From Ophelia neglecta (lineage: Eukaryota), in assembly GCA_965285935.1 (NCBI GenBank), contig OZ260661.1:82708001-82772000 (forward strand): 64,000 nt of DNA, written 5' to 3'. The notes under the pieces were generated by a model, which saw only the letters and a program-made list of their open reading frames with translations, was not told the origin of the DNA and ran no database searches. A program made the translations under genes and the position numbers. The first letter of the stretch is position 1. Each line of letters starts with the position of its first letter. Shown piece by piece: positions 1 through 64,000 of the stretch.

Positions 1-3000
1 CCTCCTCAAACTGACAAATAACTGTCAGTATCTGCCGCGCTCTAGCCTCCAGGTGTGCAGAGGACAGGGATTTACCAATGGCAGTCACCACTTAGATCAT
101 GCTCCAGTCTTGTCAATCATTTAAACAGCTTGCCTATTTTCACCGCTTTTGTCAATCCTAATAAGGTGTTGATCCTCAGTAGTAAAGACAGCTTTACTTC
201 TTGAAAAGGTATGTTTGGGGGTTTTAGGGATCTATGTTCCAAACTGTACAATTTGTTTAATAAATAATTCACTGTTAATGTCTATCTATACTAGTAACAG
301 GATATCAAGAATGTTTTTCAATAAATCCTGCCCCTTTAAGAAAACTCTTTCATTAAATATTTAAAATGAAGTGAAAATCAGGTCTGGATTGAGCTACAAA
401 TGTTATTTTTTTACTAGTTTGATGGTGCATTGGAAGGTGCAATAATTATGATAGAACAAAAGGCTTTTTATGTATTGTTCCAAAAAAATTGAGTGATGGG
501 TAAATTAGTAAAATCTTCTGAACTATCCAAGGTTAAATAGGCATTTTTATACATGACTGAGTAAAAAGCAAAACAAATTATATTGTACTGGTTTCTTAGT
601 TAATAAAAATTCCGAAAATTAAAAAAGATATTTATCTCCTAAAAGTATCTTCCATGTATGTAGTTTACATGCATAGAGTTTCATAAAATATATTCTCCTA
701 TAAATACCGCCAGCGGTAGACCCTGAAAGTTAACCCCTGCTGTGGTATTGTGGTACCCTAATGTATGTGAGCACCAGCCGATGTTTTATTTGCATTCCTG
801 CAAAGTTTATGATGTAACAAAATATGCAGGTCCATAATACAATGAAATAAAGAATTTTGCACTTGTAAAGGCAATGGGAAATGGCCCATGTGTATAAAAA
901 TTAGCATAACTATAATAACAATGTTGTTCTTTGAGAACAATGGTTAGTCTGTGGTATTGCTCCTTTATCGTATACATGTCTCTGTGGGTTAAAAGGACAG
1001 CTGTGGCACTGAAGTGGCCATATTGGGCCTCTTCAACAGTCTTTAGATGGAAAAAAAGCTGCAGGTTTATAAATACTGATCACTTGCCGCTGATAGGCAT
1101 ATTGTATAATTAAAATAAATGACTTCCAGTTAAATAAATCCATTAAAAATAACTTAACATGGTATAAACTGAGGGGTCAACTCCCCTGAAGCCTGAACTA
1201 CCAAAGTTCATATAAATAAGATGACAATACAAAATAGTTTACAAATCATTGTCTCATGGGACCCATGTAGAGATACAAACAGGCAGACACCTCAGTAGTT
1301 ATTCATTAGAAGGCATCAGGAGACCGTTTGTCTAGACATGAATGTGCTGCTCAGCTCACATATCACAGTCACATGCTCATTAATAAGGAGAATCAGATTT
1401 TCATTATGATATAGAAATCAGGGGACCACATAATCCACTAGTATTTAATGTGTAAGAGACTGGCATTTGTGGGCAAATTGGCTTAGCATCTGACAGCTAT
1501 GATTTTGGAAACTCCTCAGAGAGGCTTTTTGGCTCATTAAGCATGATTTTTACCGTAATTATCCTGTATGGAGCTTCAGGCCATGGTCATATGTCATTGG
1601 CCAAGCTGTGTATATCAAAGATGCCCATCTAGTGGCCTTCACCGCTTCAGACCTGCCAACAGCAGTAGCTGGCTTCTCAGATTTCTATGATTTGGTTCAT
1701 TATGTACATATTGTCAACTCCCAGCAACTGGAGGTGTCAAGCTCCCTCTCTTGTTGCTTTGTTAGGCATCTGCAGGCATTTCAGCCCTTCTAATATTGAT
1801 CAAATCCTTTATCAGAACTGACTAATTGCCTCAATCAACTTGTACTGCCTTGTAATACATCTTAGCCTGTTCATAATGTTAGGCCCCTTTTCTTGCAGCC
1901 TACTCGAGTTGATGAAAGGTCTGCCGACAGCAGACTTGAGGACATTGATCTAGACTCCCCACCTTGCTTCTATCTGACCTTTGAGCATTGATTTTCTGCT
2001 TGTCTCCCCGTTACGGAAATGACAATGTTGCAATTATTGTCCGTAACTTTTTCCTGTTGGCGCTTGATTTGTATAATTAGTCACCACTTTTGTGGTTCCC
2101 CGGAGACAGCCCAGATATTGATACCAGTTAACCAAGTCTCTCTCTTATTAAATAAATGCCATTCCTTGGGGAAAGAATTTTCTGTAAAGCTTGCTCCATC
2201 ATTACAAGTATTTGTGTAATCTGCTTCATCGATTTCTCTGCAAGCCAGCTAACAGTAACTTCTTCTGATGCATTTGAGTGTTTCAAAAGAAAGAAGTCTA
2301 GAAAGAGTTCATACATCAAAGCAATTCCTTGGGGATCTCCTTATTTTGCCAACAAATTGTGTATATATATAGACAACATTAGCTGTGCTTCTATGCTCCC
2401 CAACATACTTTACAGGTGTGTTGTTCTAAGTTTATTCTGCATTATTTGAATACCTACGGTCTCTGATATATATTGGAGGGATGTGAAGTACCGGTAGCTT
2501 AGTTCATGGCTGATAAGAAACAGAAGGGAGCCAGGGCAAAATTGCATAAGTTAAGGACTTGATATATAAGCTTACTCAGTTACTTTACTTAGGTCACCAA
2601 CTCATAAACTATGCCCAGAATGTGCTCATCAGTTAGGCTCAAAACCCAGCAACAGTGGGAGGATGTATGGAGGATACTTGTTTTATAATGGAATTATCAG
2701 TTTCTCCTGGGGCTCATATACTGACTGATCAGCCTGATCAACTCGCTGGCTGATCTACTGACTTTCAAGCCTGAGCAGCTATGAAGGAAAATCAGAGCAG
2801 ACGACATTGGCGCACACCTTGGTCTTAGAGCTATTGCTAGTTTATCACCATTTATCACTTGGTATAAGTACTTGTAGTGAAGATCTCGATCAAGCAACAT
2901 TTCTTGTAAGGATACTAATTACATGTTACTAACTCATGATGGCTAATGTAAGAACCTGTGTGATGCAGTTCTTGGTGGTGAGTACAGCAGCCATATTCAT

Positions 3001-3495
3001 GTACTGTAGCTTGTATTAAATCTATTTATCTAATGTTTACATATCCATTTGTGAAGGAATAAACAGCTGGTATGATCTATTTACAATATTTAGATAAGGT
3101 CTTTCATGGAATCAGAAGTCTTAAGATATACTGAAGATGAAGAAATGATAATATGTAGCAGCATTAAGATTGTGGTGCCAATTGGTTTGTGAACATTTCT
3201 CAATGACATGAAGATACTTTCTGTTAAAAAAGGATATTCATAAAGTGCTAAATTTGTAACTGTTGTCTCAATGCACATCTTGGGTTAGTTTTACTCCCAT
3301 CAACCCTCCATCCGCTAGCCCTATGCCTATAAGCCAGTTTGGACAGTTTTTGTCTTTCATTTTTCATACAGTTACACATATACAACGATTGGCCATGGAA
3401 GGTAGCCTTGTATGATTGTAAGTTAAGAGTTAATTTCATGTGTATTTGCACTTTGAATTGGATGAATAAGCTCATATATTATATTTTAATTCCAG

Positions 3496-5310
3496 CAACA
3501 GCCTGTGAAACGTTCGTTCTGTCGATCCCTGCAGAGAGACACCCACTGGAAATGCCTTATTCTGACCCTGCTGATATTTGGCTGTCTGGGAGCCATTGCC
3601 TGGTGTAGACTCACTGTCGTCACCAAAGTTATGGTCAACTTCTATGACATACCCATCACGCGGACCAACCGCGCCAGTCCGTGTGACGATGGCTATGTCT
3701 ACATCCCTGTGGCCTTTGTGGTGATGCTGTATCTGGTGTATCTGGTTGAGTGCTGGCACTGCCATACTAGAATTGAACTCCATTACAAGGTAGATGTCAA
3801 TGCGGTGTACGAGCGGGTACAGGCTATGCGAGAGGCCTTGCCCATCGTCTGGTGGAAAGCCGTCTGCTATCACTATGTTAGACGCACCCGGCAAGTGACA
3901 CGCTACCGAAATGGTGATGCATTCACCACCACCCAGGTATACTATGAACGCGTCAACTCACACACTTCTAGCTCAGCTTTCAATTTTGCCAGCTGTGGTA
4001 TCAAGGACATCTCCAAGAAACTGATCAACTTGGAGACCTTCCCTGCTACAAAGATCAGGTTCTCCAAAGGTTTCTCGTTTGCCACAGTGGAAGCTGAGCA
4101 GGAGTTTGAAGACCAAAGGGGCCAGTTCTTCCAGGAACACGAGAGAAGAGATGATTACATGGAGACCCGAGAAGGACTAGACTTGTTAAATATCAATTTC
4201 AAGGAGTATATGATTGCCTTTGCTGACCCAGATAACCTGCCCTGGTATGCCTCCCATGTGGTGTTCTGGCTGACCTCAATGGTGCTTCTTTCCTGGCCAC
4301 TTCGGGTTCTTATTGAGTATAAAACTGCATATGTTCACTACCATGTTCACAAGCTGTTTGGCTGTAACTACCTCGACTCTTCCTACTGTTTAGGCCAGAT
4401 GTCTCGTGTGAGCACTATGGGAAGCTCTGAATTGGAGTACACCATTCGTAACAACTACAATATTGTGCCAAGTTACTCTGAGGCCTTGCTCATGGAGGCA
4501 GGCACTTCACCAGATGCAAATGGTAATACAAGTGTAACCACACCTAATGGAAGCATTCAGATGGTGCCACTGGGTCCTGCTTTGAGTGGATATGCAAATG
4601 GTCACATTTCAAATGGACATGTGCCAAATGGGGTCATTCAGTATGGAACACTACGCAATGGCACCGTAGTGCCACTGAACAGAGTGATTCTGAGACAGCG
4701 TGATATAGCCTCAGTCGAAAACATTCCAAACCAGGTACAGCAGAAGAGGCGGCGCAAAAAACGCAAGAGCAGACGCCATAGTTATTCTGAGACAACGGCC
4801 CTTTTAAGTGATACAGATGGTGCTCATATCAATGTCCCAAGACGGACAAACCAAGCAACCTCCACCCAAGAATCTCCTGAACTGGACCATTCCAACAGAA
4901 AAGGGCCTGCAATGCGCTCTGTTATCTCCTGTTTTGAGATTAGGGAGACTGCTCTTAAAAGTGACCCAGAAGGTGATAGCTCTATGCAGACTTCCACTGA
5001 AGGACCAGACCTCCAATCTACAGATGCTCTAAATGCACGTTCACCTCCAACAGAGCCTCCTTCTTATGAAGATGCTCTTGGCATGAGGATAGCAGCCAGA
5101 ATGAGGGCCAGTAGGAGCTCATTGGTTAGCCAAGGGTATGACTCTTTTGGCCATTCACTGAACAGATCCAATAGTATTACATCTCAACAGCTAGACTCTG
5201 TGAGCACTGCCTCGACCACAGTGGTGTCAGGAGACAATGAGCAGACCAATGAACCAGAGAGGGAAGCAGAGGCTCCAGTTCTACTCAGGCTTATGGAAAC
5301 TTCATTGTGA
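3496..5310 (+). CDS. TMEM151B: Transmembrane protein 151 (TMEM151B-like), main coding exon; the start-codon exon was not located
   Basis: Acceptor ttccag at 3490-3495, then QQPVKRSFCRSLQRDTHWKCLILTLL...SPCDDGYVYIPVAFVVMLYLVYLVECWHC...YHYVRRTRQVTRYRNGDAFTTTQVYYERVN, which are TMEM151 family signatures. Stop TGA at 5308-5310. The ORF-track start at 3505 is a GTG inside the exon. Confidence 0.9.
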   Translation, partial: QQPVKRSFCRSLQRDTHWKCLILTLLIFGCLGAIAWCRLTVVTKVMVNFYDIPITRTNRASPCDDGYVYIPVAFVVMLYLVYLVECWHCHTRIELHYKVDVNAVYERVQAMREALPIVWWKAVCYHYVRRTRQVTRYRNGDAFTTTQVYYERVNSHTSSSAFNFASCGIKDISKKLINLETFPATKIRFSKGFSFATVEAEQEFEDQRGQFFQEHERRDDYMETREGLDLLNINFKEYMIAFADPDNLPWYASHVVFWLTSMVLLSWPLRVLIEYKTAYVHYHVHKLFGCNYLDSSYCLGQMSRVSTMGSSELEYTIRNNYNIVPSYSEALLMEAGTSPDANGNTSVTTPNGSIQMVPLGPALSGYANGHISNGHVPNGVIQYGTLRNGTVVPLNRVILRQRDIASVENIPNQVQQKRRRKKRKSRRHSYSETTALLSDTDGAHINVPRRTNQATSTQESPELDHSNRKGPAMRSVISCFEIRETALKSDPEGDSSMQTSTEGPDLQSTDALNARSPPTEPPSYEDALGMRIAARMRASRSSLVSQGYDSFGHSLNRSNSITSQQLDSVSTASTTVVSGDNEQTNEPEREAEAPVLLRLMETSL

Positions 5311-8141
5311 ATCAGCCTGAGGCAGGAGCAATTGATCTAGAGAAATAAAAGTATTGAATTAAATAACATTTGTTGCCACTAAGATATATTGTATTAAAAT
5401 TTGTTTGGCTTATATTCATGTATTTAGGAAATGATGGATTTTTAAGTAAATATATATAGGAATTCTGACTTCATCTGTGGACAGCTTTATACTATTTAAT
5501 AGGCCTACTTTTCTTGAATATTGTTTTTTGGAGAATTTTTGTAAAACCATGTACATGTACATGTTAAATACACATGGGAATTTCCAGATATGGGATTCTA
5601 TATCGTAATAGCAGCATATATAAATTATGCGCATGTCATTTCTGCAGAACAGTTGCTATGGGCACACGTGTATGTATTTCTTTCCTTTTTGTAATACTGC
5701 ATTAACACTGAACTTATCATTATGAACTTATCAGAGAATGAACATAAACCATATAGCATAGTATATTCATTGTGAATGAGTCAAGATTTGAAATATTATA
5801 GTGTCTGATAGATAAATCAATTGGGTTGATATTGTCTTCCAGTGTTTTACGTTTTATACATTTAAGCATGTACCGGTAATGTATGGTTGTGTGCATGTAA
5901 CATACCTCCCCATCATTCTGTTAGAGCCTGCATTATCAAGTGATCTGTTAAAACTGCTGCCCTTCCCCTGAGGCGTAGGGGATGTAATCCTGTTTTGAAA
6001 ATTGAGATTATTGATCACTGCATTATTTCTTTCCAACCATTTCTTAAATTGAAAATGTTACATCAGAATTTAAGCTGACTGAAAGGCAATTGTTATTGAG
6101 TCCTACTCCTCAGCACTTGTTTACAGGTTTTATTTGAAAACAGATGATAGATAATTTGTGTTGATTAATTATAACCTAAAATCATTTATTTCCTGGTGTC
6201 ATATTGCAAGCTTTCTTCTGTTCGTTTGACATCCATATATAGTATATATAAATACCTAATAGGCAGGATCAGAATTTAACTGTTTTTCTTCAGTAGAAAA
6301 GACTAGCCTGTTGCAATTTGGTCCATGAATAGGCCGACAGCCACCAAACTTATTTGGAGCTCTTTAATCATGGAGTTGACAAAGCTTGATGTCATACATG
6401 TGGTTCAGTCCAGCATTTTTTTCTCAATGCAGTGAGAGCTACAATGTGTGACAATTATTTAGTTAGTCCCTCCATGAGTTTCCCATCAGTTTGAATGCTA
6501 TTCAGCGTGCGCTCGACCACATGTCGAAATATTTGACATTGATAATCTATTACATATCATTTGGTATGACTGAATAAGTGTAAAAATTTCGCTTTGCTAC
6601 TTTCGTATTTTTTAAGTGTCTCTTAAATCAATTCTCAAAATTAAATTATTAGTACTACCTCAAAGAAACAGCATTGCAAATCTGCCAAAGTTCTACAAAA
6701 CAGAATTATCCCCGTTCCCCAAAAATGTGATTCCAAAAAACATTGTCAGATTATTCCCTTTGAACATAATGGTCTCCATTGAAACTCGCATTATACATCA
6801 TAAATTTGCGACAGTAAACCTGGTTCATCACATTTTTCCTGAGAAAGACTTCTAGATGTCCAGCTAAATTCCATTCTGATAAATAAGATAACAATAGAAT
6901 TAATTACTGGTAAGTTGCAATATATAGAGTATCCATTTTTGTTAAAATTCTTGGTGGTAAAAGGTACAAACTAACTCTAGTTAGGGTAAGTTGTTAATGT
7001 TTTATCATTCAGCCGTCCACTTATCAAAATTACTAACCAATTCTCTGTCCAGTTTGTAGATAAATTTAACTTCTTGCATGAATTTTAATGTAGCCTAGGA
7101 TATATAACACACTGTATTGACTATGGATGAAGTTAAGATTTTCAAAAACGCCCTGTCTCTCTCCAGTCCATAAGCCTAATGCCACAGCTAGGCACCATAT
7201 GTGTACGTGTATGTGATTATCTTTAGATTCTTAAGTAATATTCCATTTGTACTGTTTCTGTTGCGCAGATTTTCAATGAATGAGTGACTATATATATTTT
7301 GAGAAGACTGATTTTGTGCCAAGCTTTTAAATGTGTTGATGACGTGTAGAATGTTGATGTTCATATAGCATGGCCACGATGTGATGGGAGCTAGTTCTAG
7401 AATCTAGAAATCAGATCAATCAATCAAATGTATTAACCAAGTGTATTCCTCAATGAACAAGCTTTGGTTATAATGATAAAGTGCTTTTTAACACTATATA
7501 TTGTTGATAATGCTCATATTTGCAGTTTGAATTTGTAAAGAAAATTGTAAATTCAGCCAACATAGTTGAATAAAAGCATTGTAAATTTATCCTGATAGTC
7601 TTAAAATACTTCTCTTATCACAATTATAACAACTTTTTACTTTTTAGAGATAAATGAGAAGGAAAGAACCTGCCTCAATTTTTAGAGTAAATAGTAAATG
7701 ATATAAAGCAATTTCCTTTGAAACTTAAATAAAACACCATATCATTATTTATTTATTTATTCTGTTTTGGTTACATTTCATAGATCTAAGTTGAAGGTAC
7801 AGCCCTGCTAGACAAAGAGAGAATGTTGAAGTGCATTTGTACATAATAATACACAATAATACATAAGCGTGTAGTTACATATTATAATTTCAAGGCTCAT
7901 TAGAAGGATTATAAATGCCTAAACATAATGAAGTTCATAATTAAAGAAAGAAAATCTTATAGTCAGAACCTTGATATAATTTTTTAATTAGATGCATAAA
8001 ACTACAATATTCATGAAATCTTAATCAAATGAAAATCAACAATTTCATTCTGTATTCTTAAATACACCCAATTTGATCAATGATAAACATGATTGCAAAC
8101 AACATCATTTAAAAAAGACACACTCCATGTGTCGAAAAATA

Positions 8142-11100
8142 TTAAGCTTTCTTTAGGTTAACCTCATTTATTTTCTTCTCGCGCTCTTTCTCGCGGTTTC
8201 TGTTGAGGATCTGGTTGATGCAGTATTCGGACTCCTGTCCACACTCCGTCAGCCTCAGATCCATGTGGGTGATTGTCTCATTCTCTTCCATACCTTCCTG
8301 CAGTTGCTTACCACCATCCTAAAATAAAAAAGGCAACACTCATTTCCAGGATACTATTGTTAGGATGAGAATATAAAAGAATGAATTTATTTGTGATTTT
8401 TTTTATCTAAGCATTTGATTTAATCTTTTCATGACCTTAAACTGTAATAAGGTGAAAGTTAAAATCAGTTTTTAGGTGTAGCCCCAAATTGCTTATTACA
8501 TTGCTGAAAGTCAAGAGGGAGATTAAAAAAGTCAAATTAACCAATACCACTTGAGTCTCTTTACAGCAGCATTGCAGGACAAGATTATAAATAACCAATC
8601 CCCTTGTGTTAACCAAAAATACATGTTTAAAAATCTCTAATCCACAGGGAGGATTATCATTGGTAGTTGTTTTTATCCACAGATCTCTCACTGATTGTAT
8701 TTTGGCAACAACTGTTGCACACATCGGCATTCATGAGCAGTCAGCTGTGTGTTACTAATGGGTAGGGGAAATGCTATTGCCTCTTTTATAGGTAAATTAC
8801 AGGATGCCAAAATTTATATCCCTCTGCAACTGAGGTGTTGATTTCATGGCCCCATATGGTTGCAATAACTGTAGTTTACTGACATTTTACATGCCAAACC
8901 AATGTCGAAGCAGCTGTCGATGATTTAGTGGGCCCTGGGATGGGTGACGCTGCATATGCATGGAGCATAAAAACTGTTGGCACCAGCTCTGTGCATGACA
9001 ACCAAATATCCTTGCTTAAAGTCTTGCTCAGCAACCAGAAATTTATGAATAAGCTTGAGTTTAGACCTTGACAATGTTAAGAGAAGAACCATTGAAGTGC
9101 GCTCTTTGCGGTCTACAAAATGAGCCTTCAGATTTCTATACAAGGTTGCCCTATGAGGCTTCAGCTTGTTTATGTTGACATTGTGGTTGAGCTGCTCCCA
9201 ATATCAGGGAGACCAATTTAGGTCCCAGCAGGCTAACAGGATTAGTAACTTCTTTGGTTCTTTATGCACCCAGCTGTAAAGATAGCCTTTCTTTCTGGCA
9301 GTGGCTGTCAGGCTATGGTAAACAAGTGGAGCACAAAATAAGGAGCCACATTGGTGTTGTTTAGACCAAACTTGAAAAATGCAACTCCCCATCTGTTTCT
9401 CTTCCTAATATGCTCTTAAGCTTTGTTCCAGAGTGCATCTCCAGAAATTCAATGAAGATTAATGCATGTAATGCAGAAAGGAAAGCAACCATCATATCGT
9501 GTTGTCAAATCATTTAATTCGAATTAAATGGCAGAGAGCGCAGAGAATGGCCATGATCCCTGTATCCTAATGGGATTACACAGACCGGGGATGACTTGCC
9601 AGGGGAGGAAATGCTTCTGATACCAAATGTCAAAACGAGCATGCCTACTTATCCATCACCATCAAATCTACTACTTTAGGCCATAATTCAATTGTTTTGC
9701 AAAGTAATACTTTCTTAGATACTATTACCGTAAATGAAATGATGCAGTTTCTGATGGATCTCAGATATGCTTACCTCAGAAATGATATCTTACCAAAGAG
9801 AGGTTATCATATCTGCGTTTATATGGGGTGGGCTTACTGCATGCAGAAACATGATTGTAAGTTATATGAATGATCAATTTAAATAACAAGGAATTCCTAT
9901 TCACATCCAATGAGAACTGGATAGGACTTCTGCCGTAAACAAAATTCACCAATAATAAATTCATTTAACAGCTGAGGTCAAGAGAGAAAAATACTTTGCT
10001 TCTGGTTAGGTCGGATATTGAAAACATAACCCGACAATAAAGTTTTTTCTTTATATTCTCCAACAATTTTGTTAGGAAAAAACCTTATAATGCAAGGAAT
10101 TGGTGTCATAAAGCAGTGATGTTTTTAGTTTCCTGAAATAACAATTTATCTATTGTCTGATATGGGGGACCACCACTGGGACCTGACTAATAGAATTTTT
10201 CTCAGCCAAGCCAACACTCTTGTTTTACGTTACTTCCGTGGCTTCTTGAAATGCATGTGTTTTTTCCCAATGTATACATTAAGTGTGACTTACAAATCTA
10301 ATCACAAGAGCTATAGATTTGTGGGTCTCTTGAAACCCATTGTGGGAATACATTGCCAGAAAGTCATGGTTGCCTTTAGCCATCCTAATAAACAATCAGT
10401 CGGTATGTGACTCAAATCGATAAGTATGCCATGGTGAGAGCATTTCTGTCTCTCAATTACCACTGCAGTCTACGGGGTCCAATTTTTTATTGGTCAACAC
10501 AAGAACAGCCTTAGAATATATCACAGACTGAGATCAAATACATGCCTTCAATACTTTTATGGCATTAGTAATATTGCTCTTATGGGCAATGTATCACATG
10601 TGTGGCATGCCTGAGTGTCCATTGGAGCACTTGGAAGAAGGAATAACTAATTCCTGATGACCAATACTTGTTTAATATTTATAGATTTCAGTCTGAATAA
10701 ATGGGTAAATAGGAAAATATGGGTCAGGTACTGAGGTATCCTGTCATGGACGTCTTTAGCTCACTAATGTATCTTCCATGTAAATTCTCTATTGATTCAA
10801 GTTTCTTACTTATCGTAAGATATTTCTAGTGAATAAATTTTAGGAAATTTGCCAACATAACTAGATGTGCACATCTAAGAAAAATTTATCATATAAACAA
10901 AATCATGTGGCTAATTTTCTCAACCTTCATGAAAAACAAAATGTTAAGACATATAAAGTCCACCTAAGGCCAAACTATTGTACATGTATGTATGTTAGTC
11001 TGGACTCTTAATAGGTCAAATGTGATCATTGAGAAATAGGCATTGAGCATTTTGGTCGACCTTGAAGATGACCATGAAATCAGACTAAAAGGTCAAATTC

Positions 11101-13431
11101 CTTTGTACAGTATGATTTCCACCATTTCCTATACACATTCATTACATATTAAGTCTTTGACAAGCTGTATTATTAAATATAAGTAATTACTGTGATCATA
11201 CAGGGCATTTTGGATGGGATTGCTTGCAAAACAATATCCAATTTCCACCAAAAGTCAATTAGCTTATGCTTATACCTATGCTATTGGCCATATCACTTGG
11301 GTCCTAATTGATCAAAATACTTCTTAAGTTATGACAATCTGAAGATATATTTAAACCCAGCTTAAACAATATCAAACCCATATTGTTTCTAAAATGGTTC
11401 TAACACAGCCCACTTTCGCATGAAAGAAAGTTGTTCATCAAAATGCACAACTTAAACAATGAATTAAATGACTCCAGCCTTGTAATGCGAAAAATGACAC
11501 TTTATATAAGTAATTAACTGAAACCTTATATAATTACACATACGGAATGAAACCAGTTCAGAGGGTCTACTCTTAAAGTCAGTACTACTAAACACCCAAG
11601 CACTGTCTTAGTAGTTCTAGGATTTATCTTTATAATTAATGGTTCCATGGTTTATTTCATAAAATAATGCAAACTTCTTTGCTTATTACAAAAGCAAATT
11701 CCTTTCATGGATAATCCATCATTATTAATGAAATTTGACTTTCTTATATTAAAGGAAATATAAATAAAAAAAAAGGCACACACAGAAACATTATTGTTAA
11801 TTTTTAGGGGCAAATGATTCATACTAACCGGGCCAAGCCTGTTGCATGATAAGTCAAGCCTTTTCAGTGTGGAGTTTTGTACTACTACTTGTGACAGTAT
11901 GGCAGCAGTAGGTTCTGTGAGGTCATTGCTTCCCAGATTCACATCAGTCAATGTTGTGTTCTTCAATAGCGAGCGGCAGATGGCCTGACCTCCTTCATCA
12001 CTCAGCCTGTTCAGCCGAAGATTTAGCTCCACCAACTTGGTATTCTTGGTGAGAGCGTGAGCAATGGCCTGTGCCCCTGCTGGTCGGATGTTGTTGTCAC
12101 ACACATTCAGCTTGACCAGCTCGCTGTGATTGTTGAGGAATTTCCCGATTGCCCTTGCCCCTCTATCACTGATCAAATTATGTGACAAGTCCAACTCAGT
12201 GAGACCTGGGTGATCTAATATGTGGCTGATCAACACCCTCACTTTGTCATCATCTACCTTACTTCGGTGTAGTCTGAATACCTTCAGCTGTTTGCAGTTT
12301 GCTATGCATTTGGCTAAATAAAGACAGTCTCTTGCAGTGAATTGAAATAGATTCCATTCGAAGTTCATACCACAGTCTTTAACACCAAATGTTACATGGA
12401 ATTCGCGTAAGAAAGGCAATTGGGGCATTACAGTGTTGAAATCAAAGTGGTCTATTTCTGGTCCATCTCCAGCCTCTGAGCCTTCTCCGTCTGACATATC
12501 ATCCCCATCTAAGCCTTTAGGCTGCTCCTTGATAGGAGGTAGTAGCTGCCGTATTTCTAGTTTATTTACATAGTTTGCTGATAAAGGCAAAGTTTCTTTG
12601 AGTTCTGTTTCATCTGTGCTTTCTGGCACAAAACTTTCAATTATTTTTTCCAGGTTTCTTTCAAAATACATTCTTTTCCAGCAATCATCGTACGCTGAGA
12701 CGTCACAGATTTCCCAGTTTGCTTTGCAGCAGCGCTTCCAATATCCTTCATCATCCACCAGATTGGCAGTGACCCTCAATGGTAAATCAGTTGATATTTT
12801 TTCTAGTACCTTTGCTTTGTGCTTTGGCAATAGATCATTCAAAATCTTTGAGTTATCTGTAAAACACAACAGCAACAAAAGAATAATATCAGAACTGTTG
12901 TCAATTATCGTCACTTGAAAAATGAACATCAAATTAATTACTACTACTGGGATGCATAATTTAATCAACTAGAATTTGTACATCTTGAGCCATGTGTAAA
13001 AGTATATTTCCGGGTATGTAGATATGACAAATTGTATTATAATTATCTACATAATTATTGAAAACTACATAAAAATAGCATTAAGTAATAAAAAGTATAT
13101 TGCACTCACTTTCAAAATTGTCCACCATATGTTTGATACACAATTCTACAAGAAGAGGAACTGTTGCCAAAGACCATTCAGGGTCTTCTGCAATAATTCG
13201 TCTCATGTTTCTTAAGTCTGCTGCTGGATTGTCCTTGTTATCAGTTACAGGGGATGGAATATCTCCATGACCACCACTTTTATTGCTGGTCTGAGATTTG
13301 CCAGAAATGGGCCGTGACCCCCCTGCGCTCTTTGCAGGCAAACTCTTGCCATCATCTGAATCTCCAACTGTTGACTTTTCCTTTTCAGATTTTGCATCTC
13401 CTTGTGACTCTGTCAACGGTGGCTCAGACAT
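8142..13431 (-). CDS. TCTE1: Dynein regulatory complex subunit 5 (TCTE1/DRC5), leucine-rich-repeat axonemal protein, ~508 aa
   Basis: Coding exons 13431-13110, 12856-11829 and 8318-8142 join in phase with GT-AG sites (1527 nt). Motifs MRRIIAEDPEWSLATVPLL, YWKRCC, WKRMYFER, GVKDCGMNFEWNLFQFT, RNI-like LRRs and GPDGGKQLQEGMEENETITHMDLRLTECGQESEYCINQIL match TCTE1/DRC5. Confidence 0.93.
8790..9600 (+). mobile_element. Very degraded LINE reverse-transcriptase remnant in the TCTE1 last intron
   Basis: Broken frames give TLVLFRPNLKNATPHLF (compare LVRPxLEYAxPVW) near 9350-9400 and ERAQRMA near 9535 (compare ERVQRRA). Many stops; boundaries approximate. Confidence 0.3.
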
Positions 13432-13519
13432 GACTGAAAGGAAACAACACTCACAATTAATAATATTATATAAATCCATTTCAAATGTACAGGTTAAGGT
13501 TGGTTACCCTTTATAATAT

Positions 13520-14050
13520 GAATGTTTCCTACGTTGATGGTATCCTATTACTATTAAGGCTGCTGGGGATTCTCAGTGTTTGCAGGCTGACCTGAATTCT
13601 CTATATGCATGGTTGAAGTTGTAGATGCTCAACTTCAATATGGAATAGTGTGTGTGGTCCTCCTAACTGAGTTCTCTATTTAATTCAATTTTACACTGCT
13701 CATGGTCATTCTGAAGGAGGAGAAGTTCCAAAAGAATCTGGGTGTCATTTTAACCAATGATCATAAGCCAGAGAATCATTTAGCTGGTATCAGAGCAAAG
13801 GATAGATAAAGAACTGGGATAAGAGAAAGCTACTTCAACAGGACAATGGAACAGAAATTGTACATAATTGTACAAATTGAACATAATACTAAAAATAATT
13901 TATTTATTTGCTATTTAGACTCCATACTGCAGTCATTAGGCAAGTGTTCAAGTATGCTGCTCTGGCTTGTTCTCCTTGGACTAAGGAAGAAAAAGTGACC
14001 CAAGAAATACATGGGATCTGTGTTTTGTACTGACTGCAGATGATGCCTGG
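13520..14050 (+). mobile_element. Degenerate CR1/L2-group LINE RT fragment in TCTE1 intron 1
   Basis: Interrupted translation DSQCLQADLNSLYAWLKL*MLNFNME*C ... KEEKFQKNLGVILTNDHKPENHL ... RQVFKYAALACSPWTKEE follows the order of RT motifs LQxDLxxLxxW / FNxxKC / EKDLGV / LEYAxxVWSP. Confidence 0.65.
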
Positions 14051-14234
14051 AATTAGCTTCCAGCTCCAGCTCAGAGCATTTATAACACTTAGTAAAACCG
14101 GAGTAATTTTCAGAATAATTAAGAGCCGTCCCTAGGTACCAAATGGCATTCTCTACAATGCATCTATTAAATCTTGGTCTGGAGAAACATACTAACGAAT
14201 AGGTCTATTAAACCAAACTCTTATATGCGATAGA

Positions 14235-14545
14235 GGGAGTTAGGAGTACATCCGAACCTCGGGATCAGCCTTTTTGAATGACCTTGATCCCGGAATTGAT
14301 GTATCAATTTATATTTACTTGGGATTTGACATTTTACCATTCTTCAGGATCAAGGATTTTCTTTACTGTGACCTGGGAATGATCTGATTAGTTTTCCATG
14401 AATCAGGATTCACTGGTTTAATTTATATAGATGTGGGAAATAGGTTTTATTCTTATGATAAGAAAAATCCAGATATCAATGTCCGTAACTCAAAATTTGC
14501 CCCTTGTTCAAACTGGGAGCTGGGGACCAGGACTCTCCTACTCCC
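14235..14545. repeat. Dispersed repeat (possible MITE) with a related copy at ~31180-31300
   Basis: Imperfect inverted ends gggagttaggagt ... actctcctactccc. Internal ccattcttcaggatcaaggat...ctgggaatgatctgatta recurs near 31250-31290 as ccattcctcaggatcaaggatctgggaatgttctgatta. Confidence 0.45.
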
Positions 14546-14917
14546 CACCCACCTTTTTTGTCATCATTTAGTCAAGTTAGTTAAGCAGCATTTATAATCA
14601 TGATGATGGTGTTTGATTGGACACTAGAGCTGGTGAATTGGACATTAGAGCTGGTGAATTGTAAAGTGAACAGGTATATTCGTTATTTATGGACTATTGG
14701 ATTGTTTCCTTCATCATTCAATGTGAATTTTGTGGGGCAGCTGTTGATGAATATAGGGGTATATGATATAGCTTTACAGTGTATACTGCACAGATGGATC
14801 ATGTACAGCATATGATGAAAATATGCATTTCTTTAAAAGCCGAAATGCTGCTTAATTTGATCTTAATTTATACAGATACTCGACAGCCGTGCTCTTATAA
14901 AGTTGCAGAATACATAC

Positions 14918-15165
14918 CTATTAAATATTGTCTATGTCAACCTGTAGTATCGGCCTGTGCCTACCAAAACTGAAGTATAAATTTGTTCAATTAGATGGTT
15001 ACTTTCTGTGTTTCCATGGAGCTGGGATACAAGTATCTTCGCGCATGCTCGTGAGATCTTTATCCGGTTCCTGTAATCGATTATCGCTCACTCCTGTTCA
15101 TAGCAGGGTTTACCGGACGAAAACCGACGAAAATATGGTTTAAAATGACCATTTAGATTAAGTGA
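14918..15165. promoter_or_regulatory. Putative bidirectional promoter and non-coding first exons of TCTE1 (-) and RPAP1 (+)
   Basis: Locally CpG-rich. Minus-strand donor AG|GTATGT at 14918/14917 and plus-strand donor GTGAGT at 15162. RFX X-box-like gtttccatggagct at 15010-15023 and NRF1-like cgcgcatgct at 15040-15049. Both ATG-containing exons begin with acceptors (13433; 16170). Confidence 0.55.
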
Positions 15166-16206
15166 GTAAGCAAATTGTTTGTCAACGACCCAGAAATGTA
15201 ATGAAAACTATATTCAACCGTGTCGAGTTGATCATCTGTCGATAAATACTACCCCCCTCCCACCACCAGTGCAGCGCCCGGAGTTGGACGAAATCAGACA
15301 GGGTCCTCCTCCCCCCCCCCCCCCTCCCCCCCCCCCATATGTGACCCGTCAACTATGAGTAAAAAGAATGGGGCACACTCTGCATTAGAGCCCAAATTTA
15401 AGGGGTCCAAACTTAACATTTTAAGTAATGATGGGGTCAAAATTCTACATTTTATTTTTTAAAGGCGGGTAAAAAATGTATAATATGTGTTATTTCTTAC
15501 TTGTTATTGCTTCTTCCAATTTTTCCTAATTTAAATAGCAGCGGGTGGTTTGAGCCACATCACATGACAAAAGTGCTCAAGCATAAGCTTTTTTATTATT
15601 TAATAGACAGATAGATAGATAGGGCGAAAAGAGTGGTCATTACCACATGGAGAGTACTAACCAAGGTATAGACCAAGGTATAGGAACTCCCAACTGCATA
15701 ACCACTAAGAAATGTGTTCAGAAGACCCCTTGGCCACAGTGTAATGACTATATATCTCATTTTAACACTTAACAGGGCTCATATATTATAGGGTGGGGGT
15801 TCGCCGATAGCAGGATTGATCCTGGCAACCGGAAAAGGAGGTTGATGTACAATAGAAAGCCCTGGTATATTTCTTATTTGTCTGCCTTATTTTGTGTTTG
15901 TACTTTATCTGGCTCCCATAATGCCTGCTATACATGAATTTCTCTTCCATTGGTCAATGTTTTCAAGCCTTGCAATACTGGGTGAACCCTTTGAATCAAT
16001 GAAACCTCGGACTGACAAGATTTGTATGTACATGCAGATGGGCAAATATAATAATGAGCTTATTATATGACATATATATATATATACATTGTATATATAT
16101 ATATAAAATTCATACTGGCCTTTCCATGAGCTGTACTGGATAAATTTGTTGCTCAAATTGTCATTTCAGAGTCCTAATTTAGTTCCTAGGCAAGGAGTTA
16201 ACAACC

Positions 16207-19200
16207 ATGAATACCATGAACACGGAGAGACCCAAAAAGGGAGAAACAGAAGAAGATCTGCTGAAACTGCAGCAAGAGTTCCTAGCCTCACAGTCAGCAC
16301 CAGCAGCAAAAGTAATCAGAGTTGGTGAAAAAAGGAAAAGTGATGACATTCCCCCAAAAAATGAGCAAGGACCCAGGGACGTTGTTTCACTTGGAGGTAA
16401 AAGAGCAACCTATTCATTTAAGTGAAATCATTTAAAAAAAACCTCCAAAAATTGAACTAAAACTGGGGGTTGGCATCAAAATGTAATTTTTCATTTGATA
16501 TAGATGGTTTATGAAAAAGTTATTTTATGAAACCTGAAAAATCAAGTAAACAATGTTATCAAATTATTTATTTTCTATTTTATTAGTAGGTTTAGTAGAA
16601 CACAATTTTGTCAGCATTTTTAGTTCTATTGAGATTTTCCGCCATGTGACAAAAGGCCCCACACCCTAGGGTTGGTTATATTATGTGGTGTGTGTAAATC
16701 ATAAGGAGAGCTCTCCCATATGGTTACAATGACACATGAATAAACTGTCTCTATGGTGCATGCATAAGACTCACCAAGCTGCATAGCTGTTTTCTTGTAA
16801 GCAGTTTGCTGTTTCTTCTATCATAATGCAAAACTATTTAACATGACACATTGTATATCCACAGTATTGTTATTAAATTTGGACAATGAAATGTATTTTA
16901 CATTTGAATTATGAAGACATGCCACCACGCTTTGAGGAGACTAAGCCTGTGGATCCTCCAAAGAAATCCAAATTTAAAGATAGGAATGAACAGAAGTTAC
17001 AATGGCCGGGGGCTCCAATGCCTGACATTGAGGAAGACCCAGAAGAATTATTAGACAGTAAGTTTGTGTGTTAGGGTCTGTTCATGGATCACTTGCCAAG
17101 ACTTTTCTGTTACATGTATTGATGTTCCTTTTGAGTTAAGGAGGATGTGAGGGCATCAAGCAAGCTGTCTTTGGCAAAGCACTGTAATCAGGTACTACTT
17201 GCATTAAGTAGTGGCAAGCAGGTAGTAGTATTCATTAGCAGCTTGATAACCAGATGGTTAATGACCTTTAATTCCTGCAGTTTTTTTCGCCTTACAAGCA
17301 TGAAAAATTGGCTTTTACATGCACCAACCAAACAGAGTTATCCTCCTGGTATTGACCTGCTAAATTATAAGAATCATTATAATATCAAAGTATAATATCA
17401 TAAGTGCATGCCTTTTCTGGGGGATATTGCACTATATGTAGGCTTTCTAGTGCCACATAAGCGTCTGACTTTTCTCATGTGTTCCATCAGACTACTGCTT
17501 ATATGATACTATAATACTGCTATTTTTCTTCTTCAGAACATGATCACCATTTTACTAAAATTCTCACAGATATTGTGGTGAGTTTCCAGCCCTTTATTTC
17601 AAGTCAAAAGTCCTGTTATAATGCTTTATCCAACAAATCTTAAATTCAGTCTATTTTTTATGTATAATTTACCTTTTCCGTATATTGAAAAATGTGGTAA
17701 AAGAATAACATCCTTTCTAATGTTCCTTTGCAAAATTATCTCTTATTTCATGAAGGAAAAGGACACACAAGCTTTTCCCATTTACTATCCACATAACAGA
17801 AGTGCTGCATTTCCAAATGCATTTCACAGGGATTCTGTTGAAGCCAATCAGGTAAGACCACGTTCAATACATAGTCCAGCTTAATTTCTATTGCCATATT
17901 AAGTCAATAATACATTATTGAACTAAACAAGGAGTAACTTTTTTATTTTGTTTGTTGAAGCATTAAGCTTGAGAGAGATGTTTATAAATTCCTTACTCTA
18001 TTTTATTTCAGCAGCCACTGAAAGCAGTTGGCAAGAAACAAAGCATTTTTGCTCAACAGTTTTCTAAGAGAAAAGCTGGTATTGAACGTCACAAATTAGG
18101 AAAGAAAACAGACATACAAGCAGTGGAAGGCATGTAACCTTTGAAAGATATTATCTTTAAATATTATAACCAAACAATGTAAAAAAATTTCAACAATTAA
18201 TTTATATGTCAAATTTACTGTTGTAGATGTCATTATGGAAACAGGTTCCAGTGGCAGTGACATTAGTGATATTGAATCAAGCTCTAACCCTAAAGCTGAG
18301 AAGGAAGTCATTCATAAAGAAAACCTGGCCAAACTTGCTGAAATGGCTGAAGAGGAAATTTTGGCAGAGCAAGAGAAACTTTTACAGACACTTGGTACAT
18401 CTAAATACGGTTTTTATGCCTGGCCCTTCACTAAATCTAATAGTTACTAAACAAATGCTTAGTGTGTGCATATGAAGAAATATTTGTTCCCTTGCAAACA
18501 CTGGAATTTTTATATTTGTTTTCTTATAATTGGTGATATTGATTTTTATCTGTAGATGTATTTTTTAGTGGTGATTCATCGTCTGCCCTTTCAGATCCTC
18601 AACTGGTGGCCTTCCTTAAAAAGAGGCATTCACATGAAAGTAGTAGTAGTTCCCAAGCTCCGAGATCTCAACCTTTACAGAGGAAGAATGAGGAATCGGC
18701 TGATCGGCCAGAAGTAATGGATAGCACAGCCGAGGCTAAACATTCTGGTAATAATGTTCAACACAGTTTGAAATGAGATATTATTTTACAATAGTGAAAT
18801 GTGGGCTATTTGTGTCAAAACTTTCAGGGCCTATAATTGTAGTGCCATGTCTATCCTTCTAGATAATAACCACAACAGGATTTTGTCTGTATGTATGTCA
18901 TTGATTTAATAATGTCTAACTATTGTGATTTTTATTTTAGAAAAAATACCTCTAAAACCTGATAAAAAGTGGCTCCACATGGATAAAATAGAATATGAAA
19001 AGCTGGAATGGATGGAAGACTTACCAACTCCCAAAGCAGGTGATCTGAAGGTAAACCTCTAATGATTTATACTGTTTATCACAGTTTTAGTTTAAAACTG
19101 AAATTTTGAGAAAGTGGTGCCTTTATAAAAACTGAAATACATGTTGCCTTCATTTACATTTACTTTACAATGACCAACTGACCTGCATATATTAAAGTAA

Positions 19201-22200
19201 ACACCACCACTCCCTACTGAAATTTTCCTGGGGCAGTCCTTATAATACACAGATACTATTAAAATAAACTTCTTCCTTTGTCCATCATAGAGTCATCAAG
19301 CCGGCTTGGCTTTTTCACTATCTATATGTTCATGAAACATATGTATTTTGTAAAATAAAACCATTTTCTTCATTAATAACTTTATTTTCAGACAGGGCAC
19401 CCTGCAAGGTTTGATTTCCAGGGTAACATTTTAGCCAGTGATGCAAATCTCCCCACTTTTATGGGACTGCACCATCATGGAAGTGAACCCGAGGTATACA
19501 TTTTCCTTCAGTAGTGCATCATTTATTCCGAACTACAATTTTGACAATTATTAGGATAATTTCATCAACTACAGATACATAAATCTGCATTATATATTGC
19601 AAATCTAATTAGTTTGTTCTTGCAGAGAGCTGGTTACAGTCTAGAAGAGTTGTTCCAGCTAGGACGCAGTGCTAATATGCAACAGAGGTGTATGGCACTC
19701 AACACATTGGCCAGAATCATTGTTAATGTAAGAGGCCCTGCTCTCCTAACTACATGTGTAATAACAGAATGTTCTAGTATAGTGGCAGGGCGAGCTGGCA
19801 GATTTTATCAAACAGCTAAAAGCTCAGCAAATAAATAGCTAAGCCTGCAGGAAACAATTTTCATAGAGTAAGGGAGCAGGACTTGCAAATTTTCATTAGA
19901 CACATACTGAGACCCTGACATATAGTTTTTAAGTTGGCTTAACTTAAGTTAGGAGTAGAGGAGAAGAGAAGAAGCTTCACAACCTTCAGCCTTGGGGGGT
20001 GTATTTTGAATAACCTCCTCTTGCTTTGTTTCTTAATTTTGCTGCTTTTGGTTTAAATAGAAACAACAAAATATAGATGGCACCAAAAATTTATCAAATC
20101 CTCAAGGCTGATAAAATGACAAAAATAAAACAAAATATTAAGTGTTTTAATAGGGGCTGTGATGTGGTGACTTCCCCCAAATCCAAACCTCATTCTCCTT
20201 TACAATGAAAAGCAGTTGAAGTAAAATGACATGAGAAATAAAATAGAAAATTCATGCCGAAAATGCTGTATTTTAATGCACAATTTTGTACATTCTGACT
20301 TTGACTGCAGGTGCGGGTTGGTAAGTTCAGCGAGTGTTTATCAAGCCCTGTGATTCCTACCTTACTGGACGGTGGACTGGCTTTCCTGTGTCGCTGGGCG
20401 CTGGACGACAGTACTGACAACACCATGGTGGCTGCCCTCCACCTGACACACTCACTGCTCGTCTGCTCACAAGATGAGGTCAGTCCCCACACCAGACAAA
20501 TTATTAAGTTACCGGAGATTTTTCTAAATTCTAGGCTTTATATAGCAAGTGAGTAGTCATAATCTGTATTAAAGTTAAGCTTCCCAGACACAATTTCCAA
20601 ACAAATCTTTTCATGAACAGTCTGGATTAACTCTATTACAATTAATTCCTAATTTCTTCAAGGCTGTTGTTGTTTGCAGGAGGCAGCAGACCAGGTATTT
20701 TACTGGTACAGAGGACATGAGTTACCCGAGCTGTGTACAGCCAAGGCCGAGAAGGACGGAGAAGAGGAGGGAGAGCAACAAGAAACCGACTCAGACATTG
20801 TCAAGGAGGATCTTGTTAAGGTCAATCTCATATGGAATACTAACACCTCCATTTATTACGATACGAAAATTAATTAACAATGCAGTAACCCAGAAATCAT
20901 ATTATATATTTTTCTGTTTTTAACTGACTATTTTAACACAAGTTCAGTCCTTGGTGGCATTTCCGACATAAATAACAGGAGCAGGGCCCCTTATGTCATA
21001 CCACAAGGCTATGTACATGTACGAGCAAAATGCGATGTGATTCATACCATGTTCTTAAAATCCCTCTCGTTTTATTTAAGAGCTTGGGTTCATTTAAATA
21101 TAAGAGGAATGTATTTTCTTGTCAGGGATTCCTGAGGATGTCATTGCTCTCAAGGTTAAGATACATCATTGAGATTTGGAGACCAGATCCATATGTAGTT
21201 CTGCAAATTCTTGACATATTAATACGCATCGCCAGACATTCATCGCAAGCTTCCTATGAGGTACCAACCGGCTTTAAACTCTTCTACAGCTTTAATGTGC
21301 GAAATTATTCATGTTTTATTTTTTGCACATTTTAAATTTAAAATATAAATTATCTTGATATTAGGTAATAGATAGTCTCCCATATGTCAAAAATATCATT
21401 CACTTATTTCTTGTATTGAAGGTCATTCAGTGTCCTAGACTAATAGACACCATTGTAGGCGAGTTCACTGCACCCACACCCAGCACTGGTATGTTTTCTC
21501 TGTGGTACAAGTTTACTACAGTGTCCCCTTGTATGTTAACTGTATGAAGTTAGTACCACATACACAAGATTGTCAATTTAAGCATGTGCAGAGTAATTTG
21601 TTCCATTGGAAAATACCAGATTTTTTTTATGGACTCCAATGCATGTGGTCTTATATTTGTTTTAGAGAGTAGTGGAGTAAAGACAGCGTATGGAAGGCCT
21701 GTTGGAAAGGCATTCAAACTACTCAGAGTGATAGGGAGTGCTGGAAAACACATGGCAGCCAACTTGGTAGGTTATTTTAAAAAGGGATTTTTAAACTAGG
21801 CAAACCTATATCTCCGGGTATCAAACTCAGTGATACCAATTTATCATCTACCTAGTAAGAAGTTGAAAATTCTTCTACTTGCTGCACCTGTTTCACCCTA
21901 GGTATACTGATACATGTTGTCTGAAACACTTGTTGTGTAGAAGAATGTTCAACTAGAGCAGCTAATAATTCATTGTGGACAGCTCCCCCAGAAAATTTAA
22001 CTAAGAGCTGGCCAATCACAGCTCCTGTACCAAAGAGGTCACATGCACATCATTTTGGCCTCGGATTTTGTCACGGTAGATAAATGCGAGGGCTTGACCA
22101 TTTTAAGCAGCGGTTGATGAGATAGGGCCATGCTTAGAAAGAATCACCTCCGTTACTTGATGCCCGGATAGAAATATTTGAATTAAAGCTAGCTGCGTGG

Positions 22201-25200
22201 GAATATAGGTTTTGAAGCAATGAATTCATGGTTCTAGGCTAGATAGATGATAAATGAATCTATATATTATACATGTTATTTAGATTTGAGATTAGAGAAA
22301 AGATGGCAAAATGAATGTAAGATAATATAGATAGATATACCATAAGGCTTGTGATTGACTTGACGGATGTACTGTTAATTGCTTCAGGTAAACAAATACA
22401 ACTTAATGGAAAGAATAGGAAGATATTTGGCTGCATCTGTAAGGTAAGGTGCTAATTTGTATGCAAGAACTAGTAAAATCAGTTGCTACCAGAAGGCATT
22501 CTATGTGCTAGTCCTTGCAGGCACTGTCTGCAGAGGTGGTGTTGTGGCAAATGTATAAGTAGTGAGTTGTAAGTAGTGTTTTCACACCTACACTTTGATT
22601 AATCTTGTAAAATTCATCAACACTGTTCAATCAATTTTATTTTCTATAGTGACTTGTTACCAGCTATTGAAGATGATTTGGATGTACAGTTGGAATGCTG
22701 GAAACTGTGGCATGTTTGTGCTGGCTATGGAATGGGGGAAACACTCTTTAGGTGAGTTGTCAAGCTCCCTTAAAACTGATGAACTTTGTGGGAGATGTCA
22801 GACTCCATTGTTTTTATTGAAATAAGTCTCCCAATCTGTACTTTCCTTTTAAAATAATTTTCTGAGTACACAAGTCATGACTCTTTGTAGAATCAGACAT
22901 TCTTTTTACCCAGATTGAAATGCACACAGATGAATGATTGCAAAATTATATTTACTGAAGATAGTTTTTTTTATGAATAAGTAAATGTAAGTCTAACATT
23001 CATTTGCATGTCAGACATTTTCTATTGATATCAGAAAAAGTACTGAAAATACTATGTAACTGCTATTTAAGGCATTTAGCTGGGCCTGAGATTAAACAGC
23101 ATGTAAGTTTATGTTTTATTTGTATTTCAGAGAGTTCTATGGAATTCTGATATCAGAATTTCAGAAATTATGTAATGCGACCCCTCACAGTCCTGTGAGA
23201 ATTCAACATGAAATGATCAGCTGTGTAGCCCTCTTTGAAACCATGACCAATGTGGCCTCATTTTCTACATTGGCCAGGTCAAAAAAAAGTGTGCAAAGGT
23301 AGGAAGCAATGGGATGAAAATATATCTAACCATCAAATTAAATCATATCTGAAATTGAAGTTGCAAAAATATACAGTTTCTCTGACACCAAATTCACTAT
23401 TTATTTAAGGTGTAGCTCAAAGAAAGAGTAGGGTTGGAGTAACTAATTAACACACATATGGGAGAATAGGCCTGGGTAACTTGTTTGGAATAGGTATCAT
23501 CACCAAGCTGTCTGTACTACTTCAGTTATAGAAGTGTGAACCTAAAAGCTTGTTATTTGAAACCATTTGACAGGAACAAAAATATTTTTATCAGCCAATG
23601 CATGCTCCAAGCACAGAGAACAGGTCTTGCAATCATGGAAAAGTCCTGGAACTTTGAATTGGTAAAAGCTCCTGGAAAAGTCCTATATAGTCTAAAAGAT
23701 TCCTGGATCAGTATTGAAAAAAATTCTGAACCTGTCTGAACTGTTACTATACATTAAAATTGGTGAAGGTCCTGTATTGCTTAAGCCCTAGTTAAGTTAA
23801 TAAATTAATGTTTTCACTTAAAACATACCTTTGTTTAAACTGCACATGAAACAGTTTGAATTTTATTTATCCCTCATATGGGTTATTAATCAGTCAAAAA
23901 GAAGCAGACGTGCTATCAATCTTCCACTAGCTATCTATGTTTTTTTTAGCGAGATGCCAGCAGTTCCTGAGATTAACTGGAGCCATGTGGTGGGACTAAC
24001 AGAGCCTATCTCTGTGTGTCTGAAGAAGCATCTCAACCATTTTACAGCCAGTTACTTTGACAAGTGTTTTGACACTTGTATTCTTTCAGCTTGTCTCAAC
24101 TATATGGCAACATTTTACAACACGGCTGATAGCCAGGTAAGCCTAGGTGGCTTTTTCAGTAGATCAAAATGATAAATTTGCTGTTTATAAATTTTTTATA
24201 TCATAGTATATACAGTGGTCCCTGTGATGTAGGGCCGCCCCTAAATCCAAGGAAAAGTGGCCCTGCATCAGAGGTACTTTAACATGGTAAAGAGAGGACA
24301 TGGGGATTCAAGCACTGTCCTGCCATTGTAGGTGGCCCTTTATTGGAGGGGCCTTACTTCGCAGGGACTACTGCATTATTTAATGATTATTCTAGTTTCT
24401 AGCAAATCATAAAGTATTAATGCAAACTGATGAAACAGCAATACTTGTGTTTTTTCAGCCAGGCTATAATCCCATTCAGATGATAGACAGCATTGATTTA
24501 CTCTGTGACCAGTTTCTCATACCGTGCCTCAAGTCTCAGGCATTTCAAGCTGTTTTGAAGGGAATTAGGTGGGATATATTAAGTTATCAGTATATATTAG
24601 AATTGTTATACATCTTTTGCTGTTTGTCCCTCAAACTTTGATGAATTTTGATACATTGAATACCATACTCTAATTGATATATTTGTGCAATTGGAGATCT
24701 TGTTGAATGAGCCTTCACTTTGGTGAGAATATAATTCTGCATGCTGTTGATAATTGTGGATTTCTTGTACATTTAAAAGGAGTCATTCCATGCTTTTGTA
24801 TGGTGAGAAGACCGATCGCTCAGAAGCGGCCAGCACAATACCAGAGTTAGGATCCCTGATTGGAGAGAATGCTGTGAGCTGTCCAATCATCAGTCAGACG
24901 TCTACCATCCATCTGGTGGTGGCCATGCTAAGGATGATCTGTGCAATGGGAAAAGTCAACAAAACAGTACCCAAAAAGGTCAAATATTTAGAATTGTTCA
25001 ATGGACCTTGTTAGTGATAGCAACCCCATTCCAGGATTGCTTGCAGCTCTAGAATTTGGCATTCAACTTCACTATTCTTGCTGTGTCATGTTTCATATGA
25101 AGGCTACATGTTATTTTCTTAACTTTGACACATGTTTTGATAGTGATCATTGTCTTGTTTGATTTCAGCATATCTCAACTGAGCTTGCCTCACCTACAAG

Positions 25201-28200
25201 TCTACTGTTTGTATTAATTGATTAAAATGACCTCCATCTAAGGATATCAAGAACAAAGTCTGATCAATAATATTATCTTCTACTTTGTCAGGTCCATCAT
25301 TATATCCTTCAAAGTGAAGAAACTTTGCTATATGCCAGAAAAATATGCCAAACTTATAAGGCAAAGAATGCTGAGAATTATTTCACCAAATGGGAGTGTT
25401 TGATACAGTGCCTCTTACAGCAGATGGCTAGACAGGTGGTAAGTTGATATTTTCTTCCTACTTTTAGACAGCCCATTTCAGTGACCTTCACTCCTTGTTA
25501 GCTTGCACAGGGGTATTGTGATATGTAAAGAGGAACTTGAGAGAACCTAGAAGAAGTTCTTTGTGTCGTCATAAGTTAGTAACCTTTCTGCAGTATAACG
25601 CAACTCAAGATTCTCTTTCCATACCTTGATACCCTTGTGTGTTGGAATAGTTTTTAAGCCTTGTTTTGACTTTTTTGTTTGCTATATTTTCCTAGGAAGC
25701 TGATGTGGATCATAAAATATATCACCAAATGTCCCTGAACACACTGATCAGCCTGCACCAAGGCTGTGAACACGAGGCTCATGAATTACTGTCGACTGTG
25801 ATATTCAATGGAGATTTCATGCAGGACATAACCGGAGAGGCTTCCTCTCCTCTGGCTGGGCTCGGGGAGAGACTGACACTAGAGGAGCCTCACCCACTCA
25901 CCAGTGCCACACAGGAAGTGATCCACACCACCAGGGGGCAGCTGTTGAAGGACACATCTACACATCTGACAGACATAAGGTCCACCTATCTCCAGTCTGT
26001 CTCCGGTATGGTGAGAAACCTACACAGGTCCAGGTAACTGTTACAATTTTGTACCTCTTTAGAAAACTGTTTTAGGAAAAAAATGTCAGGCAGTGTAGTT
26101 GTTCTTTATTTCATATTCAGTGCTCACTACAGAGTATTCTGTCCAAAATAGAGGGCCATATCAAATAATACAGCTAGGAGAGAGGTAGATCAATGTCCCC
26201 TATCATAGTACAAGATTATACTTATTGTTCTGTTACGAAGGTAACCACTACCTAATATTCCGCTGGGGACACAACACCACATCCATCATGCTCAATTTTG
26301 GGAAGACCTTCTCGGCAGTGTTAGCTCCAATAACATGATGCTCTTAAAGTATTGAAAGAAATAGGAAAACCCCATGAGCTCCTAGCATGCCTCTTGTAAA
26401 CATTGTCATGTGCCCTCTTGCCTTGTCAAGGATTGTACTAAACAATGCAATCGGGAGGGCATGATGAATAACTTTCCAAGCAGAAAATGTAGTTAGTACC
26501 CTGAGAATTTTTCTCTCACACAGCCAGTCAGTGCACATCTGGCAGACTTTTGACATTTACACCTTCTTCTAGACTAAGGTCATAATGAACCCAATTGTTG
26601 AACCATTTTTAGCCAAGGGGGGGTATTTAATAGAACTTAAAAGATAATCTAGTGCCTTATTAATGCAAAAATATTGCATATGACCAAGACAGATAGCCTG
26701 CTCAGTTTTAATGCTATGAAAACATTAAAGACACTTTTGACCTTTTGAAAAATGGCCTTTATGTGTTTTAATGCCTAAGTGTGATTCAGCAATCCATTAT
26801 TGATCTTTTCTGCACAGACACAGGGCACTCTTCCAGTGTTGTGAAGTGGACAGATTTTTGACGGGACCAGTCAGTGAGACACTGGTTCCAGTTGACTGGA
26901 TGTTTCTCCCTTTACTAGAAATATACAACAAATCAACACAAGTGTAAGTACCCGTCTGATTCCATATATAGTTCATTAATCATATATTTAGTTTTCATAT
27001 TCATTTTTGAAAAATGCAAAATATGCAATATTTTAGGAAATTAAGAGAAAAGCAGGAGCATCTAGAAGCCTCCATGCTGGTGATGGTGACAAACTGCCTG
27101 AGATGGGTTCACTTCCTCGAGTGTTACAGGCCCAGCTCATTATTGTCAGTCTCAGCCCCGGTGAAACTCACCAGAATCATGTGTACATTTCTTGCTGGTG
27201 GGTTTATTTATCCCAAATTTCTTAGCATATGTATCAGTCTAAAGTGGTAAAGCTTTTTAAAATCTGTCTAAAAACTATCTCATAGCATATCTAAGACCAG
27301 ACAAGCATTGATATTAAAACTTTGGTTTCTATATACTTTATCGATCATTAATTTCCAGGAAGTGATCTGTTCTTGGACAAAGTGGTTCATTCTTATTTGG
27401 CTGGACTACTCCGCATGTTCTGTACCCCAGTTATGTTAGATCGTCTCGACTTAACAGAAAAAATACCCGGACTGGCTTCGTTTTATGACTTTTTCATCTT
27501 GTTTCTGGAGCAGTATGAATCTGTGTCCTTTGGAGATTCACTGTTTGGTTGTTATTTGTTACTGCCACTTCAGCAAAAACATGATATAGACCTGCGAAGA
27601 GCTGTCTGGGGTGAACACGATATGGTGCTTAGAAGCCTGTTCATACCGATAAATGAGGTGAGGTGATATTTTAACATTGACATTTCTGTTAAGAAAAGTT
27701 GTGAATTTAGAAATAAAAAAATACATATTATGTCCACTAATATAAATATTCAATGCTGGAATGTTCAACAATTATTTTTGGGAGGAGGGAACCGACTCCC
27801 TTTACTATGCCCGCAAATTTTACAAATCGTGACGTCACCTGGATCGGAGCGGCAGTTAAAATTGATTATGGCACTTGTCTTGTAGCCCCATTGTGGTGTA
27901 AAGGGTTCAAAGCCGCCAGTTCACAGCATTATACAACACATGCAATGGTAATTTGCTAATATACCCTGTCAAATTCTTGGAGAAATGAGTTTAAACATTT
28001 GGGCCCCCTGCTGCGAAATCGCCATGTATCCAGAGAAAGTCCGGCTGCATGGGATGGGTAAGTCAGTAGCGCAGAGGCCAGTTTGGAGGCGGTGGTTTCG
28101 TGATTAACCTGTGAGCTGTGCGTAGATGCCATGCTTTTGTCATGCGATTTGTGTAGCCTTTCACGTACATGGCTGTAATACAACAGTACAATGTCAATAA

Positions 28201-31200
28201 AAATTATGAGAAAATCATGGCAATACTGCAATTAAGCGCTGTAACTGTCCGCAGAAATGAATTCCACCGCGGCAGATCGATGCAGCGGCCGTGACCTTAA
28301 AACATCCAGGCTCTGATATTGTAACTAACCAAACACAGCGTGTGGGGGAATCCGAGGCCTTTATATACTTCTCATTAACATACCGTACCCGACCGGGTTA
28401 GCGCCCATGTTCGTGTAAACGCCCACCCCTCATTTTGGGCAGAACTAGCTTAAACGCCCACCCCCAACCAGTCCCAGATCGTGATCTGAGCTTTGATTAT
28501 CCCCTCATATTTTTCATCAAGTACGAGACTACGAGTTCCATGTTACTAATTGAGTGCACAAATTGACAAAACCAGTATTCACTAACTCGCAACTCTGGCA
28601 GCAAATTTTGATAATGAGGGTCCATCATAATAACCTCCACTCCTAATCCATAACAGCTTGACAATCTGCAATAAATCTTGTTTACTTCGTTCATCAAATG
28701 GAACAGGTGGTCTCCGTGATTTTAACTTGTGCGTTTCATCACAATTTATGGCAGAAGCAGTGACGTATTACTCAAGTTGAAACCATGCACACGACACCAT
28801 TCTATGACATCACTCCGATAGGTGGCGCAATGTGTACAGTAGTACAGCGTTTCCAGAAAATTCTGTCATGGTCAACCCAGTCCATATTATCGCCCACCTG
28901 CCGAAGGTTTTTGGCTCCCTAAACGCCCATGTCTGGGTTAGCGCCCACCCCCCAATTTTGCGTTTCGGCCAATTTTAACGCCCTGGGCGCTAACCCGGTC
29001 GGATACGGTATTTAAATATACAGTAGTCCCTGCAATGTGCGGTCCCCGGCATGAACCTGCTATTTTAATGTACGAACTGTTTCTCCAGTCCCTGCAACGA
29101 GCGGTCATCTGCTATACAGTGAACTTTTTCACCTGCTACGAGCGGACAAACAACATATTTATTGATATTTTTGTACTGAATTTCCTTGCCTTCGATCGGA
29201 ATTAAAAGTATCTGCGCGCGGCAGGACGCGAGTACATTTTTGACCGTTCTCCATAGCAGCAACACGGTCCGAGTCGTGAAAGTTATAGTGCTTGTAGACA
29301 CTTGTGAGATGGCAGAGCGATGTAAAATGCCTTCAAAAAGTGAATGATTTGACCAGTAAGGCAACTTGTGTTGAACAGCAAAGGAAAATATAAACTAATA
29401 TATAAAGAAATGCGTAAAATGTTTTATTTTGAGGTAACTCGGATGTAGTCCGTGTGACTCGGCACTCAGCGCATCCCATTGCCAAGTGGCCGGCCGCCAT
29501 GTTTAAATTGTCGATCTCCGACTTGTTGCTCACAGGTTCTTCAAGTTGTTTGAAAGATGTGTAAACATTTGATCACACACAAAGAACAAAGACTCGGTGA
29601 ATAAATGTGTTTGTTTGATGTGCAGCGATTACAGGGGCATCATGCGTGTAATTATGTGTATCGGCCCGATCGATGACTGGCTGACACTGTCGAATTGTTA
29701 AACAGCTTTGTCACGCTAGCCAATTAAGATCCGTAGCTCTGGGCCCCTTCCTCGCGTATTATTTGGGACCTCTATGGTCCCACAGTGTCTGCATAGCCCA
29801 AATATGACATTATAAATGGACCTAGAGCTACGTATCTTGGCTAGGGTTACGCTACTCTGAAGGACTGAACTTAAGAATATGTCCGACCGCTGGACCGTAA
29901 TCCACAAGTGACCGCATGCTGATTGAGTAGAATGCATGTAACTTTTCACAATGTCTTCAAGAGGACTTTGTGAAAAGTTACATTCAGAATTTCATATTAT
30001 TCTGCTGGAAATTAACACAGTTAACTTATTCATGGAAATGTTTGTCCAAAAACAATTCATAATATATTTTTTAATAATTTTTGAAAAAAAAATAACGAAA
30101 CAAAATTCCATGTATGATAACACTAAATACATACAACTGATAAGCTTATCATTATAGATAATTTAATAAATTCATCACAATAAATTCTGCATAGCCATTG
30201 TGTCGGGTGTCCTGTCCCTCCGATGAAGGGCCACCTGCAATGTAGGGCCACTTTTGCTTGGATGGACAGGTGGCCCTACATCTCAGGGACTAAGTGTAGT
30301 ACGCCGGAAAGCGAGGTTTTGGATATGGCGGGGGGGAATTAAAATGCCACAAGAAAACAAATATGGGTCTTCGTCGGACTCTAAAGTTTTCCTATGACGA
30401 CAATTACATGATCAATTTGACTTTAGCATAGTGTTATCTGACGATCAAAGGCGGGCATTTATCGGACTTTATTTCAATAATTCTGACACAGGATGAGTTT
30501 GATGATTTGAGTTGGACAGACTTTAGGCCACCGGCCACCAGCATCGATGGGCGAAAGGCGAGCACTTTCACCAAGCACTTTCACCAAGGCCAAGCGAAAA
30601 GATTAAAAAAGGCACTTGTTTTGTAGCCACATTCAGGGGTATAGGGCTTAAACAAAGTTCGGTCACAGCACATTTCCGACGCCCAATGTAGAGGCTCTTA
30701 GCCCTTGTTTTCATATATTTTGAAGTAAATTGTTTTTTTTTTTCAGCTCATCATTCCAGCTGAACGCTTCCTCGAGCCAGAAGAGACTAATGTGCCCATG
30801 CTGAATTTGTATTTCAAAGCCCTCTTCACCACCTCGGTTCACCCCAAGCGATCTCCACTCTTGTATCTCATAGCCGTTCATCACATCAATAGATTTGTTT
30901 ACAGACAGACAGGATCTCATCAAAAGCTGCGGCAGGGCCTGCTACTAGAAATAGTCAACTGCAAAAAGCCGGTGAGTATGGCTGTAATAATATTATACAA
31001 TACTGTAAAATAACTAGTTTGCCAGAACCATTATAGCTAAAGTAACCTTCCAGATAAACCAAACTGTTAATTCTACAGTTGCTCAATTAAGAACCTTTAA
31101 AACCTTGAAAGTGTCTGATTCATGTATTGGGGGTAGGGGGGTAGGGAGAGGGGGGATGTATGGGATATTTCATATTTCCACACCTTGAGGTCAGCTTTTT

Positions 31201-31781
31201 AACTTGTCAGTGATCTGGGAAGTTAGGTATTGATCTATCATGATTTTTCCATTCCTCAGGATCAAGGATCTGGGAATGTTCTGATTAATTTCCTGTGAAT
31301 TTTGAAACTTTTGCTTGGAGGCACTTTAAAAATAGTGATAGTTCTTACAGTAAGGCATATAACCACATATGTTAACATGATATCTTTGGGTTAACATAGT
31401 CCTATAGAGTCCTATCCAGTGGATACATTGTGATATTTCAGTGAAATATGTTAACATCCGTAACAGCCAAAGATAAGTGAGAAGCCTAATGCAAAAAAAT
31501 ATGAATTATATATATGTGAGTAAGGTTAAAATCTGTCAATTCTTTGTTCTCAATAATTTGATAGTCATGTCGTTGGCTGAGCATACTGCCATTAACATGG
31601 CTGTAGCTTGGCATCTATGTATAATCCTATGGTAATTGTATTATTTACTTTATTCTTATAGGAACTGAAGAAAAATTTACTTTATTACAAACAATTCAAG
31701 GCAGAATGCAGCTTCGGGATGGAGATGTATGAAGAACTTCCACAAAATAGGCAAAACACACTAGCTAAAGTTCAATTCTGA
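16207..31781 (+). CDS. RPAP1: RNA polymerase II-associated protein 1 (RPAP1), ~1339 aa, 28 coding exons
   Basis: Phase-consistent exons: 16207-16396, 16917-17057, 17537-17577, 17756-17851, 18012-18078, 18227-18394, 18595-18747, 18941-19050, 19392-19493, 19626-19727, 20311-20478, 20680-20820, 21126-21260, 21422-21488, 21666-21766, 22388-22443, 22650-22751, 23131-23298, 23950-24136, 24459-24568, 24780-24978, 25292-25438, 25696-26033, 26818-26943, 27037-27197, 27359-27657, 30747-30971, 31662-31781 (4020 nt). Signatures [49 protein letters not shown] (RPAP1_N), RFDFQG...[19 protein letters not shown] (RPAP1_C), [21 protein letters not shown]. Confidence 0.93.
24213..24373. mobile_element. Tc1/mariner-pogo-type MITE (161 bp)
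   Basis: TIRs cagtggtccctgtgatgtagggcc / ggccttacttcgcagggactactg; TA on the left, CA (probably mutated TA) on the right. Related to the right end of the element at 29021-30296. Confidence 0.65.
28383..29008. mobile_element. Non-autonomous Tc1/mariner-type DNA transposon (626 bp)
   Basis: Near-perfect ~25-bp TIRs ccgtacccgaccgggttagcgccca / tgggcgctaacccggtcggatacgg; TA duplication at 28381-28382 and 29009-29010; internal (aa/a)cgcccac/t subrepeats. Confidence 0.85.
29021..30296. mobile_element. Non-autonomous Tc1/mariner-pogo-type element (~1.28 kb)
   Basis: TA-flanked imperfect TIRs cagtagtccctgcaatgtgcgg / ccctacatctcagggactaagtg. The reverse complement of the right end aligns with the MITE at 24213-24373. 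No intact transposase ORF. Confidence 0.6.
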
Positions 31782-32831
31782 GGTGACTCCAAATAATAAA
31801 AAAAAAAGAATGACAAGTGACTTTTTATTGCATTTACTGATCAGTCTTTATTATATATATATATATAATATTACAATATATCTTGGACTTAATCCAAGAC
31901 AAACAAATTTGAACCATGAACACATGGAGGTATCTTGAATAAATTGATGCTTGAGAAAATCTGTTGGTGTCAAAGTAAATTCAACCAAATAGAAATAATA
32001 TAAATTGCTTGTAAATACATTTAGATCTCCAGTTATGTACATGTTTTGATAAATGTGAAATAAAAAAATCTATGACTAGAATAACGTGATTTTAGAAGTA
32101 ATTGATTTTTAAGTAGTGGTCTTGTTTATGAACAAGCAAATAAAATGAACTCCCAGCAGAAGTTCAACCTACATGCAGTATCCGCTGTTGATTTCTCTCT
32201 GCAAATTCCATTAACAATCTGACTAGATTAACACTATGAAGTCACATATTAAAAGGATTTTAAGATAGAGTACTTTTTACAAGAATCGGACATTGAATTA
32301 ATCACAAACATTGCATAATAGCTGACAATTGTATGTCAGTTTAATTCTACCAATTCTGATTCACACTGACTCCAAGCAAAATTGCCTAAGGTACATTATA
32401 CATCAGAAAGTTCAATAATTATAATATTTATGTTTTTAACTATTTAATTTATAATGCAACATGTATTTGATTTGTCGGTTCACAAATTGGTTTTGGCAGT
32501 TTTTAAGAATAATAAAAATTCCTATTTTTGCTGATCTTTCGCCTTTTGTGACTTATGATTGGTACTTTGACAACAGGTCGAATATTTTTAATTGTTCCCA
32601 TATCATCAATTCACCTTGTTTTGAGCATGCTGATGGTTACATTTTTCTCATCCTGTTTTTAACAATGGCAGATGGATTTTTTCACCCGAAATATCTGCTT
32701 ACCCACAAATTAGCTACTTGTTGCATAGTTTTTGTCCGAGTGGCATTTAGCCTATGGATGTAAAATTATTATACAGTGGCAGTGTTCCTATGCAATCTCA
32801 TTCATGTTTATCAAGCACACAGAAATAAGTT

Positions 32832-35800
32832 TTAAACAGCAGCTAAGCCAAAGCTGCATCTACAGGTGGACATAGGGTTTCCATCTGTCCATATGTCACT
32901 GTAAGGGTCATAGCATTGGACCGTGTTCAGATAAGTTGTACCAGAATGGCCTCCGACTACATGGAGAACTTCTCCAATGACAGCTGTCCCTAGTCCTGAA
33001 ATTATTAATGGTTTTTTTTCAACAAGATGTATGTTTTGCTGGCTATTTGTTTGGCAGTGACTACAAATATAAATGGTTTATACAATTGTTTCCTAATCGC
33101 TGTAGTTTAACTTGAGATTGTGCCTCCTGTGTAGTTTTACAATACCTGTAGTTATTTATTAATATGGCATTAATGCTATGTTTGCTATTTACTGAAAGAT
33201 TCCTACCAGTTCTGGGATTTCCCATTCCCTTCACTCTTGTCCATTGGTTGGTGTGTGCATCATATCTTTCCATACTACTAAGATAGGCCACTCCATTGTG
33301 GCCTCCCACCACATACAAAAATCCACACAGCGATTCCATACCAAAGTTTATTCTCTTTTCAAACATTGGGGCGACTGACTCCCACTTGTTTTCTTGCCAG
33401 GAATACCTCTCTGTACTAAAATAAGTCATCACATAGGCCAAATATACTAGTGAAAAGATGATTACTCCTACAGCTGTCACATTTTTAAAGCAAGAAGTAT
33501 TCTTAATATCATTAAGTCTAGCTCCAGTTAAAAGTGTGAAACAAGAGTATATCCAGGGCCAAAAAAATTACACCATAAATTAACTTGATCTACTTATCAA
33601 TGAATAAAATGAATTTCATAATGCTTATAATAAAAACGATAGGCCTAGAAAAGGACAAAGCAACGTTTAAATATATCAAAGCTGTAAATGCACAAATAAA
33701 TGAAAATAAAATAAAGTATAAAGAATATGTACTGTAAAACCATCAAATGTTGGTCTCCTTTAAAGTGAGCTACTCTGACCAAGGGTATATTGTCATACAT
33801 GTAGCCAATTTTGATTACACAATCTAACCCATAGGCCTATTACAGGTGAAATCTTTTCTTCTTTATATGATTTAGTCCCTATGTAATTTCCAAAACAGTC
33901 ACATTATGACAATCATGGCTTTACAGTTTAAAAGAATCAGCATGCTTACCAACTGATATGACATTCTCCGCAATGAAGCCACACGTACAATCAGGTACTA
34001 CTAAATTGAGTGCCTACCAACCTGCGTTCCCCCATGTAGGCAAATAGGTGCTCTATACTTCCCACACACCTGTTAATACAGGGTGGTCCATATCCTCCTG
34101 CTGCATAGATATAGTCATCTAGCACTGCAGCCCCAAAACAGCTGCGACTGCGTGTCATGGGTGCCAAGGTCACCCAACTGTCAGTGTCAGGAATGTACTT
34201 CTCCACAGAGCTGTAGCAGATAGAAAATAACCGGCCATTCTATTTGTTCCCTTCATACTTTACAATACGATTTTATTTAAATATCATTGATTTATCATCA
34301 TTTTTACAGTAAATTTGGTCAATATTATAAGCATTGTACATGTAAAACTATTTATTAGTTCAATTATTCAGGCTTGTAATTCCTCAACAGACATGATTAA
34401 CTATCCCTAACAATGAAAAGGAGGATACATTTCTGCTTTTTCTACATTGTTTATATTGTGGCATTTTAAAACTTTTGTTGACAATAGGTGACATTTAATT
34501 AATAGTGACTACTAAGATCAGTGTGAAAATACAAACCTAAGATAGTTTTCTCCATCAAACCCACCAAGTACACATATTTCCCCTCTCAGATTGATGACAG
34601 CCATTGCACTACGACCACGAGACATAGATGATACGATTTCCCATAAGCCAGTACGATAGTTAAGTTTTTCCACACTGTTGTCATGGCAGCGCTTAGTGCG
34701 GTCATCAGGAGGTTTTGACAATATGCCACCCAGGACATACAACTCACCACCGCTTGCTACAGCTCTACATTCAAACCTTTGGCGCAATAAAGGTTTTTCT
34801 TCAGTCCAGCTTTCATTTGGATGTAAAATTTCAACCCTAAAAATATATTTTTCAAAATCTCTTAACACAGGCTCAATGCAATACAAAAAGGATAAAGTGT
34901 AATATAAATTTATAGTGTAAAATAAAGTCTGAAGTGAAGGAGTACAATGATTACCAACCTGTCCAGGGTCGCAAAATGATCATTCTTCCCTCCAATTACA
35001 TAAAGCACCTTGGGACTTGGTCTTGGCACACATTGCAGACACAAACTATGAAGCCTATCACAATCTAGTCGTAACTTTGCATTCTTCTTATATTCAATTG
35101 CATGCTTAATTTGGGTGATGAAGTTATTTCGATCATTAAGCACAAATTTATGGGACAGCAATGATGAGAGAAAACCCGATGATAATAAAGGAAGACGTAG
35201 ACAAGCTAGTAGCTTAGGAAGATAATCTATTATAAGTCTGCTCGAAGCACTATTATACTGAGTCCAAGCTTCAATTGCATGGAATATCACCTCTTCACTG
35301 GGCACTACTAAACTGTCAGATGAAAGTAAACCAATTACTTCATTCCAGCTCAGCTTCAAGTATTCTTCATGTTGTGCCACATCAGCAAAATGAACAAGAG
35401 TGTACTGTTGTGCTACATAATGCAAATCAAGACAGGCATGCATCTCTGCGAAGTGTGAAATTCCAATACAGTTATATGGGTGAAGCTGCGATTCAAGGAA
35501 GTGGCAACATTGCTCCTTGACCCTTGTGAGTTGCAGCAGATTGGCAGCTGGTAAAATGTGCAGTACATTAGACTGGGTCAACTCAATATTTCCTGTGTAG
35601 GCAAAATCTATGATTAATTGTAAAGCCTCTGGTTCAATGGAATGGATTTCGATGTCTGACTTTTCCTTTTCCGATAATTCACCTGTAAACATGGCCATGA
35701 AATAGGCACTGCAGCTGGCAAGAACTGCCCGGTGTGCTGGAATACACACCCCATCAACCAGCAGTCGGACATCACACAGTATACCGCGGACTCGAAGATC

Positions 35801-35851
35801 GTTTAGTCCTTCCAATAGAGATTCAGAATACAATTCTAAAGAATCTGCCAT
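32832..35851 (-). CDS. KLHL28: Kelch-like protein 28 (BTB-BACK-Kelch, CUL3 adaptor family), ~568 aa
   Basis: Exons 35851-34959, 34836-34537, 34210-34070, 33415-33207 and 32995-32832 join in phase (1707 nt). BTB motif AHRAVLASCSAYFMAMFTG. KLHL28-like segments PRPSPKVLYVIGGK, HDNSVEK, SVEKYIP, RSCFGAAVLD, GGYGP, GGHNGV, PRTG, GGHSGTTYLNTVQ and terminal CRCSFGLAAV*. Confidence 0.9.
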
Positions 35852-36235
35852 ACTGACTGAAGGGTTAAGGCGTAGGTTCTAGGTTGACTGCCAGATGTCA
35901 CAGCTGGCTTTATACACAGATACAAGCGGCGTCAAAATACACAAAGCCGGTGTATCAACCTGAAGCACCTGCTTTAATCTTTCTGACATGTGTGGCCTTG
36001 AACTTGTTGTCATTAGAACTAAAAGTTGGATTTGGTTTTTTGCCTTAAGGTCTTTCACTAGAAACTATGCAAATTTCCGATTGCATACTACTCGCACCTT
36101 TAAAAGGACCTAAAGTTCTGTTTTAACCCTAGAGGGTTCTCCGCATCTGAATCTGAATGGTACCAGACTTGCCTCCAATGGAGTATCACGTCTGGGGGAG
36201 TGAGTGTGCAGAATCGCAAATCAGTAACTGTTAGC

Positions 36236-36730
36236 AATCCTTGCCTTGAACTGGTCTAGGCAGGGTGCTGTTACTATGTCAGGATTTAGTTGGTTCCAGT
36301 CTCTGACAGTTCTTGGGAAGAAAGAGTTCCTAAAAATTTCAGTTTTTGGTGCAAATACCTGATATTGATGTATATGAGTGTTTCTAGTTCTGCTGTTTTT
36401 TTTATCTAAATAAGAGTCTGGTTTTAGCGCCACCAGGCCGTTGACTACCCTATAAAACAAGCACAATCTGTTGCCCCTCCTCAATCCTTGCTTTAAACTG
36501 GTCTAGGCAGGGTGCTGTTACTATGTCAGGATTTAGTTGGTTCCAGTCTCTGACAGTTCTTGGGAAGAAAGAGTTCCTAAAAATTTCAGTTTTTGGTGCA
36601 AATACCTGATATTGATGTATATATGAGTGTTTCTAGTTCTGCTGTTTTTTTATCTAAATAAGAGTCTGGTTTTAGCGCCACCAGGCCGTTGACTACCCTA
36701 TAAAACAAACACAATCTGTTGCCCCTCCTC
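36236..36730. repeat. Tandem duplication, two near-identical ~247-bp copies of the LINE 3' end
   Basis: 36236-36482 and 36483-36730 differ by a few substitutions and small indels. Confidence 0.9.
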
Positions 36731-36756
36731 GATACTGTCCTCCACTGGCTCCCACC

Positions 36757-37085
36757 CCCGGGGGGCACTCAGTCTGGAAATTGGTACATATGTGCCGCCC
36801 AGTCTTCAAATCACAGGCGCAAACTCTACAAAATTGCTGAAAACAGGGGTCGATATTCTACTTTTCAGCCAGATATAGGGGTCAAAATTCTATATTTCAA
36901 CCAAATATAGGGGTTGAAATTCTACATTTCAATCAAAAGTCGTACATATGCTAAAAACAGGGGTCGAAATTCTACATGTAGGATAAAAACAGGGGGTAGA
37001 AATTCTACATAGGTCGAAAAAGGGGGGTCGAAACGGCGGCACATATGTAATAACCTCAGTATACAGAGTGCCCCCCCCCCCCGGG
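36757..37085. mobile_element. MITE with 8-bp target-site duplication (329 bp)
   Basis: TIRs cccgggggg-cactc / gagtg-(c)n-ggg; subterminal inverted acatatgtgccgcc / ggcggcacatatgt; TSD ctcccacc at 36749-36756 and 37086-37093; about six internal aggggtcgaaattctac-type repeats. Confidence 0.85.
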
Positions 37086-37123
37086 CTCCCACCTCAGATC
37101 TTGAAGTATTTCGGTGACACTAA

Positions 37124-37589
37124 GGGAGCGTTCATTATTTATGGCCGGGGGGGGGGGTAAATTTGGGGGGGACAGTTTTTTTTCAACCCATTTCCATGGG
37201 GGGGACAGTTTTTTTTCATTCCATTTCCATGGGGGGACAGTTTTTTTTAGTCTATTCACAGGGTGCGCAATTTTTTTAACCCTTTTTACAGGGGAAGCGT
37301 TTTATCACGTATTTCTTATTGAAACTTTTGTGTAGCTATTTTATAGGAATATATATTGTACAAAAGTGTGTAGTGAAACTGATCACACTTAGACAAATTC
37401 TGTCTTTGATGGGGGGGGGGGGCAATTATTTTTCCACCTATTTCTAAGGGGGGGGGGGGCGATTTTTTTCCACCTATTTCTGAGGGGGGGCAATTTTTTT
37501 CCCACCTATTTCCAGGGGGGGCAATTTCTTTTGACGTACTCATTTCAAAAATTTACCCCCCCCCCCGGCCATAAATAATGAACGCTTCC
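37124..37589. mobile_element. PIF/Harbinger (Tourist-like) MITE (466 bp)
   Basis: ~40-bp TIRs gggagcgttcattatttatggcc(g)ntaaattt / aaattta(c)nggccataaataatgaacgcttcc; TAA duplication at 37121-37123 and 37590-37592; internal G-run/T-run subrepeats. Confidence 0.88.
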
Positions 37590-37997
37590 TAAGCTCCCTA
37601 CTGTACTTGTTAGATACAATTATTTAAATCTGGCGTTTATGCCCCCCCCCCTTAAGTATGGATCCCAAATCGCACATCTTAGTAATCATACTAAGGAAAT
37701 AATATCGCTCTTGAAACTCTTTTTGTATTTTAGAAGGTGGGAGGGTTGTAGCTGAGGCCGGGTAAATGTCTGTCAACCGGGAGTGGCCTTTAGGGTAGGC
37801 CTACGTATAGATCTATTCATTCTTTTGCATTTTGTTCAATAAAACTGCGCACGGAATGTGGTGGGTAAGTTCAGCGGGTGTATAATTTCCGTGGTACAGG
37901 GAATTGATTTTACTTTAATTGCTTTTGCTATAAATGCAGTTTCTGGAGTGAGTGCTGGTCCATGATAGTCAGACTATAATTAACATACTTTACTAAA

Positions 37998-38041
37998 GAC
38001 CCTCGGAATTGTAGACGCCCATTGCTACAATTCCGAGGGTC
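37998..38041. repeat. Perfect 17-bp inverted repeat with 10-nt spacer
   Basis: gaccctcggaattgtag-acgcccattg-ctacaattccgagggtc. Confidence 0.85.
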
Positions 38042-38479
38042 AGAAATACTGCTCTCCCTCTCCCTTGAACGGATTATCAACGAGTGACAGGAAATGCTAT
38101 GAATCTATAAATGGTGTACTAAATTAATTAACGAATATAGATCTTCATATATATGATCACGAAATGCCTTGCCATTGGCACAATATAAGCATTAATTAAT
38201 TATCTGGGCATCGTTCTACTCTTTGTGACTGGGGATAATGTAGCCCGTCTATTCCACCTAAACTACCCCACCTTCATCATGCATAAATATAAATGCCCTT
38301 TCTCTTTACCGTGAGTCTTTCAATAAGTGAACATCGCACACAGGCAACAAAGTCATTTATCGTCAAGACTGGGGCGTAATTGTTATGAAGTTTCTGTTTA
38401 AATGCGTGTTCCCAATCCCTCCCCAATGACGCTGACAATAAAAATGACCCGTTCCTTACAGAAGCAGCTGGTCACCTAC

Positions 38480-38929
38480 CAAGATAAGTAGCATGCGAAA
38501 TTGGATTCGTCCTTTAGATGTGATCAACATTAATATTCAATTATCAGTGATTGATTTACCCGTAAAATAATTTGGGTTCACAGATGTTGGTATTTATTTC
38601 TTTTCTTTTCTGATATAATTTTCGAAGTTTTGAATCTTCAATTTACGGCGCTCTGACGATATATTTGCTAGAAATCATCCGGGAACTAGGCAAGTCACGT
38701 GGTGCAAATAAGTTAGGTTGTTGTGGAAATTGTCGCCATTTTGGGAAGCTCTTTCCCGATTAATAATTTCTAATTCATCGAAATTAAATGACATATAGCA
38801 AAGCGTAAGGTAACAGCCATAAAAGATGTGACAGGTGACTATACGGTCGACCTTTTTCTTTGCACTATCACAGTACGGTAGCTTTTTCTTACGCGATCGA
38901 TAGTGTATAGTTTCTCAACGTTTTATTAA
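38480..38929. promoter_or_regulatory. Putative bidirectional promoter of KLHL28 (-) and TOGARAM1 (+)
   Basis: Locally CpG-rich. E-box gtcacgtgg at 38694-38702, X-box-like gttgttgtggaaat at 38717-38730, YY1-like cgccatttt at 38734-38742. Candidate minus-strand donor TG|GTAGGT at 38480/38479 for a non-coding KLHL28 first exon. Confidence 0.5.
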
Positions 38930-41900
38930 ATGGCTGGTACGAAGTTAGCTTATCATCGCAATGTCATAGATGGTATGTCATATCAGAATCTTGTGAGGAA
39001 TATGGAAGAAAATGATGTGATCAGTAACCTGAATAATCAGAGCTTCGACAAGCGGGCAGAAGTATTGGAACAACTGAGGACTGCAGCTCGTAGAAATGGA
39101 GGTAGGCTTCCTTTCCCAGATCAACGCTCTATTTTTAATGGACTGTGTTCGTCACTCAATGACAGCAACTGGGACGTAAGGCACCAATGCATTCAGTTGA
39201 TACATGAGCTAATACCACAATTTGGGGAGGACTTGGATGAATGCATGTCAATAGTGTTGGAGCATTTAATTCCAAACATAGGAGACACTAAAATTACTGT
39301 TCGAAGAGCAGTGATACAAACCATACATGTTTATATGAAATATACATCGGACATTCATGGATTGTTTAAAGCAATTGTGTGGTATGGTCTGGAAAACCGC
39401 AATTCGCGAATCAAGAAGGAAATGGTAATATCATTGCCGATGGTTTTCACGCCAGAATTTTCTCAAGAGAATATGTTTGATATTACGCAAGCTTTAGCTA
39501 AGCGTCTACTGGAGAGTGATGGAGAGACAGGTAACGGCCTACAACAACATGCCCTCCTGTCATTGGAGAAGATCAGAAATCTGGTGGGGGATTCAACATT
39601 CAAAAGTTACTTGCAGAAGCTCTCCACCCCCCTGAGAAAATACTATTATCAGGTATCGGAGCATCAAGAAGAAATTAATTCAGAAAATAACAATAAGACC
39701 AGTTCAAAGCACAGTGCGTACAGCACACATTCTTCCCATTCCAATGGTCATATACGAGCTTTTGAGCCCTACCCAGATCCTCCACAACCTCAACCAAGAT
39801 CCAAGGAAACCATGATTCATTCAACAAACAATCTTGAGTTTGGAGTTGTTCCTGGTCATATCATGGACAAACTCAATGACCAGAGTAATTTCCGAGCCAG
39901 AGCACAGGGAGTGGAAGAGCTTAAACTGATTATTAAAGATCTTGACGATATAAGTGTGTTACATCCACAAATCTTGAACTTTATCAGTTTTCTTAATAAT
40001 CTGCTTGATGACTCAAACTTTAAAATTACTACAGTGACCCTAGAAATACTGGGAATACTAGTATCAAAGTTAAGCTTCAATGTACAGGATCATTTAAAAC
40101 CACTGGTTTTGGCATTATGTAAGCGGATGGGTGACAACAAAATAGTTGTCAGACAGGCCATAATGAAAGTAGCCATCCAGCTCATGCAGATCCTGTCTCC
40201 GAAAGAAGTACTGTCTGTCATTTGTGACAACCTATCCCATCGGAACTCTCGAGTTCGACAGGAGACACTGAACATAGTCATACGCTCCCTTCTTACTTTC
40301 CCAAGCTATGAATTTGATCTTGGAGAGCTATGCCAGAAAATTGCGCATACACTTATTGACCCCAAGAGGCAAGTGAGGCAGGCATCTTTAGAGTGTTTTT
40401 CTGTGTTGGCTCAGGCTATGGGAGCAGGCAAATTACAGCCGCTGGTACAGGCAGTAGACAGTGTAGAACTCAGTTATGATGGCGATGGAGTGATGGCTGC
40501 TGTGCAGTCCCGACTTGCTCGACGTCAGCTACCTCGGGTGAATGCTGACGGGCTCATTGATTACGCCACCCCAATACCGTCGTCAGCAGCATCAAGTCGA
40601 GGTTCTGTCCCTGCTGGTGCTGACATTGATTGGATCCTGCTGGCCTCTGGAAGCTCTGGATCAAGTGCACGCTCTGCTCGCTCTGATATGGAGCTTGAGA
40701 GTATAGCTTCAGGGTCGGCTAGATCCACCCCAGTACATATACCCGAGAGTCCTGCTCATACCCCGAGGAATAGTGGTAGACACCTGGCATCAGCTTCTAG
40801 GCGCTCAAAACTGCCTTGGGATGACAATGAGTTCAATCAGGTAAGAACTGAATAATTACTTTCAATTAGTTACATACTGTATATATTTCTGTTCCAAACA
40901 AGGAATTTAAACTTATATGATTTTCATAGATAAATTTAAAGCCAATCAAACATGTATTTTTGGTTCTTCGTCCATCGAGTTTCAAACAAAAATAGATATA
41001 TCTTTGAAAAAGATTTTTCTATCTGGAAATAAGATTTACATCAATATTTATTTTGCAGTCAAGCTTGTACACAAAACTTTTTTGTTTATGACGGTCGCAC
41101 CTAATATTACTCTTCTTCTGCTATGAACACGGTGATGGCGCACTTCTATCTAATACTGTAAGACATGAAATTTCTGTGCGCATGTCATTTTTGCCTTTCA
41201 ATTAATCAGTTGTATTGCGAGGATACTAGTAACCTGCCGCGAAAAACTGTGGACGCTTTTGTGCAATTTTCTGATGCTGCAGAAAGTTCATGTTTTACAT
41301 TCTGAATAATTACCAATATAAGCTTCTTTTGTGTCACAGTGTGCTGTCTATTGTGTATAAATCTCTGCACTTCCTCTTCTGTAGATATTACCACCACTTT
41401 CTGCATGTTAACAAGCTGTTCTTCCTGCCTCTCCTCTAGAACTTGTCCCCAAGACCGCTTTTGCACAGAAATACATATGAAGTAAAAGCCAAGCCACTAA
41501 AAGGTAGCAAACAGCCACTTTCTTACTTGGAAAAATGGAAGAGGCAGAGGCACCCAATCAAGAGTACTGAATCAAAGGTGCTGGCTACTAAGGCTCGCAG
41601 GAGCATCCTTGATTTGAGTTTTGGTGGTGAACAGGCAAAATTAAATTCCAGCATTGAAAACAGCCTGTGTGAAGAAGACGTTCCATCCTCACCACCAGAG
41701 AGTTCAAGGAGACTTTCACCACCCCCCTTGTCACATGACTCAGACAGAGAGATGGAGCGTCCACCATTACATGCTTCTGCAGATACAGCAGACTTGAGAT
41801 GTTTGATTAAACTTAAACATAATGACTTTAAACAAGATGTATTAATTAATCCAGGTGTCAGTTCTCCTACTCAAGATGATATGCCAGAGTACTCCCATTA

Positions 41901-44900
41901 TCCATCTGAGGTAGACCAAAAATATGTAGAAAAAAAACGGTCTCCAGCTTTTACTGGCAAAATGGACCTAATTACTGGTAATTTTCCACGCAAAGATGAA
42001 CCTTCCAGTTTAACACCAATACCAAAGACCGTCACACCTTTGAGTGGGTCCTCTTCGCGAAGTACAGCACTATCTCACTATGATACTTCAGGTGGGTGTT
42101 CAGACTGTAGTGGTACTCCCATGACAGATGAGTCGGTATCGACGAGTATATCTAATGCACTAGCACCTTTGTCACCTGCTATTCTTACCAGATCAAGATT
42201 ATCTCCTCTAGTCTCCCCCTTGAAATCAGCTGCCATTTCTCCAAATCAACCAGCCCATTTACCTCTTGTAAGATCACCAGGGGAAACAACTAGAATGCAT
42301 CTACAGCCAATGAATATGAAAAAACCACCAAGTCTACTGACTCCAAAGTCTCCAACCAAAAACACTCAATCCACATTGAGCTCTATAGAATGCATGGTGG
42401 ATGATGAACAGACTGCACCAGAGGCTTTGAAAATAAATAATTCTGTAGTGGTCTCAGCTAGAGGATCAACAGAATGCAATCAGAGTCCTTTAGGTAGGAT
42501 TGAAGAATTATCCGATCCACCTTCTGGGGATAAGCCTGAGCTATTATCAAAGGAACATTTCCAGGCAAAAGGTAAAATGAATTTCCCAATGAAGGCAAAA
42601 GCAGCTGAAATGTCTGAAGTAAAACACAAACTCCTGGTTGATGAAAACTCTGACTCTTCCAATAGATCTGCAATGTCTGAGACAATGATACCACCGCAGG
42701 CAGAGACTTGTGACCTTCAAACACCAGCAGTGGTCTGTAAACAGTCTAGTGTAAGAAGCTCAAACAAAAGGGTAACACCTACCAAAATGGCTCAAGCAAA
42801 AACATTTTCTGAAATAGGTCAAGAAAATAATGCAGTTTCTAGTAGCCCTTCTCCAATATCAACGAGGGAAACCGACACAAAGAAGGACAAAAGAAAATTG
42901 GCCTGCCATGAGGATAAAACCAAACAAAAAATGCAAAACAGAACTAAAAAAATTAAAATTGGCAATAAAATGTCACAAGATAAATCTTCCTTGACTACCA
43001 TTGGTCAAGAATTCAGTAACATGCCTGATTCATGCAATCAGAGTATAAAGCTCCCTAAAATTGGCCGAAATTTGTCCCGAAATTCGGATGATTTATCCAC
43101 AATATCTCAGAGTGATACATCTGGAAATGAACTGGTGAATACGTCTGCAGTTATGTCAGATAGGAAAGAAGGCGTTCGTTTCTCATTACCTGAACCACAG
43201 TCTGTACGACATGCTTTGGTTTCACCTGTGGAGCATACGACATCCACATCTCTAGAGGTAGCATCAAATTCTAGGAGATTCCCACTTTCCCCTGAAGAAA
43301 GCCCAGGCTCCCCTCATCTTAAAGAAACAAAAGAGAGTCCCTCTTCAAGCAAGATATGTGGGCAGTCCTCATTTGGACCATACTTGAAAGCTAGACTATA
43401 TAAGCAGTGTCCCCCAAACACAGATTCATTGGTTACTTTAATGGTTGGGAGGCCTTCAGCTTTCTCCAGAACATCTCTAGAAGACAGCCTAGACAACTGG
43501 GATGATGAGGCGGACTCACTGGGAAATCTGCCAGCTGAAGGTGTTGAGTCTGTCTCTGTTAAACCTGCTGTCTGTCTAGAACCTTGCTCTGCTGTGGTAA
43601 GCCGTAGGATAAGGAGCAATTAGCAAATAAGTTTTGTTACATTTTTGTTGTTTCATGGAAAAAGTGACAAGAATGTCCATAATAAAACTGGCCATATTGA
43701 AAAAAGTAGTAGCCCAATTTTTTTACCATGAACATTTACCTGTAAATTCAAGTGTTTTTAATCAAAGGAAATAGCTGCAGTCCCAATTGCCTCTGCAGTT
43801 TAAAGGTTACAATTTAAAGCTGTGAATAAGTCCCATGAATAAGGCTTAGATATGTAGATGAGATAATAGGCTAGAGACTGAAGAGAGCCTATGCTGTAGA
43901 TAAAATACTATGAGCCTTATCTTCTAATGTCATGAAAAAAACCCATATATATGTAATATTATGGATTATCAAATGTATCATCAAGTTGTTGGATTTTGGA
44001 CCAGCTTAAAGATATGCACTGATTGTTTGCTTTCATATCAACACAGTTACTAATAAACAGGGCCTCAAAGTAGACCTGTTGTCAGAGAGAGGGCACTTTT
44101 ATGTTTATCTAGAGGTAAAATTAAAAGTATGTACTTGGAGAAGTCATGAATTATTCTGTTACCATAAAGTGTAAATGATTTAAATAAGGAGGAGGAAAAA
44201 GGCCTAGAAAAACATGCATATTTAGTATATATATACATGTATGTGTGTTTTATACAAAGGTACATGTTCACAATATCTAATAACAGACGGAGGCTATTAC
44301 ATGTAGAAGCGTAGGTGGGCTGAATGGTGACTGAGGCATTTCAGAATAAATTCTTCATCAGAATCTGTGAATTTAGCCACTGGCCTTTAGATCTATTAAA
44401 TTTATTTGTAAAACACAGTACATATATTTGATGAAACAGTACATATAGGCGCAGAAGCTGCTAACTTGATGCTGATGGCAGCAGCAACTGAAATGTATTA
44501 AATGGCTGACCACATCGGCGAAGCTGGAACTCGGCAATCATACTTGTCTTCCCATACCTGTTAATTCCTCCCTACTCCTCCATACCCATGTCTGTCCTTA
44601 ATTTACCTAGCTTTACCTGTGCTCTCCTCTGTCTTTTTCCACACCAGGTGATAATCTTGTTAAGCAAAGACCTCTGTTATAAATGAGTCTTTTGATTCCT
44701 GCTTAAGGTAATATACACAATGCAGTGTGATCAATAACAGTTGGCTTGTGCAATTTGTTTTCATGGCCTGCATTCTGCATACTAGAAAACTGGTATGTGT
44801 GTTGTTATAAATTTATATTTTGCCCAATCTGCTCCACAAATAACTGTTACTGGTGAGGAGATTATGGCTGGTGCCCCACAAGGAGATTTCTGCTGGAATA

Positions 44901-47900
44901 CTCCTCCCCTCCCTCCTTCAGTACTATTTCTGCTTTTCATATTTAATCCAGCTCTTTTGCGGATCATGTTACCAAATACTTGGCTAATATCTGTATGCAA
45001 CATGGATGTGTAGCTGAAGGAAAATCAATATTGATCCTTCTGATGGCTTTGTCTCATTTTTTCACAGCTCAGTGATTCCCTTATGGACTATGTGCCTGTC
45101 TTTCTATTGTATTTTGCTCATCTAAATTAACTTCATACTGAATTTGATTATGCAGATAGCACACTATAATTTGTGCATAAGTTTGTAGCTGGATTGTTGA
45201 TTTTTGCTTAATTTGAAAAACGTCAAGTTATGTAAAATGGTGAATTTTAACACCAGTCATTTAAATCTCAATTCAGACATTTGGTCATGGCTGGAAACTT
45301 TTTTTTTGGTTGGATTTTCCCCATTACCCCAACAGGCATAGAGTCTTCTTTATAATAAATGTTATGTAGAAACACAGCCTAAACATCTACCAACCAAACA
45401 GAAAATCTACCCCCCCACGAGCAGGCGGGCTAGAGTTAATTTCCCTGTTTTATTCTAACTAATACAGAGCACTTATATTTATATCTAGAGATCATTGTTT
45501 GGTAAACATATATTCATGTCAGCATGTTAAGTAACATCTGTGCATGGCTTTAGTACAGCTTGTGATTTCTCATGCTACTTGTAGAACAGGAATTACCTTT
45601 AATTTTGTAAGTTTATTGCAGAAAATCTATAATTGTTTAATCAACTCCATTATTGACTTATGTTTATTAATAATTTTTCAGACATTTGGCAGTGAGAAGA
45701 AATCAAGCCGCAGAAGAAATAGAAGAGAAGATAGTCCCGAAGGAGGTAGGCAGTTATTAAATAAAAGCTGTTACTTTTTTTTCCTAAAAAAATATCTCGC
45801 AATGTCTTTATAACATTTGGATAATTATTCTGTGATTCCATTACCACATTGTTTTTGATAAATGTATTTTCAACTTCTAAGTTGTGGGCTATTTAGTGTA
45901 TTCCTCAACTATTTGGAGGTAAAGTGTTAACGGCTGATGAGATCAGTTGTTAGTTTACAATCCACTTAGTGCCGTTAACATGGTTTAACCCTTTCACAGC
46001 CACATTGCCAAAGAAACACTTGTGTTACTACCACATCCCTGGAATTTGCCGGAAAAATTTTCTTATGATTTTTATATTTATTAGAAAAGTTAGGATTGAA
46101 TTTTTTAATATATACCAAAAACGTATGAATTAGTGGTATTAATCTGTTGTTATCTTATAGTATCCTTATTAGAAATCAGTCTGGCAGTTGAGGTTGGGAT
46201 GATCTGGAGCAATATGGTAGTGAAAAGGTTAAGTGTTAATATTGCTTCCATTCAAGATTTTCTAAATGCCTGGTTTAGTTTATGTCTGAAAATGAAAACA
46301 AGTATGTGTCCCGGTCTACAAGCACATTTTGTGGACTCTATGTATAGAGGAACATGTTTTTTTTAGGAAAGTGTGCGCAAAACATATACTGTAACAGATA
46401 TTATTAAAAATAAGGAGCCCTGTTAGGCGCATACCATGGAATCCTTTAGGTTTAAAACAGCCTAAACAATGTAATGATTAAATTGGTCTTGAGGAAAATT
46501 TGGTTTGGCTAGTGTTGTTACTTAGAAACAGCATCCACATTAGGTCTGAATGAGAATCTCATTTACACCAATAGGTTTCTCCAGCACAATTGCTAAAAAA
46601 CTGTCATGGCCATGCAGGTCCTTAAAATGCATTTCATAAATGTTATGTTGGGATTTACTTGACACCAAGGAAAGCAATTCATGGTAACTTCTTGTCAGGG
46701 ACATGTTGTTCGCAATTTCTTTTCTCTTTTCACCTTTTCCACAAAGTGTCCGTTCGGGCGCTATGTACTTGTAATTAGTGTCATTACGGTTATTGTTTCT
46801 TTCGTTTGGAAATCCTATCATTTCCTGAACATATGTTTTAGAAGTATACAGCCATCAGCAAGGGCAGAAAGGAAAACAAAACTGTTAGTCCATGACTTGC
46901 TCTGGGATTTGCACCGAAGAATTGATCTGGCCAAAAGAGTAATTGTGGCAGGTATTGATCTGTCTTAAGACCTTCATAAATCTGCCAGCATATTGACAGA
47001 GCCTATAAAGCTCCCACAATAGGCCCCAGTGTACAGGCCATTGGATTCCAGGAGACATATAAAAAGTAGAACACATACAGCTTAGATCGATCGGCTCTGC
47101 CACCTATGACATATATAACTGCTTGCTTCCAATGCTTTTTTAATAGGCATTTGGATTAGTGCCATTATTGGTTGTAAAGGATACGATATGAACAACCATT
47201 AACGGGCTGCTGTCTATAAAGCTATTCCCTTATCAATCTGTTATGTTACTGGAGATCCTTTTATATACAGTTTGTTCACAAATTAAGGATAAATGTTTTG
47301 TCCATGAGCGCATATTTATCGATTGACAATGATGTTACAAGCCCTGTATTTCAATGGTGTTATAAGCATTCATGACAATAGTGTTACAAGTCTTGTATGT
47401 CATTCATGACCATGGTGTAATAAGTCCTATATCTTATAAGGCTTGAACTTCATTCATGACAATGGTGTTACAAGCCCTGAATTTCATTCATGACAATGGT
47501 GTAACTAGCCCTGAATTTCATTCATGACATTGGTGTAACAAGCCTTGTATTTCATTCTTGACAATGCTGTTACAAGCCCTGAATTTCATTTATGACATTG
47601 GTGAAACAAGCCTGGTATTTCAATCGTGACAATGGTGTTACAAGCCTTCTATTTCATTGATGACAATGGTGTTACAAGCCTTGTATTTCAATCATGACAA
47701 TGGTGTTACAAGCCATCTATTTCATTCATGACAATGGTGTTACAAGCCTTGTATTTCATTGATGACAATGGTGTTACGAACCTTGTATTTCATTCATAAC
47801 AATGGTGTTACGAGCCTTGTATTTCATTCATGACAATGGTGTTCCAAGCCTTGTATTTCATTCATAACAATGGTGTTACAAACCTTGTATATCATTCATA

Positions 47901-50900
47901 ACAATGGTGTTACAAACCTTGTATATCACTCATGACAATGGTGTTACAAGCCTTGTATTTCATTCATAACAATGGTGTTACAAGCCTTGTATTTTATTCA
48001 TGATAATGGTGTTAAAAGCCTCGTATTTCATTCATGACAATGGTGTTACGAGCCTTGTATTTCATTCATAACAATGGTGTTACAAGCCTTGTATTTCATT
48101 CATGACAATGGTGTTACAAACCTTGTAATTCATTCATGACAATGGTGTTACAAACCTTGTATTTCATTCATGACAATGGTGTTCCAAGCCTTGTATTTCA
48201 TTCATAACAATGGTGTTACAAACCTTGTATTTCATTCATAACAATGGTGTTACAAGCCTTGTATTTTATTCATGATAATGGTGTTAAAAGCCTCGTATTT
48301 CATTCATGACAATGGTGTTACGAGCCTTGTATTTCATTCATAACAATGGTGTTACACCCTTGTATTTCATTCATGACAATGGTGTTACAAGCCTTGTATT
48401 TCATTCATGACAATGGTGTTACAAACCTTGTATTTCATTCATAACAATGGTGTTACGAGCCTTGTATTTCATTCATCACAATGGTGTTCCAAGCCTTGTA
48501 TTTCATTCATGACAATGGTGTTACAAACCTTGTAATTCATTCATGACAATGGTGTTACAAACCTTGTATTTCATTCATGACAATGGTGTTACAAGCCTTG
48601 TATTTCATTCATAACAATGGTGTTACAAACCTTGTAATTCATTCATGACAATGGTGTTACAAACCTTGTATTTCATTCATGACAATGGTGTTACAAGCCT
48701 TGTATTTCATTCATAACAATGGTGTTACAAGCCTTGCATTTTATTCATGACAATGGTGTTACAGGCCTCGTATTTCATTCATGACAATAGTGTTATAAGC
48801 CTTGTATTTCATTCATGACAATGGTGTTATAAGCCTTGTTTTTTATTCAGGTTACCGAGATAAGCACTCTGGGAAACGAGACCGATCTGATCAGCCATTT
48901 AGTGTGTACACTCCAAAGGGAGATGATGGTAAGATAAATTAAAATGTCCTTTTTTAACAAAGCAGCGGTTCAGTTGCCTTTGATACTCTCTTCCAGATGA
49001 ATGTTTTGTTTCTTCATGGTCATTTGCTCTTCATTACCCGGTATAAAAAGAATTTTAGATTATATCAACAACAGAAAGTCTGGAGACCAGAAGTTTGATG
49101 AAAAATAAAGCAATGACAGGAAGCATTTCGCAGAAGACATTTGACTTCCAACCGTTTCGTTCCTTGTCCCTGCGCACAGCTGTATGTCTGTGGCTAGTCT
49201 TAGCTATAATCAGTGAGCCTCATAGCAGGGTGTTTGTTTCTTTTCAAATGTAGTTGAGGGAAAAATGGTTAAACAGGTTAGGAAAAAAGTATAGGTGCAA
49301 AAGCAGCTAAGGCTAAATATTTTGATGTCACTGCTAAAAGCAGAAAAATGTTTTTTGCATCAACATCAGATGTCTGGACCATTTTTATTACTTGCCCAAT
49401 GATCAGTCATGAATTTTATGAGTCTTGAGTAGAAGCAAGTTTAACCTGATTAATTGAGTACAGTGCTTATTTGCAAAGAGATCCCATGCAACAGATGCAT
49501 GATAATTTAGTTATCTGATGCTGAACTTATAAAATAATGGGAACAATAGACAATTATTGGAAGTCTGAATGCAGGTAAATATGGAAATTTGTGGCAAAAG
49601 CCAAAGACTACATTTAAAAGTGAAAGTGCAGGAGTTTAGCAATATCAAGTTGCCTTTTGGAGTTTGCCATGCAAAATGCTTTGATCCAATCTCAAATCCT
49701 AGACATGTCCTCAAGTTAGTCTAGCCAAGCATCACTTGTCTAGTCAGTCATTTGTCTGAAGCATGTGCATATTGAAGCTGTCAATTTTCAATGGATTAAT
49801 ATAGTCTTTATGCCAGTTTGTCTTTGCTTTGATCTCCAGGCTTTCTGTATTTGGTATAAGAAATTAAGCACTCTCATTCTTGGTTCTTTTCTTTAAAGTA
49901 GCCGTAAGCTTAGAAATATTGGGTTGTGGTAGTGAATTGAAGCAGGAGTCAGGTATTGAATTTACCCGGTACTTTTTATTAAAAACAAAAGTGACTTGGG
50001 TAATCAATGTTTCGGTGACAGAATCTTTCACTAGAATTATAAACCAGCCATTTTGAACATGGGTGGCTGTTGAATATGGGCTGATGGAAGCTGAAGGAGG
50101 CCAGGGAAATCATTGTACCATATTTCTTAAACCAATCCTGTCAGCACTTTCATTTTGAAAATATGCCCTGCAAATTTCTGGCAGATTTTGATGGCTAACT
50201 TTTTTTTCCGAATTAAAGAGAGCATGCAATAAAATGGTCTAGAAAATCTTATGACACAAAGGAGTTGACTGATTGGGTGTCATGTATGTGACATATGCCC
50301 CATTTTTAATACCTACCCTAGTCTGGTTTTAGTTTATCTTTCAAGTTCAGTGAATTGTTTTCAAGCAGTGTTTAATGACCTTATCATGTTGTCAGTATGT
50401 TTTATCACACCTTAAGAAAAAATGAAATTTCTCTTTACACTGTTTATGCTCCTTATGTTAATTTTTTTCACTGGCTTGCTTCCCTCAATCTATTTGCCAA
50501 CAACAGACCTGTGGTTTTAAACCTTTTTGCAGAAATAACTCTGCACGCATATGAGACTATATGTCTGCATTTGGCAAATAGGTTGGACTTAAAGCAGTGA
50601 ATGAACCTGTGTTTTAGTGTTGTTGTTAGTAGTATGATACTGTGTTGTAGGCCGTTCCTATTCCACCCCATCTTCAGGAGCCACTACACCTCGCTACGAT
50701 CATTACGATGACTCCAGCTATAAACGCATGCTCAATCCTATTGGAGGTATGAATCTATCTCAAACACAAACAACGTTTGCCAATAGTGATTTGTAAATAC
50801 TTAATTATTCATCAGAAGAAACCAGCTCTTCCAATTTAAGTCCAAAAAGGTCCTGTAAGCTGTTTGAATATATTACCCATATTGAGTTGTAAAAGTCTTT

Positions 50901-53900
50901 AGGTGAAGTTTGGATTCAATATTATTATACTTTAAATCCATAGCATTAAAATGTGAATCTATTACAAGTAACCACACTATTGGCAGACAGCACCTTGTTT
51001 AATTTATAATTTTTGTTTACTTCGAAATTCACTTTCTTCAGCATGGTAATGTCACACTTTCCAGACTGTGCTTTATTTGTACTTGGCTGATTTAAATAAA
51101 ACACTCAACCAAATGTACTCTTGGTTTGTGCAACAATTGCCTGTCAAGTTTCTAAATCTAGAAATGTAAAATTTTTAATATTATAATTGATATTTTTCAG
51201 CTTCCGACAGCACTGTTAGTTGGGATGATCCTTCTGGTGAGTCTTTTTAATGGTCTGGTTTCTATAGTAACAATGACCTTAAGCCTTGCACACACAAATT
51301 CCCTTCGATCATGCTGATGTACACATTAATGTCTATCATTACATGGAATACACCTAGTATATTATTTTGTTCGCATTGGTTGGTGCTATGAGTACTTTTT
51401 ATCAGTATGTTACCACAGTATGTCCTTTCCAAAGCTGTGGTGGATGAATTGATAACGTTAATGATGTGCAATTACCGAATGGTGTGATTTTTTTGGTCGT
51501 GTTTCGTTGCTCAGTTTGTTCGGTTACACATTCAGGAAAATCAATAAAAAATACAGATATTATCATGGACCTGATCTACTAGGCTATCGTTACATCTACT
51601 GACATGAAACTATCTCATATGCTAGGCTGGTTTGTTAGCTGCTCAACATGATATAAAATGCCAAGACATTGCACATTAAGCCTAATTCCTAATTCAATAG
51701 ATAAGATGAAAATAAATTGAAAATGATGACTGGTTCTGTGAATATATGAGATTTATTTGATTATCTTGAGTTTTGAAATTTAATTGCAAATATCATACCT
51801 CATGTTCTCTAGTGTAAGGCTGTTTAGAGATTATTGATTTTAAGGATACTGTCTATGCAATGCTTATGGTAAAGGGTATCACTTCAAGTGTGGCCTAACC
51901 CTACCAACAATGATAATAAGATCCGAAATTATCAGCAGTGCCCTTATTGTTTTATTTCTCAATTAATTGTAAAATAGTATGTCCCTGTTTTTCATTTTTA
52001 TCTATGTACAAATTGTATGTTTTACCAATTATTCAGGGCCAGCAGACAATGCCCCAATTCCGACCAAACCAATCAACATGGCTTCTCGGAACACCACATC
52101 CAAAATGAAGGTGCCTCCAATCACCGCAAGGCAGGACAGCTATGATTACATTGAGACTCCCAGAGATGATGAGGATGATTTCAGGGATGATGTATGAAAA
52201 TAATTATCATTTCATAAATTTTATTAGCACTTGAAAGACCACAATTTAGTCTCTTTTCTGGAACATTTTATGGTGAATGGATGTGTACAACTAACACACA
52301 AATATGATTGTTGTTGTACATTTAGACACTGTTCTAGTAAATTAAGTAATATGGACAAGTTTTAATTAACATACACATGCATATATGTTCTATTACAATA
52401 TTTAGGTAACAGGTGTAGAATTTTGTTCTCAATTTCTTCAATCCTTGCAGGTGCCTGATGCATATTCTATCAACAAAATCCGAAACAGTGCCACAAAGAA
52501 GAAGGTGGACCGGATTTTCAGCGAGATGTCCAGAGAACGCCTGACCGATGAAATGGACAGTGGTATATACAGTAAACAGACATCAAGGGAAGACACAATG
52601 GACTACCCAGATTCTAGTACCAGCTCTCAAAAAAAGTAAGTCAAAATTGTACTAAACAATTCTTATTTAATGGCTACTAATTATTTACAGACTCTAAACT
52701 TTGTGTGAACAATTGCCAAACATTCGTGTTGTAAATTACAAAAAACTTTCTGATTTCAATTTATAATGCTCTAAATCGTAAAAGTAATAAATGTCAGATG
52801 GGTTTACATTTCAAAAGTTGGTATTTACTTGGGCAAAGTCAAGGTCAATGAGGTGAAAAAGAATTACAGAGCATCAGAACAACTAAAATCACTGCCAAAA
52901 TGGTGACCCATGCAGTTATTACAATGAAAAGTCAAAAAGGTCTCAATTTTGTACATATGCAATCAGTTTCATTCTTAAATACTGGGTTGATTATATGGCC
53001 AAGAGGTGTTCCTCACAGAAGGCTAGGCCAAGGTGTTGTTTATATGTGTTACAAATTAATGGTATCCTTTTTTTTCAGGACTGCATCTGATAATCCATTT
53101 GGCAAGAAGCCTAAGCGAGTGGCTAGAAGTCTTCCTGGACAGTCACCTAAGTCAGAAACTCCTCCGTCCAGCTCATCCTCGGAACGTGATCAGATTCAGT
53201 TTCAGCCTATTGGTGGGGTCAGTTTCAGAGAAAACAAGAATGCTGATGTGGCTGTGGTTGGTAAGGGATACTCAGATGATAGTCATGCCAACGAGCCCAT
53301 CAAAACTACGTACCCAAACCAAAGGGCAAAGGACAGGAAGAAACTGGGAAACAAAGGTATACTTGCTAATCATATTTATCTTATTTTCTAGAGTATATTT
53401 TTTAAGGTTTTACCTGATTTGGTTGTGATGTTGTCACTTGCATTAGAGTTTTCTGTGAAGTTGTTTGTTTCTATGATTAGACCTGAACTTTAACTTTGAT
53501 ACACTTGTAAAACATGATACTTATTTTATGTTTAATATTTTGCTTGGTTGTGATTGGAAGTGAGGGACTTTTCTCTTGTTTGTGGTGATTTTTATCTATT
53601 GAAGTTTCAACTTACATTATTACTTGCACAATTTTTATATTGTTTCACCTGTTATTTCAAATCCTGTTTAAATAATTTCTATCCATAGAGCACCGTTTAT
53701 GCCTACTATGAACTCACAGAATTGTTAGTGCTGTTCTGCATGGTTTTCTTTGTGTGGTCACCTGTCTGTTGCACTCTTTCCAGCAGCCCTTTCTCCTCTT
53801 GGCATTGCCAACACCTCCAGCCCTGGTCAGCTTGAGCTGGACGATGAAAAGCTCCCCGAGGGCCTGGTTGGCAGAGGTAAGTTTTGTGCAGCATGCCTTC

Positions 53901-56900
53901 ACTCTTTTTATTTCTAAGGTTAATAGCTATTACATTATCTATTTGGCTGCCAAGTGGCTGCCTGAATAATTTTTAAAAAATACCCTATAATGTGTTTCTT
54001 GGCCATCTTGGCCCTATATTGTTTTAAGCAAATACTCCACAATCATTTTATTTCATGATGTCATTTCTACTCATGCAATATGCAATAAACTGGTCATTTG
54101 TGGAACATTTAAATCCACTGCTGTAAAGTTGAAACTTATCTAAATGCTGCACCTGACTTTAGGTGACTAAAGGCCTGATTTAAATTAAAAGAATTAAATT
54201 CATAAAGCAGCTAGCTTGCATTTAGATAAACTAAGCATCATGTAAGCATGCAAAAAATGACAAAGAAATTTTGGCTACAAAAGTTTGTTTTGGCTTCCCA
54301 AAAATCAACTTTGTGACTGAGGGAAGCCTACTGATTTCATTTGCCATCCCTGCCACTAAACCTGGCAGAGCTAATCTCTTGAATTAAGGGATATTAATTT
54401 ATAAGGACTTCCCACCATTAAAACAGAAAAAAACTTTTTTCAAGTATGAAAGTGAATTGCCATGTTAAGTTAAGTTCTGGATCTTGCTAAACAGGATATT
54501 GTCTCGTAGCAGGCACTTTTAGGAGTTTGTAGTTTGGATTGGGTGGTAGAAAGGTTAATTTGTGGCTTACAATGTTCCATACATTGGAAAATCAAAGCAA
54601 AAAATTGTCTAACCTGTGAACCAATTCTTTAGATTTTGCAAGTAAATTAACACTGCAGCATTAAGCCATAACACTATCAATCTACAGCAACTACAAGTGA
54701 ACAACTATAAAAAATGTTGGTTTTTATAAATGGAACTCTGAAGCTTAGAATACAATACCACATTACTCTGATGAATTCTGCATTATACATGTACTACCAT
54801 GCAGTCATAATCTCACCCAATTACATGTAATGGCCAAGCTATACTAAATTGAAAGAAAAGGAGTAATTACTGTGGTGATCAGTTTATTCATGTAGTAAAA
54901 TGATCCATTCAGCTTATTGAAAGTGGCAGGCAGCCAATTTACAAGTGTGTCTTTTTGTGCCCACCTGGTGTGTAATGATGGTACTATAGACATATGAGGA
55001 CAATCATTCCTTCAGACCCTAGAAATCAAAAAGGAAGTCCTATCTAGCAGACAGTAATTTGGATTTGTCTACAGTACTTGGTAGTCAGTGTGACTTTCAA
55101 ACACCAGCACTGTCATCGAGTACTGCACATAATGATTTATCAGTTATGATTGTCTCCCAAAAATGGATGGCATAATTTACAATATTGATATATGATTTGG
55201 CTTGGAATGGGATCGGACAATGTTGAGCTGCTGTGTTTGAAATGACCGTCCATTTGTTCAATATACTGCAGTGTTCACATGTGTCGGAAGCTTGGAACTC
55301 ATCAATTCTGTATCAGGTATCAACATGAATATATGTATTGGAAGATTAATCAACATGTCCGTCTGCTCATAAATATTAAATAATCCTCTGAGGAATGCTG
55401 TTTTCCTATTCTCAATTGGGATATATTATTCCTGGACAGTTGTTACTAAATTTCCCATTGTTTCAAGTGTGAGTCTCATCAAGTCAATCTGTGCATTATT
55501 AATGACTCAAATATCATTGTATCGAGTAGTGCAATAACGAATTCTGACATTGCCAAAAGTTGCATTAAGATTTAAATTTCAAAATAACATACTATCGTTT
55601 TATTGTTGTCAGCATGAAAAGTAAGTCTGTTGGAACAGAAATATTGAAACGTTCCATACCTTTACTCTGCCAAAGTTATTTTTTTCTTTTACAAGTAGTT
55701 TTTTCTTGATTTATTCCCTTTCCTTACTACTAGTTTGTGGCTTTCTTTCAATATAAAGATTTACTTTACACCTGGAAAAGTACTAGGAAAATTACTCCAG
55801 GGCTGAAACCTTGCCAAAGAAATGTAACCAAAATATGTCAGTGAAATTTGACAAAGTGTAAATATTAAGATTAAGCAGAGAAGCCCATAAAGGTATAAGA
55901 TATACATCAACTAGAGTGTTAGAAATGTGTTCAACTATATGACTATCAACACTATAGATTTCAGTCTGCAAACTGGCACAACATTTAACAACTAAATATT
56001 GGATCAAGGGCAGCATGACTGGCAACCTGAGTTTCAATATTTGTTAAATAGAAATGAATATGCTTCAGACAGTGACAATGTAAATTCAAATATTTGGGAA
56101 ATGAAAGCATTAGTTTATTTATGTCACATTATATCAGTCAGGGCAACAATAAAAAACATGAGCCATCTTTTGTTGAATGACTTTGCTGATCGTATAAAAC
56201 ATTTAAGTAGGCGTAGAGTAGGATCTATTGTCACAAGAAACCTTTGATTTCTGTCATCAATCACCAATTTATCTGAGGCCAGCTCCAGGCGTTAAATGAA
56301 CCTAATTGTTTTTACCGATAAGTAAGGCAATTATCAAAAAGACAATGATATATTTTTCATATTCTGTTTGAACCGTTATTTGATTTTTTTCCATGTAAAC
56401 CTTCTGTTAAATGAAAAAAAACAGAAATATGACAGAAGTCATTGACTCTGAAGTATACATCATTGTATTGAAGGGCCAAGCTCACTCAATGTGTCCACTC
56501 TCACCAGTACAACAAGCCTCCAGTGCCCAATTTTAATATACCAGAAGGTTTAGTTACCTTTAAATTTTCCAAACAGACTTTAATGGCCAGTCCATCTGTG
56601 AGTGACTATGTGTCTGCCTTCATTTCTCCATAGTGACCAGTCTTCTGTAGTCTGAGAGTAGTATAAAAAACAAGGCTCTTGTATGTCTGATATATTGATC
56701 CCCTAACCAAAAATTAGCATAAATGTACCTTACCTAACACTTGTAGTTAAACCACCTAATATGTGACAGTGTAAACTCTAACTGTGTTTAGTCTGTGCTG
56801 ATAGTAAGTAAAATGACAATAAATACATCTTTATTCATTATTATTATAAATCTAGTCTGCAAATATGGTTGAAAAAAAATCAGTTCATCTTAAATGCCCG

Positions 56901-59900
56901 CCAACTTCCACTTCATCAAGTGTTTTGACCTATACGAACAGCCATACGGCTGTGGTAACCACAGGTACAATATTTGTGGATGTTTGTGTATTGTTCTGTG
57001 ATAAAAGTGTCCTATTATGGCCCAAGCTCACTTCATTGTGTTTGTCTAACTTAAGATGTGTTTGCTTTATGCCTCTGAAATAGTCCTGCATGGCTTGTGT
57101 TAACAGAGTTTTTTTTAAAAATAGACACAAAATGTCCACTTGCAATCATCTGTGACAGCAAATAAATATATCAAGAATGAATTCCAGGTAGGGCTCGGGA
57201 ACTCTCTGAAAACCAAATATCAGTCACCTCTAAACTTTGTTGAAAATCTTATTTGGGCACAACTTCTTGTGAGCAAGTTGTGTTGAAAACAATATATCAA
57301 ATGATTTAATATTATATTAGCTGCTCAGTGTTTAACATAGGGAAACTTTAATGCATTGTTCTAGTGTTTAATAATCTAATATTTAACTCTGTGGAATATG
57401 ATAATCTTGACATTTGATTACCTGAGGTTAATTAATATTTCTCTGCAATTTGGCTATGATATAATTCATACTCCCTTTTCTATGCTCGTACTAAATTGAT
57501 TTTCAGGTCATCCCTTCAGACATTTTTTAAGCACTCCTCGATATTTAAGTTGCTTGCCAAATTGACTCCATTTTTAGTCTGTTGATAAAGATGGATGAGT
57601 TGAGATTAAGATACTCTGCCTGCTTAAATAGACCTTGCCAAGCATTTATCTCATTTTATCGAGAGTTTAGACCGGGGCACCTAAGATGGCGTAGCTAGGA
57701 GTCTTCAGGTAGGATGAGAGTTAATGAAGAGGGTAAGGAGTTATACTTGTACCTGTGATCAGTTATAGATACACACAGGAAGTTAATGGAACACTCATAA
57801 GTTACATAAGGCACAGCCTGTCATTTACATATAGGTATCAAGAAAAATCTTTGTTTATTTCCAAACAAGTGTTGGAGCTGTACATATCTTAATATATGCA
57901 ACAGCTGGAATGAGAATTTACTCTATCTGTTTCTGTAGATAACGATTAACTGTTAATTTTCACAGGTATGTTTGATGCCTCGCCTGCCTCCAGTGATCAT
58001 TCTAGTTCAGGTCCTGGGCATTTACTACGGCCAGATCGTCGTACATCGCAGACTGAGGCCCCCAACCCCAGAAACCTACCTGGTGTCTTTGGAGTATCTG
58101 TTAAGAAGGATTCTTTTGACAAGACTGACGAGGAAGAAGAAGAAGATGTAAGTATAAAGACCAAGTTTTCTTTCCTCTAAACAAATTATTATTCCACTGG
58201 ATGTGATAAATATCTATAGTTGGATGGTCCCTGGAAAAAAAACATGAAGCTACTAGTGAAAAGTCTGGTAACTAGGTACAGTATTTTAAACTGTACAATG
58301 ATGAAATATGGAGTGATCACCAGGTCTCACATTAGCCAACTTCGGTTTGTGAACTCTTGGTACATACTCTTCTGGCTAACTGCCAAAACCTTCTGATTGA
58401 AGGTGGTAAATTTATGTGTGGTGTTGGTGGTAATATTCTGAAACAGTTCTTTCTGGCGAGTCTATACAATAAATGAATAATTAAACCCTGCCTCATTGAA
58501 ACTTATTTTTACTTCTACTATAAAATAAACTGTATTGCAATTGTCAATATCAAGTCTCAAACTCACCGTAGGTAATAAGGTGGTCATTCATCAAGCTAGT
58601 TTTATTAGTTGGTTTCTCTTTCGGAGGCTACGGGACAGACAGACATGAGTGATGAAGGGGCTGGCTTGCCACTTGCTTACACTCTTAAGGTGTAAATGCT
58701 AGAATGAAAAGCAAAGACATTTCAGACTCCAAGCCAAACTCTAACCCTGTATCACTTCAGACTCCTGACCCTTAACTCTAACCCTTACTCTGTCCTTGCA
58801 TCATTTCAGACCCTAACTCTAACCTTTACCTGTATCATTTCAGACCCTAACTCTAACCTTTACCTGTATCATTTCAGACCCTAACTCTAACCCTGTACTC
58901 TAACCCTAACCCCTAACTCTAGTCATGTATCATCACACCACTGACCTCTATATTATTTACTTTATTTAGAAATAGATACTGGAACTTGCTTTTCACTGAA
59001 ATATACTTCAATATCATAGCTCAAAGTGCCTAGTTGCTAGTGCTATGTACAGTAAAACCCTTTAATTTCACTGCCCTCAAATTAACGTTCTCATTTGGCA
59101 CAAATTATTTCACTGCCCTTTATTGTTGTGTTTTAGGGAGAGATCCACTACAAATACTCACCGGGCCTCCTCTTTACATGAGGCTTTTATTTTCAGGTTT
59201 TTGACCCTACTCGTGAAATTCTACGAATTGAGGGCTTGGCTAATGTTAGAGTTTTACGATAGTGTTTTTATTTAGTCAACTTTGCTGTTTTACAAGTGTA
59301 TATGGACCTGACTGTTGATGCTATGTTACCTGACTGTACAAGTGCCATTAACATGGAAATAACAAGTTTGGAAGAAACAGCATTTAAAATGTCAGTGGTT
59401 GAATCTTTCTGGATTCAAAATCAATAAAGGAAACTCTTGTTGATTGAAGTCTCCCGAGATGCCATGCTTGCCATATTTGAAGCCCACCAATTGGAATCAA
59501 GCCATCAAGAATTCTTGGCTTGATATACACACATAATGAATAAAACAATATGTGAATAATTTGCAACCAAGTTAGTGTTTATGTCTGTATCTAAAACACT
59601 GTGTCATGACCATGTATATGTACAAGCCCTTGTGGTGAAGCAATCAACAGGGAGTGCAGAAAACACTCCAACATGCCACATGATTGTTAGCCTGACACAG
59701 AGGGGGGACACAGGAAAGGTGTATAATTGTGCCCTGATATCAATATGGCTTTCAGTTGAAAGTGTATATGAAAACGTCTATAGCTGTAGTCCTTCTCTGA
59801 ATTGCCTGCAATAAACATGCATGTATAGTCTTCTCTAACTAATTGAGTTTATTGTTTCCGTTGGCCATTGTGATTAAATTGTTACTTGTTAAAAGCAATT

Positions 59901-62900
59901 AAACTTATAACCCAGTCCATGCATGACTTGTCTGCTTAGGAATAGAGAGACTAATGGGATAATAATCAAATTAACCGTGTCAGGGCTTGCCCCCTCCAAC
60001 CCCCCCCCCCCTCCCTCACACACATACTGTTGAGCTGCCTCCTCGGCAGTCAGCACTACTTCATTGCCCACTGCTCATGCTTCATGCGTTTACCGAGGTG
60101 GCGGCTCTGTGTTGATTTAGCTATAGGTGCATACTGTCCCAGTCAATGTTTATTGTATCCATTGAACTGCCACTGTCCACAAACGGTGACCCCTGCTCCA
60201 ATGGTGTACTGTCTCACACACTTATATTTGTGAATATGCATGGAAACATGTCGCCAACAAAAAAAGTGTTGTGTCTGCCACATAAACAGGACAAACTGGT
60301 GTAGTTTAAGGAATACTTGAACACTAATTCATGGCGAGACATTTTAACGTTTGATGAAGAAAGCATTCAACAGTTTCTGATGTTGATGATCATGACCATG
60401 AAGAGGTTGAACTGGGTTAATCGTGTGTCAGAAACGGAGATTTAGCGACACTGTGTCCACATTGTGGTGTTAGTATCCAGTCAGCTCATGGGGGCAGGCT
60501 GTACAAAATGTCAGGTAACCAGCATCATTTTGAATACTAGTACATCAAGTTTGTGTGTAGTTCAAGTACGTTTAGTTAGTTTAAACATATTTATTCTGGG
60601 TCCTAATAACCAACGCTAATCAAGAGGTTTAGTTCATTTAGGGCAAAGGTGGCAGCTAGGTTTGTCAGTGAATGGTGACACACGTGTACAATCATGTAAA
60701 TTATATGACCTTTATTCGTATCAGGGCATAAACATCCAGAGGAGAAATTTATGCTCTCAATATGTGCATATCTTATCAATAAGTTTATTAAGTTGGTGAA
60801 TTATGATGTAAAATATGAAGGCTTATTAAGAATAAGTTGGTGATGAATGTGCTTAATTTTTTTATGTGATGATTAAGAGTTTCTTGGTACCTTTAGTTTT
60901 ATGTAAAGGAGTCCATCCACTAGACAGAGACATATTTATTACCACCACAATGGTTGTAAATAGCCATGGTGTACAGATATCTTTGAGTATTGAGTGATAA
61001 ATACATTTATGAGCTGATAACTATTACTCTGACATGTATATTTGTACTATAATTTGTAAGTACTGTACTGTGTTTGTAGATTAAAAATAGTATAATCAGT
61101 ACCTTGAGAAATAGAAAATAATGTATTTATCAGAACACTGTGTGACTATGTAACTTCAGAAGTTAAGTTATTTTTTTCACCAAGATTTCTAGTCTTTTTA
61201 TATGCATAATTGTACTTAGGATTTAAGTCGTTATGATTGCTTTAATGGTAAAGTACTTTAACTAGACTAAGAGTGTGCAAGTCCATTATCTGTCATTAAA
61301 TTTGACACTCTACAAGCTGATCAAGAGAGTGAATTGAGCTTTTTTTTGATAAAAAGCTGGCTATACAAACCCTGTTTTATCAAGTCACAGATGGCTCGGT
61401 ACAGAGCTAGGAGGGTTGAATATTCTTCGTTCCTGGTATCTACCGGTATTTAAAAAATGATTATCAGTAGATATAAAACAAAACTTTCAGGTCATTTTGC
61501 TATCATATATCACCAGTGTCTTGGATAAATTTTTGATAGTGTATCAAGTCCTAGGACTGTGTCAGGTTGCGTATAAGCCAGGGTACACAAAGAGTTTATT
61601 TTCCCTTGCTGAATCCTAGCAATAGCATGACTTTTGTTTGTGATTTTGACAGTTACTAGCAACCACGCTATTTAGTAACTTGAATGAATTTAACCCTTTT
61701 CGTCATGGATATATGTATCTTATAGAAATTAATGATGATTTAGGTAGTTTCCAGCTGAAAAAGTGTTAAACTTAATTGTTTCTTAATTTATTGACCCCAT
61801 TTAAACTTAATTATGTAGCCCCTTCACTCATGTGCCACACTAAGAGTCTTATATGCAAAATACTGGACGTTCATCTTGTAAGAAAGATGATACAAATACT
61901 TGCATGTTCCTTTCAAAATGTACTCAATATTCAACATTTAATTTTAATTAATCAAGCTCCCCTGAAATTATATTTTTATATTTTAAATATATATATTCCA
62001 AATTATTCAAGTGCTTTGAGAAGGAAGGCCAATTTTTTTCTTATTAGTTTTGACCGATTCTTTACCAAACATTCGAAATTGATTTGCTTTGTAGTGAAAA
62101 GGTTAACAATAGTTTTTTTTTTAACCAGATCAGATAGATCTGATCAGAATGCATTCTCTCATGATTTGTATTGACATGTGGCAGCTGAGTGAGCTGAAGT
62201 GTCTTGATGTTATCTTGATCAGCTATCTCAAGTCTCTGGATGTGTTTAAAAGATTTATACTGCACAGTAGACCTATCATAAATTGTCTTGTACAGTATTG
62301 TACCCAAATTACTTATGATTAAGCTTAAATCAACTTTTTAAAGCATCTAAAATCATAATTATTATGCGTAATTATTTACACATTAATAGACATATTCCCT
62401 TAGAACTTCTGTACAAGTAGTATGGGGGAATGATGTAAAAAAAAGTGACAGAAGAAGCAGAAAGTGTTATCTTCTAATTAGGGACCTTGACATCCTTTTC
62501 AAGGTCAAATTGAGCAAACAGACTTCAATGTAATATTTTTGCTTAACAGTGCTAGATAGGCATATAAAATGTGATTAAACACAAAATAGGAAGTTATATT
62601 CAAGGAACCAGATGCAGCCTATGAATTTGACTTTGCCCTCTTTTCAAGGTCAAATTAAGAAAATAGATTCTTCAACACAAAACACTTGCTTCACCTTGCT
62701 AGATAAGAACACAAAATGCATTGACCACAAATAAAAAGTCCCTGTTTAAAGACTAAAGATGACATTCAAATTGATCTTTAATTCTTTTTTTTTTCATGTT
62801 ATTAGGCAGAATATTTATCCATTCATTTCAGATATTCATTCATTCATTCAAGATAATATTGCGCAGAATGCCTACTTCGCACATGCATAGATATTGCATG

Positions 62901-63698
62901 AGGGAAAAATCTTTTTGCACCTAACATTTTTAATTAAAATTATGTTTTTCCTCCTTTCACATGTCGTTGTTTCTGTGAGACACATATCAGGGTTACCCTG
63001 TCTAGTTTTGTCTCGGTGAAACTTGTCAGACCTAGACATACCAGTAAGTCAATTAAGTCAATATGGCTTCGAGTGTGATGGGCATAATATGTATTGTAAG
63101 ATATTTGAATCAGCGATTTTGTGTTCAAAGAGCGTGTAAATAAAATATAAGTGAATATAAAGTTGGATTTATTGATGAATGTCACTTGTTCTAGTCACCA
63201 TTCCCGTTGGATAGGATAACCACACAGCTGTGAATGATAAACCTGCTAACCCAGTATTATTTTAAGCAGCAACAACAGACTGGCATCCCAGGAAGTCATG
63301 GAAAGAAGATTATAAATTTAGATGGATATACATGCAAATGAATGCTTACGCTTATGATTTTTTTGTAATGCTAATTTTCTTTCTACCATAAGGTCATTAT
63401 GTATGTGCATGCATGAATGTAAACACCTAGAGACAAATAAGTGTTGCTTGACAATCAGTTGTGTTGTTTATATTACAGAATGCAAGCATATCAATGTCCC
63501 GTGCTACCCGGGAACAAATGCAGAAGAAAATACAGGCAAAGAAAGAAGAAGAAGCAAAAAAACGAGAAGATGAAAGAAGAGATAGGGAACGAAGAGAAAA
63601 GGAAGCAGAAAGACAGAGACAGGAAAGGATAAAAGAAGAGAAAGAGCGCCAACAGGAGAAACTAAGACAGCTGAGTACAGCTGACAATGGACTAGATA
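38930..63698 (+). CDS. TOGARAM1: TOG array regulator of axonemal microtubules (TOGARAM1/FAM179B/crescerin), 5' part; the gene continues beyond the window
   Basis: Exon 38930-40840 encodes two HEAT/TOG domains (LNDSNWDVRHQCIQL; FEFGVVP-like LEFGVVP, RAQGVEELK, LLDDSNFKI, SRVRQETLN, RQVRQASLECF, AVQSRLARRQLP). Further in-phase exons: 45682-45745, 48851-48928, 50651(or 50678)-50746, 51201-51236, 52037-52191, 52451-52635 (IRNSATKKK), 53079-53356, 53784-53876 (LVGRG), 57966-58147, 63479-63698 (ISMSRATREQMQKK). Confidence 0.88.
41440..43596 (+). CDS. TOGARAM1: Giant in-frame exon of TOGARAM1 (719 codons, Ser/Pro/Thr/Lys-rich, probably disordered); cassette or alternative terminal exon (stop at 43621-43623)
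   Basis: Strong acceptor cttcctgcctctcctctag| at 41439 in phase 0 with exon 1; open for over 2.1 kb; donor GTG|GTAAGC at 43596 (phase 0); AATAAA at 43681. Confidence 0.65.
44690..45010 (+). mobile_element. Degraded LINE RT fragment
   Basis: AGAPQGDF...VLFLLFIF resembles the RT motif SGVPQGSxLGPxLFLxFIND. Confidence 0.4.
45989..46228. mobile_element. piggyBac-type MITE (240 bp)
   Basis: TTAA at 45985-45988 and 46229-46232; imperfect TIRs ccctttcacagcca / tggtagtgaaaagg. A similar right end (gtagtgaaaaggttaa) occurs at 62091-62106. Confidence 0.6.
47313..48850. repeat. 34-bp minisatellite, ~45 copies, consensus atttcattcatgacaatggtgttacaagccttgt
   Basis: Head-to-tail units without spacers (period 34, e.g. 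47821 to 47855); diverged at the 5' end; ends at the acceptor of exon 48851. Confidence 0.97.
58716..58930. repeat. Short tandem array (34-bp unit tcatttcagaccctaactctaacctttacctgta) with CCCTAA/CTCTAA telomere-like hexamers
   Basis: Two exact units from 58801, a partial third, and degenerate flanking units ending in taaccctaacccctaactct. Confidence 0.75.
59050..59259. mobile_element. Degenerate TA-flanked Tc1/mariner-type MITE
   Basis: ta|cagtaaaacc...gccctcaaatt versus aattgagggc...gagttttacga|ta. Confidence 0.45.
60488..60514 (+). CDS. TOGARAM1: Candidate alternative first coding exon of TOGARAM1 (MGAGCTKCQ)
   Basis: ATG at 60488 with an in-frame upstream stop at 60443-60445; donor CAG|GTAACC at 60514 in phase 0, matching the phase-0 acceptor at 63478; peptide fits MGxxx[S/T]K. 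Confidence 0.5.
62480..62780. repeat. Remnant of a gaccttga/tcaaggtcaa repeat family; similar motifs at ~11030-11100 and ~52835-52850
   Basis: Two ~145-bp diverged units, each with gac(c/t)ttg...cttttcaaggtcaaatt and gctagata. Confidence 0.45.
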
Positions 63699-64000
63699 GT
63701 AAGTCAAGAGCTACTAGAAAACCAACAACATAAAAATGATAGTATTGTGAGTTTATGGCCTTTTTAGTTGACATTGAAGGCAATATTAGCTAACATGGAG
63801 ACATTCATGATCAGTTAGATGTTTTGTATGGTGTTTGACATATTCAAGATGTCAGACTCTGTGTGATCCAAGTTAGTTAACAGTAAAACTCGTCTGGCTT
63901 GTAACTACGGAGAATTTCCTTCACAAGCAAGTCATCTAGAGATCTAAGATTGATTGGAGTTAAATTAAGTGCTGATTGGTCAGCAGCACAACAAAGTGAT

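What the first reader, a model, noticed from the sequence alone, without database searches (positions are those of the whole stretch)
60234..63698. Hidden internal first exon predicts a myristoylated/palmitoylated short crescerin (TOGARAM1) isoform
Seen: deep in the 5.3-kb intron, ATG GGG GCA GGC TGT ACA AAA TGT CAG|GTAACC (60488-60514) encodes MGAGCTKCQ and ends in a phase-0 donor matching the phase-0 acceptor of exon 63479. An in-frame stop lies just upstream (60443), there is no good polypyrimidine tract, and an RFX half-site (atggaaac, 60240-60247) and a forkhead core (taaaca, 60283) lie upstream. Established: MGxxx[S/T]K is the N-myristoyltransferase consensus; nearby cysteines are typical palmitoylation sites; dual acylation targets proteins to the ciliary membrane; crescerin C-terminal TOG domains bind the microtubule lattice. 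Inference: an internal ciliary promoter makes a membrane-anchored isoform lacking TOG1-2 that could link axonemal microtubules to the ciliary membrane. I know of no description of such an isoform.
Basis: partly seen in the sequence, partly recalled or inferred. Interest (0 to 1): 0.85.

Follow-up and report, generated by a model that had tools for sequence, protein, structure and literature searches.

The report
Possible lipid-anchored short crescerin first exon
A 27-base ATG-to-splice-donor stretch inside an intron of this animal's only crescerin (TOGARAM1) gene could start a short, fat-anchored version of this cilium microtubule regulator; similar starts in worm and mollusc gene models make it plausible, but no RNA data exist to prove it.

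Summary
The sequence is exactly as described. ATG GGG GCA GGC TGT ACA AAA TGT CAG|GTAACC lies at 60488-60514 in the 5,331-nt phase-0 intron (58148-63478) of a single-copy crescerin/TOGARAM1 gene. An in-frame TAG sits at 60443.

The promoter argument fails: the X-box-like site and the forkhead core occur at chance frequency. No RNA run exists for this organism, so the junction cannot be tested.

Taken alone the motif is weak: about 2% of random 5.3-kb introns carry one (0.6% with a cysteine).

Comparison with other species gave unexpected support:
- The Capitella teleta gene model for the TOG3-4 half starts with a 27-nt, phase-0 exon, MGGLLCGDK. It lies in the orthologous 5.2-kb intron and joins the same downstream exon.
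- Short isoform models in three molluscs (Crassostrea, Mytilus, Haliotis) share an alternative first exon with MG(I/L/V)xCSxS, in a different linker intron.
- MGxxC[ST] occurs nowhere else in the 240 crescerin-family proteins I collected.

Against it, the orthologous introns of Paralvinella, Lingula, Crassostrea and Patella hold no such exon. The Kozak context and the donor are mediocre.

Verdict: the reading is partly supported. I put the exon being real at about 45%. Acylation and a ciliary role remain inference.

The parts
38930..40852 (+). First coding exon of the crescerin/TOGARAM1 gene (TOG1-TOG2). The proposed short isoform would lack it.
   Evidence: Pfam hits: HEAT, CLASP_N, CEP104-like_TOG, XMAP215_CLASP_TOG. 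It is 52-61% identical to the exon 1 products of Lingula, Capitella and two unnamed assemblies.
57966..58147 (+). Canonical linker exon upstream of the intron. It ends ...GAA GAA GAT|GTAAGT in phase 0.
   Evidence: Sequence. Homologous to Lingula residues 1134-1187 and to the Capitella 'GMFDPSG...' open frame.
58148..63478 (+). 5,331-nt phase-0 intron that holds the candidate exon.
   Evidence: The orthologous intron is 5.2 kb in Capitella, 5.7 kb in Patella, 2.1 kb in Paralvinella, 293 nt in Lingula and 242 nt in Crassostrea.
60240..60288 (+).
   Evidence: Both are present, at chance frequency. They are not evidence of a promoter.
60443..60445 (+). In-frame TAG, 15 codons before the ATG.
   Evidence: It also ends a small upstream open frame that begins at the ATGs of 60392-60400.
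60488..60514 (+). Candidate alternative first coding exon, MGAGCTKCQ (27 nt, phase 0).
   Evidence: It is the only ATG-GG start in the 36-kb gene that has an N-myristoylation consensus, a nearby Cys and an in-frame donor. Same size, phase and intron as the Capitella MGGLLCGDK exon.
60515..60520 (+). Donor GTAACC. With the preceding CAG it gives 7 contiguous matches to CAG|GTAAGT; positions +5 and +6 are off consensus.
   Evidence: The gene's real donors read here are GTAAGT, GTAAGT, GTAAGC and GTATGA.
63479..63698 (+). Canonical exon NASISMSRATREQ... (K/E-rich coil), with a phase-0 acceptor after a good pyrimidine tract. It would be the second exon of the short isoform.
   Evidence: Homologous to Lingula ESVISMSKTTKE, Capitella EPISMAPTTKE and Paralvinella DVGSIAISKTTKE at the same exon boundary.

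Best explanation
Window 60488-60514 is an alternative first coding exon of the animal's single crescerin (TOGARAM1) gene. On this reading, an internal start site within roughly 90 nt upstream gives an mRNA that splices 60514 to 63479. Its product lacks TOG1-TOG2 and most of the linker. It keeps the K/E-rich coil, TOG3 and TOG4, and begins MGAGCTK.

After removal of Met1, Gly2 would be N-myristoylated (small residue at position 3, Thr6, Lys7) and Cys5 and/or Cys8 S-palmitoylated. That would place a microtubule-rescue module on a membrane.

Shown here: the sequence anatomy, the frame compatibility, the single-copy gene, and the parallels in Capitella and mollusc models.

Inferred: transcription and splicing in this animal, the acylation, and any ciliary localisation.
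For: (1) The anatomy is right and unique within the gene. It is the only in-frame N-myristoylation-consensus start with a Cys in 36 kb.

(2) Capitella teleta model CAPTEDRAFT_186424 (691 aa, TOG3-4 only) starts with ATG GGA GGA TTG TTG TGC GGT GAT AAG|GTGGGT at L010:10001-10027. That exon is also 27 nt and phase 0. It lies inside the orthologous 5.2-kb phase-0 intron and joins the orthologous exon (EPISMAPTTKE). That model was made without regard to acylation motifs. I estimate about 1% for such a start by chance.

(3) Short isoform models share an alternative first exon with the core MGxxCSxS: Crassostrea angulata X6 (MTFGDV-MGILCSVSA), Mytilus californianus X18 (MTFGDG-MGLVCSSSN) and Haliotis rufescens X5 (...-MGVGCSNS). 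The residues before MG are not shared between Haliotis and the bivalves. In Crassostrea the exon lies in a linker intron at L013:13543-13588. MGxxC[ST] occurs only in these three among 240 crescerin-family proteins with 5,634 Met.

(4) Given that motif class beforehand, an in-frame match in the gene's roughly 28 kb of introns is expected about 0.005 times for the strict form. For the loose form, scaling one search gives about 0.03.

(5) The genome has one crescerin locus and no TOGARAM2-like paralogue. Any TOG3-4-only product must therefore come from this gene.

(6) Linker plus TOG3-TOG4 is enough for microtubule binding and rescue in vitro, and TOG1-2 are dispensable for rescue (PMC12170345).
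Against: - No RNA evidence of any kind: the only runs holding the stretch are DNA contigs of one sample.
- The exon is absent from the orthologous intron of Paralvinella (the best-scoring named relative in the C-terminal exons), Lingula, Crassostrea and Patella. It is therefore not broadly conserved.
- The mollusc exon sits in a different intron.
- The Capitella exon comes from an automatic gene model that split the gene in two and may be ab initio.
- In the bivalve models the annotated start is an upstream in-frame ATG, six codons before MG. If that ATG is used, Gly is not N-terminal.
- Kozak context is weak (C at -3) and the donor is off consensus at +5 and +6.
- CpG observed/expected is 0.42-0.54 at the site, against 0.8-1.3 at the main promoter and a gene-body median of 0.31. 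The Crassostrea alternative exon has no CpG peak either, so this point is weak.
- Chance look-alikes do occur: Patella MGSCPTF has no donor and Paralvinella MGCVRWK is out of frame.
Confidence: 0.45

Rival explanations
1. Chance open frame. The ATG-to-GT string is ordinary intron sequence that happens to read MGAGCTKCQ. It is never used as an exon. The Capitella start is an invention of the gene predictor, and the mollusc exon is an unrelated lineage-specific feature.
For: - About 2% of random introns of this size hold such a string (0.6% with Cys), so hundreds are expected genome-wide.
- The promoter motifs are at chance.
- No RNA data exist.
- Four relatives lack an in-frame MG exon in the orthologous intron.
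- Kozak context and donor are mediocre.
- Chance look-alikes were seen in Patella and Paralvinella.
Against: This reading needs two coincidences. First, the independently built Capitella model would by chance have the same kind of start, the same size and the same phase in the same intron. Second, the gene family would by chance be one whose mollusc short isoforms carry a conserved MGxxCSxS first exon found nowhere else in 240 family members. It is also the only in-frame candidate in the whole gene.
Confidence: 0.42
2. An internal promoter exists in this intron, but the short product starts at the conserved Met inside exon 63479 (NASISM, ATG at 63494-63496). It would be a TOG3-4 isoform without any lipid anchor, and the MG string would be irrelevant.
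For: - The Patella vulgata RefSeq model XP_055957389.1 (631 aa) starts at exactly this Met.
- The Met is conserved in Lingula and Capitella.
- TOG3-4-only products without MG starts are modelled in several animals.
- The orthologous intron is large (5-6 kb) in Patella, Capitella and this animal.
Against: The Patella model may simply be a truncated annotation, since the P. caerulea protein of the same cluster has 1,733 aa. Paralvinella lacks this Met. No RNA data exist here.
Confidence: 0.08
3. Internal cassette exon 60446-60514. It is 69 nt, in frame and free of stops, and would be inserted between exons 58147 and 63479 of the full-length mRNA.
For: AG at 60444-60445. The 69 nt read RHCVHIVVLVSSQLMGAGCTKCQ and keep the frame.
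Against: There is no pyrimidine tract before 60446, where the sequence is purine-rich. None of the 240 homologues collected has an insert at this junction.
Confidence: 0.03

Closest known systems
Capitella teleta CAPTEDRAFT_186424 (691-aa TOG3-4 gene model)
   Same: Its first coding exon is 27 nt and phase 0, starts MG with a nearby Cys (MGGLLCGDK), lies inside the orthologous phase-0 intron of about 5.2 kb, and is spliced to the orthologous ...ISM... exon.
   Different: The peptides share only M, G and a Cys (Cys6 there, Cys5/Cys8 here). There is no nucleotide similarity between the introns. The Capitella exon has a strong Kozak context and donor and a CpG-richer kilobase upstream. It is an automatic model whose evidence I could not inspect.
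Mollusc TOGARAM1-like short isoform models (Crassostrea angulata X6 XP_052701993.1, Mytilus californianus X18 XP_052097643.1, Haliotis rufescens X5)
   Same: An internal alternative first exon gives a product without TOG1-2. From the MG, 8-9 codons are encoded, with the core MGxxC(S/T); Haliotis MGVGCS compares with MGAGCT here.
   Different: The exon lies in an earlier linker intron, so the products have about 1,000 aa rather than about 700. That part of the linker is inside the giant exon 2 here. The annotated start in these models is an upstream in-frame ATG. In Crassostrea the donor is phase 1.
Vertebrate TOGARAM2 / Crescerin2 (FAM179A)
   Same: A crescerin with only the TOG3-4-like pair (PMC4642858). 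The proposed isoform would be its functional counterpart in an animal with a single crescerin gene.
   Different: It is a separate gene, not an isoform. The one TOGARAM2 N-terminus seen here (Tamandua, MGTRDD...) does not fit the N-myristoylation consensus at position 6.
Dual-acylated N-termini made by alternative first exons (Src-family kinases such as Fyn; sperm hexokinase HK1S)
   Same: MG...C N-terminus. Myristate plus palmitate gives stable membrane binding (PMC2132482). An isoform-specific N-terminus redirects an otherwise soluble protein to a membrane (PMC4736023).
   Different: These proteins are unrelated. Acylation of any crescerin has not been reported in the papers searched.

Membership tests
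Crescerin / TOGARAM1 | [quoted passage not shown] | tested here: met
   Exon 38930-40852 hits the HEAT, CLASP_N, CEP104-like_TOG and XMAP215_CLASP_TOG profiles. It is 52% identical to Lingula TOGARAM1.
Crescerin / TOGARAM1 | Long linker followed by a C-terminal TOG3-TOG4 pair in the same gene | tested here: met
   Exons downstream of the window (L002) match TOG3-4 of Paralvinella, Lingula, Capitella and oysters at 40-76% identity.
Alternative first exon (internal promoter) | Open frame from ATG to a donor whose phase matches the next exon, with a stop upstream and no usable acceptor | tested here: met
Alternative first exon (internal promoter) | Transcript 5' ends and a splice junction seen in RNA | not testable with these tools
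   No RNA run holds the stretch. The three runs found are DNA contigs of one sample.
Alternative first exon (internal promoter) | Conservation of the exon in the orthologous intron of relatives | tested here: inconclusive
   Present in the Capitella model. Absent in Paralvinella, Lingula, Crassostrea and Patella. The nearest assemblies (59-61% identity in exon 1) could not be reached by walking.
N-myristoylated / palmitoylated proteins | Gly2; small uncharged residue 3; Ser/Thr/small residue 6; no Pro7 (PROSITE PS00008, from my own knowledge); Cys within the first residues for S-acylation | tested here: met
   M-G-A-G-C-T-K-C: Gly2, Ala3, Thr6, Lys7, Cys5 and Cys8. This is a sequence match only.
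N-myristoylated / palmitoylated proteins | Lipid actually attached; membrane localisation lost in G2A or Cys-to-Ser mutants | not testable with these tools
   Needs metabolic labelling and imaging.
RFX (X-box) driven ciliary promoter | 14-nt X-box GTHNYYATRRNAAC close to the start site | tested here: not met
   60234-60247 matches with 2 mismatches. There are 163 such matches in the window against 179 +/- 18 expected.

The most novel reading that the evidence does not exclude
Spiralian animals with a single crescerin gene make, from internal promoters, a TOG3-TOG4-only isoform whose first exon encodes a myristoylation/palmitoylation signal (MGxxC[S/T]). The exon sits in one linker intron in molluscs and in a later intron in Capitella and in this animal. 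The product would be a membrane-anchored microtubule-rescue factor, a lipid-tethered counterpart of vertebrate TOGARAM2, that could couple axonemal or cortical microtubule ends to the membrane.
Probability: 0.3. Interest if true: 0.8.

Novelty: new variant of a known kind. Interest (0 to 1): 0.55.

Why it matters
Crescerin/TOGARAM1 is a Joubert-syndrome protein that controls growth of axonemal microtubules at the ciliary tip. All described forms are soluble and reach microtubules through the TOG domains, the linker and partners such as ARMC9 and CEP104.

A lipid-anchored form holding only the rescue-competent TOG3-4 module would be a new way to connect the membrane to microtubule ends. It would also suggest what TOG3-4-only crescerins (vertebrate TOGARAM2) are for.

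The recurrence of an MGxxC(S/T) first exon in models from three molluscs and an annelid makes the idea testable now in species that have RNA data and genetics, such as oyster, mussel, abalone and Capitella. This holds whatever the outcome for this window.

Tried and rejected
- RNA evidence. The look-up of sequencing runs gave only three runs of one sample. These hold 81-85% of a mostly intronic stretch. Laid on the stretch they are unspliced DNA contigs, so they confirm the letters and nothing about expression.
- Repeat origin. The stretch is single copy.
- Bacterial-type promoter scan. It is irrelevant for an animal gene.
- Homologue search with the open frame of exon 63479. No hit.
- Walking along the two nearest assemblies (L007+L011, L008+L014).
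- Look-ups of the short mollusc isoforms P0170 and P0157. They are not on record because only the longest product of a gene is kept. The Crassostrea locus was reached through isoform X1 instead.
- Nucleotide alignment of this intron with the Capitella and Paralvinella introns. Only noise.
- CpG observed/expected as a promoter mark. Only a small bump at the site. The Crassostrea alternative exon shows none either, so the measure does not discriminate.
- Other MG starts in the gene. 49537 (MGTIDNY...) has a phase-2 donor against a phase-1 acceptor. 68068 (MGNATTS...) runs into the next canonical exon. 71438 has no donor.
- Branchiostoma MGCAMVV, Ostrea MGHLDQ and MGVIDY, and Tamandua TOGARAM2 MGTRDD do not fit the N-myristoylation consensus, so I did not count them.
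Exons were searched one by one by reference.
Full report
**What is in the sequence**

The window carries a crescerin/TOGARAM1 gene on the + strand.
- Exon 1 (38930-40852) encodes TOG1-TOG2.
- A giant linker exon follows at about 41440-43596, then several small linker exons.
- The TOG3-TOG4 exons lie beyond the window end, in L002; the stop is at extended coordinate about 74099.

The finding lies in the intron between exon 57966-58147 (ends GAT|GTAAGT, phase 0) and exon 63479-63698 (starts AAT GCA AGC = NAS, phase 0). The intron is 5,331 nt.

At 60488-60514 the sequence reads ATG GGG GCA GGC TGT ACA AAA TGT CAG, followed by GTAACC. An in-frame TAG sits at 60443-60445. The bases before 60446 are purine-rich, so an acceptor there is unlikely.

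The stretch is single copy. The contigs of three DNA runs from one sample list no difference between 60221 and 60732.

**Is it more than chance on its own?**

Not convincingly.
- The intron holds 141 ATG...|GT phase-0 strings, 6 of them with a donor as good as this one.
- In random Markov-1 introns of the same size, 1.9% contain an N-myristoylation-consensus start with an in-phase donor, and 0.6% also have a Cys.
- For the narrower pattern MGxxC[ST] with an in-phase donor the rate was about 0.17 per Mb. This comes from one hit in 6 Mb and is therefore rough.
- A 762-Mb genome should hold hundreds of such strings.

- The X-box-like site is a 2-mismatch match, of which the window has 163 against 179 +/- 18 expected.
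- TAAACA occurs 6 times in 3.5 kb against 5.3 expected.
- A start site near those motifs would place six or more ATGs in the leader. Only the last 87 nt before 60488 are free of ATG.
- CpG observed/expected rises only to 0.42-0.54. The gene-body median is 0.31 and the main promoter reaches 0.8-1.3.

**RNA**

No RNA run holds the stretch. The three runs found are one sample's DNA. Laid on 57900-63800 they are unspliced contigs. The decisive junction test could not be done.

**Relatives**

The representative search with exon 1 found two unnamed assemblies as nearest (59-61% identity). Among named species it found Lingula, freshwater mussels, amphioxus and snails. In the C-terminal exons the annelid Paralvinella scores best. 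The animal is therefore a spiralian without a close sequenced relative in these collections.

The orthologous intron was identified by the conserved flanking exons (...GMFD...acidic | ...ISM/IAIS-KTTKE...).

| Species | Orthologous intron | In-frame MG exon? |
|---|---|---|
| Lingula | 293 nt | none |
| Crassostrea | 242 nt | none |
| Paralvinella | 2.1 kb | no ATGGG start with a phase-0 GT |
| Patella vulgata | 5.7 kb | MGSCPTF... present but without any phase-0 donor |
| Capitella teleta | 5.2 kb | yes, see below |

A Paralvinella MGCVRWK string in the next intron is out of frame.

**Capitella**

The Capitella gene was split by the annotators into an N-terminal model and a 691-aa C-terminal model, CAPTEDRAFT_186424. 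The first exon of the C-terminal model is ATG GGA GGA TTG TTG TGC GGT GAT AAG|GTGGGT at L010:10001-10027.

That exon matches the claimed architecture here:
- 27 nt and phase 0;
- peptide MGGLLCGDK;
- 3.4 kb into the intron;
- spliced to the orthologous exon EPISMAPTTKE.

The kilobase upstream of it is CpG-richer than the rest of that intron.

The model was built without regard to lipidation. Allowing for a predictor's liking for G at +4, I estimate about 1% for such a start by chance. That figure is my own arithmetic, not a tool result.

**Short isoforms elsewhere**

Searches with the TOG3-4 half returned many N-terminally truncated models. Three of them share an alternative first exon:
- Crassostrea angulata X6: MTFGDV-MGILCSVSA
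- Mytilus californianus X18: MTFGDG-MGLVCSSSN
- Haliotis rufescens X5: ...LLLQPL-MGVGCSNS

Each is spliced to the homologous linker exon. Only the part from MG onward is shared between the abalone and the bivalves.

In Crassostrea the exon lies in a 2.75-kb linker intron at L013:13543-13588. Among all 240 crescerin-family proteins collected (5,634 Met), MGxxC[ST] occurs only in these three.

The peptide here, MGAGCT, fits that core, and the coding length from the MG is the same (8-9 codons). In this animal the corresponding linker segment is inside the giant exon 2.

An unnamed intronless 624-aa TOG3-4 protein from three assemblies starts MGKGVSY.

**Context**
- The genome has a single crescerin locus. 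Vertebrates have a separate TOG3-4-only gene, TOGARAM2 (PMC4642858).
- In vitro, linker plus TOG3-4 binds microtubules and causes rescues. TOG1-2 are dispensable for rescue, and TOG2 binds ARMC9 (PMC12170345).
- A short isoform would therefore plausibly be active and independent of ARMC9.
- No paper found describes an acylated crescerin.

**Weighing**

Against the exon:
- no RNA;
- four of five examined relatives lack it at this intron;
- weak Kozak context and a +5/+6 off-consensus donor;
- the site was selected for its motif;
- chance look-alikes exist;
- the Capitella exon may be ab initio, and the bivalve models start at an upstream ATG.

For the exon:
- it is the only frame-compatible candidate in the gene;
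- an independent model in another spiralian has the same construction in the same intron;
- the gene family demonstrably carries a conserved MGxxCS alternative first exon in molluscs.

If the motif class is taken as given beforehand, an in-frame match in this gene is a 0.5-3% event.

I put the exon being real at about 45% and pure chance at about 42%. The rest goes to an unlipidated internal start at the conserved Met of exon 63479 (as in the Patella model) or to a cassette exon.

Acylation follows from the consensus if the exon is translated from this ATG. The ciliary-membrane role is speculation.

Noticed in passing
L002:5500-6500 (= 69500-70500 counted on from the window start; outside the window): A CpG-island-like kilobase (CpG observed/expected 0.9-1.4 against a gene-body median of 0.31) lies in the intron after the first TOG3 exon. 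It holds a 220-nt tandem duplication (L002:5749-5968 and 5970-6189, 95% alike). No tRNA and no Rfam family match. It could be another unmethylated internal element or promoter.
   Followed up: partly
window 51258-51271: A perfect, palindromic match to the X-box consensus (GTTTCTATAGTAAC) lies in the intron about 0.75 kb upstream of the 'PIPTKP' linker exon (from about 52037). That is the region where short isoform models of other animals begin. Roughly 0.7 perfect matches are expected per window by my own arithmetic, so it may be chance. A second perfect match is at 18229-18242, in another gene.
   Followed up: no
window 43596-52037: The giant exon 2 ends in phase 0 (GCT GTG|GTAAGC), but the next recognisable exon (GG CCA GCA GAC...) needs one base from the previous exon. 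At least one small unrecognised exon must therefore lie in this 8.4-kb interval.
   Followed up: no
window 59870-60066 and 62431-62824: Summed contig depth rises 4-fold and 10-30-fold in the DNA runs, with many loose ends. These are repeated elements inside the intron, the first only about 420 nt upstream of the candidate ATG.
   Followed up: no
L009:17711-20128 and L009:20348-22754 (Lingula anatina): Six consecutive TOG3-region exons of Lingula TOGARAM1 match two adjacent places equally well. This is a tandem duplication of about 2.6 kb in the gene, or an assembly artefact.
   Followed up: no
P0190, P0229, P0230 (unnamed ENA assemblies): A 624-aa TOG3-4-only protein, called as one uninterrupted open frame, starts MGKGVSY (Gly2, Ser6). 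It may be a stand-alone short crescerin with a possible N-myristoylation signal, in an unidentified eukaryote.
   Followed up: no
L010:1016-2863 and L010:10001-14501 (Capitella teleta); L012:1-2357 and 5001-28841 (Paralvinella): In both annelid annotations the crescerin gene is split into an N-terminal and a C-terminal model. Unannotated linker exons are visible between the two Capitella models (open frames at L010:5271-6004 and 6439-6621).
   Followed up: partly
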